Shown here: one piece after another, positions 1-64,000 of the stretch
Position numbering within the stretch: the first letter of the stretch is position 1
How the letters are laid out: each line of letters starts with the position of its first letter
DNA from: Botryllus schlosseri
Taxonomy: Eukaryota
Length of the DNA: 64,000 bases
NCBI GenBank assembly: GCA_051294905.1
Contig: CM119378.1
Span: 20,274,001-20,338,000 of the forward strand
Direction of reading: 5' to 3'
Translations under genes and position numbers: made by a program
Notes under the pieces: generated by a model
Told to the model about the DNA's origin: nothing
Databases searched by the model: none
The model's input: the letters and a program-made list of their open reading frames with translations, nothing else

Positions 1-848
1 GATAGCCTAATATGCCCTATATTAATGTACACGATACCTAGCGAAGATTCGGCCCACATAATGCCACAATGCTGAAGCACATATCGGCGTTTTAAACGTC
101 GCTAAATGTATCAACCGCGGTAATCAAAGGATATAATAATTGCATAAAATCAGTACATTCCGTCGCTTTGCCAACCATTTCGACGAGGACTTACCAAGGA
201 ATATAAGCTTACGCCTTAACGGTCTTAGCCAGACCGGACAATGTGTTCGGAGTCTGAGTATTGCTACATTGATATTGAGCAGAGTGTACAACGGGTTTCT
301 ATACTCGCTACCGATACCACAAACAGCAAGTTATGCAGCAGTAGCACGCACCTTAATCGCACGGATTTGGTTTTAATGATACAGTAAAGATATGAAGCCA
401 AGATTGACCCAGTACGACCGTTCGATTTTTTACATCAGAAGACGATATCAATGTCATTGATTGGTTGACTAAGCATCATTCGCTGACTACGTATATCGGT
501 TGCAGGTCAGGCTCACAGCAGAGAGTCACTAAATATTCACACACGGAAAGCTGGATATTCCGAGAAAATTTTTGCAACAAAACAAGTAAAACTTTTAAGG
601 TTGTCGAGGTGCACGGTGCATGCTCGTTTAGTGTTGATTTTTTATGCTGCCAGCACCATGCATGAAGTGGCCCGCAGTTGAAATGCAATAAATTTGAGCC
701 AAAGATCTTATAATGGAGTGAAAATTACAATTTACCTAAAGGTTCACAGTGCAGAACCTACCAAGGTTCTGTTGTGAACGCGAACCTCTAAATTCCCGAG
801 GTTCACACACAGAACGCGAACGTGAACCTCACGTTCACACCATCCCTA
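1..848. mobile_element. Right part of a non-autonomous hAT-like DNA transposon, truncated by the window edge
   Basis: Ends in ...GTTCACACCATCCCTA (848). The sequence is colinear and homologous with the copy at 48419-49415, which has both TIRs and an 8-bp TSD. Subterminal GAACGTGAAC repeats. Confidence 0.8.
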
Positions 849-1139
849 GTATCAACCGGACATCCACCCGTAGCACAAATAGCAGACAAACGCAACCAAA
901 GGCACACAAAACACAAGAAATAACACCCATTGGACGACGCGGCAATACAACATAAAGCTAAACAACACGCAAATACCAATTGGGGCAAAACAAAGGAGGG
1001 GACAGATAAGCATCCGACACACACGACAACAACGATACGGCACGCCAACAACGATACGGAAAGGCGATTAAAAATCTGGCACACTCTCACACACGCGGGA
1101 GACACTGACAGTGACTGTCCGTCCGTCCGTCCGTCAATC

Positions 1140-3430
1140 AATCAACGAAACAACGGGGATGAAACTACAATTTCCGTTAAGAGGGTGAAACTACGTTGTG
1201 CAATGGAACATTCCAACGAGGGTGAAACAGGTAATCAACGAAACAACGGGGATGAAAGTAAAATTTTCGGTAAGAGGGTTAAATGTTGTGAAATGGAACC
1301 TTTCAACGAGGCTGAAACAGGTAATCAACGAAACAACGATGACACTACAATTGTCGTTAAGAGGGTGAAACTATGTTGTGCAATAGAACATGTCATCGAG
1401 GGTGAAACAGTCGATCAACGAAACAACGAGGAGGAAACTACAATTTTCGTTAAGAGGGTGAAACTATGTTGTGAAATGGAACCTTTCCAACGAGGGTGAA
1501 ACAGGTAATCAACGAAACAACGAGGATGAAACTAAAATTTTCGTTTAAGAGGGTGAAACTATGTTGTGAAATGGAACCTTTCAACGAGGGTGAAACAGAT
1601 AATCAACGAAACAACGAGGATGAAACTAAAATTTTCGTTTAAGAGGGTGAAACTATGTTGTGAAATGGAACATTTCAACGAGGGTGAAACAGATAAATCA
1701 ACGAAACAACGAGGATGAAACTAAAATTTTCGTTTAAGAGGGTGAAACTATGTTGTGAAATGGAACATTTCAACGAGGGTGAAACAGATAATCAACGAAA
1801 CAACGAGGATGATACTACAATTTTCGTTTAAGAGGGTGAAACTATGTTGTGAAATGGAACATTTCAACGAGGGTGAAACAGATAAATCAACGAAACAACG
1901 AGGATGAAACTACAATTTTCGTTAAGAGGGTGAAACTATGTTGTGAAATGGAACATTTCAACGAGGGTGAAACAGATAATCAACGAAACAACGAGGATGA
2001 AACTACAATTTTCGTTTAAGAGGGTGAAACTATGTTGTGAAATGGAACATTTCAACGAGGGTGAAACAGATAATCAACGAAACAACGAGGATGAAACTAC
2101 AATTTTCGTTAAGAGGGTGAAACTATGTTGTGAAATGGAACCTTTCCAACGAGGGTGAAACAGGTAATCAACGAAACAACGAGGATGAAACTAAAATTTT
2201 CGTTTAAGAGGGTGAAACTATGTTGTGAAATGGAACATTTCAACGAGGGTGAAACAGATAATCAACGAAACAACGAGGATGAAACTAAAATTTTCGTTTA
2301 AGAGGGTGAAACTATGTTGTGAAATGGAACATTTCAACGAGGGTGAAACAGATAAATCAACGAAACAACGAGGATGAAACTACAATTTTCGTTAAGAGGG
2401 TGAAACTATGTTGTGAAATGGAACATTTCAACGAGGGTGAAACAGATAATCAACGAAACAACGAGGATGAAACTACAATTTTCGTTAAGAGGGTGAAACT
2501 ATGTTGTGAAATGGAACATTTCAACGAGGGTGAAACAGATAAATCAACGAAACAACGAGGATGAAACTACAATTTTCGTTTAAGAGGGTGAAACTATGTT
2601 GTGAAATGGAACATTTCAACGAGGGTGAAACAGATAAATCAACGAAACAACGAGGATGAAACTACAATTTTCGTTAAGAGGGTGAAACTATGTTGTGAAA
2701 TGGAACATTTCAACGAGGGTGAAACAGATAAATCAACGAAACAACGAGGATGAAACTACAATTTTCGTTTAAGAGGGTGAAACTATGTTGTGAAATGGAA
2801 CATTTCAACGAGGGTGAAACAGATAAATCAACGAAACAACGAGGATGAAACTACAATTTTCGTTAAGAGGGTGAAACTATGTTGTGAAATGGAACATTTC
2901 AACGAGGGTGAAACAGATAAATCAACGAAACAACGAGGATGAAACTACAATTTTCGTTTAAGAGGGTGAAACTATGTTGTGAAATGGAACATTTCAACGA
3001 GGGTGAAACAGATAAATCAACGAAACAACGAGGATGAAACTACAATTTTCGTGTAAGAGGGTGAAACTATGTTGTGAAATGGAACATTTCAACGAGGGTG
3101 AAACAGATAAATCAACGAAACAACGAGGATGAAACTACAATTTTCGTTAAGAGGGTGAAACTATGTTGTGAAATGGAACATTTCAACGAGGGTGAAACAG
3201 ATAATCAACGAAACAACGAGGATGAAACTAAAATTTTCGTTAAGAGGGTGAAACTATGTAGTGAAATAGAACCTTTCAACGAGGGTGAAACAGGTAATCA
3301 ACGAAACAACGAGGATGAAACTACAATTTTCGTTAATAGATGGTGAAACTATGTAGTGAAATGGAACCTTTCAACGAGGGTTAAACAGGTAATCAACGAA
3401 ACAACGAGGATGAAACTACAATTTTCGAAG
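1140..3430 (+). repeat. 93-bp tandem repeat array (about 24-25 units) preceded by a (GTCC)4 microsatellite at 1117-1132
   Basis: Unit AATCAACGAAACAACGAGGATGAAACTACAATTTTCGTTAAGAGGGTGAAACTATGTTGTGAAATGGAACATTTCAACGAGGGTGAAACAGAT. Each unit holds three GAGG(G/A)TGAAAC sub-motifs. Edge units are diverged and central units are near-identical. Confidence 0.95.
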
Positions 3431-3573
3431 AGGGTGAAGCTAAAGTCTTCGTGACGAGGGTGAAACTAGAATTATCGACAGTCAAACCTTCATATATTGA
3501 AGAATCGACGATGTAACGTGGGTGTGAAATTATAATCGACGTTCTGGCAAGGGTGAAACTGGAATATATAGTT

Positions 3574-3761
3574 ACGGGTGTTGAAAGACCGACGATACAA
3601 CAACAAGACTGAAACAAAACATAGCGTGATGCACAAGCACAAGCACCCAGATACCAACAGACGTACATATACGGGTGTTGAAAGACCGACGATCCAACAA
3701 CAAGACTGAAACAAAACATAGCGTGATGCACAAGCACAAAGATACCAACAGACGTACATAT
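3574..3761 (+). repeat. About 97-bp direct tandem duplication
   Basis: ACGGGTGTTGAAAGACCGACGAT...CAGACGTACATAT starts at both 3574 and 3671. Confidence 0.85.
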
Positions 3762-5761
3762 ACCAAAAAAAAACAGAACAAACACACATATGAAGAGATC
3801 TGCAAATGTTGTACTGACAAACAACCACTCGTTTACTTTGCACAAACCCACCTGGAACACGCTTACGATCACGCGGGAATCGACTTGTAATCGAAGGACA
3901 CTGGCACACTATCCAAATCCTGCATGAACTATATGAAAGATGAAAAATCAAACATGACGTCGACAAGATGAGTGTAAGAGCAACGGCGACACCGCACCGA
4001 TGTCGACACGAGCTATGATCACTATGGCATCGTTCAACCCAACAATCAGTCCACAGAAACGATTCGTACTATCGCTGGTAAACAAGCCACACCAAAAACT
4101 AGCTTGACATAAAATTTTGAAACATAGATTTCTGTTGGAATTCGATTTTTTGATACAATTATGAAAAGCCGAATAGTGTAGCTAGAAACCAGTCCCGGAA
4201 CACCCGACGATGACCGACGAACCATTTACCGCACTTCGTCAGGGGTTATAGCGGTAAACGGCAGGGCATCACCTCCCCTTTTCTGTCGCTTAGCCGGCGA
4301 AGTAAATAGCCCGAAGGGGTCGTTGCGATGTGCATAGAAAATACACACATCGGCGTCGAGTCGTCAAGCGTTCCTGACTAAACATGGTTTATCAACAACC
4401 GAGGACAACTATAGCGGATAGCTTATCAGCGAAACAGCACAAATCACTAACACGGCTATCTACGTTCCTACCACCTCGTTACCGTTCTGTACCCCGTAAG
4501 ATACTCAAACTTCCACGTCGGATTGGAGGCTCCACAGTCCGCACACGCCAGAAATGAATGAGAACCAATCGCTATCCCTGCGCTAGTAATATCAGGCAGC
4601 GGCGAAAAAAGACCATCCTCTAATGAAATCAAGAAACTATGATTGCTACCTTAATTGGTGACTGCCGATAATAACTCAGGTAGCAATTGTAATCACGACA
4701 AAACCAGAGAAGGAGACTTTGTGATCTAGGTTCCTCATCGCCACCCGGTCAGCATTAGTGGTGTCTCGCAATATCTTCGAACGGTGGTTCTCAGCCTTTA
4801 TGATGTCGCAACACTCTCTGACAAGGAAGCATTGTTTGCGGCACCCTAGTACTTGAAATACACTGATTGTCATGTTTGGGGAGTAGATGACTAACATAAT
4901 GATCTTCAACCTATGTAATATCTCTGTTCAGCCCAGATTCTGATGCTGTTGAGCAAAACATGTCATCACTTTCGGAAAAGCCATTGTATCACGCACTGCA
5001 GGCGATGGCCAATGTTACGTCATCAGCTTCCCATTGATTCTATAAATTTAGATGTCCCTTCAGCAAACGATAAATACGGTTTTATCTCTAATTGAAGTAG
5101 AATGTGTAAAGAACATATTTGCACAGCATTTTTCTTAGAAATCCATATATTGGAACTGCAGTAAAATGCAGGTCAGCGCATCATTAGCTATATTTATGGC
5201 ACTTTTTTTTAAAACTATTACCACTTTCTCGGCGCGGTCAAGCCAGGTAATAATTCAAAATTGTATTGTTCTAAAACAGTGATTCTCAACCGCCGGTCAG
5301 TGGCGGGTTTCCTGCCGGTCGGCCAAATATATTAGAATTTTATATATCAATTTTGAAATGCAATAAGAAGGACTGAGGCCCATTTATTAGAGAAATGAAA
5401 CATTAAATTTTAAATTGAATCAGACGTTCGGAACTTATTTTTAGTATGACGTCATAGTAGTTCATGGTCTACATACTCTAGACGTCGGACGTCACAAGCG
5501 TTGTACTAGAGCAGGGGTGGGCAACCTGCGGCCGTGGAGGTATAATTGTGCGGCCGTGAGCGCGTGATGTGAAATGCATGTGCTGGCGGCCGTGTGTTGA
5601 TGGATCATATGTTACATGTATGATAAAACTTATTGCGACGATGGAGGGTATTGTTAAATCACTGTGGTAAACTCTTTCACTGCATACTCTGTGACTGCGT
5701 TTCCAGCTGCTTCAATCGACATAATATAATACTGCAACCTACCCACTAAGAGACGGACCTG

Positions 5762-5843
5762 CGGGGCTCGTTCACTTTCGGACCAAACTCACTACATCCT
5801 TACGGGGAAAATGTGTTTTTGGTCCGAAAGTGAACGAGCCCCG
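5762..5843. repeat. Perfect 26-bp inverted repeat with 30-nt loop inside the hAT left arm
   Basis: CGGGGCTCGTTCACTTTCGGACCAAA (5762-5787) and its exact reverse complement (5818-5843). Confidence 0.9.
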
Positions 5844-6445
5844 TCCTCGTCCGGGTTCTTCAATTTCAGATTTGCTTATTAGGCTTCCTGCGATACGAAT
5901 ATGCGACTATCGTGCACTTTATCGAGAGTTGAGGGCACAATAATGATTGCTAAATATAGATCTGCTTCTTATCTGTATGTATTGGAGTCAACCATTATGA
6001 AATTGACCAATCCTCATGTATGTGGACTGAAGGAGTTTCTATACAATCTTGAAAGTTTCCATTAACATGAACCCGTAATTGTCTGTGTAACGCCTTCAGT
6101 GAATTGAATAATTTTATTTCCAGTCGTCACTTGTCATGACTACCGGTTGCCGGTAAAGCTGACTTCGCCTAGCGTTTTATTATTGCATTGTTACGTCACA
6201 CTTCGCCAATGTCGGTTAAGTATGAGGACCAAGGACTAAGCTTAGTCAGTCTTGTCGCGAAGTCCAAATGTGAGTGTCCTATTGGCGGTACTGCGATAGG
6301 TTGAACCGTAGTTATAAAAGCCTTGGTAAGCGGATAACATTGAGTGGGTCTGGGTGTATTGAGCAAACGGAAAGAGAATAATACATTGAGACAAAACTTT
6401 TTCCTTATAGCCCAATTACATTATAAAGTTAGTCTACATCGCAAT

Positions 6446-8263
6446 ATGTCAGTAAAACGAAAAAGAACAGTAACAGAGGAGAAGAGGGCATTTAATAACA
6501 AATGGGAGTTGGATTATTTTATGGTAGAAACGGCAGCCCATACTATGATGTGTCTGATATGCAATCAAGTGGTCAAAACTGTTAAAGGAGATAATGCAAG
6601 GCAGCATTTTCGTCGTCATGTGTCACACAAGTACGCAAAAATGGTGGGTGAGTCGAGGAAAAGTTGTCTCGAACGTTTGAAGAAAAGTGTGCAAATGCAG
6701 ACATCTTGCATATCAGCTTTCATTCAGTCGAAAAATAAGTTGTGCGAAGCGTCTTATATAGTCGCATATCATCTTGGTGCAGCGGGAAAGCCTTATTCAG
6801 ATGGCGAACTACATAAGCGATGTCTCGTGGACGTTGTTAGGTGCATTCATCCTGGTAAGGAAACTGATTATTCTCCAATTGCTCTCTCGCGTCGTACAAT
6901 TCAGCGTCGGCAAGATGATATCGCCAAACAGTTGACGATCTCCATACAGACAAAGGTTAATGAGGAAGCAACTTTATTTTCACTGGCTATCGACGAATCG
7001 ACTGACATTAAGGACTCTGCACAACTATTGATCTTCATTCGCTCTCTGTCTCCAAATTTTGAGTTCTGCGAAGATCTGCTCTCAATGGAAACACTCTCCA
7101 CCCACACTCGTGGTGAAGACATATTTGGGGCTGTTAAGAATGCTTGCATTCGCAATGGATTAGACTTGAAAAATCTTCGCGGTATTTGTACAGATGGAGC
7201 ACCTGCAATGCTAGGTAACACAAATGGCTTTGTGACAAGATTTTCAGAATTCGTGTCGAAAGAGTACGATAATAACCAGCTCACAAACCTTCATTGTATT
7301 ATCCACCAAGAAGCCCTGAGTGTCAAATCTGTTGCCTTAAATGACACTTTGAAAGACGTCAATCGCATCATCTTGTACATTCGTGCAAATGGTCTTCATC
7401 ATAGGCAATTTCAAGAACTTCTGCAAGAGCGCGAAACGTCGGCAGAAGACATTCTCTACCACGCCGCAGTTCGTTGGTTGTCCCAAGGAGACACATCTCG
7501 TCGTGTTCTACAGTTGCGAGAAGAAATATTGGAATTTTATTCCTTAAAAAATAAAGACTGCCCCTTACAAAATGAGAGCTTTGTCATATATTTGTCGTTT
7601 CTTGTGGATCTTCTGTCCCATGTTAACATTTTAAACCGAAGCCTACAAGGAAAAGAAGAAACGATATGCACCGTGTACAAAAAAGTATCGGATTTTCGTG
7701 ACAAATGTCGTCTCCTTAAACTTCATAGTCAGCAGCGTGATTTTTTCCATTTTACACAACTTAAGTCTCTCATCGACAGCTGCGAAATAAAGATAGAAAA
7801 GATTCCGATCACTTTATTTTCGGGGATTTTTGATACTGTGTTGCAGGATTTCGCAGATCATTTCAAAGATTTCCAAAAAATATCACATACATTACGACTT
7901 GTTGCCTTTCCACACCTGGTGGAAACGGAAAGTGCTCCGCCACACCTTCAGATGAAGCTGTTGGAATTGAAGAATGATGAGCAGCTTGTGACAAAGTTCA
8001 AGTGCGAGGAAAATTTGATTGACACGTGGAAAATGGCCCATGAGTATCCACTTTTGCGAGAATTGGCTAGAGAAACTCTTGTTATTTTCGGAAGCACTTA
8101 CGTGTGCGAGTCTGCCTTTTCGCAAATGAAATACCTGAAAAACGAGTACCGAACTCGCTTGCTGAACGGAAACCTAGAGTCGCAACTAAGACTTATGGTG
8201 TCGCGTGAGGTTCCCAATTTTGCAAGTTTGTCATCTCGTATGCAAAATCAAGGAAGTCACTGA
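6446..8263 (+). CDS. hAT transposase, GTF2IRD2/ZBED/Buster-like, about 605 aa
   Basis: Likely ATG at 6446 inside ORF 6344-8263. N-terminal zinc finger (CLIC...RQHFRRH), FSLAIDESTD (first D), ICTDGAPAM (second D), HCIIH (CxxH), VRWLS and GSTYVCESAFS (catalytic E, dimerisation domain). Confidence 0.95.
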   Translation: MSVKRKRTVTEEKRAFNNKWELDYFMVETAAHTMMCLICNQVVKTVKGDNARQHFRRHVSHKYAKMVGESRKSCLERLKKSVQMQTSCISAFIQSKNKLCEASYIVAYHLGAAGKPYSDGELHKRCLVDVVRCIHPGKETDYSPIALSRRTIQRRQDDIAKQLTISIQTKVNEEATLFSLAIDESTDIKDSAQLLIFIRSLSPNFEFCEDLLSMETLSTHTRGEDIFGAVKNACIRNGLDLKNLRGICTDGAPAMLGNTNGFVTRFSEFVSKEYDNNQLTNLHCIIHQEALSVKSVALNDTLKDVNRIILYIRANGLHHRQFQELLQERETSAEDILYHAAVRWLSQGDTSRRVLQLREEILEFYSLKNKDCPLQNESFVIYLSFLVDLLSHVNILNRSLQGKEETICTVYKKVSDFRDKCRLLKLHSQQRDFFHFTQLKSLIDSCEIKIEKIPITLFSGIFDTVLQDFADHFKDFQKISHTLRLVAFPHLVETESAPPHLQMKLLELKNDEQLVTKFKCEENLIDTWKMAHEYPLLRELARETLVIFGSTYVCESAFSQMKYLKNEYRTRLLNGNLESQLRLMVSREVPNFASLSSRMQNQGSH

Positions 8264-9143
8264 TTTCAATGTTAGAGACTTTCCTTAAATATATTCGTTT
8301 CAAAATATGTTTGGTATTTATTAGATATGATAAGATTAGTAGAAATTAAGTTTTTACACAAAGCTAAAATGTCCTCCGAGGGCGGCCAAATGTCTTCGTA
8401 GGCAATTATACCGCGTCTTTATGCTTGTGGATTGCACTAAAGTGGCGTGAAATGTGGATTTCGGAATTCGCGACGGCAATGGGTATGGTTGACTTTATCA
8501 ACCCAAATAACGTTAACGGGTATTTCGGGATTCAAAACGGAAGATTGAGATTTTTTTAGTCAACTCACATATGGCTGGCGGCCGTATGGCGTCGAAGTAT
8601 TCGAAAGGCGGCCGTGGACGCCAAAAAGGTTGCCCACCTCTGTACTAGAGCGTCACAAGCGTTTTACTAAACCAGTGACTCCCAACCGCGGCCCCACAGT
8701 AGCCTCTTTGAAGTTCTGATTGAAATTCAAATATGCCGCAAAAATATAATGGGCGACACTTGTTTGTTTCGAGAAATAGTTCCAGTCAATTTTTGTATAT
8801 TGATGCTAAAATGAGGGATATTAGGATTTCTAAATCCGTCCAAGGCCGCTTCTGAAAACCAAGAAAGAGAATTCTTGCTGACTATAGCATCAAACGCATG
8901 GGTGAATAGTGAACACCAGTCAGAAAATTATATATCTTGAGTTCTACTGGTCATAGAACTTTATATATCATCTCTGTGAAGAGGAAATACGGCAAAAATT
9001 TACTGACATCAAAGTAACGGCTCATCGTCAAACATAAATTGCAATATTACCAATATTACTCGGCGTATACTCCCCCTCAAACTTGATGATTAAGTGCTGG
9101 AATGTATGAAGCGCTATTACATAAGCACATGAATAGTATGCTG

Positions 9144-10083
9144 CAGTGTTGAGATCAAGTCACTACCTTCGAATCACGAGTCATCTCGAGTCATTGAACA
9201 TTTTGACTCGAGTCAAGACAAGTCAAGTCAATCGATTTTCGAAGGTGAATCGAATCAAGTCAAGTCACTTGATTTTTGGAGGTGACTCGAGTCAAGTCAA
9301 GTCACGAGTCAAGTCACAATTCAAATCAAGTTGCCTTTTCGAATTATGAGTCTTGATTACGTCACCGTATTATGCTAGCTGTCTGAAATACAGATTGAGT
9401 GTTCATTGATTTTGAACCGATGAACAAATATAAAGTTAAATATACACGCAAGAAGGTGCTGTATCGCTTAACTACGTAAGTAATTGCATAGCCTCAGTTT
9501 ATAGTTACCATCTAAAATATAGAATAGAGAAACGAATTGATAAAATGCAATACATTACCCATTTACAAATTGATATGATACAAATCGAGCCTGCGACAAT
9601 AGTTGAGGACTATATAAACTATATTCGACTTCAATGTCAATAAAACAAGAGGTGTGGCTATGTTAATAACAGAGAACAGAAATAGATATTTTGCTATTAA
9701 ATGACTTTGCTATACTAGTTTACGACAACGCAAGCTGTAAGCTTCGATCACTTCGTTTGCGGTCAATTTATTTGTGAGAGAACAATGGAGGTTCAGTAAA
9801 ACGCACGATCATTGAACGATTGGTCCCTCTCACGGGTTACACCAGCGTTTCGGAAAAAATACGAGCATATGCAGGTTAGTGTGACTTTTACAGACCCTTA
9901 TTACTTGGTGACTTCAAATTGACTCGTGAATTTTGCTCCGAGTCACGAGTCAATCCACATTTCTGATACGCCGAGTCAAGTCAAGTCAAGTCATTTTAGC
10001 CAAGTGACTCGAGTCAAGTCATACGAAAAAGTAGACTCGAATCTGACTCGAGTCAAGTCATGACTGGAATCATCCCAACACTG
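9144..10083. mobile_element. Non-autonomous hAT-type element with GACTCGAGTC/CAAGT subterminal repeats
   Basis: TIRs CAGTGTTGAGAT / ATCCCAACACTG and perfect 8-bp TSD GTATGCTG. Related copies or fragments at 21447-21593, 28582-29091 and about 60165-60278. Confidence 0.9.
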
Positions 10084-10890
10084 GTATGCTGTAGTAATGA
10101 GTTGCATTTTCAGTGTATTTTAATGTATAGCACTTGCCAATTTTCGTCTATCAATGCTTAAATAAATGATATAGCATATATAGAAGTATATGTGCAATTG
10201 CGCAAGCTTTTGAATTATAGCTGGATGGTGGGACCAAGAGATAGGCTAACTGCCTTTAAATTTTTGTTATCAGTATCCAAGTGTTTTCGTGCGGCTCCAT
10301 AAGTAATCTGAAGTTGGAAATGCAGCTTAGACATCCAAAATAGTTGGGTACCACTGATAAAAAGCATTGGCTCTCAACCCTTTTCACCTTGCTGTGCGAA
10401 ATCAAATGCATCATTAGTTCCATGCACTCCGGAACTAGATCATCGTTATGAGGTTTCACCATTTCAAATAACAGTATAGAATAGATCCGAATCAGTTACA
10501 GAGTACAATAAAATATCTCTAATTTGAGTTGCGCTGAATACCGCTGGTTCTTCTTGAATTACACACCGTAAAGCATGTGCAACAGGAGTCTGTGCCTTTT
10601 CAATCACATTACGCAACATCGCAGGATTTCAAATACATACGATCTTCACCTAACGCAGTGTTTCTTAACCTTGTCGCCAGTGCCCCCAAAGGGGCGATTG
10701 GAATTTAAGGAGGAGTTTACGTTCAGGGGCGATTTGGGGGGCGGGGTTCAAAGGGGTGGCATGGGAGCCCGAGACTCAAGATTTTTGGGGGGCCTGCTAA
10801 ATGCTGTTTAGTTCATGCCAACAGGTACCCGCGCGAAGATATTTAATTATTATTTAGTGGTCCTACCTTTTCAAACACACCTCACTCGGC

Positions 10891-11010
10891 TCTACCGGTA
10901 AATCTGATTACGTGAGCAGAGAGAGAATAAATATTGATAGCAACATTTATGCAATTACCGATCATATTGACCGATTCAATCATGAATTAGAGAAATTTTT
11001 CGCGCGTGGC
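10891..11010 (+). repeat. Dispersed repeat shared with about 52239-52360
   Basis: TCTACC(G/C)GTAAATCTGATTACGTG(A/G)GCAGAGAGAG...TTGACCGATTC(A/G)ATCATGAATTAGAGAAA occurs at both sites. Further shared sequence at about 11150-11210 and 52790-52855. Confidence 0.7.
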
Positions 11011-14000
11011 TCGTTAAGGCGAGAAAAGCTTGGGCCTACTCATTAAACGGAAAGCCAATATAGATGATAAGTAGCGGTAGACAGACAGCGTATATCCTGA
11101 GGGGGATTTGGGGGTCGAATACCTCCAGAAGTCCGCTTTATCACCCTTTGGGGGCCCAAGATCAACGTTTGGGAGGGATCACGAAGTGCTGCTATGGCCC
11201 TGTACTAGTGGCAACTAGAATGAAACCACAGCGCCGAACCCGGGCGGTTGTAAGAGGGGCCTATGAACATGAAAGTATTTCTTGCAAAAAATCTCAACAT
11301 TTGTTACAAATCTGCTGTAAAATATGAGAATTTTTCAATCTACTCAGAATTGCTTCGCTAGCCGAATGAAATAGTTTAGTTTTACACCCCTGGTTTAGAG
11401 CATACCCTGGCAACTAACGAGATTTGAACTTAAATATGGAAACAGTGACTTGTAATTTTAATTGTTACGGCATTATTTGCTAATAGGCTTTATTTTAAAC
11501 CTGGATTACTCACACGACGTACATAGGTTACTTAATCACGGTACATAAAATTAACTAGATGTTAAAGTAACCGTATTTCCAGATCAGTTTATACAGCAGT
11601 TTTTGTCCACGCATCAACATTATTAATCAGATTTTCTAGTCTAAATTCCAAGGAACTTGTCGAGGACGACTCAGAATTGCATCGCGGGTTGCATTTGGCC
11701 CACGGGCCGCGCAATGCCCTGATCAGGTGTATAGCTAAATAAAAGAGGTAGACAGGTTCATTCATATTGTTATCTCATAGTTCTGGACGATTTTGTCACG
11801 AGCCGCCATTGGTACCACCTCCTGATCTGATCGGTAGAGAAGTTGCACAGATTAAAAAATTATAATTACATTCATGAAGAAAAACTCATGCCAAGGGCTG
11901 CTATACAAACAAACCGATAGATTGGGCGCGTGGGACCCATATGCGGTGTACACGTTTGCCTGGCATTTGAGTATGCCACATATAGTTGACCATGCGACTT
12001 TATGACCCCAAATCAAACTAGCCCTAACTTTAACCCACAGGGGCCGAATACTGTTGGCTGAACAGTATTATGACGTTGGTTGATGTTTTTTTCTGAGTTG
12101 TTGCTGGCTTCCCAGTTCCCACATCCTGCACTACGGAGCCGCGAACTATGTTTCAATTTCAGAGAGTGTCACGAGGTCAATTAGGTTGAGAACCACTGTA
12201 GTAGAATTTCGTGCGACACCGCTAGAACCGTTTGAGTGACGATGAGGAGCCTTGATTATATAATGTCCTCTGAAATTTTCGAGATTACAATTAGCACCAG
12301 ATCCATTATAGGCACTGTAGCCGCAAGCCGCAGATCGCGCCACAGGGTGGATTGAAATATCTGGCTGCTTATATTCCCTTTCGGTACAGAGAAAAAGACT
12401 CGCTTTGTTGGTGCGTGTTTTCTATTAAAAATGAAATACAATAAGCATTGGCAAGTACGTCCTAAGCTAATCAAATAAAAGGCATCTTACTTGACAATGT
12501 GTCTTCCGGGTTTTTTAGTTTATTTTATTTATAGAATTACTTTGACTGTAACAAGATATCAAAACAGTGAGACAATGAATGAACCTAACTAAACCTATTC
12601 TAGCAATGCAATAAACCTAACTATTCCTTTTCTATTACCTGAACTAATGCCAAAACGATCCTACCACTAACGCACGTGCACTAAACAGTGAGTTGCACCA
12701 CCATACGTCAGACCTAGTTACCGCTGTGAGGTAACAATTACTGCGTTTCCATGCACGGCCGATGGGCCCATTTTCGAGAGACCCGGCCGATGGGCCCATT
12801 TTCGAGAGACCCGGCCGACGAACGAGAGAATTTTGTTGCGCAAGCACACCCACGTCGGCCGACTCGTCGGCCATCGAGTGAATACTTCGGCTTAGCCGTT
12901 CGGCCAAGCTTGCGCTGTGTCTTCGAATAGCAAATTGCTATTTGCTACTTACAATACACTTTTCGTATCAAATTAACCATGGCTGCACTCCGGACGGATC
13001 TTGGACGCATATACTTCGTTTCCATGCTCGGCCGACGGTCGGCCGAAAGGCCATGACGCATGCGTTGTACATGTGGGCCGTGTTTCCATGATCAGGCGTA
13101 ATCCGACCGTGACTTGGCCGAACTAGGTGGGCGAAGCAATCGCAATGACGTTTTTGGCTTACTTTATGTAATAATTTCATAATAATCACAAGATTGCGAT
13201 AGATGACTCGGTAGGAATGAGCCGAGATGACTTGTAGCGCACATTCAGTCAAACAACACGCTTTGACCTTGAACACGTAGGCCTAAATCCATCCAACATG
13301 TAAAATGGTCATGATGAACCAATTGCTTAAAACTAACAGAAGATAAAATAAAATGGAACAAAGATGAAAATTGGTGGCATATCTTAGGGGATATAGATAT
13401 GGGATATCGTGGTCCAATAATTTCGAGCGCGGAATAGTAACTTGTCCAGTAGTCTACCGGTACTACTGTTTCGTCGTCATGATTCAGACATGAACTTCCA
13501 GTGTCCTGCTGATGATTTGCTTACAAGGGGAATGTCAGTGGCGGCTCGTCCTATAGGGCAACTGGGGCATTGCCCCACCTAAAATTCTGTTCAATAACAA
13601 TTCTTTACCATTTATAGACGCACACCTATCTATATAAACCGAAATCACAGCGAAAATCGTATACTTCTTGTCCTTCCGCTTGTAAATGCCCATATATAGC
13701 GAAGTCTATGCGAAAATCGAATTCTCTTCTGTGTTTTCGCTTTGCGAATGCCTAGCCGGGGCTTGCCCCGGTAGCGCTCATAACAAGCTTTCACTATCTA
13801 TTCTCTCAAAACCGCGCACAATAAAGAAACGGTGATTTACTCTCTCCTATTCATAAAATTACCGAGCAACCGGGGCACGATAGCTCTGTGCCCTTAAGGT
13901 GTGATGTAACAATCGTATCTATAGCTGAACTCTGTTACCGTCATATGCGTTTAGTCGACGTTTGCTGGTATAGGTCGATTTTAATGGGGTTTCACACCAT

Positions 14001-14053
14001 GAAAACTCTTGAAACTTGTTATGTCATGTCGTGATGGTGGTATTTAACACTGC

Positions 14054-14900
14054 CCCAAGTTTCAGGGTTTCTACTTAAAGTTTAGGGTAGTAATTCCGTT
14101 TCCGAAGTTGAGTGTGTGCTGATCCGTCATGTATCGCAAATAGATTTTACTCAAAAGCCGGTATTGGTATCCATTGGTTTTGACGGTGTTCAATACTGAG
14201 ATCGGTTATGACATTTGGCACGGTAAGTCTTAATGTTAGTATCGAACGCTGTACCAAGTTTTAAGTTTGTCACTGAACTGTGTTAGTGGTAATTTCGTTT
14301 CCTAATTCGAGTGAGAGCTCACTCGTCATTTATCGCTAACAGATTATACGCAAAGCCGGTATTGGTCTCTATTGATTTTAACGATGCTCCTTACCTAGAT
14401 CCGTCATAAGCTTTTGCACGGTATGTCTTGATTTTAGTATCGAACGCTGTGCCAAGTCTCAAGGTTGACACTCAATGATTAGGGCAGTAATTTCGTTATC
14501 AAGGTCGAGTATGGTAAAGATGTGCTCCGATCTGACACTTTAGCCTACAACACATTGCGGATTTCACGCAAAAGCCGGTGTATCTGCGGTAACGTTAAGT
14601 GAGATGATGATATCATTCTCAGTTTGCATTCAAATATTTACTTTGATCGTATATTCTCCAATGTCAATTTCACCGTGAAATTGTGGCCTTCAAGCCATTT
14701 GCGTACAACCCCCCCGTCACTTGATCAGCCTATTCCTCAGTAAATTTTACGCAAAATTCGGTGTTGGTCTGTTCGCATTAATTTTGACAGTGTACCATAC
14801 CGAAAAGGGCCATGAGGCCACTTCTCGATAATGTCATGTAACAGTGTACCAAGTTTAGGGCTTTCATCCACGTATTTATTCGGTAATATATTTTTCAAAG
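14054..14900. repeat. Degenerate tandem repeat, period about 198-200 bp, at least 4 units
   Basis: Anchors CCAAGT...GTAATT(C/T)CGTT...AAAGCCGGT(A/G)T recur at about 14054, 14254, 14452 and, more weakly, 14849. Confidence 0.6.
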
Positions 14901-15039
14901 GCGATTTCGCAGCAGACCTATAAGACAGTAATAAAAACGTATGTGTCGTGTTACAGTCTCCAGTTTCAAGGCCAAAATCTCTTATGCTGTACCGAGACCA
15001 AATTTCCGAGGCTGCTATTCTTAGTCCTTTACAATGATG

Positions 15040-15967
15040 TGTAACGGCCCGGTCTTCGGATTGGCAATGCTTTATTACGGAGCTTCACATGCAAACTGCA
15101 ACGTATCGACACCACAACATAATACGGCAATAAGCCGCCGGTCACACGACCGACCTGCACGACGGCCAGACCAGAAAAAGAGAATATCATGATTACAAGA
15201 AACCACGTGCACAGTTCATGACCACAGATACCATAATAACAAGGTTAACAGTAGCACTTGGGCTGCTACATCACCTTCCCCTAAATCAGTGAGACGCTAC
15301 CAAAAGCGCTCTCAAAACATGTCAAATTATAATGAATATGCAGCACATTAATCATAAACAAGAACAAAGCGCACGGATGAAAGCACGAGATGTCAATGAT
15401 ACCACAACTCATGGAACCTGGATTCTGCCAGAAATAACCAGATACAACACAGCAATCAGCGAAAAGTTACATAACCCAATCTAGGACTTCTTCCACTACC
15501 AACAGATAACTCAATACACACACTAGCCCATATCATCTGCATCAGTGTCACCAACTTCATCACGTACGTTCGAAACTTGTCCCCGCACACTACCGGTATA
15601 CTTCAAACGATCGCCAATTTCTCTTCCTATCAACGGCAGCTCCATAACGTCCGCAGCATTCCAATCCAAGTCCTGGCGTGCTCGCCACTGTAACGGCCCA
15701 TAAGCATTCCAATCCAAGTCCTGGCGTGCTCGCCACTGTAACGGCCCGGTCTTCGGATTGGCAATGCTTTATTACGGAGCTTCACATGCAAACTGCAACG
15801 TATCGACACCACAACATAATACGGCAATAAGCCGCCGGTCACACGACCGACCTGCACGACGGCCAGACCAGAAAAAGAGAATATCATGATTACAAGAAAC
15901 CACGTGCACAGTTCATGACCACAGATACCATAATAACAAGGTTAACAGTAGCACTTGGGCTGCTACA
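15040..15967 (-). mobile_element. TRIM-like non-autonomous LTR retrotransposon (928 bp)
   Basis: Two 231-bp TG...CA LTRs (15040-15270, 15737-15967) read as identical. 4-bp TSD GATG. On the minus strand the PBS TGGCGAGCACGCCAGGAC follows the 5' LTR and the PPT AGGGGAAGGTGA precedes the 3' LTR. AATAAA in the LTR. The 466-bp interior has no gag/pol-length ORF. Confidence 0.92.
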
Positions 15968-17420
15968 GATGTTTTGGATTCAATAGGACAGGCCCAATCT
16001 ATGAGATAACAATTGCGTATCTGTCCGAATTCGTTGACCTTTCCAATTAGGCTTACGCTATCTCTCGAGTTATAGTCATTTCCATTTCTGCAGATAATTA
16101 GTCAGGTCTAATGCGAACATGAACCGTGTTGAATCTTTGTTCCGTACGCCGTTTACGCAGTTACCACACTTCAAGTCACAGCTCACCAGCGGACCTCTCG
16201 TGGCACATACGTTAAAATCACTGTTGCCGGGAAATTCATGTTACCGTACCATCATTAAGTTACTTGTTTACGTTGGAAAACGCCATTGTGACGTCATCTT
16301 GATAAAAAGTCGCTTGCAGCCCTTGCCCCACCACCCGATATTGTCACGAGCCGCCACTGGGGAATGTGAATAAGTTCACCTAGTTTGTGGTCAAACGGTA
16401 TAGTTTGTATTGTACCCATGCACCAGAACACAAACCCTCGAATTGTGGCAGCAGCGTATGTGATCAGATCGCGAAGATTTCGGTAGCCTACGGGTAATTC
16501 GTAGCAGTACCAGTACTACTAAATTCCACTGCAATTATAATTAAATTCCGGGTTTTTCAAGGCGTCCAAGATCCGTCCGGAGTTCAGCCATAGTTAATTT
16601 GATACGAAAAGTGTATTGTAAGTAGCGAATACCAATTCGCTAATCCAAGACACAGCGCAAGCATGGCCGAAGGGCTAAGCCGAAGGATTCACTCGATGGC
16701 CGACGAGTCGGCCGACGTGGGTGTGCAATCTGTGCATGCGCAACAACAATCTCTCGAAAATGGGCCCATCGGCCGTGCATGGAAACGCAGTAATTGAGAA
16801 ACCAGGAATTTCATTATGATTGCAACGGAAATTAGTAGTACCGGTACTGCTACGAATTACCCGTAGGCTACCGAAATCTTCTTCGCGATTTGCTCACGTA
16901 CGCTGCTGCCACAATTCAAGGATTTGTGTTCTGGTGCAGGGATACAATACAAACTACCGTTTGACCATAAACTAGGTGAACTTATTCACATACCCCTGGT
17001 AAGCAAATCATCAACAGGACACTCGAAGTTCATGTCTGAATCACGACGACGAAACAGTAGTACCGGTAGACTAATCTACAAGTTACTATTCTGCGTTCGA
17101 AATTATCGGACAACGATATCCCATATCTATATCTCCCTCATACTAGGATATGCCACCTAATTTTCATCTTTTTTCCATCTTATTTTATCTTCTGTTGGTT
17201 TTAAGCAAGTGGTTCATCATGACCATATTTTACATGTTGGATGGATTTAGGTCTACGTGTTCAAGGTCAAAGCGGGTTGTTTCTTGTTTGATTGAATGAC
17301 CGCTACAAGTCGTCTCGGCTCATTCCTGCCGAGTCATTTTATCGCAATCTTGTGATTATTATGAAATTATTACTGTGTAAGTAAGCCAAAAACTTCATCG
17401 CGAACGCTTCGCCAACCTAG

Positions 17421-17847
17421 CAGAGATGAGCGGATTTGAAATTTCTATGTCCTAATCCAATCCAAATCCGAACCTTCAAATCCAAATCCAAATCCTAATC
17501 CATAACTTTTTCATATTCAAGTCCATGTCCAATCCTAATCCGATTCCAACTGGAAATTCAGAAAAAATACTAATTTATGCAATGAAGGGATTCGAAAATT
17601 TTCTTTCACAACCAACGATTCACTTGATTCAAGATAACTTAGTAACCATAAGTACATTAATAACTGATCTGAATAAAGTTTTACGCCATTCGCCACACGA
17701 CATTTCAATCTCGCAGAAAATCGGTCAATCTAATCCAAATCCTAATCCGTTCTGAAAAAAATGTCTAATCCAAATCCAATCCAAATCCGTCAAAATTTCA
17801 CAAATCCTGTTTTTTCAAAACCTAATCCTAATCCATGCTCATCTCTG
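17421..17847. mobile_element. hAT-type MITE with AATCCAAATCC subterminal repeats
   Basis: 11-bp TIRs CAGAGATGAGC / GCTCATCTCTG and perfect 8-bp TSD CAACCTAG. Confidence 0.92.
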
Positions 17848-18185
17848 CAACCTAGTTCCGCCAAGTCACGGTTGGGTTACGTCTGCTCATGGAAACACGG
17901 CCGACATGTACAACGCATGCGTCATGGCCTTTCGGCCGACCGTCGGCCGAGCTTGGAAACGAAGTAATAAGGCCTTTTGCAGGACTTCGATCGCGTGACT
18001 GGATAAGTGGATACGCATAGCAACCACATATTGGTTAGCAAGCTACTTTCTCGCGCACCTGCTTCAGTGGTAAATATCGAATAGTGTACTGTTGATTTCT
18101 GGTTGTAAACGTTTCGGAAATTTGTTGTAGAAGTCATCAGAGATTCACCTATGCTAGATGTCAATCCTGTACCTCGGAGAGTTTT

Positions 18186-19941
18186 GTGCAAGGACAAGGT
18201 TTTTATAAAGATGTCGCTGGATCTATGCATGTTTTTGGTGCAGCGAATACTGGATATGTTAAACCAAAAGACCTTACAAAAAACAGCACACCGCTAGAGT
18301 TGATCGGGAAAATTCGAATGGGTCTTTTTGAACAGTCTAGATCAGGGGTGGGCAAACTACGGCCCGCGGGCCGCATGCGGCCCGCCACGCCGTTCTGTGC
18401 GGCCCGCGAGAGTCTAAAGAAACTTATTAAAAATATAGATAAAATGCGTACTTAAAATCGAATTAATGCAGGGACTTGATTAAACTTTCTTAGTATATTT
18501 CACCATGATAATTCTAAGGAAGTGGGTCTCAACCTGGGGGACGCGTGCCCCTTGGGGTCATGAAAGCATCTGAAGGGGATCGCGAAGCTGAGCTCAACCG
18601 AAAATTTTTTCGCGCTTCGCGCGATTTCCTTCCAATTCCTAATTACTGCTCTGTATTTAGTATGAATTTCATATTTAACAATCTCTCGTCAATAGTCGTA
18701 GCCTTCCATGCCACCAAACGATCCGTTAGGTTTTCTATAGCATCCTGATTGCGTTTTGTGATATGACGATAAGGGGGCGCAAAATCTACACATTTAGTAG
18801 AAGCGTGTTTGAAGCTATAGGTTATGATGCTGTCAGCATTGTGTGTCCTGGAACTGAACCCAAAGCGGAATTAGTAAATCTATGAACAGATCACTGCTCA
18901 CAGATTTATATTTCAATCCTGTTCTAAGAATCGGGACAACCGACTTTCATCATCTCTATAGTTTTGACAAATTGGTTATTGAGGTCTACCAGCCTATGAA
19001 ATCTCGCCATTGTTTCTAGCGCGTGTACGATATCATCATAGCAATGTTTGGTTTGTTTCAAATAAGCATATCTATTATCTTCATGTCCTCACTATATAAT
19101 CAATTACCAGCAATATTGCGTTTTGGTTTATGATCCAAATTTTATATAGTGCGGCCCGCGAAAGGATTCAGATGTTGAATGCGGCCCGCGAGCTCTAAAG
19201 TTTGCCCACCCCTGGTCTAGATGTATGTTGGATAATGTCGACATGAAATTAAAATCTACACGTAACGAAGATAATTTCTGTTTTCTTGGCGACGCGGAGG
19301 ATGTACAAATTGTTTTACTCGAAATGGAAGTGTATGTCAAACAGATGAAGGTCGCTGAAAGTGTAAGCTTAGCACACAAGTCTGTATTACAGAAGAATCC
19401 TGCCAAGTATCCCTGGATACGCTTGCAAATGTCAACTCACACATTCGCCGCGGGTTTATCGAAAATTGATAGAGAGTTAGTTAGCGGCACCATGCCAAAG
19501 AAGATCGTGATTGGTTTAGTCGAGACCACGACATTTAACGGTGTTCGGACCAAAAACCCATTCAACTTTAAACACTTTGATGTTCAAAATCTTTCTTTAA
19601 GTGTGGATGGGCGTCAAATTAACGGACGCGAATTTCATTTCGATTTTGCTAAACATGGCGGACTCGAAGGTTATATGACACTATTCTCTCAGACAGGTCG
19701 CTGGGAATCCGAGGCTCCTTTAAATATTTCACGCAAAGATTATGTTAATGGCTACACTCTTTTTGTGTTTGATTTGACGCCCGATAATAGTTTGGGATGT
19801 TATCAACTTCATAAGACAGGAACTGTGCATCTGGTTTTGACTACTTCGAAGCCTTTACCAACCTCCGTAACCTTGTTATGTTTGAAGGAGTTTGAACATC
19901 TTCTGCAGTTGAATCAAAAAAGACAAGTCGTCGAAATATGA
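18186..19941 (+). pseudogene. Polinton/Maverick major-capsid-like (F54H12.2-like) gene interrupted by a hAT insertion
   Basis: Removing 18343-19214 and one TSD restores the frame GFYKDVAGSM...ELIGKIRMGLFEQSR-C-MLDNVDMKLK...MPKKIVIGLV...NPFNFKHFD...YVNGYTLFVFDLTPD...GTVHL. I recognise these motifs from Polinton capsid proteins from memory, without a search. The N-terminus is degraded. Confidence 0.78.
18343..19214. mobile_element. Non-autonomous Buster/Charlie-type hAT (composite)
   Basis: Perfect 16-bp TIRs CAGGGGTGGGCAAACT and perfect TSD GTCTAGAT. Homologous, in inverted orientation, to 57603-58683. Confidence 0.95.
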
Positions 19942-20383
19942 ATACGGCTGAGATCAATGATATTCTCTATAACCATCCTGACACACGAAGTCTATATCTA
20001 GGGACTTATCCAGTAGACCAGTTACCAAAGAAACCAATTAGCGGAAAAATCGCTATCACCATTATAATTACGACGAGTCGAGCTTACCCGGATCTCACTG
20101 GGTGTGTATATACAGAGATGACGATACTCATTTTCATGATTCACTAGGTTTCGGGCCACTAAAACCTCAGATAATCGAATTCCTGGAGCCGGATGAATTT
20201 TCCGTGACTGGGAAACAGCTACAGAGTAAAACTTCGGATGTGTGTGGAGATCATGCTATTGCATTTTTGATAAAAAGAGCTCAAGGATTTTCAGTCAAGG
20301 AATACTTGAATAATTTTGGTGATGATAAAAAAGTTAATGATACGATTGTGCGTGCTTTTGTGAAGAGTTTGATTTCAGAGTAA
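19938..20383 (+). pseudogene. Adenain-like (Polinton) cysteine protease with one frameshift near 20060
   Basis: MNTAEI...YLGTYPVDQLP, then a frameshift, then NYDESSLPGSHWV...FHDSLG...LQSKTSDVCG. Catalytic H, D, Q and C are all present. The ATG overlaps the capsid stop (ATGA at 19938-19941). Confidence 0.88.
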
Positions 20384-21446
20384 TAATACAATGAATGTAT
20401 AAATGTGTATACTTGTGATTCTTGTTGTGGTTGTGAACAGCAGACTATTCTGTAGGTGCGAAACAGCGGTATGGAAAGCGCGAATAATCCGATCTGAAAG
20501 TATTATTCAGGTTACGTACGAATCAATAGCGAGGAAAGACTTGAGTTAGAACACGATCGGTCATTTGGCATGCCTGAACTATGATGTCTTCCTGTAGAAC
20601 CGTGTGAGCGATCCCTATACTGTAACGCTATCATGTCGCGTCTATATCAGGCACGTTAACATACCGCGTAAGTCTATACCCGTAAGTACAAATCACCGCC
20701 GCGCGCATAAGAATAACGATATATTAAAATCGCACTCACCGTAAACGTTGGGAAACGGTCATATATAATATTTTGGAATATAAACGCTGAGTAATGGCAT
20801 CGCCGTTTACTATACTTGATATTCAACACCACTTCACCAGAGATCCTATACCTGTAACGTTATCAGGCACGTCATCGACACAACGTATACCTGAAAGGTG
20901 GTATCACCGACGAGACAGCAGGTCATCAGCGATAGGGACTCGAAAAGGGTGGAGTCACCAACACGAGTTTTCACGGCAGGTCATCAGCGAGCCCTATACC
21001 TGAAAGGGTGGAGTCACCAGAGATCCCATAAGAACACATGGCAGGTCACCAGCGGAAGGGGGGGGTCACCAGCGGGCCCATAAGCCCACCAACACGAGTT
21101 TCGCGGCAGGTCACCAGCGGGCCCATAAGCCACAATGGCCGCTCACGAGCGATGTATACTACTACTGACGGTACACGAACTTCTTCTGTTGGCAAAGACA
21201 TGGTTGGCAGATTTTGAGTCGACTCCAAACGGCACCAAAATGAAAGTGTGAGCGGCCTCTCTCGACAGCACGAAATCTGTCGCCTCGATCATTTTTCGCA
21301 CAAAATGTGCTGGATAATACAAGCATTTTTCTATCTTTTCAGAATTGCTTCACTGGCCGGATGAATCGTCTGACGGGCCGTATGTTTGCCACCACTGACA
21401 TAAGCTGCGTACTGCGTATGTGATGATGCGAGCCGTTGCCGCTTAG

Positions 21447-21593
21447 TAGTGTTAGGACTCGAGTCAACGTGGGCTTTTTGTAAAAGCCGACATGACACGG
21501 GTCACCTCCAAAAAATCGTGTGACTTGACTTATTAAGTCACCTTCGAAAAGCGAGGGACTCAACTCGAAGGTACCGACTTGATCCCAACACCG
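21447..21593. mobile_element. Short deletion derivative of the 9144-10083 family
   Basis: Both TIRs (TAGTGTTAGGACTCGAGTC / GATCCCAACACCG) and a 6/8 TSD (CCGCTTAG/CCACATAG). Confidence 0.7.
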
Positions 21594-21639
21594 CCACATA
21601 GTCGAGTCAGCAGTAAAATAGGCTAGGCTTTGCCTAGAA

Positions 21640-23875
21640 CAGGGGTTCTCAGCCCTTTCTTGGCCGTGGCCCATTTTCCGGTTTGAAAATGTGCTGTGGT
21701 CCACCTCATATCTATGAGTCATCCTATTCAATGCGTGGTAATCGACGGCGCCGATTAGGGTTTGGACTTCGGGATCAAATTTGAAATCCCGGGATCGGGA
21801 TTTCCCGGGATTTGCGCTTCTCAATCCCGGGATTAGCAAAGTATAGTAAAATACACATACAAGCTACACACACAACATTTATTCCTTGTAGTATTGACGC
21901 AGAAACATGCTCCCGTGAAGACGAATCAAACCCATCAGCGACCGAAGGCCACCCGGATAATGAGCGTTTAAATTCGTGTACCGCCTGTTTCGTGTAGAAG
22001 TTGATTCGTCAAACGTGATCGAAAACGTCCAATGTTGCGTTTCATTGCCATAAGCTCTTCTTCCACACACTTATGGATTTATTTGCTGTGCTCGATCACC
22101 AAGTCACAAACCCGTTCGCGACATCTTGACAAGTCATAGCCATAAGCCTTGAAGGCCCGACGAATTCACTCACTTTGGGTAATTGATTGTTTACCCGTCC
22201 ACAGCAGTTAACTGGTTAAAAAGTTCATCGAGACGAGGCTTATGCGATTTATTTTATAGGAATCGATCTTCTTCATTTTCATTTTGGCTGATCTTTCTTT
22301 GACGTGTCCGATTGAATCATGCATGGTTTAATTACTATCATTTTTACGGACCTTAAATGCGTTATCAGTCCCTTTGTGCTAGACACTGAAGCTTTCAAAA
22401 CGTCTTGACACAAGTTGCATTTGGCTTTTTATGTAGATTTATAAAACAAACAGTGTCGCCAAACATGCAATTTTTTCTTCGCATTGACATCTTCGAATCG
22501 AAATTCGCTATTGTTCGACCTGTATTTCACCTCCACAGCACCGTCCTTGTGACTTTCCGATACTCAGTTACACGCTGCTACGATTCGTAGACTATGACGA
22601 AAGTGATTGTGTAAATCATTGTTATGACATAGTTGGCTTTAATATCAAATAATTGTGAATTGTTTTAGACAACCAGCAGAGTTTGTGACATTGCTTTATT
22701 ACCAAAATAAGAGATATGGCGCTACGTAAGCCTTGGAAAATGCTGTTTACAAATCCCGGGATTTCATTGGGATTAATCCCGGGATCGGGATTACCCGGGG
22801 TCCCAACGCTAGCGCCGATATGCCTATTTATCTAAAATATTCGCATTTTAGTCTTAATTTACTGATGATATTTAAATGTAGATCTCTAGGGACATGAAAT
22901 CACGCCAGGCGCGACAAAAATGTTCGAGTTGAATAAATATCTTCCAACAAACGACCAACGAAATAATCTTGTGCCCCTTCGAGCTCCCCAAATTAGGGGG
23001 GTTGAGTGCGGCAGTTACGGCCCTGGTGGATCATAGGCTAAAACGTCTGTGTATATTATGATCTTCCACTCCTCCATTCGTGCCACGAAACACAATGATC
23101 AAATCCCCGCATCCACTGTGTGATTGGGGTTTTAGTTCCACCATTGTCGGGAATAATATAATCATTCTGTGCCAGCTTCAAACAATTCATTAATGAATGG
23201 GGTGCTAGTACTACAGAGAATAAGTAGAAAAGAGTTTTTTAATATGCATGCTGTACAATGTACATTGTATGTCTTGTACCAAACCAACTGAAGTTGCGAT
23301 GTCAGAATATTCAATCCAATTTTACAATCAATTCATGTGACTTTAACATTATATTTAATTATTTCCAGGCCGGATATTTTAAACCGACTCCAAAGATTAA
23401 TGCGCTCCGCTAAATCCTCAATCCATTACAATTCGTTGCGGCGGTGCAGTATACCTTCACCAGAAGTTGCTAATAATAATTTTCAATTATGGCAATTTTA
23501 GTCTTACAATAAAATACGACCTGCCGAAGTACATTAAATCTATACATCAATTACAATTCCTTCCGAGTTTATTGCACACCCTCTCAACGGCATACGACCC
23601 TGCCGGAATACTTGGTTACTTCAGCATTACCTTCCAGTTATCATATACTTGAAATTGCTTTAGTTGCTGTTAGCCGTAGGTTGTCATAGCCAGTGGAAAA
23701 AGCCGTCGTTTGTCCCCCTCGTCTTCGACTTGTACGTGCCACCACTACGTCTCATCAGAATCAGATGAAAAGTTAATGAATATATTTCTAGTGTTTAACA
23801 TAACAATATATGTAAACTTACATTAATTCAAAAGTTTTCTAAATAGCTTTGTGGCCCACCCTTTGAGAACCCCTG
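21640..23875. mobile_element. Non-autonomous Buster/Charlie-type hAT containing a nested element
   Basis: TIRs CAGGGGTTCTCA / TGAGAACCCCTG and perfect TSD GCCTAGAA. Confidence 0.9.
21756..22811 (-). mobile_element. Internally deleted hAT with CCCGGGAT subterminal repeats and a transposase remnant
   Basis: TIRs TAGGGTTTGGAC / GTCCCAACGCTA and perfect TSD GCGCCGAT. The minus strand at about 21880-22200 encodes broken IRRAFKAYGYDL...FSITFDESTSTRNRRYTNLNAH...LGLIR-like hAT motifs. Confidence 0.85.
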
Positions 23876-24505
23876 GCCTAGAATCTACGTCGTAACAAAA
23901 CGCACTTACTCGATATTCTACTGCGACCGTAAAGGGGGCAGCCACCCGCGCGAGACACCGATGTAGCCTTTGAAATTTCGACTTAAACACTATAACGTCA
24001 TTCTGTTTCGCAATAGATACGCGTAAAGTCACGTCGCTATTGCGGTAGCTCGCAGCTGATCCTGATAACGCCCTTGAATGCCACCGTATTTTTCAGTAAA
24101 CTGAAGTTGTCAAAAGTTTCTGGAAAGGCAAAGGTTGCAATCCCATACGTGAGATTCTAATGCCCACAGCTATAATACTTTGGACTGATCCTGTAATTAC
24201 TTTAGTGACAACCATATATTGCGGAATAAATACTTGGTTGTCCAAAAAGCGCTCCGATTCCAGCACCAGTTCAAATGCGGTCATACCGCGCAAGTGAAAT
24301 CATCATTGGCATTCACAGAAATCTTAACAATCGGCGATACATAAACATGGACTCAACATATATAATGCGCTTTTGAAGTAGAAGTTTACACACGATACTA
24401 TCATTTGACGTGAGAAATCAAACACTGATCAGGATACGAATTAGACGAACACATTCATTCGTGATTCGATCGAGCCGAACACAATGCCGGCGGGGCTTTT
24501 TCAGT

Positions 24506-26144
24506 TCATCCGCCACTCAGAGGGGGTATGACTGCGATCTCATCACTTTCAGAGAGTTGTAGCGTGGCGTCGCTATCGTCCGGAAAATATTCTTCGTTCA
24601 AAGACAGCGTAAAACAGTCCCCGAGTTCTTCGAGCCTGAAAGTAAGCATCCAAATCACAATCTGTGTAATTCGACCAACTAGCGTGAGAGCCTGACTTTC
24701 TCATTGGATTTAAAGAGCCACATCGTCCACAAGACACGCGTGAATATCGCCCCCCACTTCTCATCACACAAAAACAGACACCTGGTTAGCCCACTGATTC
24801 TTGACCGGTGGGTCTGGCCATGAAGCTATTTCGAATATCGTGAAGTTTTTGTATGTTCGCAGATGCGGTGGTCATGGTTAAAGTACATATACATATCATA
24901 CACAATTTTTACTTCTACTTCTACTTGAGTATAAATTTAGGGTCTACCAAGGATGACTACTTTGACCCTCTCTGTATGTTCGTCCAACGTCCCAGCAAAA
25001 TATAGATTGATATCGCCAATTCTATTCTACTTAAAGCTGACCTTCATCTGGAAGGAAGGTCAATAAATTATGCGGCGACTCGACTTCTAAATATTGAACG
25101 ATTTCTGTCGCTGTGACGTGATCATGACATATAGAGTTAATGACATTTGACAGCCCATGGTTTACAGAAAACGACAAGTGATTCGCATGTAAAATAACCA
25201 CAATCCAGCACAACAGCATTGGTATAATCCCAGGGTCATTTGTTATATGCGGATCAAATGTATGTTTACTCGATACTGTTATGTCACCAAGAGGTGATGT
25301 TTCTAGATTAACTTTGCGAAACTCGGGTTTCGTTATATCTGGTATACCACGGAGAGGTATAGTGCAAGACTCAGGATTGCTTACCAGGCTATTTCCGCAG
25401 CTTCCCTATTCAACAGCATATGCACATTATGCACTCATGGTATGGAATATGCACAGATCGTATGTATGTGTATCATGAGTAGGCGTATATGCCGCATGAA
25501 CATCAAGGACAAAATACATAACGTCTTATTCCATCTAAAATGTGTCCATCTTTGCAAATTCAACGCTCTTCAAACTTTTAGGCTAACTTTCATCAGGAGC
25601 GAACGTAAGTTGATTCTGTGAGCCTAATTATAAATAAAGAAATAGAAAACTTGCTTGGGTATTAACTTTCAAACACAACGCAACAGTACTTAAGATTCCC
25701 ACTTGAAAGAATGCTTACTTGGTAGCTGTCAATATTTAGCCACAGAGACAATTTTCTTTCTAATTTCGAGCATAACTAAGGTGGACCGGGGACGACTATA
25801 TGAATAGGTCAAAAGTCACATTTGGTATACCATTTCGGGGGATGCGATGGTTCATGGTAACGGTCGAATACAGCTCAAATGACTTTACAATGACACTGGT
25901 AAACCATTGGAAATAGAAGACTTACAGTTGCACATACCTGGGATAATGATCTTTTAAAATTTGTAGGACTTCCGAGCGAGTAGTTGTTTTCGGTATCTGT
26001 ACAATTCCCTCAGGCTCGCCGACCAGTTCCTTACTTTTTGCAAAAAACAAAATCTTTACCTGCGCAAAACGTTCAGTCAAATACGCTTCATATCAAACGC
26101 ATGTGTCCAAAGAAATCAACAACCTTAACCAGTGCAAGGGCCAT
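24506..26144 (-). CDS. MOCS2: Molybdopterin synthase sulfur-carrier subunit (MoaD-like)
   Basis: MOCS2A reading. Exon 25938-26059 gives VKILFFAKSKELVG...KDHYP. Exon 24506-24635 gives R-LEELGDCF...DEIAVIPPLSGG*, the ubiquitin-like di-Gly end. The GT-AG phase-2 junction is in frame. First exon uncertain; the candidate is 26130-26144 (MALAL) with a 70-nt intron. Confidence 0.9.
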
Positions 26145-26622
26145 GGGATTGAAGGTGTTAGCACGGCCAAACGCGGTGTTCTATCATTACATATCTAAAT
26201 AAAAATCTGCAAATGCAAAGATGTGGTTACAGTCAATAGATATTTCAGGGACACAGAGAGTAACCTACATACAGCTCTTTCAGACACGAAACATTGAATA
26301 CTTCTTAAGCAAGCGAGCAGTAGATGCGAGGATCTCTTCATAACAAAACGATTATCATCAATGACATTAATTCCTACATTTAGACAATTTATTCCAAATT
26401 CGGCCGCCACTATCATTCCAGTAAGCGGCTTGTCCCAAACGGATCGTTGCTATGAGAACGCGAGACAGTATTTCGACAGATATTCCTCGAAGAAGTGCTT
26501 GGATCAACATGGAAGCGTCTGCGCCATTTGGCATTGCGTACGGAGATGCTGGAAACGCGTCATAACAAACTGATTATCACGTTCGACATTTACCACATGT
26601 ATTTAGACGCAAATAGCCACTA

Positions 26623-27891
26623 TCATTTCTGTATGCGGCTTATCTCAAACGAATCGTTGCTGGCAACGCGAATACAGTATTTTGATGATATATTTTTGGA
26701 ATAACTGCTTGGAACCACAAGAAAGTGCCTGCTACATTCAGCGCGGCGTACGCATGCGCAGACAGTTACATTTTGAGAATACTCATAGGCGCGAGTCGAG
26801 GCAACACATTTCAATCCGTTAATTTGCTGTTCCGTCAAACTCCTCGGAGGCAAAGACGACAGATGGAATACATGAACACCCACAGCTTGTAACAAATGCT
26901 TCCTTTCGACGCAATACCTCTTAGAAGCTTGTATGAGCGTTAAGTGTAACACAGTGCAATCAGAAGCAGGTTCGACGCACAGTACATATTGCGGGTTATC
27001 GCAATACGTGGAATTACCGGCGATGCCACCGCTGGTACTAAACGTCCATCGATCATGTACGATTTTTTCACACCATTCGTTACCTCCGGTGGAGAACGCC
27101 CTTCCTAGACAAGTGGTAGCGAAAGTCACAGTGCCTGATTTATGATCTAAGTCGTGTAAAGTGTTCACGTTTACTACACCGCGTTGTACTTGGGATAGGG
27201 GGTCCCAAAGTAGCAGCGAGTCATCCGTTTTACCCAAGACAATACTGAAACAGTGTAAAGTTTGTGTATTCGTAACTTGGCGTGTATCATTAACGGGAGT
27301 GTTACAGCTTAAAAACACAGAATCTGCAGTGAAAGTTTTTAATAAACATCTCGCTTTCGATTGTAGGTCGTTTTGCGCGGACGTGCTTGGAAACCTATCT
27401 ATCCACGTGTACCCGCCCGTAACGAGAAGGTAGCCTTCTGAAGGCTGCCCTGATATTAAATTACCGTAGCAGCCGTACTTTTTAGCGCAAGATTTCTCCA
27501 GAAGCGCCGCCCAGAACTCACACTCAGACACGTTAGAGGCGTTCAGCAGAGTCCAGCAACCTGCGGTTTCGTACACCGGCAGTAAATCGTCTATTACGTA
27601 AGGCTTCCACAAGCCGCAATCCCACAAATTCACCGTTATTTTCCCAGACCGAATATCGCAAGGGTCAAACACTCTTCTCCAAGCTTCTTCCGACTTCGTC
27701 AAAGCGTAAAACGCGGCAATTAACCAACAGTTTCCTAAGCGACCCTGGGCGGGAAGAGATATGGTCTTTCCACGCAGGCAAGCGTTCGGGCATATCTCGT
27801 GAGTTCTTTTCCAAAAAACGTCTCCTTCTGCGTGGACGGGTTGCTGCAGACTCGAATCATCGGCGGGGAAATCAATGTCAACCCATTTCAT
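26623..27891 (-). CDS. Atypical intronless calpain-like protein (CysPc plus domain III/CBSW, no EF-hands), 422 aa
   Basis: DFPADDSSL, WKR.HEI, QGRLGNCWLIAA (Cys), EFWAALLEKSCAKKYGCY, LHCFSI (His) and DPLS in place of NPWG. Domain III shows W...TSGG...NPQY, LIQ, VGVHVF and FLVVPSSY. Confidence 0.85.
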   Translation of the reverse strand: MKWVDIDFPADDSSLQQPVHAEGDVFWKRTHEICPNACLRGKTISLPAQGRLGNCWLIAAFYALTKSEEAWRRVFDPCDIRSGKITVNLWDCGLWKPYVIDDLLPVYETAGCWTLLNASNVSECEFWAALLEKSCAKKYGCYGNLISGQPSEGYLLVTGGYTWIDRFPSTSAQNDLQSKARCLLKTFTADSVFLSCNTPVNDTRQVTNTQTLHCFSIVLGKTDDSLLLWDPLSQVQRGVVNVNTLHDLDHKSGTVTFATTCLGRAFSTGGNEWCEKIVHDRWTFSTSGGIAGNSTYCDNPQYVLCVEPASDCTVLHLTLIQASKRYCVERKHLLQAVGVHVFHLSSLPPRSLTEQQINGLKCVASTRAYEYSQNVTVCACVRRAECSRHFLVVPSSYSKNISSKYCIRVASNDSFEISRIQK

Positions 27892-28581
27892 ACCTTGATA
27901 TTGGCAGAGTCTGTGATGGGTTGATTTCTCTTTACATCAATCTCCAAGCAAATACGGAGTACGGCTATGTTAACATTGATGAGGCTAGGCAACGGCAAGC
28001 AACATACGTAGAAGAAAAAATTGGCCTATAGAAAGATAGGATTCAACTCAACTTAAGCTTAGGATTCTTATAAATGCACTAAGACACAAATAGATTCACT
28101 GTCAGCTAAGCAGCGTTCAGTTAAATTCGTCTGGCATGAGGCCACAAATGTGAGTCACTCTGCTGTAAAATATTTTTGGAGGCATAGTGACTGATAAGCA
28201 CTTTTTCCTGTGAAAATGTCCCCAAAGTGGAAACATTATACTACAGAATGGGCTTATCAGCGGGAGACCCAAAACTGTTGAAACGTCACATTAATAGTTT
28301 GGAATTGTATAAAATACACTCCATAATGACAATACGGACACTGTTCCATACATGTAAAAGCACTAATTTTGATGGAAATGGTTAAACAGCCACGAGCCAC
28401 CTAAATACAGCCCGATTGCATATAAGGGTATTTTGTGCCAGATAAATCCATGCATTATGGAAAAATATTTAAACCTTGTTGATTTGTCGAGTCCGTTTAC
28501 GGTGCAGGGAATAATTCAGAGGGAACCTCTGGCCTAAGAAAAATTCCCCACAAAAACAAGTATTTCTAGTCATCCGGTGAT

Positions 28582-29091
28582 CAGTATTGTATTCAAGTCA
28601 CTAAATTTGAGTGAAAAACCATCTCGAGTCAAGTCTAGCCATTTCAATTTATTTCAAGTCAAGTCACGAATGGAGTCATGCAAATTTTCAAAGTGACTCG
28701 AATCAAGTCTTGTGATGTCAAATTTTAGCATTTCGAGTCAATTTCAAGTCCGCGAGTATTATCAGTTTGTATTGATTGATCTGAATGTGTGGATCAGCCA
28801 ATGCTTGTGCACAGTTGGATATAGTATAAAGCATGTCCATCAGTCAAACGTGGTGCCATACCATTTCTAATCTACTAAAAGGATTTAAATCACCGGGGGT
28901 GCTCAAGTGGATTGGTAAAAATGCAGTCCACAGGATATGCTTCATCTAAAATTGTTTAGTGCTATGGTAGTTTACCAACTGACAGGTTGCAGAGTCACAA
29001 GTCATTCCATAACTGGCTTATCTCGGCTGTGAGTCAAGTCAACTGATTTAAAAAAGCGTGACCCGAGTCATCTCAACGCTGTTGTCAGTGA
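28582..29091. mobile_element. Degenerate copy of the 9144-10083 MITE family
   Basis: CAGTATTGTATTCAAGTCAC start, TCTCAACGCTG end and GAGTCAAGTC repeats. No recognisable TSD. Confidence 0.55.
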
Positions 29092-29112
29092 CATAACATC
29101 ATAGGGTTACAG

Positions 29113-32100
29113 CTAAGACCAGCGTATCAGATCGCCACTCAAAATTTTCCTGAAGAAATCCCTCACGCCGATTTGTCCCTTTGACGAAACTATTCTTCTA
29201 GCCAGCCCCTCCGTCGTGACTTTTGCGACGTTATCTGAGTCGATCCTCATGTAGAAAGCAACGGCCTGGCCATCTTCAAGCTGTGTCTTATCAGATGTCT
29301 CAAGCCTTGGACCGAGCAATGAAACTCGCACGGACTTGATGAACTTTTGCGGCTTGCACATACGAAGCAAGACAGAATACGAGGGGAACTCCGACGAGAT
29401 GAAAACCATCCAGCTCAGCAAGGCCTGCAAAACGAAATATGCTGTCGATAGCACTTCAAATGTTTACAATCGCAGGGGGGGGGAATATCACTTGTCAAAA
29501 TGCATACGATATCGAATTTGCAGACGTGGCAGGTGATACACTTTTTTGGCTGGGAGAAATAGAGTACCAGAGTGACTCAACTCTTCGAGTAACACCGATA
29601 ATGAATTCATAAGAGTATAGATGAAGTTCAAATATCTACCTTTCATGCAACAGTAAGAAGACATTGCCAGTTCTACTAAATCGCATGAAGATAATTTGGT
29701 GATTTTCGAGTGCATCTGTTTCACACACTCTGTGACGATATTGTGGGTTGATTATGACTTTGTAGGCTACTTTCCCCAAACGCGATGTTCTAATATGACC
29801 AATCCAGGTTCCAAGGCCTTCAGAGTCGGAAAATGTGTCAATACTAGAATTCTCGTAACACACAACTCTTTTAGTGGAAAGGGGCATAAATTTCCGTACT
29901 CGAAAAAATCGTCTCTCACTCGTCGACATCGATACTTTTATTTATGCTCAAGTGGGATTCCAGCACCTGAACCATTGTGCTCAGGACTACCTATACACTG
30001 GCAGATTTAGTCCACTTGCATAACGTACGAAACCAGTTACGCTTTTATACTACTCTCTCTTTTCCAACAGTTTTGGAGCAAGTTTACCGAAATTTTTATC
30101 AATCAGAAAGAAAGTAACGTTCAACGGATTGGATTAATCGATAGTAGACATCGATGAGGAATTTACATAATAATCTCCTAATGTAACTGTAATCACTGGC
30201 TTCGCAGCACCATAGGACATTTTGCATACCGCATGACTCAAACATGTTGTTGCGAGCACATAAAAGTTTCTGAAATTCTAAATGGTCTTCAAAGTCACTG
30301 CTTCTGGATAGTTTTCCACCAACTGCACGAACAGGTAACAAAAAACTGCTGTGTAACAACACACCTGAATAGCCAATATCCCAATCCGCAGCAGCAGAAA
30401 AATTGCATAATACAAAGCGGTGGTCGGCAAGAGAAACAGCAAAATGGTGAAAAGTAGTGTCCCGGCAAACAGCTGGTCGGCACGCTGCCCTGACTCGCCC
30501 AACGAGTCTACGCGCTTTCTGAGCGGGTTCCATTTCTTCCCGCGGAACAGGCGCCACATTGACATCAGGCCTGCGACCTGGAGATACACAATAATATTTA
30601 AGGAATGACTGTAGGTACAGACGTATTTGGGCCTGACGCCATTACCAGCAATAGCTGGGCAGTCTGAGTCCAGTTTAAATTGTAATGATTTGAGTTGGGT
30701 AGTGATAGTTCACTTTTTCACCTTCACACCAATAGCAATATTTTATTAGTTTCAACCCGTTATTCCAACAGTGGCAGCTTTGAAAACTTGGGGTCACTAC
30801 GTGCTACGAAGCGTAATAGTTTTGATCCAAAAAATACATACATTTTAGGACGACTTTGTAACTGTCATAATTTTCCTTGTATCCCCAAAAATATAGATAT
30901 TTGAACTTTTCAATTTATTGTAATTGGTGCTACTCAAATCCTCAACTCGGGGCCTACGTCCCAACTCCGAATCGAATCACTTAACAACTAGATTTTGCCA
31001 ATCCTCATTACGGGGTGACGGCAATGTACAGTATTTACCATTTTCAAGATACAAATTACCAAGCTGACAATAGCAACTGGCTAGGCCACATCAAATTTTG
31101 CGTTTCTATTCAATACGGAACCATCGAATCGTATCCCATACCCATGTCACAGCAGCAAACAGTATTGATTATAATGGTCATATAATTAAAGTGTCATCAT
31201 TTCCAAAATACTTTTGAACAGGGTGAGGAAAATTTATGTCAAGCATTGGACTTCAGCAACACAAAATTGCCAAACCCGTCTCTAATGCACAAAATTTCAC
31301 AGGCCCCGAGTGACCCATTAATAATTACAATTTTTGCAAAGATACAGGCTATCCAGGATTCGACTTATTCTAATGAAATGTAGGCAAATATGACTTCGGG
31401 AACTGAGCCATTGACAATGATTTTGGTTGACCCACATTTGAGCAAGCTGCAGAATGAAAATCAGTAATTTAAAGAATTGATATTATATCCCCAACGAACT
31501 CTAACCCTAACGTAACCCTAAATTTAACCCTAACCTAGCCCAAATCCCAACTGTGCCCCACATGTTCATGTGTTGAGTGCCAATGTGGCGCAGTTTTTAC
31601 GGCACAAAATTATTTCTGACCTGCAACCCGTACAATCGGCCTGCGTAAACATAAAAACAGTAAACGTGGAAGCTGAGTGTAGACACCGCATCGGCAACAA
31701 TATTCAAGAAGAACGAGAATCCGAGACACGAGCACATCAGACAGATTGTTATCATGTTCGGAAACAAGTCCATCATCATCTTTGCGTACTCCAACCACAG
31801 ACGAACGTGATAAAGGAAAAAGTGACCTGCAATATAACAGGCTTGAAACTGCCGCGTGAAATTCAAAATTACTCTGCCGAAATAGCTTACCTAGAAATTG
31901 ATTAAGGGAATGGTTGAGTTTTAATCCAGCAGGAATCCCCATCAACCACTCGATAAGCTGCTCAACCTAGAGGAAAGATAAAATTCATGAGCAAAATTAG
32001 GCTGTAAAGGACTGAGACTTAATCAGTCCTGAGTCTGAGCATCTGAATCTACTTTGGATGTATTCCATGGAAAGGATGGCAACAACCCTTTATTTGGATT

Positions 32101-33536
32101 CAATATTCATTTGTTTTAGTGAATGAGGACTTGCCTTGGTATTTGAATGTCATAGTAGCAACAGGATACATTCTGAATTTGGATTCAGTCACGATGCAGG
32201 CATTTGAATACATTCGGCCGCAGTTGCTTAATGCGCCGCCATAGGCAGAAGTGACTGAACTTTAAAGGGGCACTGTGATCTAAATATGTGGCAGCAAGAT
32301 AAAGATTGAGAAACAATTATTGGCAGCAGTGGTTTTCTTCAGAAAGCCACCATATTGGAACTAATTATCTGCATAAAACGCATTGCGTGTTCTGTGGTGT
32401 TTCGCGAGTAATACAGAGTGCCTCATTTCACACGACTTTTATTATTTCTCTCATAAAACTAATGCAAAGTTAACCCAAAACTATGAATCCGAATTGTAAT
32501 ACAAAAGTAGGATTGGTATTAAACTAACCTGCGATGCAATTGATAATACGTAAGGCAGGAACACGTCTCTGGTAGTTTTATTCGACCACAAGAGACCGTA
32601 CCTTCCTACAACATACAGCATCAGCACTCCCAATACGATGTCAGCAAAAACAGAAGCAACGACATCCCTGTCTTCCAAATTTGTCGCCTCACCGCCATCA
32701 GAAGAATTTATTCTTTTCAAACTCTTTGAAAAGTCACAAGTCCTGCGTCTGACGTGCGACAAAAAACTCGAATATCCGACCACTTTATCGCAAATTCGCA
32801 GAGGCAAAAAAGTCCATCTCGGCAAACCGTTTACAATCCTATGACCCGCATTCACAGGAAGACTGATTACGAACATCAAAAACTGAGCGAATCCTTTCAA
32901 CAAAAAGAAAACAACACTCTCCTCTCTTTTGACACAGCAATGGCTTATTGTGACATCGTCAATCTCATTAAGACCAGATTCATAAGACAGGATCCCGTTT
33001 TTACATCTCTGAACAGTTTCTAACAGTTTTTCAATATTACCGCCATTATCGCCTACTTTCAAATAGGCATCACTAACAATTTCTCCGTCCCACAACTCCG
33101 ATTGATTGTAAAGCACTAGAATTGTGTCTGTGGGCTCCGTCACGAATGCCGCACCGGAAAATATGTCTTCTGGGGAAATATCGGACTTTTGTGAATGTTC
33201 CACCTTGAATGCAACGCCGTTGTTTTCAGTTTTATACCCCAATATTGAAACCCATCGGTCCTGCGCAAAAAGGTTTGGGATCAGACAACGGAAATCGTCA
33301 TCTTCACCCTCCCATGAATCATTCGGATACCAAACTCCCAGAGGATGGATTTTTATATCTTTATTCTTCTGAGAGTGCTTTTTCAGGTACGCGCGAAGGT
33401 TTTCAGGAGTTACAGGCAGATGAACAACGGCAATCACAAACACAGCACTGAGGTCGTCGCCGAAGTGCCCCAACAAGATACCGGGAGGTGCGTTGCAGCA
33501 CAAGTGCGGGAGATACACAGTTCTCAAATCAGACAT
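29113..33536 (-). CDS. PIGQ: Phosphatidylinositol N-acetylglucosaminyltransferase subunit Q (Gpi1), about 604 aa
   Basis: Exons 32529-33536, 31891-31966, 31621-31826, 30365-30577 and 29113-29424, all GT-AG and frame-consistent. Motifs [54 protein letters not shown] and [24 protein letters not shown]. Confidence 0.93.
31497..31545. repeat. Short degenerate TAACCC (telomere-like) tract in a PIGQ intron
   Basis: CTAACCCTAACGTAACCCTAAATTTAACCCTAACCTAGCCC. Confidence 0.6.
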
Positions 33537-33708
33537 TGTGACTCATTAAAAAATAGGAACTAAAATGACTGTACAAACACATATTCTGCAAAAGTACACA
33601 ATCATTATACACGAGTCAAAACAGACGGCAGGAAAATCATAAGTGAAAGTCACCGAAGGTCAATGAGTACTTTGAAACTCGACGACGCCCATGACCATTA
33701 GCGTGCAT

Positions 33709-34199
33709 TGTGGCTGTTCAAAAAATAACTTTTTCTTCAGATTTCACTGGCTATGTGATCACATTGTTAGATTGGCGAAAACAACGCTGCACACCAAATT
33801 TGGCTCAATATCAACCAGTAGAAGCAAAGTTTAAAAAAGAATTCTAATTCCATGATTTTATAATAAATAATTAAAGAGTTAGCCACCGTAAATACAATTT
33901 TATTCAAATCCCAATTTTTCTACTGCAATAACTTCGCTTCTACTGATTGGAATAGAGCCAAATTTTGTGTGCATGGTCTCTGCTGACAACCTGACAATTT
34001 TATGTGGTCGCCAGAAAATTGGATTTTCTTTTCAATTTATTTTTTTAATATAATAAATTCAAAACTTGCTACTGCAAGAACCTCGCTTCTACTTGTTGGA
34101 ATTTAGGCAAATTTGATGTGCAGCGTTGTTTTAGCCAACAATGATTTTATCATGCAGCCAGTGAAATTTGACAGAAAAAATTGTTTTTGAACAGCCCTA
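33709..34199. mobile_element. Palindromic MITE (TAGGGCTGTT TIR family), copy 1
   Basis: TIRs TGTGGCTGTTCAAAAA / TTTTTGAACAGCCCTA, long internal inverted repeats and 6/8 TSD GCGTGCAT/CTGTGCAT. Homolog at 51362-51985. Confidence 0.75.
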
Positions 34200-34889
34200 C
34201 TGTGCATCCACTAAATTTGCTTTCCAGTGACGGTGTATTTTTTTACATTTCAAAATCAACTCCAGGCTCGTTGCGATGGTACAAATAAGATAATCTCACT
34301 ATTTTACTAAAAAAAAAATTTGACTAGACCAAAATACCCATCGTCTATCTTGGTTGCAGTTGTTCACAAGCAGACTCGTTAACAGACTCACTTATACATT
34401 TTTAGTTTATAAGCTCAGATGATAAATTGAGATACCAGTTCTCGAAAAGCATTGATATAAATAGGAATTCAAGAAATTATCGAGCCACTTACATAGGTAT
34501 GTTAACTGAATAGATATGGTGTCGCACTGTCACACTGAACCATAAACCACCACCATCTTTGCCGTGAAACTAGTTGAAAAGCTGAAAAATCTCTTGCCTA
34601 GTGGAATTATGCCATGCAGCAAAAAGTCAAGAATGGATATGTAGCCTACTGAATTGTGTCGAAAGGGCAACATACCTTAATGCATATACCGGATTCATTA
34701 ACAATTAATGATGCTTTTCTTAGAATCTCAACCGTTATCAAAAACAGCTGTGCAATAGTATTTCAATGATATTACCAGAATTAGAGGTTCCAAGCGAATG
34801 AGAATGCAGACCCATTTCCAACACTTTTTTTCTGTTAAGTATCGATCACATCCCACCTGGGCTATAAATTTAGATGTGGCCGCAAAATA

Positions 34890-35768
34890 TCAGCTGCCGT
34901 TATGTTCAATTTCATCTAGCAATCTTACAGAATTGTAATGTTCACCGAGACCAAGCTCATGTCTGTGGTACGTAAGTATGATAGGTTTACCATTGTACTC
35001 TTCGCCGATAATAAGACGCGGCACGTCGGCCTGAACCACATGAATCGGAGTTTGCAAGATATGGGACATTGCGCGCAGTTCCAACTGCCCGCCCCACGCA
35101 GCAGTATTGGCAACTTCGTCGCAATATTTTTCATACTGTTCCTTGTTAAAGCAATCGCCCGTGTTTGGATCTGTTAGGAACGGCATAAAATCATCAGCGT
35201 TACACAGCATGTAGTCTGCAGTTTTGCGTCTCAGTGTGTCTGAAGTGTAGGCGTTGTCTGTGTTCTTTATTTGATCCACAATCGCATAATATAAACAGTT
35301 GCCGTCCGGAACCATCGGTTTGACTTGCAGCTTCATTTGTGCTAATAAGTTCTTGATTTTTTCCTCCTCGGCATATCGTAGAGTGTTGACATAATCTTTT
35401 TCAGCTTGAGCTGCAATTTCCGATTGCTCTTTCGCTTTGAGAGCTTTTTTGTCTCGCTTTTTCTGAGCTTTGCTTATCCGCGGTTGGGCTGCATTAGTGT
35501 TTACTTGCTCAGATAAGTCACCGTTGGAAGGTTTGTTCGTATCTTCCAGTTGCGATGATTCTTTTTCATGTTTTTGCGCCAACTCACTTTCCAGAATGGC
35601 AATCTGGGCTTTCACTTCTTTATTTTTCTTCTTGTCGCCTTTCGGAACGCCTTTTTTCAAGGCTTGTATCTTGGATTGTAATTCTTTTCTCTCCGCCTTG
35701 TGCTTGACGTCGAGCGCTTGCTCAGGAGTAAGTTCTCCCGAGTCGGCATTAGATTCGCCACCATCCAT
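34890..35768 (-). CDS. OTUD6B: OTU-domain deubiquitinase 6B-like, 292 aa, single coding exon
   Basis: N-terminal coiled region HKAERKELQSKIQALKK.VPKGDKKK, catalytic PDGNCLY, WGGQLELRAMS and YHRHELGLGEHYNSV. ATG at 35768; the ORF track extends to a GTG at 35792. Confidence 0.93.
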   Translation of the reverse strand: MDGGESNADSGELTPEQALDVKHKAERKELQSKIQALKKGVPKGDKKKNKEVKAQIAILESELAQKHEKESSQLEDTNKPSNGDLSEQVNTNAAQPRISKAQKKRDKKALKAKEQSEIAAQAEKDYVNTLRYAEEEKIKNLLAQMKLQVKPMVPDGNCLYYAIVDQIKNTDNAYTSDTLRRKTADYMLCNADDFMPFLTDPNTGDCFNKEQYEKYCDEVANTAAWGGQLELRAMSHILQTPIHVVQADVPRLIIGEEYNGKPIILTYHRHELGLGEHYNSVRLLDEIEHNGS

Positions 35769-37586
35769 TTTAAGCCTATGATTGGCCACCAACTACTAAT
35801 TCTGCATGAAACGTACGGAAGATTGTTTAAAAAAGTTGCAGCTATATTCAGTCAAAGCCAGTAAGTGAAAATTTTAGAATAAATGTAAAAGCAAAGATGG
35901 TTAGGTATGCACAAGCAAAATGCAAAACTTAGAGATATTCCAGCCGGACAGGCTAGATTCCTTCAACTGTGGCTGCATGCAAAGTGTTGACAGAAGTTGG
36001 CACAATGGGACATACGGTCAGATCTACCAATGTGTGAATTTTTCATGCAATCACAATCTATAGGCCAACAATGAAAGGTTCATGAGAAATATCTCTGAGT
36101 CAGGTCACTGACAAGAGAAATTCTAACTGGGAGTATAGTCCCATCGTTTATACTGTTCGTTTTCTGAATATCTCTGCTTCATGACGCGAAATTCTAGCGC
36201 GTGGGTAGGCAAAATTTCTCAATGGCTTCTGAATAGGGGGCAATCCCATTTCAGGTCAAATAAAAATAGATTTGGTCTCCTAGTTTCAGGTTTTGCTGAG
36301 ATTTGACCAAATTCATTATGAAATGTATCTGAGTGAATGATAATTTAATGTAAATGAGTGTTTTTCAAAGTTATTGCATGCAAAAACATGCTTTTCATGC
36401 TCATTCTACCAGCTGAAGGACGGATTTTTTGTAAGAAAATTCTAAATGGCCTGTAAATGAGCAATTTAGATTTTGGAAAAGTTTTCATTTCGTTCAACCT
36501 TTACTCTATTCTGCAGTTTCACCAGAGTTCGTCCAAATTGGTAGTTCCTACTTTTTATTTCGAAATCTCGCAACCACACTGCCTGATCAAACTATTTTCT
36601 CATACACAGCATGATCAATCATTATTCATTTCACAATATACAATATATTGGCAACCATAGAGAGATTTACCCAGATCCATTATTTTTACAAAAAGGTTCA
36701 AATGACGATAGGGAGTGAAATAATGACGAATTCACTAAAAAGGACGCGAATTCGGCTGCTATTTATTACAACAAAAAGGCAGGCATGGAATTAAACCATA
36801 TATTATAATATTTACTGTGAATATAGTAACACCATAAACCACACAACGATTCGTCACTCCAATGCATAAAACTAAATTTCACATGAAATGAGTGGCCTGT
36901 GTGATTTTTAAGTAACACAATAACATGGTTAAGGCTATGACTTAAGCCAACTTTGTGTTCAGACCGCCATCAATCAGAGACAAGTTACAATGCAGAGGCA
37001 GTAAAGAATAGTGTTTTTTTTCAGTGCAGTTCTGTATGTGAAATAGATGCACATGAACAAAGTAGTTGACCCGAATCACAAATGAATCGGCCTGCCATCT
37101 TTTCATAATAATTCCCCTCCTCTGTGACCATCAATTTTAGCCTATGATAGTGGTTCTCAAACAAGATGAGATGACAATTGGACTGCTCAGGGGCGCCGCG
37201 AGAATATTAAGGGTAACCCAGTTGAAAAATGACTAAAATTGAGGACATCCAAATTTCAGTCAGCGCCATCATAATCTGGGTCTCAAACAGTGATATGACG
37301 TAGGATACTGTGCCACGAACTATTTTCCCTCTCAGAGGGTGCCGCAAGATCCAAAAGGTTCAGAAATAACTAGAAAAATTTTGGCTCCCAAGTCAGCGAA
37401 ATGCAGCCATGGTGCGATACGACTGCCCGAACCCATCACCCTTAGCTATGCCGACAGAGTGTGAGATACCAATGGACATAATTTCTTGCCGCTAATGAGA
37501 CCATGGACTGGATTGCAGATTCTGCGAACATGAGCTTTGTAAAAGAATGATCAGGCAATTTTGCAATTATACCTTACGGTGCGCCA

Positions 37587-39583
37587 TCATTCCCCTTCAC
37601 TAGAACCACTTTCGTCAGATCCATACGACCCAAGAAGGCTCAGACTGCCAGCAGTAGCACTACCGGGAGCCTCGGAGACTTTCGATGTGGTCACTTCTTT
37701 AGCAGTGTTACTCGAAACAACTTGTGCTTTCGCAGGGACAGTTTTCTTGACAATACCCAGTAGTTTCGCTTTCTTTTTGACAGATTCCTTACTTGTGGAT
37801 GCGGAAGATAATAAATTGTCTTTTTTAGTCGGTTTCGAAGGAATTGGCTTCTCAGACAGTAGCAAATTTGCTGGATTTTTCACATCCGATTCCACAGAGG
37901 GTCCCGCCTCTTCACTTTCATCGTCACTGTCGTTAAGGCGTCGAATTTTACTGGAACCGAAAATCTTCTTCATCTCTTCGTCGTCTTCTGCCGCTTCGCG
38001 CTTTCTTCTCTCCTCTTCGGTCTCCTGATATTTCATCAGCATGCCTTCGTAATTTATCTGTAAACAGATGTTGTTAGTCACACAATCGTTTACTATCGGA
38101 AATATCTGCATAGGTTGATCTAAGAAATTGAAATTATATAAATAAAGCACGAGGCTGCAACACAACGGATACACTCAACAGTTCTTAACCAGGAGTCGGT
38201 GGACCCCTTGGGGGACGAATCACCAAATCAGGGGGTATGAGATTCATTGTGAATTAGGCCTATACGCTATCCAGAGCATAAAAATATTTTGCAAACCAAC
38301 AAAAAGTGGAATCTTGTCTAGGCAGATCGATTAGACTCAAAAATTTACTTCGTGCCTGGTGCAAGTTCTTGTCAAGCAGGCCTACCACGTTTACTGTTCA
38401 TGGAAGGAAAGTAAAATCATCCTTTTGGGGCAGACCACGCTGCTTGCTAGCTCAATATTTGTGGCAGTTAGCTATTTGATTATATTATTTTTTACTGCAA
38501 CTTTTGACGGTATGTTGCTCATACAGACGCTGTAAGGCATGATTTTATTATAGGGAATATAGTTCGCAGCACAGCTGGAGATGAGCATCACTCTATTTCA
38601 CATACAAACGAATACATGGCAGCAGCGGGAGATCACAGACTGCTTCACACTGTCGATTCTACCCAGTTGGCGACATAGATAAGTGTCGCAAGTGAGATAA
38701 ATGCACTGCAACTTGCTGATTTTGTTATGACTGATTGAGTGGTTTCAGGTACGATGACATAATGTTACACTCGTTTGTACACACGAGAAACAAACACAAG
38801 AGAAAGGCCATTGTATTTTTGGTCAAAATGCAACAGCGTGCTACGAATTGCTGAATTGCCAGTGAGCTAAAATATATTGGAGATAGAAGCGAGAACCGCC
38901 GTCAATTGTATGCCGCTGGATTTATACGATTCATTTGATTCAGGATTCTGGCTCAGACCAAACACTTCATTAATCCATATTTAGCTTGTTGACTGACATT
39001 CATCCCAGAATGTAATCGATAGGCTAACATTGGTTATTATGGCAACGAAATGCCATGTATCTCATCTCTGACATGTAGCCTACATTACCTTAGCCTGCCG
39101 CTTGTTCAAATCCATCAACTCTTCCAAATTCTCCATCCTCTCCATCTCCCGCTTCGAGTCTCTCGTTCTATTCTCCAAGAGCTTCATCGGATTACCCTCG
39201 TCCTCTTCACGTTGCTTTTCTTCTTCTTTCTCCTGCTTTTCGAGCAACTTTTCAGCCTCAAAATTCCTAGTAGCTCCATGCTCGATGGTGTAATCCGTGT
39301 TCTCCGGATCCGTTTTAAAAGTGATCTCGGCGACACACTTTGTGCATTTGATGTAGAACCGAAATATGCGCAGTCCTAGGTAGTCTTGGTCTTGGACGGT
39401 TTCTTTCCTGGAATTGAACTTGGTGCCTTTGTAGATGTAGTTACCGCACGTTTTGCAACGCATATGAAACGGTGCCATAACCCGAATAACATACTGACGG
39501 TCTTTGGCTAGTTTCAACTTAGGAATTATCGACGGATCGTAATCCGGAGGGTAATACTTATTTAAGACTTTTCGTTCAGACAT
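37587..39583 (-). CDS. YJU2: Splicing factor YJU2/CCDC94, about 321 aa
   Basis: Exon 39089-39583 ([18 protein letters not shown]...[11 protein letters not shown]...FRFYIKC) joined by a phase-0 GT-AG intron to exon 37587-38057 (INYEGML...GSLSLLGSY). Confidence 0.95.
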
Positions 39584-39598
39584 CCTTCCGAGCTACCA

Positions 39599-39626
39599 CT
39601 GTTAAAACAGAAACGAAGGTTTTATT
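39599..39626 (-). promoter_or_regulatory. Juxtaposed poly(A) signal and 3' splice (candidate trans-splice) acceptor
   Basis: The minus strand reads AATAAA-ACCTTCGTTTCTGTTTTAAC-AG, then 15 nt to the YJU2 ATG. This is the first AATAAA downstream of the SNRPD3 stop. Confidence 0.7.
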
Positions 39627-39965
39627 GCGTCTCATTGCATACCTTCCACATAATACGTCAATGCCTTGAAAACATGAAAACAAGCATCACATTATACAGG
39701 TATCAGTATCAGTACAACATCAGCGAGACTGAGAATCATTGTTTCAATAAAAATTTCGAATCTTAACTAATAGTTGTAAACAGTCTGCACAATTGAAATT
39801 TGAACCAGTGCTCAATTCAAACCGTGTACAAATTGCAATTGTTCGTAAGTATGGTTGACATCTTTTCATAGCAACAATCGAACTATCACAGAGTGTTGGA
39901 ATTTCTCTTCCGTCATGAATGCTGTTCTCATGTTTTCCATCAAATCATGGTGTGATCCACAAATA

Positions 39966-40361
39966 TCAATGGCGTCCCCTGTATGCTGGGGAGTCGAATC
40001 CGCCTCTTCCTCTGAATGCCCCCCGGAATCCTCCACGACCACGGCCTCTGCTCACTTGTGCTTTCAGAATAGCCGATTTTCCTCTTCCTGCCGTGCCGCC
40101 CCTTTGCTGTTTCAGCATGGGAGCGTTCTTCAGCATGTCCGGCAATATCATAAATCGCACTTGACTGCCTCGCACGTAAATGTTTTGAAGTTGGGCCGTA
40201 CTTCCATCGCGGTACGTGACGGTGACTTCGGCCATTTGGCTATTCATGTTGTCCTCAGCTTCAATTAGTTTTCCTCGGTACACCTCTCCGCAGGCTGTTT
40301 CGCACGTAATGATATGACCTTCAGCTTCATGTAGGACCTTAATGGGAACTCCAATCGACAT
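39966..40361 (-). CDS. SNRPD3: Small nuclear ribonucleoprotein Sm D3, 131 aa, single coding exon
   Basis: [17 protein letters not shown]...[16 protein letters not shown]...[19 protein letters not shown] plus an RG-rich tail. Confidence 0.98.
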
Positions 40362-40667
40362 TCTTCAACTTCCAAGGCAGTACAACAGACTAGAAACAAA
40401 TATATAAAATGCTGGGAGCTTTCGCAGCTAGCAAGCGCAGACGCCGTGCAGACGAATACCGATCGCCGCTTCCTCTTGATCGCTGTAACGATTTGGTGGA
40501 CTCTCGGAGATGGTCGGATTCCCAACTTTCAGAATCCGAATCTATCCGGCGCTGGCCCGCTATTTTAGATTCAGGGTCCAAAAAAATTTGTCTGGTGAAT
40601 TTCTGTTTTCAGAAAAATCCTTCAAATATCATGCTAATTGCGACAGGTACTAGTCCACCCTCAAGAT

Positions 40668-41011
40668 CCCCTGTTGGCGGGGAGGGGACTGCTAGTAAAA
40701 CTGCACTCGAGCTGCTGCAAAAACTACAACATAACGTACTCCGTATCATAACTAGGGCCCTCAAGTTTGTGTATCAGTTCCACTGCGGTAATTTCCCCGA
40801 ATATTACAATAGCTTCTTTACCTCGGAATCAAAAGCGCACAAGTACAACACACGCGTGTCATATGATGGACTGAAAAGATCATCGGTCTATCAAATATGT
40901 CGGACCGGACGTGTGGACTGTGCATCAGTATCCCGCAAGCCAACCGACAGTCGACGAGCATGTCCATTGCCCACATTCAAGTTTAAATACAAGTAATTTC
41001 TACGAAATAAA
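40668..41011 (+). mobile_element. 5'-truncated non-LTR retrotransposon (LINE 3' end) with long TSD
   Basis: Flanked by the 20-bp direct repeat TACTAGTCC(A/G)CCCTCAAGAT (40648-40667, 41012-41031). Encodes LQKLQHNVLRII...FPEYY...HKYNTR, typical of LINE ORF2 C-termini. A-rich end. Confidence 0.72.
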
Positions 41012-42080
41012 TACTAGTCCGCCCTCAAGATTACCGGACCACGACCTGACCTATCGATCTGGCCTTCCGTGACATGACACCCCATTGTCGCTTGCTTTTT
41101 ATTATACTATATCTATACTATATCTATACTTTTACTTTCCATTCAGTGAGCACTGTGCACGCCTCCTCTTTATATCATCTCTAGGCCAAGGTGAGTGTCC
41201 GATTCCAATAGCTACATCTCCAAGTCGTTTCAACACCATCATATTTTTTCATTGCATCGCAATTTTTGTGGTGTATTGAGCTGATAAAAATTGCTAATGA
41301 ACCGACTCGAATAACACCAAATCCCTCACAGCACTGCAAACAAACGTGGTCGAAGTAGGATGAAGAAGTAGAAATAGAAATAGAAGAAAAAGTTTCAATT
41401 TCCAAGTATGTAAAAGATAAACTATTCTAGGCCTCATGTGGCCTAAAAAACTGAAAAATGATCGACAAGCAGAAATGTCGAACTAGTCCGAACCATAACC
41501 CCTTGAGGTACAAAATGTATAATGAGTAAATTATTTTGGTTAAAAAAAAACTTAACCACAAGTGGTGCAGTAATCTATACCATGAGCATTTGAGAAAGTA
41601 GTGCAAGCAGACACAGACATATACTTAGTACTTGGAAAAGTAGAAGTAGCCAACTTGGATCAAAACCCTGATATACTGTCCTGAACTGAATTTAAACTGC
41701 AGCCACCTGTTTCACCATATCCTTTATAAAGGCTATGGTTTTACTACGACTCGATCCTGATCTGATCAACTAAACCAGTGGTTCTCGAGCTTTTAGACGG
41801 CGGCGCCCCTTGATGGTAGTGACAAATGTCGCTCCCCCCTTATATCGCTATATCAAAAAAAATCTTTAAAAAGGAAACGAAAACGTTTGCAATCCCAACG
41901 CATAGTGTGATGGCATGGAACAGGGGTATCAAACATACCGCCCACGGGCGGCATCCGGCCCGTCAGACGATTTCATCCGTCCCGCGAGTCAATTCTGAGA
42001 AGATAGGATTTCACAGCATATTTCTAACAAATGTTGAGATTTTTAGTAGGAAATACTTTCATTAAATTATCCTCCACCTC

Positions 42081-42300
42081 GAGCGAACGAGATGGTGTAA
42101 TGATGATGAGTCCATCATCTCGATCGCAAGTCGTGGGTTCGATCCCCGGTCAGCTCATACCGAAACTCGAAAATTGATATCCGCAGCTATTCCGCTAGGT
42201 GCATAGCAACCACGGATAGCATGGAGAAGAAAAACGGGGATGCAGAATAAGTGACCTTACGGTCGTATTGCATCTCTTTCGCCAAAGGATCTCAAAGGTA
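42081..42300 (+). mobile_element. tRNA-derived SINE-like element
   Basis: A box TGGTGTAATG (about 42093) and B box GGTTCGATCCC (42136-42146), followed by a non-tRNA body (CATACCGAAACTCGAAAATTG...). It does not fold into a complete cloverleaf. Confidence 0.6.
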
Positions 42301-42315
42301 CAGGCGAAAAATATT

Positions 42316-42470
42316 NNNNNNNNNNNNNNNNNNNNNNNNNNNNNNNNNNNNNNNNNNNNNNNNNNNNNNNNNNNNNNNNNNNNNNNNNNNNNNNNNNNNN
42401 NNNNNNNNNNNNNNNNNNNNNNNNNNNNNNNNNNNNNNNNNNNNNNNNNNNNNNNNNNNNNNNNNNNNNN
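42316..42470. other. Assembly gap (155 N)
   Basis: Run of n characters. Confidence 1.
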
Positions 42471-43685
42471 GGGTCCGACTGTACACGAAGCCTCTAAATT
42501 TGAAAAATGATTATTTGTATATTTTTAATAAGGAAAAGCATGAGGCATTTTTGTCTCGTAATTGCTAAAACTCACATCATTAGAATATAAGTCGTCTGAT
42601 GAAAAATACCCAACTGACCAAACTCATTTTTTATACCAAATTTCCAATAGCCTACTAAAATTCCTGTTTTTTTTCCTAATCTCTCCTTATGAAGGGATTG
42701 AAACGTCGCCACGACATTCATTTTTCACTATTCCAGATTAACTCTAAGATGAGATGCTAGAAATGACCATAGGCAATAATGCTTCAATAAATACTCTGTT
42801 TCTTAATTTTGGTGCCATATATGATGCGATCAGGCAGAAAGGTGTCGTCGGAACCGATACGCGTCAATATCAGCCTACATTCTTCAGCACCTATCTTTGT
42901 GGAAATATATTCGGCACTCGTTCATATCAAATCGAAGACGGGGATTTTCAAAACAATAAATACAGCTGCAAAATTTGCTTCCAAATAATAAAAATCCACC
43001 CAATTTCTACATATAGGCTAATATGTTGTCAATTTTACGAAGAAAAGTCATTTTGTTGGTGTTTCTTACAAGCCTACAGCTAATACACAAGACAGATGAC
43101 GGTTGCTAGTTAATTGGGCTAATTCTGAACGAAAACCTCTGGGGTTCCGCGGAGGTCCGTGAAGGTCCAAAATGGGTTGGCAAAAGACAATAAGGTTGAG
43201 AACCACTGATGTAGAGTATATGTTCATATACCCAAACAGTGTTAAAAGATTATAATAAACGACAGCGGTGTTGTGGTTTCACTCGAGTCACCATTAGAAA
43301 CAAACAAGTCGCTAGCATTGGCACCCAATTCCGAAAAACTAGGTATTCAAAGAAGTGAAAAGGCCTACGAGCGATCTGAAGGTTTCAATCCGGCCCGCAC
43401 GCAGGTGTCTGATCCCTTCTATTTCCTGACTTGGGCTTGACTCAAACGTACCTGACCATTAGTTAAATCAAAAAGCAATGTACTGGGCCACACACCATTC
43501 CATCTTTGGCACTCCGTCACGGGACAAACATTTTTCTTCAATCGATTCAATTGATAACTTTTGGGCTGGGATAAATCTATTTTCTTACAAAATTTGTCGT
43601 AATTGAGTATATTCGAATTCGATGTTGTAATTCACTTAGATATCAATCCTTGTTTCTTAGATTGCAAAAGACAAACCATACGTGG

Positions 43686-44952
43686 CAAGGGCTTTGGAGC
43701 AGCCGTAAATTTAAACTGCTCCACCTCCGGCTCCGGAGCTTTCTTCTATCATACATTAGCTCCGGCTCCAGCTCCGGAGCCGCATTATTACCACTGCTCC
43801 GGCTCCAGCTCCGGCTCCGGCTCTGAAATTATCGAATGGGCCTGTCTACATAATGGGTGACCAACCCGCGGGCCAAATGTGGCCCGCGAGAGGGTTTTGC
43901 GTGGCCCGCGAGGTAATTTCCTATTATATTATCGAAAATGAATTGCTCAGATTGTGAACTTGCAATGCCAACCAAAAATTACAAGTCTGGCTGCGACACT
44001 TGGGAAGTTGATGACTAAAATATCAGTTCCGACGCATTGGCAGATCCAGGGTCCAGTCACATTTTCAGTAAACCGTCGTACTTTACAATAAACTAAAATA
44101 GTAGTGAAATTTTTCTTCACGCTTCGAATGTTTAATTGTCAGACGATTTCTTGATTGGTAGCCTACCCCATATTGAAAATGAAAAAAACGCCTAATTTAC
44201 CTGATTGAATATGACTGTATTCGCAATTACGGGAGGAAGTCTTTTCGCCGACGAGGTAATGTAGGCACAAAACGATTGTCGCATATTATCGGAGACTTTC
44301 GAGATCGATATGGCCAGACGCCGAATAGTCATGTCCTTGCAAACTGAGCCTATATAGCGGGCGGTACCCGCAATATACTCAAGTAATAATATTATTGACC
44401 TAGTTTATTTATAAACTTTGAAAATTTTACCCGCTTGGTGCGGCTAGTGGACCGCGCACTCGTTCGTCAATTGCATGTGCCCATTTACCGAAAAGGTTGA
44501 CCATTCCTGGTCTATATAGATTACTAATCTACCCATAGGTTAGTTATCTATAGTAATCTAGAGTCTGTCAGCCGTCAGTAACATCCGATGTAGCAACGAA
44601 GACATAGGTGCCGCCGTGCCGGCTTGTGACATCATAATGAATACTTGCCAATTGTCGATAACATCGTAGTTGCACTAGAACGCACTTTACTCCATGCCAT
44701 TGCTGTGCACAGCATTAAAATTCAGGCCTGCTCTTCAATTATGAAAAATCAGCAGTTGTGGTTGTTACATATATAATTTAGCATCTTATGAAATACGTCG
44801 GAGCCGGAGCTACTCCTCAAATAACAGGCTCCAGCTCCGGCTCCGGCTCCAGCTGAATTTTATGTAGAGCTCCGGCTCCGGCTCCAGCTCCGGTGAAAAT
44901 GCACGGCTCCGGAGCTCCGGCTCCGGGCTCCGGCTCCGGATCCAAAGCCCTG
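43686..44952. mobile_element. TIR element with (GGCTCC)n subterminal repeats
   Basis: Ends CAAGGGCTTTGGAG / GATCCAAAGCCCTG, flanked by GTGG(C) on both sides. GGCTCC/GGAGCC arrays at 43725-43822 and 44800-44938. Confidence 0.7.
43852..44509. mobile_element. Nested hAT-type MITE
   Basis: Degenerate TIRs (AATGGGTGACCAACC / GGTTGACCATTCCTG) and 7/8 TSD GTCTACAT/GTCTATAT. One end is homologous to 45570-45701. Confidence 0.7.
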
Positions 44953-45049
44953 GTGGCATTATAGAGATTGTACAATCTCTATCGTGGCATGTGACATGGC
45001 CTCCGAGGGAAATGTCGTATTTCATCATAACTTTTCTGTCTTTCTACGA

Positions 45050-45701
45050 CAGGGGTGGCCAACCTTTTCAGTCAAAGGTCCACATTCGATTGACGAACTA
45101 TTGCGCGGGCCACCAGCCGCGCGAAGCGCGAAAAATTTTTGAAGCTCATAGGTCAACAATATCGTCACTTGACTGTGTTGCGGGCCTGCTGTATATCGCT
45201 GGGCTCAGTTTGCAATGACTGGAATATTCGGCGCCTGAACATATTAATATCGAAAGCTTCGACCAACTTGCGTCAATCGTTTTGTGCCTATAGGTTTCAT
45301 AGTCGACGGTCTTTCTGCAAGCGCAAACGTAAGGTCGCATATGCTGAACGACACTTTGTCTCGTAATCGCGAAGGGGTAACAATATTAAAAGCAAGAAAT
45401 CAAGTGACAACATGTTGCGCGAAGCGTGTAGAACATTTTTACTTTTGATAAATCGATCGCAAATTATTCTGCTTTGTCGTAGTGTACGAAGATCTACCAA
45501 AATGCGACCGGTTCATAGATCTACCAATGCGTCGGAACTGATACTTTAGTCATCACATTTCAAGTGTTGCGGTCAGACTAATCAAATTTTTGGTTGGCGT
45601 TGCAAGTTCACAGTCTGTGCAATCCATTTTTGATAATATCACTAATTTCGGAAATTACCTCGCGGGCCACTCAAAACCTTCTCGCGGGTTGGCCGGCCCT
45701 G
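45050..45701. mobile_element. Non-autonomous Buster/Charlie-type hAT
   Basis: TIRs CAGGGGTGGCCAACC / GGTTGGCCGGCCCTG and perfect TSD TTCTACGA. Confidence 0.88.
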
Positions 45702-46956
45702 TTCTACGAAGTCGGAAAAGATGCTTGACAGTCCATAAAAGCATCCGCTAACACCTCCGTACACCATGCGCCTTAACCAGTTACTCTCAATTAAGGGATA
45801 TCTTCTGATCGGTGCGACGTACAGTATCAGTCACAATCTAGCATCAGTGTATGTATGCTACAGCGTAATATAATCAGGATTATTTCCGTTTTTTAAACTG
45901 GAAGTGCTAGCACTAATTAAACTCATTCTCCCCTTCAGCTACTTTCACGAACCCCCCATCCCCACCCGCAAGATGGGCGTGCCCCCAGTCTGAGAACCAC
46001 TGACCACACGTTAAGTTTCGTAGGACAAACAAGTGTTGTCAAGTTCTGAAATGTCAAGTCTAACAATTAGGGATGCATTTCAAACAAATGGTTACTGTTT
46101 GAAACACTTTGTTTAAAACATGTTCACCATATTTGTTTGCCATAATAGTGCAAATACTTTCCAAAAACATGTTGTACGATCCTACGGACGACGATTACCA
46201 CCCGATATAGCCGACGTATACAATGTGGAATGGTTGGAATCCTCGAAATAGTCGGTCCAACAGCTATTACGTAGATACAGATCATTGGTGCGAAGCGAAA
46301 TGTTCTGGTGATGATGACCGCCGACCGTAAAAGGACTGCGTGATGATGTTGTCCAGGTTAAGAATATTTTTGCTCCGTCTAAGATAGGGGTTGGAAGCCT
46401 ATTTCGTCAAGGGAGCTGTATTTACCCTGTTTTCCATTGTGAATGTTAATCGACTATGATGTCAAAATTGAATATTCATGACGCCACGCCTTAGAAAAAA
46501 AGCAATAAAGAACGTGTTTAAAACAAGGGCCTTTATTTAAACATGTTTGTTTTAAACACAACCCTATATTAATGCTTCATAATGATCGCAATATGTGAGC
46601 TACATTAGTTTCATTGCACAAATAAATGCGCTGACCCAACCAGTCATAAAATGTTTTTTTTTTCGATTTCAGGTTGACATTTCGCGTCGACACTTCCACC
46701 TAACGAAATACACAATTCTGCTATTATGATAACATCAATTCAAATATTGGTTTACGAACGAATGAATGATATATTCTGTTTTTAATGTAAAGTCTAAAAT
46801 AAAATGTTCTGTTGTCGTTGTTTAGCATGAATCGTGGCGGAAGTGTGGATTTTGGGGTCGACCCCCCATTTCATCTCAAAACCCCGTTCTGTTGAAATTC
46901 TGATTGTGTCTCTAATATCTCTTAGTGCATTTGCAATTGATAATTTGTATCATAGC

Positions 46957-47590
46957 TATAGCTACGAGATTTTAAAGGTCGTTATATAGTTGCGAAGTTG
47001 GAAAAGTGAGAACCAGTTATAAATCTCATTGTGAGTCTTGAAAAGTGAGTAGTTCTAGTTCTATTTCTAGTTGCTGGTTGTGGAAAGTAAATTGTTTTCC
47101 ATAGTTGCGCATTTTGAAAAGTGAGTATTTCTAGTTGTATAGTTGCGAGTTTTGAAAAATGGTAGTAGTAGTTATAGTTGCGCATTTTGAAAAGTGCGTG
47201 GTTCCACCAATTATAGTTGCGCATTTTTAAAATCCAGTAGTTTGTAAAAGTTTTCCTGTAGCCTGATTTAGTATTCGCGCGTCTTGCCTTAATCAGCGTG
47301 ACGCGGGAATGGAGAATTTCGCTTCCACCGCTGCATGTGAGCTTGTGAGCATTGTCCGCGAACAGCTGATCGATAAAGTGTTGTCTCTGCGCGGAAATCA
47401 TAGAACAGCCGATGAATAATAGCCGTCCTTGCAATGCAAGGCAAGCGCACGTGACGGCCTACTGGCAGTACGAAGTCTACAATTTCGCGACAGTTGCAAA
47501 TGTCAGTATAGTCGCAAGTGGACGTCTAGTGAATGCGGCTCAATGGCCTATAGTTGTAAGTTGCTGGTTGATGTTACAGTTGTAGCTATA
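46957..47590. repeat. Repeat-rich candidate TIR element with ATAGTTGCG motifs
   Basis: Short inverted ends TATAGCTAC / GTAGCTATA and many degenerate ~38-bp units ATAGTTGCG(C)ATTTTGAAAAGTG at 46985-47230. Confidence 0.5.
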
Positions 47591-48418
47591 ACGTGCTATG
47601 TAGGATAGGTATGAGTTTCATTTACCACCACAGAGCAGCCCAATTGTCGAAGGAGGTCTAGGTAACACACGGATATTGTTCGTATTTGTTGTAGTTTTTG
47701 GTAGTATTCATGGTGTTTTTCGACTGCAATGGTCACTTACACCTAGACGATATTCCTTATTTTGATTCCGTAATTGCCGACTATTAGGAGCACTGCCCAC
47801 TTCCAGGCCTTTTAAGACACCGCTTTCTCCGATCAAATACCGCGGAGGAGTCTTGATAAAGCTCCAACGTTTGGCAAGGGATTCTGGTTTGGGGTTCATA
47901 TAACAGTTCTCGCCGTAAAGCACTGACTGACCGGAGTAACCTGTGCTCGTAGATCCAAGCTCCATTTAGTATCACAAAGCAGCCAATTAGTGTAACTGTA
48001 AACAGAGTCGCCTATTAGCACATTTGAATTCCAAATCTCAGAATACAGGCACATTTCCATGTTAGTTGGCACCGGAATTTGGGTTAACACTAATTCATTG
48101 CTTTCGACTCTACAATAATCACGATGTAAATTAGGTTTCCGCACATTAGATCAGAAAGATGTGCTGTTTACTGGTATACCTAATCAACCTAACGAAGCAT
48201 TTGAGAGGTTGTTGAATATAAAGGCACAGCAAGCGAATAGTTGCCGTGCGTCCTGTGATTCGTTTTATTGCATTACATCGAATTATTAGGTCGCGCGTCA
48301 CTTTATGCTGCCATATACAAAATAATTTGGGCCTATTTCAGTCAATTCGGCCGATGTGATTTGGTCTTCCAAAGGCCGTATTCAGCCTTACACATTTGGA
48401 AGTAATGATAATAATTAG

Positions 48419-49415
48419 TAAGGATGATGTAAACCTCAGAAAGGTTCAGGTTTGTGTCAGCGCGAACCTTTTTGAAAGGTTCTGTGTGAACGCGAACGTG
48501 AACCTCATGACGTCACGTGTCGTCATATTGTAAATTCCAACCCAACATTTCAGTGAAGTGATATATTGATGTACAACACGATACCTCGCGATGACTTGGC
48601 CACATTATGCAACAATGCTGAAGCATATACTGACTGTTCAAACGTCACCAAATGTATCAACTGGAGCAATCAAAGGATATAATAATCCCATAAAATCAAA
48701 ATTTCGCGTGGCTTTGCCAACAATCTCGACAAAGACTTGCAAGGGAATACAAGCTTAAGATTTAACGGTCTAATCCAGACCGGAATATGTAATCGGCGTC
48801 GAGTATTGCTACGTTGATAATGAGAAGAGTGTAAAATGGGTTTCTATACTTCCTACCGATATTATCCCGAATTTATACCGGAGTAGCTAACACCCCAATC
48901 GCAAGGATTTGTTTTTTTATGATACAAGAAACATCAAATTAAGATGGACCCCGTTCGCCTGCTAGATTTTTTACATTAGATAACGACGTATGCTTCACAT
49001 GAATTTCATTGATTGGTTGAATAAGCATCATTCGCTGACTACCTATGTGTTGCTTGTTTCGCTCTTGATATTGTGTGGTTGCCGGTTAAGCTCACGATAG
49101 AGAGTCACTAAATATTCACAAACAGAAAACTGGATATTTCGAGAACATTTGTAACATAATTTTTTTTAGATTGTCAAGGTGCATGCTCGTTTAGTGTTGA
49201 TTTTTGTTTTTATGCGCCATGCACAGAGTGGCCCGCAGTTGAAATGCAATTAATTTTGACCAACCAAAGACGTTGTAATGACGTGGGAAATTGTAATATA
49301 TGAAAATGGTTCGCAGTGCAGAACCTACCAAGGTTCGTTTGTGAACGTGAACCTCTAAATTTCTGAGGTTCACACACAGAACGCGAACTTGAACTTCACG
49401 TTCACACCATCCCTA
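48419..49415. mobile_element. Non-autonomous hAT-like element (full copy of the 1-848 family)
   Basis: TIRs TAAGGATGATGTAAAC / GTTCACACCATCCCTA and 7/8 TSD ATAATTAG/ATAATTAA. Confidence 0.85.
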
Positions 49416-49940
49416 ATAATTAATGTCCCAGAGCAGTCAGCTGGTCTTGTATATCCCATCCGATTAATCGGTTCGCAGATAATATGAGGTTGATATCGCA
49501 CTTTAAAAGAAATGTCGGTATCGGACAATGCAGGTCAAAAATATCGGCTATTTTCGTGACCTACCAGCATATAGAGGCAGGGTGTCAGGGAACTACAATT
49601 TGCGGCTGCTAGACCGAGTAGAAGTATAGACGTAATGTAAATTTCGACTCAGGTACAAGAGAAGTATGGCTATTTCCAAGTTAGTAAAGCATTATATACC
49701 TAGTTTTGACAAAAAGAAAGCTGAGAACTATTCAATTAGAACTGTTAGTCTCAAATCATTACCACTTGAGTAATTAGTGTAAGTAGGTGTGTTGCACTAT
49801 AGCAATCTGAAAAAGCATAAGTACTTTGTCACTAACCGCATATCTACTTTATAGTATCCATATTCACTGAATATTATTCAGCCATTCTGGTTTATTTCAT
49901 GTCGAAGCTCAGCAATGACTGCAAAGCTGTTTAAATAAAT

Positions 49941-50343
49941 TAGGGTTACCATACTTCGGAATCCGGAAAGAAGAACAATTTATACAAATCACAAAAGTTA
50001 GAAAACTCCTGATTCTAAAATCTTCACTGGAAAATCAGATTGTGTTGACTAAAAAAAGGTAATTTCTCCGACTCGCGCCTTCCGAATGGCCCCATTTTAT
50101 AATAAAACTGCTGTTCTGTTGGCTAAATGAAAAAGGTCATTTTGCAGTCCTATACTCCCGAAAGAGCCGCTCGAACATCCACATTACAGATTTCGCGTGA
50201 TTTACGGCGTTTTTACTTTTGCCTGCCGATTAGCCTAACTGTCAATGTTATACAAGAGGACGTATTTACAAAGAGAAGGACATTTAGGCGTCCTCTGAGG
50301 ACATTTTCGATTTCCCGAAAAGGGACGACATATGGTAACCCTA
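49941..50343. mobile_element. hAT-type MITE (TAGGGTTACCATA TIR)
   Basis: 13-bp TIRs TAGGGTTACCATA / TATGGTAACCCTA and 6/8 TSD AAATAAAT/AAATATAC. Confidence 0.8.
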
Positions 50344-51361
50344 AAATATACGCAATGATGTTTTCGAAATTCGAGATGCCATATTTTTTTAATATACCGA
50401 AGTTATAGGTGAAGGTGCTAGTTGTAGGTTTTAGCGGTTTCTGCTCTAATGTCCGATATCAGTGGGGCTGTAGTCTTAAGCATGCATTGGTCGGATTACG
50501 TCGGTCAAGTTAACTGCTAAGTTTCATCCGAAGCGACTTTCCCTTTGGTAAGTTTGTGTCACCAACAATCCACTACCTCGAGTGGATGTAGGCTTTAGCA
50601 TAGGACCGCTTTTATGCAGAAACAGCTTGCGCAACTCGAACTCGACGACATCGTGTTGACTTCGCTAAGTGGTTTCGACTTGAGATGACTTATATCTAAC
50701 ATATAAAGAGCTCGTGTATAGTTGAACGTCTCACCACAAGTTAGAATTGTAGTGTTTTTCCAAATTTCTGGTTATAACTGTCTGACCTTGCTGATTGTGT
50801 TACAATGAAAAGTTGGGAAGGTGTCCAAACGACTTGGCGTAGTCTTTGTAATCAGACACCCATCTGAGCCAAGACGATAAAATTAAGAGACATGCACACT
50901 GGTTGGAAACACATAAGGGATAACATAAAACGACTATATAGTGATGAAAATGAATTACGCATGTGTCGATAGGCGATGCTGATATGCAGGACCATAATTG
51001 CCGCACCCCAAACCCCTCAATTGGGGCGCGATCTCGAAGGAGGCCCAGAATTATTTCGTGAATGAACATAAATTATAGAGTTTTTGTTATTTATGCAACC
51101 TTATTCATTTTTTTTTCGTGCTAGGTGCGATTTATTGTTGCCTAATATCTCAGTCATTGGTTACCCTCTCCCAAGCAAAAACACGCACGATTTATAGAAA
51201 TGGGCATTCCATCGCCGGCCTTCACCGCGCCGCAACTCACCAAGACATATAAAGTTTTAGGCCATGTGGCGTGCGACTCCGACAAGTGCATATGCCAGAA
51301 CAATCGGCAGCGAGAAAACCTTGGCCGAAAAGGCTGACCTAAAACTTCTATATATAAAAAT

Positions 51362-51985
51362 TAGGGCTGTTCAAAAGCATTTTTTCTTTCAAATTTCACT
51401 GCGTACTCGATAAAAAGATTTTGTTGGCTGAAACAATGCAGCACACCAAATTTGGCTCAATTCCAACCAGTAGAAGCGAGGTTCTTGCAGTAGAAAGTTA
51501 TGAATTTATTAAATAAAAAATAAATCAAATTTTCAGCCGACCCCGTAAAATTGTTAGGCTGTCAGTAAAGACGATGCACACCAAATTTGGCTCAATTCCA
51601 ACCAGTAGAAGCGAAGTTATTGCATTGGAAAAATTTGGGTTTAAATAAAATAGTATTTACGGTGGCTAACTCGTTATTTATTATAAATCATGGAATTAGA
51701 AAAGTTTTTACTGCAATAAATTCGCTTCTAATGGTGGGAATTAAGCCGAATTTGGTGTGCATCATCTCCGCTGACAGCCTAACTATTTTATGGGGTGGAC
51801 AGAAAAAAATTGAAATTTTATTTTTTTAGTTTTTATGTGATAAATTCAATACTTTCTACTGCAAGAACCTCGCTTCTACTGGTTAGAATTGAGCCACATT
51901 TGGTGTGCAGCGTTGTTTTAGCCAACCGAATAATATTATCACATAGCCATTGAAATCCGAACAAAAAGTTTTTTCAACAGCCCTA
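51362..51985. mobile_element. Palindromic MITE (TAGGGCTGTT TIR family), copy 2
   Basis: TIRs TAGGGCTGTTCAAAA / TTTTCAACAGCCCTA and internal inverted duplications of GCACACCAAATTTGGCTCAATTCCAACCAGTAGAAGCGA. Confidence 0.8.
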
Positions 51986-54316
51986 ATATGCATATATGTT
52001 CATTGTTCAATTGTCCGTAGACGCCTAAATCGTCGTAGGCGCCGAATGTTCCTGTCTTGACAATCTGAACCCCTCAAGACAACTGCCACCCCGCAGAAAA
52101 AATTATTTGCCAGTGAAGAAATAAATATTTGAAATCGTGTGCGTCTTTTAGTTTTTAGTAACTTTATATCATTATCTTTTGGCATAGCTATTGAATATTT
52201 ACGGCCCTACATTTTCCTAGACAACACCTCACTTAGCTCTACCCGTAAATCTGATTACGTGGGCAGAGAGAGGATAAAAAAAATTATATCAATAAATATG
52301 CCATTCCAAATATTATTGACCGATTCGATCATGAATTAGAGAAAATTTTCGCGCAGGGCGCGATCTGGCGAGATATAGTGACGGATCAAAATAACAAATA
52401 TCGCTCGCGCTTAGGGGTGGTTCGTAATATACTATATATTCTAGTATACTAATACACATACTATGTATTCTAAGCTGTTTATGATGAATTACGCTATTCT
52501 GACAGGTGAGACTTGGCCCATTCGTACCGCACATCTCCTTTCGCGCTGCATTTTTGAACAATAAATACGCAAATTTCGTGGTGTCGGAAGTGTTCATTAT
52601 TTAGTCATTTATGAGCATCGATACACAATACCAATATTCCGTATCATAGTAATATTGTGAGAGTTTACTAAAAACGATAGTAAATTATGTTACTACAGCA
52701 TTTCGTGTTTGGCTTACCAGTTAAGAGGTGTAAACTTTTTCATCTTTATAAAAGTGTAGGCTATATCCGGATGTGGGGTTTATGACCCTATGGGGGGCCA
52801 AAACCAACGTTTTTGGGGGGCTGACGAAGTGCTGTTTCGGCCCTGCTGATATGTCATATCAAGGTCCGGTAATCTTGAGCGCTGAATGGTATTGATTCGG
52901 TTGAAATTGCTTGTATGTCGATTTAACGTGGGCAATGGACAATCGACATGCTCGGTGGCTGTCGGATAGCCGGCGAGATGCTGTTCCATACCTGAGGTAC
53001 GATGCGTTGCGATGCGTTTTCTTTTATTCCGTTCGGATCATATGGTAGTTGTTCCCTCGTTAGTCGATAATGCGCGCGTGTTGAACTTGTGCGCAGACTA
53101 TACTAGATAATGTTTTTAGTCTAATTAGACTAAGAGCGAAATGCCCGTAGTATAATTCTAATCTGATATGTTTAATGTTTCTTTTCCCTTATTATAATTT
53201 TAATTTAATTTGTGAAATGTTTCTACGCTCTAATTTTAATTCTAATCTAATTTTTGGTTTTCCTGAAAATGCTACAGGAGAATAGTATCGTGCGGAACGA
53301 GTCAATCTTGCTGTACATTTTCCGTTTCCACACTTATGAGAATGAACTATACGATTTCATATGGAAGTATTCTTTAGTTGCTCAAGTCTGCTTGTCGCTT
53401 CTGATACCTGGGGGAACTAGTCGCTGAAATATGTGGAACAGTGCCTGCAGCGGAAAAGCAGATCAATCTATATATTGTCGTAACAAAACAACTGTCACTT
53501 GATGGTTTGCATGCAGTGCTTCTTTTGCGAGAAATTCGGTGACAATTTCATACATTGAACAATCGCCCTGGGTCAATTGCGACTCAAATTTATACATTTC
53601 GCTACATATACTTTGAGAACCACTGCGATAAACCACGAACCGTGAACCCCCCAATTTTAGTTCAAATAGAGCTCAATTATCGTGAAACCGTCATCTGCCT
53701 CGTGAAGATATTACCTGAAGGCTAGTGATAAACATCAACTCAAAGTGACCGTTCATCGTTCATGTATATCACAAGAGAAAATGGATTTTTGCAAACAATT
53801 TTTTTCAAAATCCAAAGAAAACACCCCCAAACAGCTACATGTTTGTATCAGTAGGCAATTAAGAATTTGGCAATTAAAATGAGTTTGCACAGCATAATAT
53901 TTCATCTCAAAGTGAGTTCTGACGTTCCAGCAGTTATGAAACGAGATTGCTCTAATTTAAAAATACAAATTAGTTTATCAACCATATTGCAAAGATTGAG
54001 GTTTCGCGGACCCCCTGAAAATGCCTCGCGGATCCCTCGGTTGAGAACCACTGACCTATGCTATTCGAGATAGAAATCATTCTCTGTCTAGCAGTCGCCT
54101 GATATAGCTCATCACCCTATTGCCATACTTTGAAGTCAGAAAAATACCCGACACTTTCTACCTGCAATGGCCGATACCAATATTTCTTTCAAAATGAGCT
54201 ATCGACTCGATATTATTAGAGAACCTATATGCGGTCGTGCTCTACTGAAAGCGTAACCATATTATGTTTGCAGTGCTATCAAGTATCTAACTATACACAA
54301 ATGACACAACTCTGAG

Positions 54317-57300
54317 ATGTCGGTCGCCACTTGGACGACTGCCGACGACGAGGACGCTCCCGGTTAGTATTATCCGGAGTCACTTGTTAGATATCCGGCA
54401 GATCCGTATTGAAACTCCATGGATTTTTCAGGTAGCGGAAACTCGACAATGTCTGTTTCTGCGCCGGAAATCACGTCATACGGGAGCGTGACGTCATCGC
54501 ACGAGTCGACAACAAGAACGACAGCAAGAACAATAACAATAAAGAGTAAGTCGGATGTTTTGATGATCTTAGTTTGCACCTTCGTGAGAGATTTCGGTTG
54601 AATTTGGATTCACGGCCACGATTCACGATTTGGAAATGAGATTTCTAAATCTTCATTTTTCATGTGAATTTTGGTCAAATTCATCAATCACCGGATTTAG
54701 ATGTAGGCGCGAGGTGAAATTAATTCTGGATTTGGATAGAATCTAAAATTTGTATTTGGAATATTGAATCCTCCATCTCTGTCATATGACACCGAATCTC
54801 TATTCAGGCCGACTGATGAACTACGTCAACGGTACAACGGAAACGTCACCTTGGTTGTCTGACGCCACGTCCGAATCATCCGGTGATTTCCCTCCAACGC
54901 TCGCAGGTAAAAACTCTCCTCCTCAATCCCATTCAGTTTATATCATTTTTCCAGGATTGTAACCAAGTCACAAGGTTACGAGGCACAAGGCGATATCACT
55001 CCTATAGTTTCTAGTCGAGTACTTTCACTTTACCACCGATTCAAGCTCGGACCCCAATTCAGGGAGCAACGGGTCGAGTCCGAGTCACAGTGTCGTGACT
55101 CGAGTCCGAGTCTTAGGGTGGAGCCCAATTCTTCTCCTCAACTAAGTACTGCTTAAATGCGAATCTCCACTCAACTAAAAATCGATTGGTACTCAGCGTT
55201 GAGTGCGCGCCAATTCTCTCTACTCAGTTAAGTATCGATTTCCAGACGTCGTTTTCCGAGATACCGTTGCCAGATTTTTTTTCGCCTTCGACCGGACACG
55301 CGTGAACGATTTTGTCATGACAACACGACGCTATCGTCCCTATTTCGTCACTGACCTACAAAGTAGACGCAGTTCTCAGGCTTCTCACTGATTTATCTAA
55401 ATGCAATGAATAACCTCAGCTGATCCACACTCTTTGAAGATGACCCAATAGAAATATATAAATCCTTGAAGATACCCGAAACGTTCCTATGCCCCACAGA
55501 AGTATATTTGCAAGACGCTACAAACCCATTCGAAATTTATGAAGATAAGTTTCACACCAGGCGAACACGTAAGTGCAGGCCTGAAAGAACAAAATAAATG
55601 CATCTATATCGTGAAAACAAATTGAAAAGTTAACAGATTTTCAGGATTTCTTTTTAATTCTCTTTGCCCCTCTACCATTCAAATTCCCAAAGGACCCAGA
55701 CCCACCCGACATTTTCTCCCTTAATTATTCAGTATTTCTTGTTTCCAATAGCTTATTGCTGCTGTCGTCTAAATTGGCTTGAAGTCATAGCGACTCCCAA
55801 CACTGATATTACATATTACCATGCAGGAACTCTATCAGCTGATCGAGGTTCATGCTAGGGGTCTGTTCAAGATGCTTCGTTTATTTAATTGTGGGAAGAG
55901 CATGCATAATATTAATAACAATCGTCAAGTTATATTTTTCACCTGAACAAGTCACACACAATGTAGAATGCGATAAGACACAATGCGATGTAATGAACAG
56001 ATATGAGGATATCGAACGACACGCAGTTGCGATCTTTTTTTTATACTGACATCCACCTCGGCGGCTCGGCCTATAGAGTGCCCGATGTCCACAGTTCTTT
56101 TCTATGTTGATCTTTCTGAAGTCACGGCGCTTTCTAGTTCTTTCCATTCCTTGTGAGTGCTTTCTTTCGGTGGGTCTTTTTCTGTGCTTTTTTTGTCGCC
56201 GGCGGGGGATGCTAGCGCATTGAGACTGCAGAAGTTACCATTCCGGTATACCGAGATGCCGTATGACAAGAAGTCGAAAGGGTACAGAAGATAATTATAA
56301 ATGCAATTATAAACACAGCATCCGCCCAAGCGCCACTGATGTCATTCGCTCAGCAGAACCTCACATCTAGAAATAGTGTGCCAATATACGACAATACCGG
56401 TACTCCGGTATTTGGCGGGTGTTGCCTGCAGTTGGCTGCTCGACCGTGAAAATTGACACTTAAGTCTGGTGGTGCGCTGACTTAGATCTGAGTGCCGATC
56501 TGGACGCATTTGAGTGTGAGTATACTTTTTGGCGTGAGTTGAGTAACGAAATCGTTGCTGAGTAGAGAATCGCCACTCAGCAGAGAAATTTGGCTCCACC
56601 CTAAGTCATTGTTTGCACAGTTCATTATTGACATCGTGTGGGTTAAACTCGCTTTCTTCAAACTCTTGGGTATGTATGCAGGCTAGGTATAGGGGGAAGG
56701 GGTGCTTCTTGGCAATTCAGGCATTTTGCACCATGTCTATATTTATCATGAAACTACATAGTGGACAATATCAGAAAGTCTATCAGTGATTGTACCGTCT
56801 AAAGACTTTTCAATAGCGAGATAAAGAGGGTGCAATATTTTACAGGGTTACCATATGTCCTCATTTAAGAGGATTTGTCTTCTTTTTATTCTATAAATTG
56901 GAAGTGTCCTAGGATGACAATGATCAAAGATCTTGCATGCCGCGCCAACTGTATTCGATGCGTGCGTAACTGATGCAAATGGCAACAGCTCGTGTGATCA
57001 TTTCGCAGTGAAAGCTCTGCTGAACAGCAACAAACTGCAACGAGACATACAATTTTCGTAAGTTTTCGACAGCATCGATTGCAAATATCTCAAACGACAT
57101 CAGAAATAACGTCAAACTCCAATCTTACGACGACTCGAGTGAAGTCCTGCTTCGAAACTACAATCAGCAGCTTCGCCTGATAATTGATAAAGCACTCTCC
57201 ACCGATCACGAAATCAATTGTCTTGCGCTGCTCACCCTGGTTTAGCAATGATATCAGGACCGCGAAAAGACTGCGGAGAAAACTTGAACGTCAGTGGAGA

Positions 57301-60300
57301 GCTTCTAAACTAGTCGTCCATAGACAGATGTACCAAGAACAATGCACTCGGGTGATCAGAATGATAGTTAAAGCAAAATCTAGCTACTACAACAAGTTGA
57401 TAATGGAATGCAAGGATAACAAGAAGAAACTTTTCAGCGTAACGAAAAACCTCCTCGCAGAATCGAGGTCGGTCAAACTACCATCGAATCATCCATCGTC
57501 ACTAAGTCTGGCAAACTCATTTAACACGTTTTTCCGTGACAAGGTGGGCTCTATCAGACAATTTTTGCTTGCTCAGCAAGGCAACGGCCCATTGCTCTAC
57601 CTCAGGGGTGGGCAAACTTTTGAGCTCGCGGGCCGCATTCAACATCTGAATCCATTCGCGGGCCGCACTATATAAAATTGGGAATATTAACCAAAACGCA
57701 ATATTGGAGATATTACATGGAGATAATATACCTAAGTGCTTATTTAAAACAAGCCAAACGTTGCTTTGATGATATCGTACACGCGTCAGAAACATATAGT
57801 GGCGAGATTTCATAGGCTGCTGGCGGACCTCAATAACCAATTTGTCAAAACTATAGAGATCAAGGTCGGTTGGCCCGATTCTTAGAACAGAATTGAAATT
57901 TGAATCTGAGCAACGATCTGTACACAGATTTACTAATTTCACTTTTGGTTTAGTTCTAGGACACACAATGCTGACAGCATCATAACCATGTTAGCTTCAA
58001 ACACGCTTCTACTATGCGTTGATAAAATATAAATACCCCGATTCTACGCATACAAACGAATATACCTAAGACACGCCCGAATCGTTTTTTTGTAAGAACA
58101 ACACTGAAATAATTAAAAATGGAGTGGCAAATCTGAAATCCCACTCGTGATCCAAATTATGTCAATCTCGTTGCAGCTATCCCGCTGTGATGAGTATTTA
58201 CCTTAGATCAGTGATTCTCAAACTTTTTAAGACACGCCCCCTCTTATGATGGTAAAAGATTTCGCGCCCCTTCTCGTCATGTCACAAAACGCAACCAGGA
58301 TGCTAGCAAACCTAACGCGTAGTTTGATGGCATGGAAGGTTCCGACTGTTGATGAGAGATTTTTAAATGTGTAATTCAGACTAAATACAGAACAATAACT
58401 TTGAATTGGCAGTAAATCGCGCGGGGTGCGAAAATGTTTTCAGTTGCGCTCAGCTTCGCCCCCCCCCTCGTCAGGTGCTTTCACGCCCCCAAGGGGGGGC
58501 GTGTCCACCAGTTTGAGAACCACTGTCTTAGAATTATCATGATTAATCAAGTCCCTACATTAATTCGATTTTTAGTACGCATTTTATCAATATTTAAAAA
58601 AAGTTTCTTTAGACTCTCGCGAGCCGCACAGAACGGTGTTGCGGGCCGCATGTGACCCGCGGGCCGTAGTTTGCCCACCCCTGCTCTACCTCCTGTACAC
58701 GAAGCCAGTCGGAGATATTTGCCGTCGCCATGGTTTCTTCCACCAATGCTACGCGGATGATACACAGGTCTATACGGTCTTATGAGAAATAGCAATGATT
58801 GGGAGAACGTGCCATCCAAGTTACAGCGATGTCTTATTGATGTTGAGCTCTGGATGACACAAAATCGTCTCAAGTTAAATAAAGAGAAAACTGAACTCAT
58901 CATTTTTACGCCAACCAGACGCCCCATCGACCACAATCAATTCACCATCAGATTCGGACCAGACACCATCCGAGCCAAGACTTGTGTACGTAACCTAGCT
59001 TTTCACTTTGACGGCATGCTCTCAATGGAAGAACATATCGACTATACATCAAAGATCTGCTTCATGTATATCCACAAGATCAGTCGAATCAGGAACTACC
59101 TATCTGAGGATGCATGCAAAGCCATAATACTGTCGCTGGTGATATCACGGCGTGACTGTGGAAATGCTCTGCTTTACGGGGTAAACCAAAATTGCATCGA
59201 CAAGCTACAAAAGATCCAAAACATCGCTGCTCGTTTGGTAACTCGGCCAAGGAAGCGTGATCACGTAACACCGATTCTTAGATCCCTTCATTGGTTACCC
59301 GTGAAATTTAGGTCTGAATACAAGCTTCTTCTGTACGTCTTCAAATGCATGGAGGGAAGTGCACCAGCGTCTCTTCGTGAGCTAGTGACAACGTATAATC
59401 CCGGAAGAGCGCTACGTTCTCAGTTGCAAAAGCTCTTGTCCGTTCCAAGAGTCAGAACATCGACCTACGGCGATAGAACCTTTTCTTCCTCGGCCGCCAT
59501 TCTGTGGAACAATCTTCCAATTTCTATCAGACTATGTGGCTCGCTATATGTTTTCAAACGCAAAATCAAGACCGTTTTATTCACACGAGCGTTCGAACTA
59601 GAGTAGTGTTCATTCCGCCCTACAGCTATGCACTTCGTCTTTTATACATATCCTTTACTTTTATATTTTATTGCCTTTTATGTACAGCGCCCTAGTGTAG
59701 TAATGATATATTGTTATATTCGGCGCTCTATAAATTATTATATTATTATTATTATTATGACGCCCAAATGTCCTCATTTTGGGAATTTGTCCACTTATCC
59801 TAGAAAAAGGTATTGAAATGCGATAAGAAACTCGACTCCGGCGTAGCGAACACCAGAGTTGGCAAGACAATCAAAGAAAAATACAGCGCGACGGGTATTT
59901 CGGGAGTAGAGATGGAAAAGACGACCTTTAAATATTTTTCAAAATCACCAGTTATCTTTTCCGGTACTAGAGCTTTCAGAATTTTTGAAAAGTGCCCCAT
60001 TTTTCGCATCTCAAAATATGGCAACCGTAATATTGTAACTATATGCTTGGGCGACAGCAAAGGCCTCGCATTCATAATATACTCCTTTCTTTTTGAATAT
60101 AGTTTATGCCCCAATTCTTCAAGTATCGGTCCTGATACACGAGAATTGAATCAAGTAATATTGAATGAGTCGAGTCATATGACTTGGTCATATATGGTCA
60201 AGTCATGCGCACTAACTCGAGTACAAGTCGAGCCGATACGAAAATTGACTCAAGTCGACTCGAGTCATTACAACCCTGTATTTGTCTTTATTCAGAAGAG

Positions 60301-60593
60301 ACGTCATCAAGTTCCTCTCGATCTTCGATCTCGACTCCCGTCCTCGCAGGTCAGTCACGTCACCAACATGTCACCGTCGCGCTCCGCTCACTCTCCCACC
60401 ATTCTCGTTTTCAGTTGTCGCCGCGATCGTGGTCGTCTGTATCCTTCTTATGATCGCGGTCCTGTTACGTCGCTACCTATGTCACAGAGCCTCCTATCGC
60501 GTCACTGATACGCTACAGCTGAAGCCGCTCAACAAAGACGAAGAAACCGGGAAAGAGCAAGAGGAAAAAACAAAAAAAGAATGGCTAGTTTGA
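54317..60593 (+). CDS. Small single-pass membrane glycoprotein, glycophorin-C/neurexin/CADM-tail-like, 163 aa
   Basis: Predicted exons 54317-54362, 54432-54545, 54808-54906, 60296-60349 and 60415-60593. All four introns are GT-AG phase 1 and the joined frame is open. Ser/Thr-rich ectodomain, TM VLAVVAAIVVVCILLMIAVLL, juxtamembrane RRYLCHRASY and C-terminal KKEWLV. Extra exons in the 5.4-kb intron cannot be excluded. Confidence 0.72.
55113..56604. mobile_element. 1.5-kb TIR element of unclear superfamily
   Basis: 13-bp TIRs TTAGGGTGGAGCC / GGCTCCACCCTAA flanked by GTC on both sides. Removing it restores a GAGTC repeat (CCGAGTCATTG). ACTCAG/CTGAGT subterminal motifs. Confidence 0.7.
56935..59758 (+). 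mobile_element. L2/CR1-clade LINE remnant: 5'-truncated, internally deleted and frameshifted
   Basis: End of the endonuclease domain (SCDHFAV), tether PWF...AKRLRRKLERQWR, RT motifs GPLLYLLY and CYADDTQ, C-terminus LVISRRDCGN...LHWLPV...YGDRTFS, and 3' end GCGCTCTATAAAT with a (TAT)n tail. Split by a hAT at 57603-58683. Confidence 0.9.
57603..58683. mobile_element. Non-autonomous Buster/Charlie-type hAT (composite), sister of 18343-19214
   Basis: Perfect TIRs CAGGGGTGGGCAAACT and perfect TSD CTCTACCT. Contains a nested MITE at 58209-58525 (CAGTGATTCTCAAACT / AGTTTGAGAACCACTG, 6/8 TSD). Confidence 0.93.
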
Positions 60594-61254
60594 CTACGTG
60601 ACAGCGACAATCATATCACCGAGCTGCTTACAATCCCTTTTAATCTCAGTCTTTTTTCTGTTTTGTATTTCCGACTTTATGCCACTTTATGCCTTTCCAG
60701 CGATGAGATGAAATGATGGACTGAGGCTGATGAGATTTTCTTATAGAAGGTTGACTCGACTCGACTCGGGCAGCTTGCCAGGCAGATTAGTGGCTCAGTG
60801 GCCTTGCATCAGGAAATACAGTCGTCTCCGCTTTAATCCGGACACCGGGTAGTCCGGACAACCGCTTTATCCGGCCAAAATGGTAGGGAACGGAATAAAA
60901 TTAAAAATTGCATGTAAAAAACTCCGGGTGATTCGTTAGGTTATAGTCAGCCCGTGTTATTTTTGGCATTTCGGGAACCAAAATATAGATTTTTAGGAGC
61001 GTTTTAGGTAGAAATGCCAACAAGTATTGAAATAAGTCTGGATGAAGCGACAAAATAAGTGTGTAACGCTAAATTCCTAAATTGAGGCCCGTGAACCCTT
61101 CGAAAGGCTGCGGTCTCTACCGTCCAAGGGATATAGGCCTATGTAAGGAGAATGAAAATCTTAGTGTCAAGGCAAAATAGTCGAGTACTAAAATCTAGAT
61201 TAACGATATACTGTTGGTTGATTGATCGACCCTGATGATATCCAGCATTTAGAG

Positions 61255-62110
61255 CAGGGGTTCTCAAACCGCGGCCCGCGACATCTTTCATTATGAACGC
61301 AATTATTACTGACACGGTATTGTGAGATGTTGATTTAGCTACTTAGCTCTTCTATCGCACCGTCTCTGTTTCGTTTGATTACTCATGCTTTGATGTGTTC
61401 TGGTTTCTTGATTTATGCTCGAGTTTAGATTGTTATTATTTTAAATCGGGTACTCCGCTGGAGTCTGGTTTGGGAGAATCCAGCTATATAGGTTACTACA
61501 TTTTTTGAAAGACTGTTTCACTCACCGCGAATGGTTTGAACAGAAACAAGAGTAAGGAGCAGGAAATTAAACGGCAAAAACTGAGTTTGTAACTCTGCGT
61601 GGCACAATGAATTTGCTTTCTCAGATATTAAAGGAAAGCCGATGTGTCATATTTGTCGAAGTACAGTTCCCGTAAGAAGCGTAGAAGCTTAAAATGATAC
61701 CACGACAGTTTCTTCTGGAGTTAGACTTATCGCCTGATCTTAGAAAAAGCGTTGCTAGCTAGGTGTCAAGCTCAGCAATCCATAATTCGAGGCAATGTTG
61801 AAATTGCACACGACGTTACAGACGCATCGTTCAAATTTGCTTGGAATATCTCTAAATCCAGGAAGTCTGCTAGGGAAGGTGTGATTTCAATAACACCTTA
61901 ACACGCTGTGCGAATATTTGCTGTTTCCGGATCTTTGCAGCAAGAACAGTATCACCTGACAAATTTCGAAGCTAAAGTTGTCTGATTCAACCGTGACCAG
62001 AAGAGTAACAGCAATGTCAGTCGATCTTTTATCGCATGTTATGAAACATGTTGCTAGTAGAGTACTTTAACCTAGCATTGGGCGAATCCACCGATTCTGC
62101 AGACACTGAC
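61255..62110 (+). pseudogene. Degraded Buster/Charlie-type hAT left end and transposase fragments
   Basis: TIR CAGGGGTTCTCAAAC at 61255. Broken frames read AWHNEFAF...GKPMCHIC, DASFKFAWNISKSRK, KLSDSTVTRRV and FNLALGESTD. Confidence 0.75.
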
Positions 62111-63111
62111 TGCATAGCTAATTATCGGGGTGCATTTTATCACAGTGGACATATTTGCAGAGGAAATGCTGGCTGCTCAAATGGGGGAAGGGGACCACCG
62201 AAAAACTTCAACTTGACAAAGCTGACTTATGTAATTATTGGTGCAGTGCCCCCGCCATGAAAAGAAAGGAGAAGGGTTGATTGGTCTGCTCAGAAAGGAC
62301 TCTGAACGCCAGAGATCTTCTCGTAACACTGAGAGCTCAATGTAATAATGGCCTCTGTAACGAAAAAGGTGACGTAGTTAGGCTATATACTTAATTGCTC
62401 GCTCGCACATTGGAACAAAGAGTTCGGTTCTCTGGCGGAAGCGGTTGAAGGTGATTATACCGACCAGGCAACGACAAAGGCGTAACCAGAAAAAATATTT
62501 GGGGGGGGGCGAAAAATCCGATGACGTAAATGAGCCCCTGCCACCTAAAGATAAGGAAAAATGGGCTAAACGATGGTCTTGGGCCCTTATTGGATGATTA
62601 ACACAACACCTGAGGCGATCTTTATGCATATATTCCGCTCATATAAAGTGATGTGTGATTGTAGAAAACTGTGACGTCAATACTTTCGCGCGAAGCGCGA
62701 AAATTTTTTGGTTACAGAATGAAAATTGTTCATTATATTGTTACTTGCATATTGCAAATACGTTTTCATTATCAGATTTACCGGCAAAGCTGATAGAAGT
62801 GGTGTCATCGAACATTCAGGGCAAGTACACTTGAACTATGTTCATAACACACGGCAAGACTATTTAGAGCAGTGGTTCTCAACCGGTGATCCGCAAAGCC
62901 TTTTCAAGGGATCCACGAAAACTCCAAATTTGCAAAATGGTTGATAACCTAATAATAATAAACTATTTTTGGTTTGTTTTAAATTAGAGAGATGATGAAG
63001 CACTCTCGCTTCATAACTGCTGAAAGTTCAGGACTCACGTTAGTAGTTAAGTAGATCGGTCGCATGACGCAATGGGGTTCTTATGGGCGGGGTGGCGAGC
63101 TAACGAGAAAC

Positions 63112-63276
63112 CGGGGGTGGCGAACTAACGTTTTCGTCTTATGGCGGGGGTGGCGAACTAACGTTTTCGTCTTATGGCGGGGGTGGCGACCTAACGTTTT
63201 CGTCTTATGGCGGGGGTGGCGAACTAACGTTTTCGTCTTATGGCGGGGGTGGCGAGCTAACGTTTTCGTCTTATGG
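63112..63276 (+). repeat. 33-bp G-rich tandem repeat (5 units) in the Polinton terminal region
   Basis: CGGGGGTGGCGAACTAACGTTTTCGTCTTATGG x5, bracketed by a ~42-bp direct repeat at 63080-63121 and 63270-63311. Confidence 0.95.
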
Positions 63277-63930
63277 GCGGGGTGGTGAGCTAACGAGAAA
63301 CCGGGGGTGGCAAGCGGCTTTTATGTCTTATGGCGGCGGCGGCATGCGGCTATTGTGTCTTGTGGTCGCACGGTAACCCTTGTCAGCATAGGGATAGCTC
63401 GCACGCGGCTTCGTTGTTGGCATGTCGTACTTCGTGTTGAATATGTATCAAGTAAATAGTCATGTGATTGATCCTTAGGTAATGTGTATATTCCAAATTA
63501 CGGCGAGTACGACAATGATATATCGGTATTCTTATGGACGCGGCGACGATTCGTACTTTCAGGCATCTCTCGCGTGGTGTTGAATATGTACGAGTCACCA
63601 ACAATAACCGCGCAAACGGAAACGTGCTTGCAAGAGGATTAAGCAGTACAACCTATATTTCGAATAACCTGTGCACTGAATTATTTCTCGTCCAGCCGCT
63701 ACTATCGATTATTACACTAGACCAGTCAGTGTGAAATAGTTTGATCGTAAATTATGATATATGATGTCGTAGTTTAGTCGTGTCAAATGACCGATCGTGT
63801 TCTCTTTCCTCGCTATTGGTTCCCACCTGAATAATACTTTCGGCTTATTCGCTGTTTCGCACCTACAGAATAATCTGCTGTTCGCAGTCACAACAAGAAT
63901 CACAAGTATACACATTTACACATTCGTTTA

Positions 63931-64000
63931 TTACTCTGAAATCAAACTCTTCACAAAAGCACGTACAATCGTATCATTCACTTTTTTATCATCGCCAAAA
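63931..64000 (-). CDS. C-terminal 22 codons of a Polinton cysteine protease (partial, cut by the window edge)
   Basis: FGDDKKVNDTIVRAFVKSLISE*, identical in amino acids to the end of 19938-20383. Confidence 0.85.
   Translation of the reverse strand, partial: FGDDKKVNDTIVRAFVKSLISE

Follow-up and report, generated by a model that had tools for sequence, protein, structure and literature searches.

Remains of a Polinton/Maverick (adintovirus-type) capsid and protease gene pair among host genes in animal DNA

A pair of frames resembling the capsid and maturation protease genes of a virus lies at about 18 to 20 kb in the 64,000-nt stretch of DNA analysed here (the window), and the question that it raises is whether the locus is a near-intact, only just inactivated virion module, as a preliminary description of this DNA proposed, or the remains of an element that is already dead. 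Our analysis assigns 18171-21166 to the right end of a Polinton/Maverick (adintovirus-type) element, one of a well-known group of virus-like DNA elements in animals. We are highly confident that these last 3 kb of the element, which lie among host genes, are a genomic fossil and no longer functional. The near-intact reading goes too far: roughly 30% of the capsid gene has been lost, together with all of the element to its left, and there are at least four lesions, namely the 5' loss, a frame change near it, an inserted MITE and a protease frameshift. The window is animal-type DNA, about 41% GC and rich in MITEs, and its host genes between 26 and 41 kb include those for a calpain, Gpi1/PIGQ, an OTU protease, YJU2 and an LSM protein. 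Three of these host genes are intron-poor, with unusually long unbroken frames at 26623-27936, 32481-33542 and 34890-35792 (frame lengths are 437 codons for the calpain, 300 for the OTU protease and 353 for the probable first exon of PIGQ). Elsewhere in the window are a satellite-like array at 1140-3442 (24.6 copies of a 94-bp unit with 95% matches) and an assembly gap of 155 N at 42316-42470.

The longer capsid piece is the open frame at 19216-19941 on the plus strand, which ends with a stop codon at 19939-19941. It retrieved 65 proteins altogether, 37 of them full-length (426-487 aa; best match 47% identical, E 3e-69) and 28 shorter; three of the shorter ones, from octocoral and newt, are named 'uncharacterized protein F54H12.2-like'. 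A 435-position profile built from all 37 full-length natural homologs matches only two places in the 510 tile-frames of the window, 18171-18341 (profile positions 133-190) and 19216-19932 (positions 189-430), and there are no stop codons in the 57 codons of the first piece or the 241 of the second. Homology of the first piece, a 5'-truncated middle part of the gene at 18146-18342 (+), to the closest full-length homolog (P0001, 47% identical over 245 aa) fades near 18146, at P0001 residue 123; the left limit can be placed only to within about 18146-18171, and a further frame change lies close to it, so that the start of 18186 given in the preliminary description falls slightly too far right. 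Most homologs matched the long piece at 99% query coverage, and that piece is therefore intronless, as had been claimed.

The structure predicted for the unaltered sequence of P0001 (pLDDT 89.8, pTM 0.87) has the fold expected of such a capsid. All 24 PDB proteins among the matches listed are double-jelly-roll proteins, among them those of Singapore grouper iridovirus, PBCV-1 (Vp54), Sputnik, EhV-201, faustovirus, mavirus and vaccinia (D13); the Singapore grouper iridovirus capsid is the best match (E 3e-16) and the best TM is 0.65. In BFVD the best match of the P0001 model is an uncharacterised bracovirus-borne protein with 29% identity. The gene thus appears to code for a double-jelly-roll major capsid protein, by way of the predicted model of a homolog 47% identical to it, and the earlier view that it is capsid-like is borne out at the level of fold. 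This agrees with the assignment of Polinton PY as major capsid protein in the available text of PMC4028283. In a quick tree of 46 rows (the window piece, its distant relative L001, all 37 full-length homologs and 7 of the 28 shorter ones) the window piece is sister to P0001 with an SH-aLRT of 100. The profile has no match among PDB sequences, the capsid piece has none in phage genomes, and the window's own four pieces match no relevant Pfam family. Since identity to any of the 65 retrieved proteins is at most 47%, the capsid belongs to a divergent lineage.

Between the two capsid pieces sits an 872-bp non-autonomous hAT MITE (18343-19214) with perfect 15-bp TIRs, flanked by the left (18335-18342) and right (19215-19222) copies of an 8-bp target-site duplication. 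A second copy at 57603-58683 is 87.5% identical to it (725/829 columns), and both copies keep 8/8 TSD and 15/15 TIR positions. The flanking capsid pieces match consecutive profile positions, so the MITE insertion took out no coding sequence; in this respect the claim that removal of the hAT restores the frame is right, but the frame so restored belongs to a gene without its 120-130 or so N-terminal codons. The second MITE copy interrupts a LINE-like reverse-transcriptase remnant (57184-59606; its RVT_1 match is weak, E 0.043) and seems to contain a nested MITE at about 58209-58525. The window also holds a full-length hAT at 5512-8642 (+). It has a perfect 8-bp TSD, and its transposase frame of 639 codons (6344-8263) is open and carries a Spin-doc zinc finger and a hAT dimerisation domain. 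The TIRs of this hAT agree with those of the capsid-gene MITE at 20 of the first 22 nt; that this element, which is possibly active, mobilised the MITE is plausible but unproven.

Directly after the capsid gene, at 19938-20383 (+), lies the protease gene. An intact natural homolog of 147 aa (P0038, on a public contig of up to 7,972 nt) matches both of its pieces, at 33/37 and 101/105 residues, for 134/142 identical overall (94%), and comparison with it places a single frameshift between 20049 and 20065. In an alignment of the 115 near-full-length proteins chosen from 154 retrieved homologs, His53, Gln95 and Cys102 show no variation and Asp67 almost none, and these align with adenain H54, Q115, C122 and E71, which we take to be the catalytic residues of that enzyme. 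The corresponding codons are all present in the window (His 20096, Asp 20138, Gln 20222, Cys 20243). Peptidase_C5 is matched by 72 of the 115 aligned homologs, and the protease profile matches ASFV S273R (1e-13) and adenain (5e-10). The predicted model of P0038 (pLDDT 97.5) finds adenovirus proteases as its best match (E 4e-7, TMq 0.75), in accord with the adenain-like protease claimed before. As judged through P0038, then, the gene would encode an adenain-like (clan CE) maturation protease, frameshifted in this copy. A programmed frameshift was considered and rejected, since the four closest homologs are all continuous, at 147-149 aa. The preliminary description had also noted a single frameshift with the catalytic residues intact; there is indeed one frameshift and all four codons survive, but every one of them lies 3' of the break, and the product that starts at the ATG is 69 aa long with none of the four.

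What became of the rest of the capsid gene? Profile positions 1-132 are absent from all 510 tile-frames of the window. A frameshift-tolerant profile search for the N-terminus upstream scored 12.7 bits against a background of 12.2±1.9 (25 random segments), the same kind of search with the closest homolog scored 27 against 28.0±4.8 (30 segments), and tblastn with the 37 homologs gave nothing above background. About 120-130 N-terminal codons, some 30% of the gene, are gone; the residues missing here form six predicted strands in the P0001 model, and the missing part would thus amount to about half of the first barrel. The element might in principle be split rather than cut short, with its left part beyond the window, displaced or mis-assembled and the protease frameshift a sequencing error. 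The DNA left of the capsid piece is a pile of stacked repeats and MITEs, the surviving frames are free of stops, and assembly frameshifts and fragmentation of such elements are on record in the available text of PMC11131425. However, the 18 kb upstream contain neither a capsid N-terminus nor a left TIR, none of the 76 ORFs lying to the left of 18200 (60 aa or longer) matches integrase (rve), family B polymerase or ATPase families, and a hAT insertion with a perfect TSD is no assembly error; we regard a split element as quite unlikely.

The repeats to the left have an arrangement of their own. One of them, about 800 bp long, has two copies (12735-13535 and 16359-17966) that face opposite ways and differ in the order of their segments; the copy at 16359-17966 has 200-bp inverted arms (16359-16560 and 16794-16996) and a MITE-like stretch at about 17402-17847, and it adjoins 180 bp of unidentified sequence left of the capsid break. 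Two direct repeats of 231 bp, 100% identical and 697 bp apart (15040-15270 and 15737-15967), may represent a small LTR/TRIM element or have arisen by recent duplication; a 48-bp tandem duplication (15655-15747) lies in the same region. An Rfam search of 16000-23000 returned no matches.

Downstream of the protease are a 3' non-coding region (20384-20900, +) and GC-rich short subterminal repeats (20900-21166, +; left limit approximate), presumed to be the right TIR, with no partner arm in the window; the element ends in ACTACTACT at 21158-21166. This is a terminal (AGT)2//(ACT)2 motif, the commonest end motif of Mavericks according to the available text of PMC8097293. The end hexamer by itself is weak evidence, ACTACT occurring 7 times and AGTAGT 16 times in the window, and the terminus is backed by a second, related Polinton copy whose right end occupies 63042-64000 on the minus strand, with its AGTAGT end at 63042, and runs off the window. 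The 60 nt inside the terminus match the end of this second copy with a score of 43.5, reached by none of 1994 random segments; the 60 nt outside are unrelated to its flank (a score reached by 458 of 1992 random segments), and the likeness between the copies ends at the motif. Thus the AGTAGT-type terminus of the preliminary description is present, but it lies 783 bp past the protease stop and is not adjacent to the genes. Neither a left TIR nor a partner for the 6-bp TSD hexamer beside the AGT end was found in the window, where one end survives.

The second copy holds the last 22 protease codons, the 3' region and 33-bp tandem repeats (63112-63295), and an AATAAA overlaps its protease stop. 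All 22 protease residues are identical between the copies, with 3 synonymous and 0 replacement changes (P ~0.009, on 3 changes only); the parental family was presumably under selection for the protease, as far as a synonymous test resting on 3 changes can tell. The 270 bp after the protease codons are about 80% identical between the two copies, as are 20314-20584 and 20676-20744 of the first copy to their counterparts in the second. The subterminal repeats differ between the two copies, which suggests either that TIR repeats turn over fast or that the second copy belongs to a distinct subfamily. We also considered the two ends as those of one element and rejected this, since the two are oriented away from one another and host genes lie in between; they represent two insertions.

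The other core genes of a Polinton are not found in this copy. Among the 90 ORFs of 75 aa or more to the right of 21167, none matches integrase, family B polymerase or ATPase families, and when the 13 proteins of L001 were compared with the window only the capsid and protease match below E 0.01; the heavily decayed remnants of such genes could escape both kinds of search. No minor capsid protein or packaging ATPase was found in the window, where the copy is truncated; it breaks off short of the position that a polymerase gene would take. The preliminary description, which saw no polymerase, integrase or ATPase here, was correct on this point, and the lost part probably carried these usual core genes. 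With no left TIR or TSD and none of the three genes, what places this copy among the Polintons is two genes, a single end and a distant relative: the lesions and the end motif are read directly from the window, the folds by way of close natural homologs, and the linkage to integrase and polymerase in a relative 35% identical.

That relative, L001, came from a scan of genome contigs in which 45 pattern matches reduced to two loci; the other locus, L002 (E 4e-4, 59 residues), was taken as a chance match. L001 lies on contig CAWUFA030000004.1, which is filed under a bacterial MAG and was probably mis-binned there, likely as eukaryotic contamination of the reference genome set. A Polinton-like element that looks intact and includes an IAP gene spans positions 119-13279 of the contig, and identical tandem repeats of 1378 bp come after it. 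The gene order of L001 is polymerase, a weak P-loop ORF, rve+chromo integrase, capsid, protease, IAP and an ACTACT motif. The integrase (E 3e-11) lies 0.8 kb upstream of the capsid gene; the polymerase falls below the Pfam cut-off (E 0.0037) and scores 0.96 in Atlas to DNA_pol_B_2 clusters; the only candidate for a packaging ATPase is the weak P-loop ORF (E 0.018), and no penton was identified in L001. Its capsid is 35% and its protease 36-43% identical to those of the window copy, the two genes have the same order and are stop-start coupled, and an ACTACT motif follows downstream, with an AATAAA just past the protease as in the second window copy. Unlike the window copy, L001 has intact frames, an integrase, a polymerase and an IAP gene between the protease and the end. 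A double-jelly-roll homolog and a relative linked to both integrase and polymerase uphold the earlier placement of the capsid-protease pair in the Polinton/adintovirus family.

The missing replication module would also suit a fragment of an endogenised MELD or Polinton-like virus, a relative without integrase or with a swapped polymerase, instead of a canonical Polinton. Matches in BFVD include adomavirus LO7 and a MELD virus protein, and modules are exchanged between lineages (PMC8502044, in its available text). However, the adomavirus LO7 and MELD matches are at 11-12% identity, L001, at 35% identity, has an rve integrase and a Polinton-type polymerase, and two AGT-ended copies in 64 kb point to an integrating family; such an origin is in our estimate very unlikely, and we retain a Polinton/Maverick.

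On the model of the family (PMC8502044, PMC4028283 and 10.1101/2023.08.22.554363, in their available text), the parent element would have inserted itself by means of its rve integrase and been copied from its ends by a protein-primed polymerase, and it would probably have formed particles that its protease matured. The capsid gene of intact relatives would give the double-jelly-roll protein, and the adjoining gene an adenain-type cysteine protease that is thought to mature the virion. The present copy would then have lost its left-hand portion, about 30% of the capsid gene with it, and gained the hAT MITE and the protease frameshift; we infer that these lesions arose after integration. As it stands, the copy can make neither capsid nor protease protein, nor can it mobilise itself. 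Its decay is young in relative terms, as seen from the perfect TSD and TIRs of the MITE, the lack of stops in 298 capsid codons and the 94% identity to an intact protease; recent inactivation, as claimed earlier, holds in this relative sense only, the MITE's other copy being only 87.5% identical. The low number of stop codons is the sole point in favour of co-option by the host, for example as an antiviral, a source of small RNA or a domesticated protease. Against it, the frameshift in the protease precedes every catalytic codon, and the capsid gene is without its start and some 30% of its length and is interrupted by a MITE; we consider co-option extremely improbable.

The capsid stop and the protease start overlap by 4 nt, as ATGA, at 19938-19941 (+), just as the preliminary description had it. 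Four of the eight same-strand junctions in L001 also overlap (two as ATGA, one by 8 nt, and capsid-protease by 1 nt), so the overlap is real and conserved in kind, yet ordinary for compact genomes of this kind. Contact between stop and start is kept in two lineages only 35% alike, as a 4-nt ATGA in the window and a 1-nt TGATG in L001; AATAAA occurs at or just past the protease stop in the second window copy and in L001, and at the capsid end in neither element. These observations raise the possibility, which we hold to be doubtful, that animal Polinton protease is made by termination-reinitiation on a shared capsid-protease mRNA. Overlaps at the other L001 junctions suggest that they may be mere compaction, only two junctions have been compared, and AATAAA is missing from the first window copy and present inside the L001 capsid gene. 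No TGGGA, the calicivirus TURBS motif, occurs within the 140 nt upstream of the protease restart. A literature search, to which most subscription papers were inaccessible, found no report of termination-reinitiation or bicistronic expression in Polintons. If true, termination-reinitiation would fix a low protease-to-capsid ratio, and a functional stop-start junction would be the first gene-expression mechanism for a Polinton virion module.

The window copy shares with animal Polintons/Mavericks, as the available text describes them, a double-jelly-roll capsid (PY/hexon, PMC4028283) adjoining an adenain-like protease (adintoviruses of Starrett et al., PMC8502044), as well as intronless genes, an (ACT)n end motif and the degraded state usual for copies (PMC8097293); it differs in being a 3-kb right end only, with no polymerase, integrase, ATPase, penton, left TIR or TSD seen. 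The homologs of its genes have folds in common with adenain, ASFV pS273R and the major capsid proteins of virophages and NCLDV, but at 9-16% identity in the top fold matches, and in contrast to adenain the protease of the window family is minimal (147 aa) and has Asp in place of Glu; adenovirus, ASFV, virophages and NCLDV are free viruses outside the family of this element. In the available text of PMC8097293, capsid and protease belong to one Maverick module and 96% of vertebrate loci are degraded, and that of PMC11131425 finds Polinton-type elements abundant in corals as well. With degradation so usual among Polintons, this copy in itself is of little importance. The remnant does flag a divergent capsid lineage, and it identifies proteins annotated as F54H12.2-like as double-jelly-roll capsids; judging by titles and the beginnings of abstracts, we found no paper that ties F54H12 proteins to Polintons. 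With a 94%-identical intact protease in public data and two diverged copies in 64 kb, the source genome may hold intact elements, and these would help decide whether animal Polintons form virions.

Follow-up and report, generated by a model that had tools for sequence, protein, structure and literature searches.

Animal Polintons (Mavericks) and the adintoviruses are the closest described systems to the locus analysed here. In the text cited from PMC4028283, the Polinton PY protein is a jelly-roll capsid, and the PRO protein is an adenovirus-like maturation protease. For vertebrates, the cited sections of PMC8097293 give (AGT)2 as the commonest Maverick end motif, count 134 intact elements in 17 species, and describe 96% of the loci as degraded. 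Up to 1,676 Polinton regions are reported for one coral genome in an extract of PMC11131425. Adintovirus DNA co-purifies with particles from insect cells, according to a passage of PMC8502044; a preprint states, in the portion cited, that no virions of animal Polintons have been observed (10.1101/2023.08.22.554363). Virion formation by animal Polintons is still disputed; intact proviruses are material for this question, yet they are not scarce.

The window, a stretch of 64,000 nucleotides from Botryllus schlosseri, contains two Polinton-type ends, termed copy 1 (terminus at 21158-21166) and copy 2 (63042-64000). Copy 2 is quite probably the protease-side end of a Polinton/Maverick (polintovirus) independently inserted into an older hAT-type MITE, with the two copies coming from sister variants. 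As far as the excerpts of PMC8097293 go, the elements resemble vertebrate Mavericks in the (AGT)2 end, in the capsid gene directly before the protease gene, in the low dN/dS, and in the mostly degraded copies. In contrast, the capsid-protease pair here is directed outward, its end lying 783-889 bp from the terminus, while most vertebrate modules are directed towards the centre; elements of the toad Rhinella marina are an exception among vertebrates and a precedent for the outward layout (PMC8097293, same excerpts). The likeness to adintoviruses, as described in part in PMC8502044, includes an adenain-like protease, a hexon-like capsid, and endogenised degraded copies in animals; their Alpha or Beta class is set by PolB, a gene outside this window, as are the gasdermin-X and cupiennin accessory genes that mark the Beta class. 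The copy 1 capsid is 14% identical to the capsid model of Drosophila-associated adintovirus 3, and 32-38% identical to named homologues from Paramuricea clavata (coral), Pleurodeles waltl (salamander), and Plakobranchus ocellatus (sea slug). From these identities we infer that the capsid leans to the vertebrate-type (Beta) adintovirus group. Mavirus and Sputnik, virophages or Polinton-like viruses of protists, are alike in the jelly-roll capsid fold and the clan CE maturation protease. However, their capsid identity is only 9-13%, and the host genes of the window and the named homologues point to an animal element.

Virion genes of copy 1

The following features were assigned to copy 1:

18129-18342 (+): middle piece of the gene for the major capsid, covering profile positions 129-190 (tblastn with P0005, E 9e-14; profile, E 7e-11)
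18343-19214 (no strand): 872-bp hAT-type MITE within the capsid gene, with perfect 15-bp TIRs and 8-bp TSD GTCTAGAT
19216-19941 (+): C-terminal part of the predicted jelly-roll major capsid gene, open to the stop (homology and model)
19938-20383 (+): protease gene with one frameshift between 20049 and 20065; residues 1-37 and 43-147 of P0001 match different frames
21158-21166 (-): terminus, (AGT)3; the flank starts GACGGT (sequence)

The capsid stop overlaps the protease start (ATGA). P0005, used to locate the middle piece, is a 426-aa capsid homologue; capsid profile positions 1-128 were not found in the window by tblastn or profile search. Homologues of the capsid number 4589 at E<=0.001; identity reaches 48% for the best and does not exceed 43% for the others. 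The C-terminal 237 residues were modelled with a pLDDT of 93.4. The top PDB folds for this model were the PBCV-1, grouper iridovirus, Sputnik, and mavirus capsids (E 4e-6 to 7e-4), and comparison with the PBCV-1, iridovirus, Sputnik, mavirus, and PRD1 capsids gave TM scores by query of 0.33-0.51. The predicted fold of the C-terminal part is that of a double jelly-roll major capsid. No full-length capsid more than 48% identical was found in the sequence searches, some of which were word-limited and missed P0005; thus no intact capsid of this family appears to be recorded in the searched collections. Judged by sequence, the capsid lineage is divergent within a well-known class.

The larger protease piece of copy 1, used as query, retrieved four relatives among six candidates. 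One of these, P0001, is an uninterrupted 147-aa protease with 96% identity over this piece, and its contig of 7,972 bp is too short to be that of the window; nine differences were counted among the 146 residues compared across both pieces (6%). P0002-P0004 share 50-52% identity with P0001. Four residues (His53, Asp67, Gln95, and Cys102), which we take to be the catalytic set, are invariant in all five aligned rows, in the order typical of adenain-type proteases. The protease profile matches pS273R of African swine fever virus (E 3e-5), and the Atlas neighbours (score 0.97, TM 0.88) carry PF00770 on 27-38% of their members. The protease model, built from the five-row alignment, is poor (pLDDT 55.6) and gives weak support; its best match is the adenovirus 8 protease (Z 3.9, rmsd 4.8 over 103 residues). 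A phmmer search of P0001 against the PDB gave nothing below E 0.4. At the family level the features are those of an adenovirus-type cysteine protease, of which no more than the final 22 residues are visible in copy 2.

Copy 1 is plainly dead: the protease gene is frameshifted, a MITE lies in the capsid gene, and the left part is missing. No second terminus, as a partner for the terminal 870 bp, was found in the window. Copy 1 falls short of an intact Maverick, which has uninterrupted core ORFs, both TIRs, and a TSD. For polymerase, integrase, ATPase, and penton, no Pfam match was found in 70 of the 80 frames of at least 55 aa within 3400-18000; the other 10 frames overlap a hAT transposase gene and were left out of the scan, and short or frameshifted remains would escape it. 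The Polinton pieces and their homologues went unrecognised by both Pfam (29 frames; 75 proteins) and PHROGs (5 proteins); among them, none of the 9 intact protease and capsid homologues drew a Pfam match. Rfam gave 0 matches in the 64 kb. Among the defining Polinton/Maverick features testable in the window, none had a failing outcome. Since pPolB, integrase, and a second TIR and TSD are seen for neither copy, the class assignment of copy 2 rests on the homology to copy 1; by this homology, copy 2 is very probably an animal Polinton/Maverick.

Terminus and probable insertion site of copy 2

The visible part of copy 2 comprises 959 bp (63042-64000), the last bases of the window; Polintons/Mavericks are 13-25 kb long. 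The features of copy 2 and its flank are as follows:

62870-63041 (+): one end of a hAT-type MITE, beginning CAGTGGTTCTCAACC and aligning to a paralogue at 54053-53909
63036-63041 (+): CACGTT, directly before AGTAGT; putative left copy of the expected 6-bp TSD, whose right copy would lie beyond the window (sequence)
63042-63047 (+): terminal motif AGTAGT, (AGT)2 (sequence)
63079-63365 (+): terminal repeat zone, probably inside the TIR, made up of a tandem array and a repeat pair
63112-63295 (+): 33-bp tandem array, 5.6 copies, 96% matches (tandem-repeat analysis)
63302-63365 (+): 32-bp repeat pair
63498-63566 (+): ungapped subterminal block, homologous to copy 1 20744-20676 (15 mismatches in 69, 78%; BLAST)
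63767-63933 (-): conserved region past the protease stop, 7-11% mismatch to copy 1
63931-64000 (-): adenain-like maturation protease by homology, last 22 codons and stop; the gene continues past the window

The MITE end (172 bases) and its paralogue share 70.5% identity with gaps (within-window BLAST, E 2e-20), and their local alignment stops at 63041, the last base ahead of AGTAGT. The paralogue reads CACTTT where the copy 2 flank reads CACGTT; CACGTT may thus be regarded as target DNA. AGTAGT alone is not rare in the window (25 occurrences, 22.4 expected). Its frequency on the forward strand is 2.7e-4 per base, so that its presence at the MITE breakpoint is unlikely by chance; the motif at 63042 is meaningful because of the junction and the homology, not because of its rarity. 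Position 63042 looks like a genuine integration junction, where the older hAT-type MITE breaks off, and this MITE is the probable integration target of copy 2. The Polinton/Maverick terminal motif, (AGT)2 or (AG)3, is found at both 63042-63047 and 21158-21166. The earlier note had placed a second Polinton end, inverted relative to copy 1, at this AGTAGT; the motif, the junction, and the homology to copy 1 all support the placement. The other end of the paralogous MITE (54053) was not found in the window. The segments 53655-53759 and 53850-53887 match repeat DNA elsewhere in the window, at 43135-43037 and 42656-42619, respectively; the paralogous MITE therefore probably runs on beyond 53909.

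A BLAST comparison of copy 2 with copy 1 reported just two matching blocks: 63767-64000 with 20584-20314 (79.7% with gaps, E 1e-68), and the subterminal block. The mismatch per aligned base was 4.5% in the protease codons (95% identity), 7.1% and 10.8% in the two blocks past the stop (the former being the 84 nt directly after it), and 21.7% in the subterminal 69-bp block. The terminal 79 nt showed 22.7% mismatch (6 gaps) and the repeat zone 30.7% (21 gaps); these two alignments scored above all 200 base-shuffled controls. For 63567-63766, no alignment to copy 1 beyond chance was found, and 128 of 200 shuffles scored as high. The repeats of both copies have a common CTTATGG...GGTG(A/G)C core, but the repeat units themselves differ; CTTATGG occurs 8 times in copy 2, 3 times in copy 1, and 18 times in the whole window. 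The two copies had been described as colinear, differing by indels. The matching blocks do keep their order, but the match is patchy, with an unalignable stretch at 63567-63766 and different terminal repeat units. Similarly, the claim of a second copy of the same Polinton family stands as far as homology goes; since the terminal repeat units differ, sister variants fit better than the "same" element.

The 1-kb flanks of copies 1 and 2 show no relationship (their alignment score of 23 was reached by 37 of 100 shuffles, which had a mean of 22.0), and the hexamers next to the termini differ (GACGGT in copy 1, CACGTT in copy 2). The homology does not run into the flanks, as it would in a segmental duplication. 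Because the flanks are unrelated, copy 2 appears to be an independent insertion and not part of a segmental duplication, in agreement with what had been proposed. Both copies present the protease-side end, facing away from the intervening DNA. A single element spanning 21-63 kb was also considered but discarded, because the two ends face away from each other, with host genes between.

The conserved region past the protease stop contains AATAAA at 63932-63927 (-) in copy 2, followed by a GT-rich tract; copy 1 has AATAAT there. This stretch is likely the 3' end of the capsid-protease transcript. A small frame past the protease (63712-63915, 67 aa) has a 48-aa counterpart in copy 1. It had no Pfam match, no usable Atlas match, and a recognition score below threshold, and it was not taken as a gene because the poly(A) region accounts for the conservation more simply.

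Genes and repeats of the window

Pfam identified host-type genes for a calpain (26623-27936), an OTU protease (34890-35792), and a two-part Saf4/Yju2 protein (37587-39592), which suggests that the window is animal nuclear DNA. The calpain frame (-) is a single frame of 437 aa with the protease domain and domain III, apparently intronless; its protease domain was matched to profile position 207 of 297. Compact host genes occupy 32481-39592 (-), with the OTU protease as one 300-aa frame and Saf4/Yju2 as two frames. A 353-aa frame in the same region, which presumably resembles PIGQ, had no corresponding Pfam match. The observed/expected ratio of CpG is 1.06 in the whole window and 1.5 in copy 2; as CpG is not depleted, there is no trace of methylation-driven decay. 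The single assembly gap consists of 155 N at 42316-42470.

An apparently complete hAT transposon of 3,131 bp lies at 5512-8642, with 15-bp TIRs (1 mismatch) and a perfect 8-bp TSD, TACTAGAG. Its transposase is an open frame of 605 aa with zf-C2H2_12 and Dimer_Tnp_hAT domains. Since the TIRs differ by one base, this transposon may mobilise the MITE in the copy 1 capsid gene. The MITE also has an inverted relative at 57596-58688 (81-83%), which interrupts a fragment with frames at 57184-57675 and 58761-59606; the fragment had no Pfam match, and is assumed by us to be LINE-like. A nested inverted-repeat complex (12735-17966; pieces 87-100%) has CGTTTCCATG-type ends, which we take to resemble PIF/Harbinger MITEs; the loss of copy 1 sequence begins directly next to this complex. 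Two 231-bp perfect direct repeats (15040-15270 and 15737-15967) are 697 bp apart, in the manner of LTRs flanking a recent LTR element of very small size, and a 48-bp tandem duplication is found at the second of them. Other repeats include a 94-bp satellite (1140-3442; 24.6 copies, 95% matches) and a palindromic repeat family in two clusters (33712-34207 and 51350-51997) with an internal period of about 148 bp.

Protease tail and origin of the two copies

All 22 tail residues of copy 2 are identical to residues 126-147 of P0001 and to copy 1. In the tail codons (copy 1 20315-20380, +; copy 2 63934-63999, -), 3 of 66 sites differ, and all three substitutions (GGT/GGC, GTT/GTG, and GTG/GTA) are synonymous, exactly as the earlier note had read them. 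The neutral probability of three silent changes in three is 0.009-0.021 (13.7-18.3 synonymous sites, depending on transition weighting), and the 95% upper bound of dN/dS over the 22 codons is 0.45-0.66. The proposed purifying selection on the protease in this lineage is thus supported; the pattern is suggestive but not strong, because the region was chosen post hoc and contains only three substitutions. The silent divergence of the tail is about 19-22% (95% interval 4-64%), in agreement with the 21.7% of the subterminal block. Silent divergence is near 20%, yet the copy 1 protein is only 6% from P0001, which suggests that most of the divergence between the copies arose in ancestors replicating under selection. 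Each copy, we infer from these figures, inserted after the two had diverged as replicating lineages. The same reasoning, selection during activity and insertion afterwards, is applied to virion genes in the cited part of PMC8097293.

The silent-only pattern had also been read as a pointer to a complete, virion-competent copy 2. This reading is not supported, since the dead copy 1 has an identical 22-residue tail; the signal is one of past selection, on the ancestors while they were active, and does not tell how intact copy 2 is now. The decay of copy 2 since insertion can be bounded in two ways. Zero replacements in about 50 sites of the tail allow a decay of up to 6%. The five 33-bp units contain two differences, which puts the decay at 1.2% with an upper bound of 3.8%, but this clock is soft because tandem units can homogenise after insertion. 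If the coding sequence is taken to be 12 kb long, it would be free of premature stops with a probability of 0.56 for 0.1% decay, 0.05 for 0.5%, and 0.001 for 1.2%. No nested insertion is found in the visible 959 bp. Copy 2 looks young, but it is more likely to be already damaged somewhere than fully intact; a complete and intact copy 2 is doubtful.

Several other explanations were weighed. A segmental or inverted duplication in the host might have produced the two copies, or they might be the two ends of one rearranged element, with a silent-only pattern arising by chance. Their opposite orientation within one window and the small number of substitutions (only three) would be compatible with this; but the homology ends at the termini, the flanking hexamers differ, both copies show the same protease-side end facing away from the intervening DNA, they have different repeat units, and decay is unequal across sites (4.5% in codons, 22% subterminal), so that such an origin deserves hardly any credence. 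The copies might also be mosaics, in which the protease and its 3' region were recently exchanged by recombination or gene conversion between variants with different termini. Identity drops from 95% to unalignable across 400 bp, and the repeat units differ. Moreover, the 84 non-coding nt past the stop are nearly as conserved as the codons overall, and recent exchange of this stretch could also yield such high local identity. Against this, the silent divergence of the tail (about 20%) equals that of the subterminal block; constraint alone accounts for the identity gradient, and exchange seems unlikely.

What copy 2 amounts to beyond the window is a separate matter. It might be a short non-autonomous or truncated remnant, a protease-side end only, as copy 1 is in the same window, without capsid positions 1-128 and a second end; the region is also crowded with MITEs. 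The visible part of copy 2 has no signs of decay, however, and nothing in the window marks where copy 2 ends. A remnant is a serious possibility, though not the expected outcome. A complete, intact, and possibly virion-competent provirus would be a special case of the preferred reading. The clean terminus and junction, the uninterrupted 959 bp, the near-identical 33-bp units, the AATAAA retained where copy 1 has AATAAT, and the existence of an intact family protease elsewhere (P0001) are all compatible with it. But the tail has no discriminating power, since the dead copy 1 has the same one, and intactness needs a decay of about 0.1% or less, whereas the data bound it only at 4-6%. Furthermore, with no capsid above 48% identity found, no intact family capsid is recorded in the searched collections, and the base rate is low, as the cited sections of PMC8097293 count 134 intact elements and class 96% of the loci as degraded. 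An intact provirus is therefore improbable, and less likely than a remnant.

The preferred reading remains that of two sister variants and independent insertion. The variants would have replicated apart, reaching about 20% silent divergence, with their terminal repeats remodelled and the protease kept by selection. Each variant would then have integrated at its own site, copy 2 into the older hAT-type MITE. By analogy with the class, as outlined in part of the preprint 10.1101/2023.08.22.554363, integration would have been carried out by a retrovirus-like integrase with a 6-bp duplication (CACGTT), replication would have been protein-primed from the AGT ends, and the genome would have been packaged in particles with capsid maturation by the protease. 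Selection on the virion protease suggests that the ancestors spread via particles.

The locus contributes a divergent capsid lineage and a sharp prediction for the far junction, and it leaves the virion question where it was. Copy 2 might, at long odds, be a recent and fully intact polintovirus whose capsid is at most 48% identical to any known relative, next to a sister variant that shares the protease but has a different terminal repeat (origin) module. If this were true, copy 2 would be a natural provirus of an invertebrate, a place to look for particles or free linear genomes, and would exemplify fast turnover of origin repeats under a conserved virion module.
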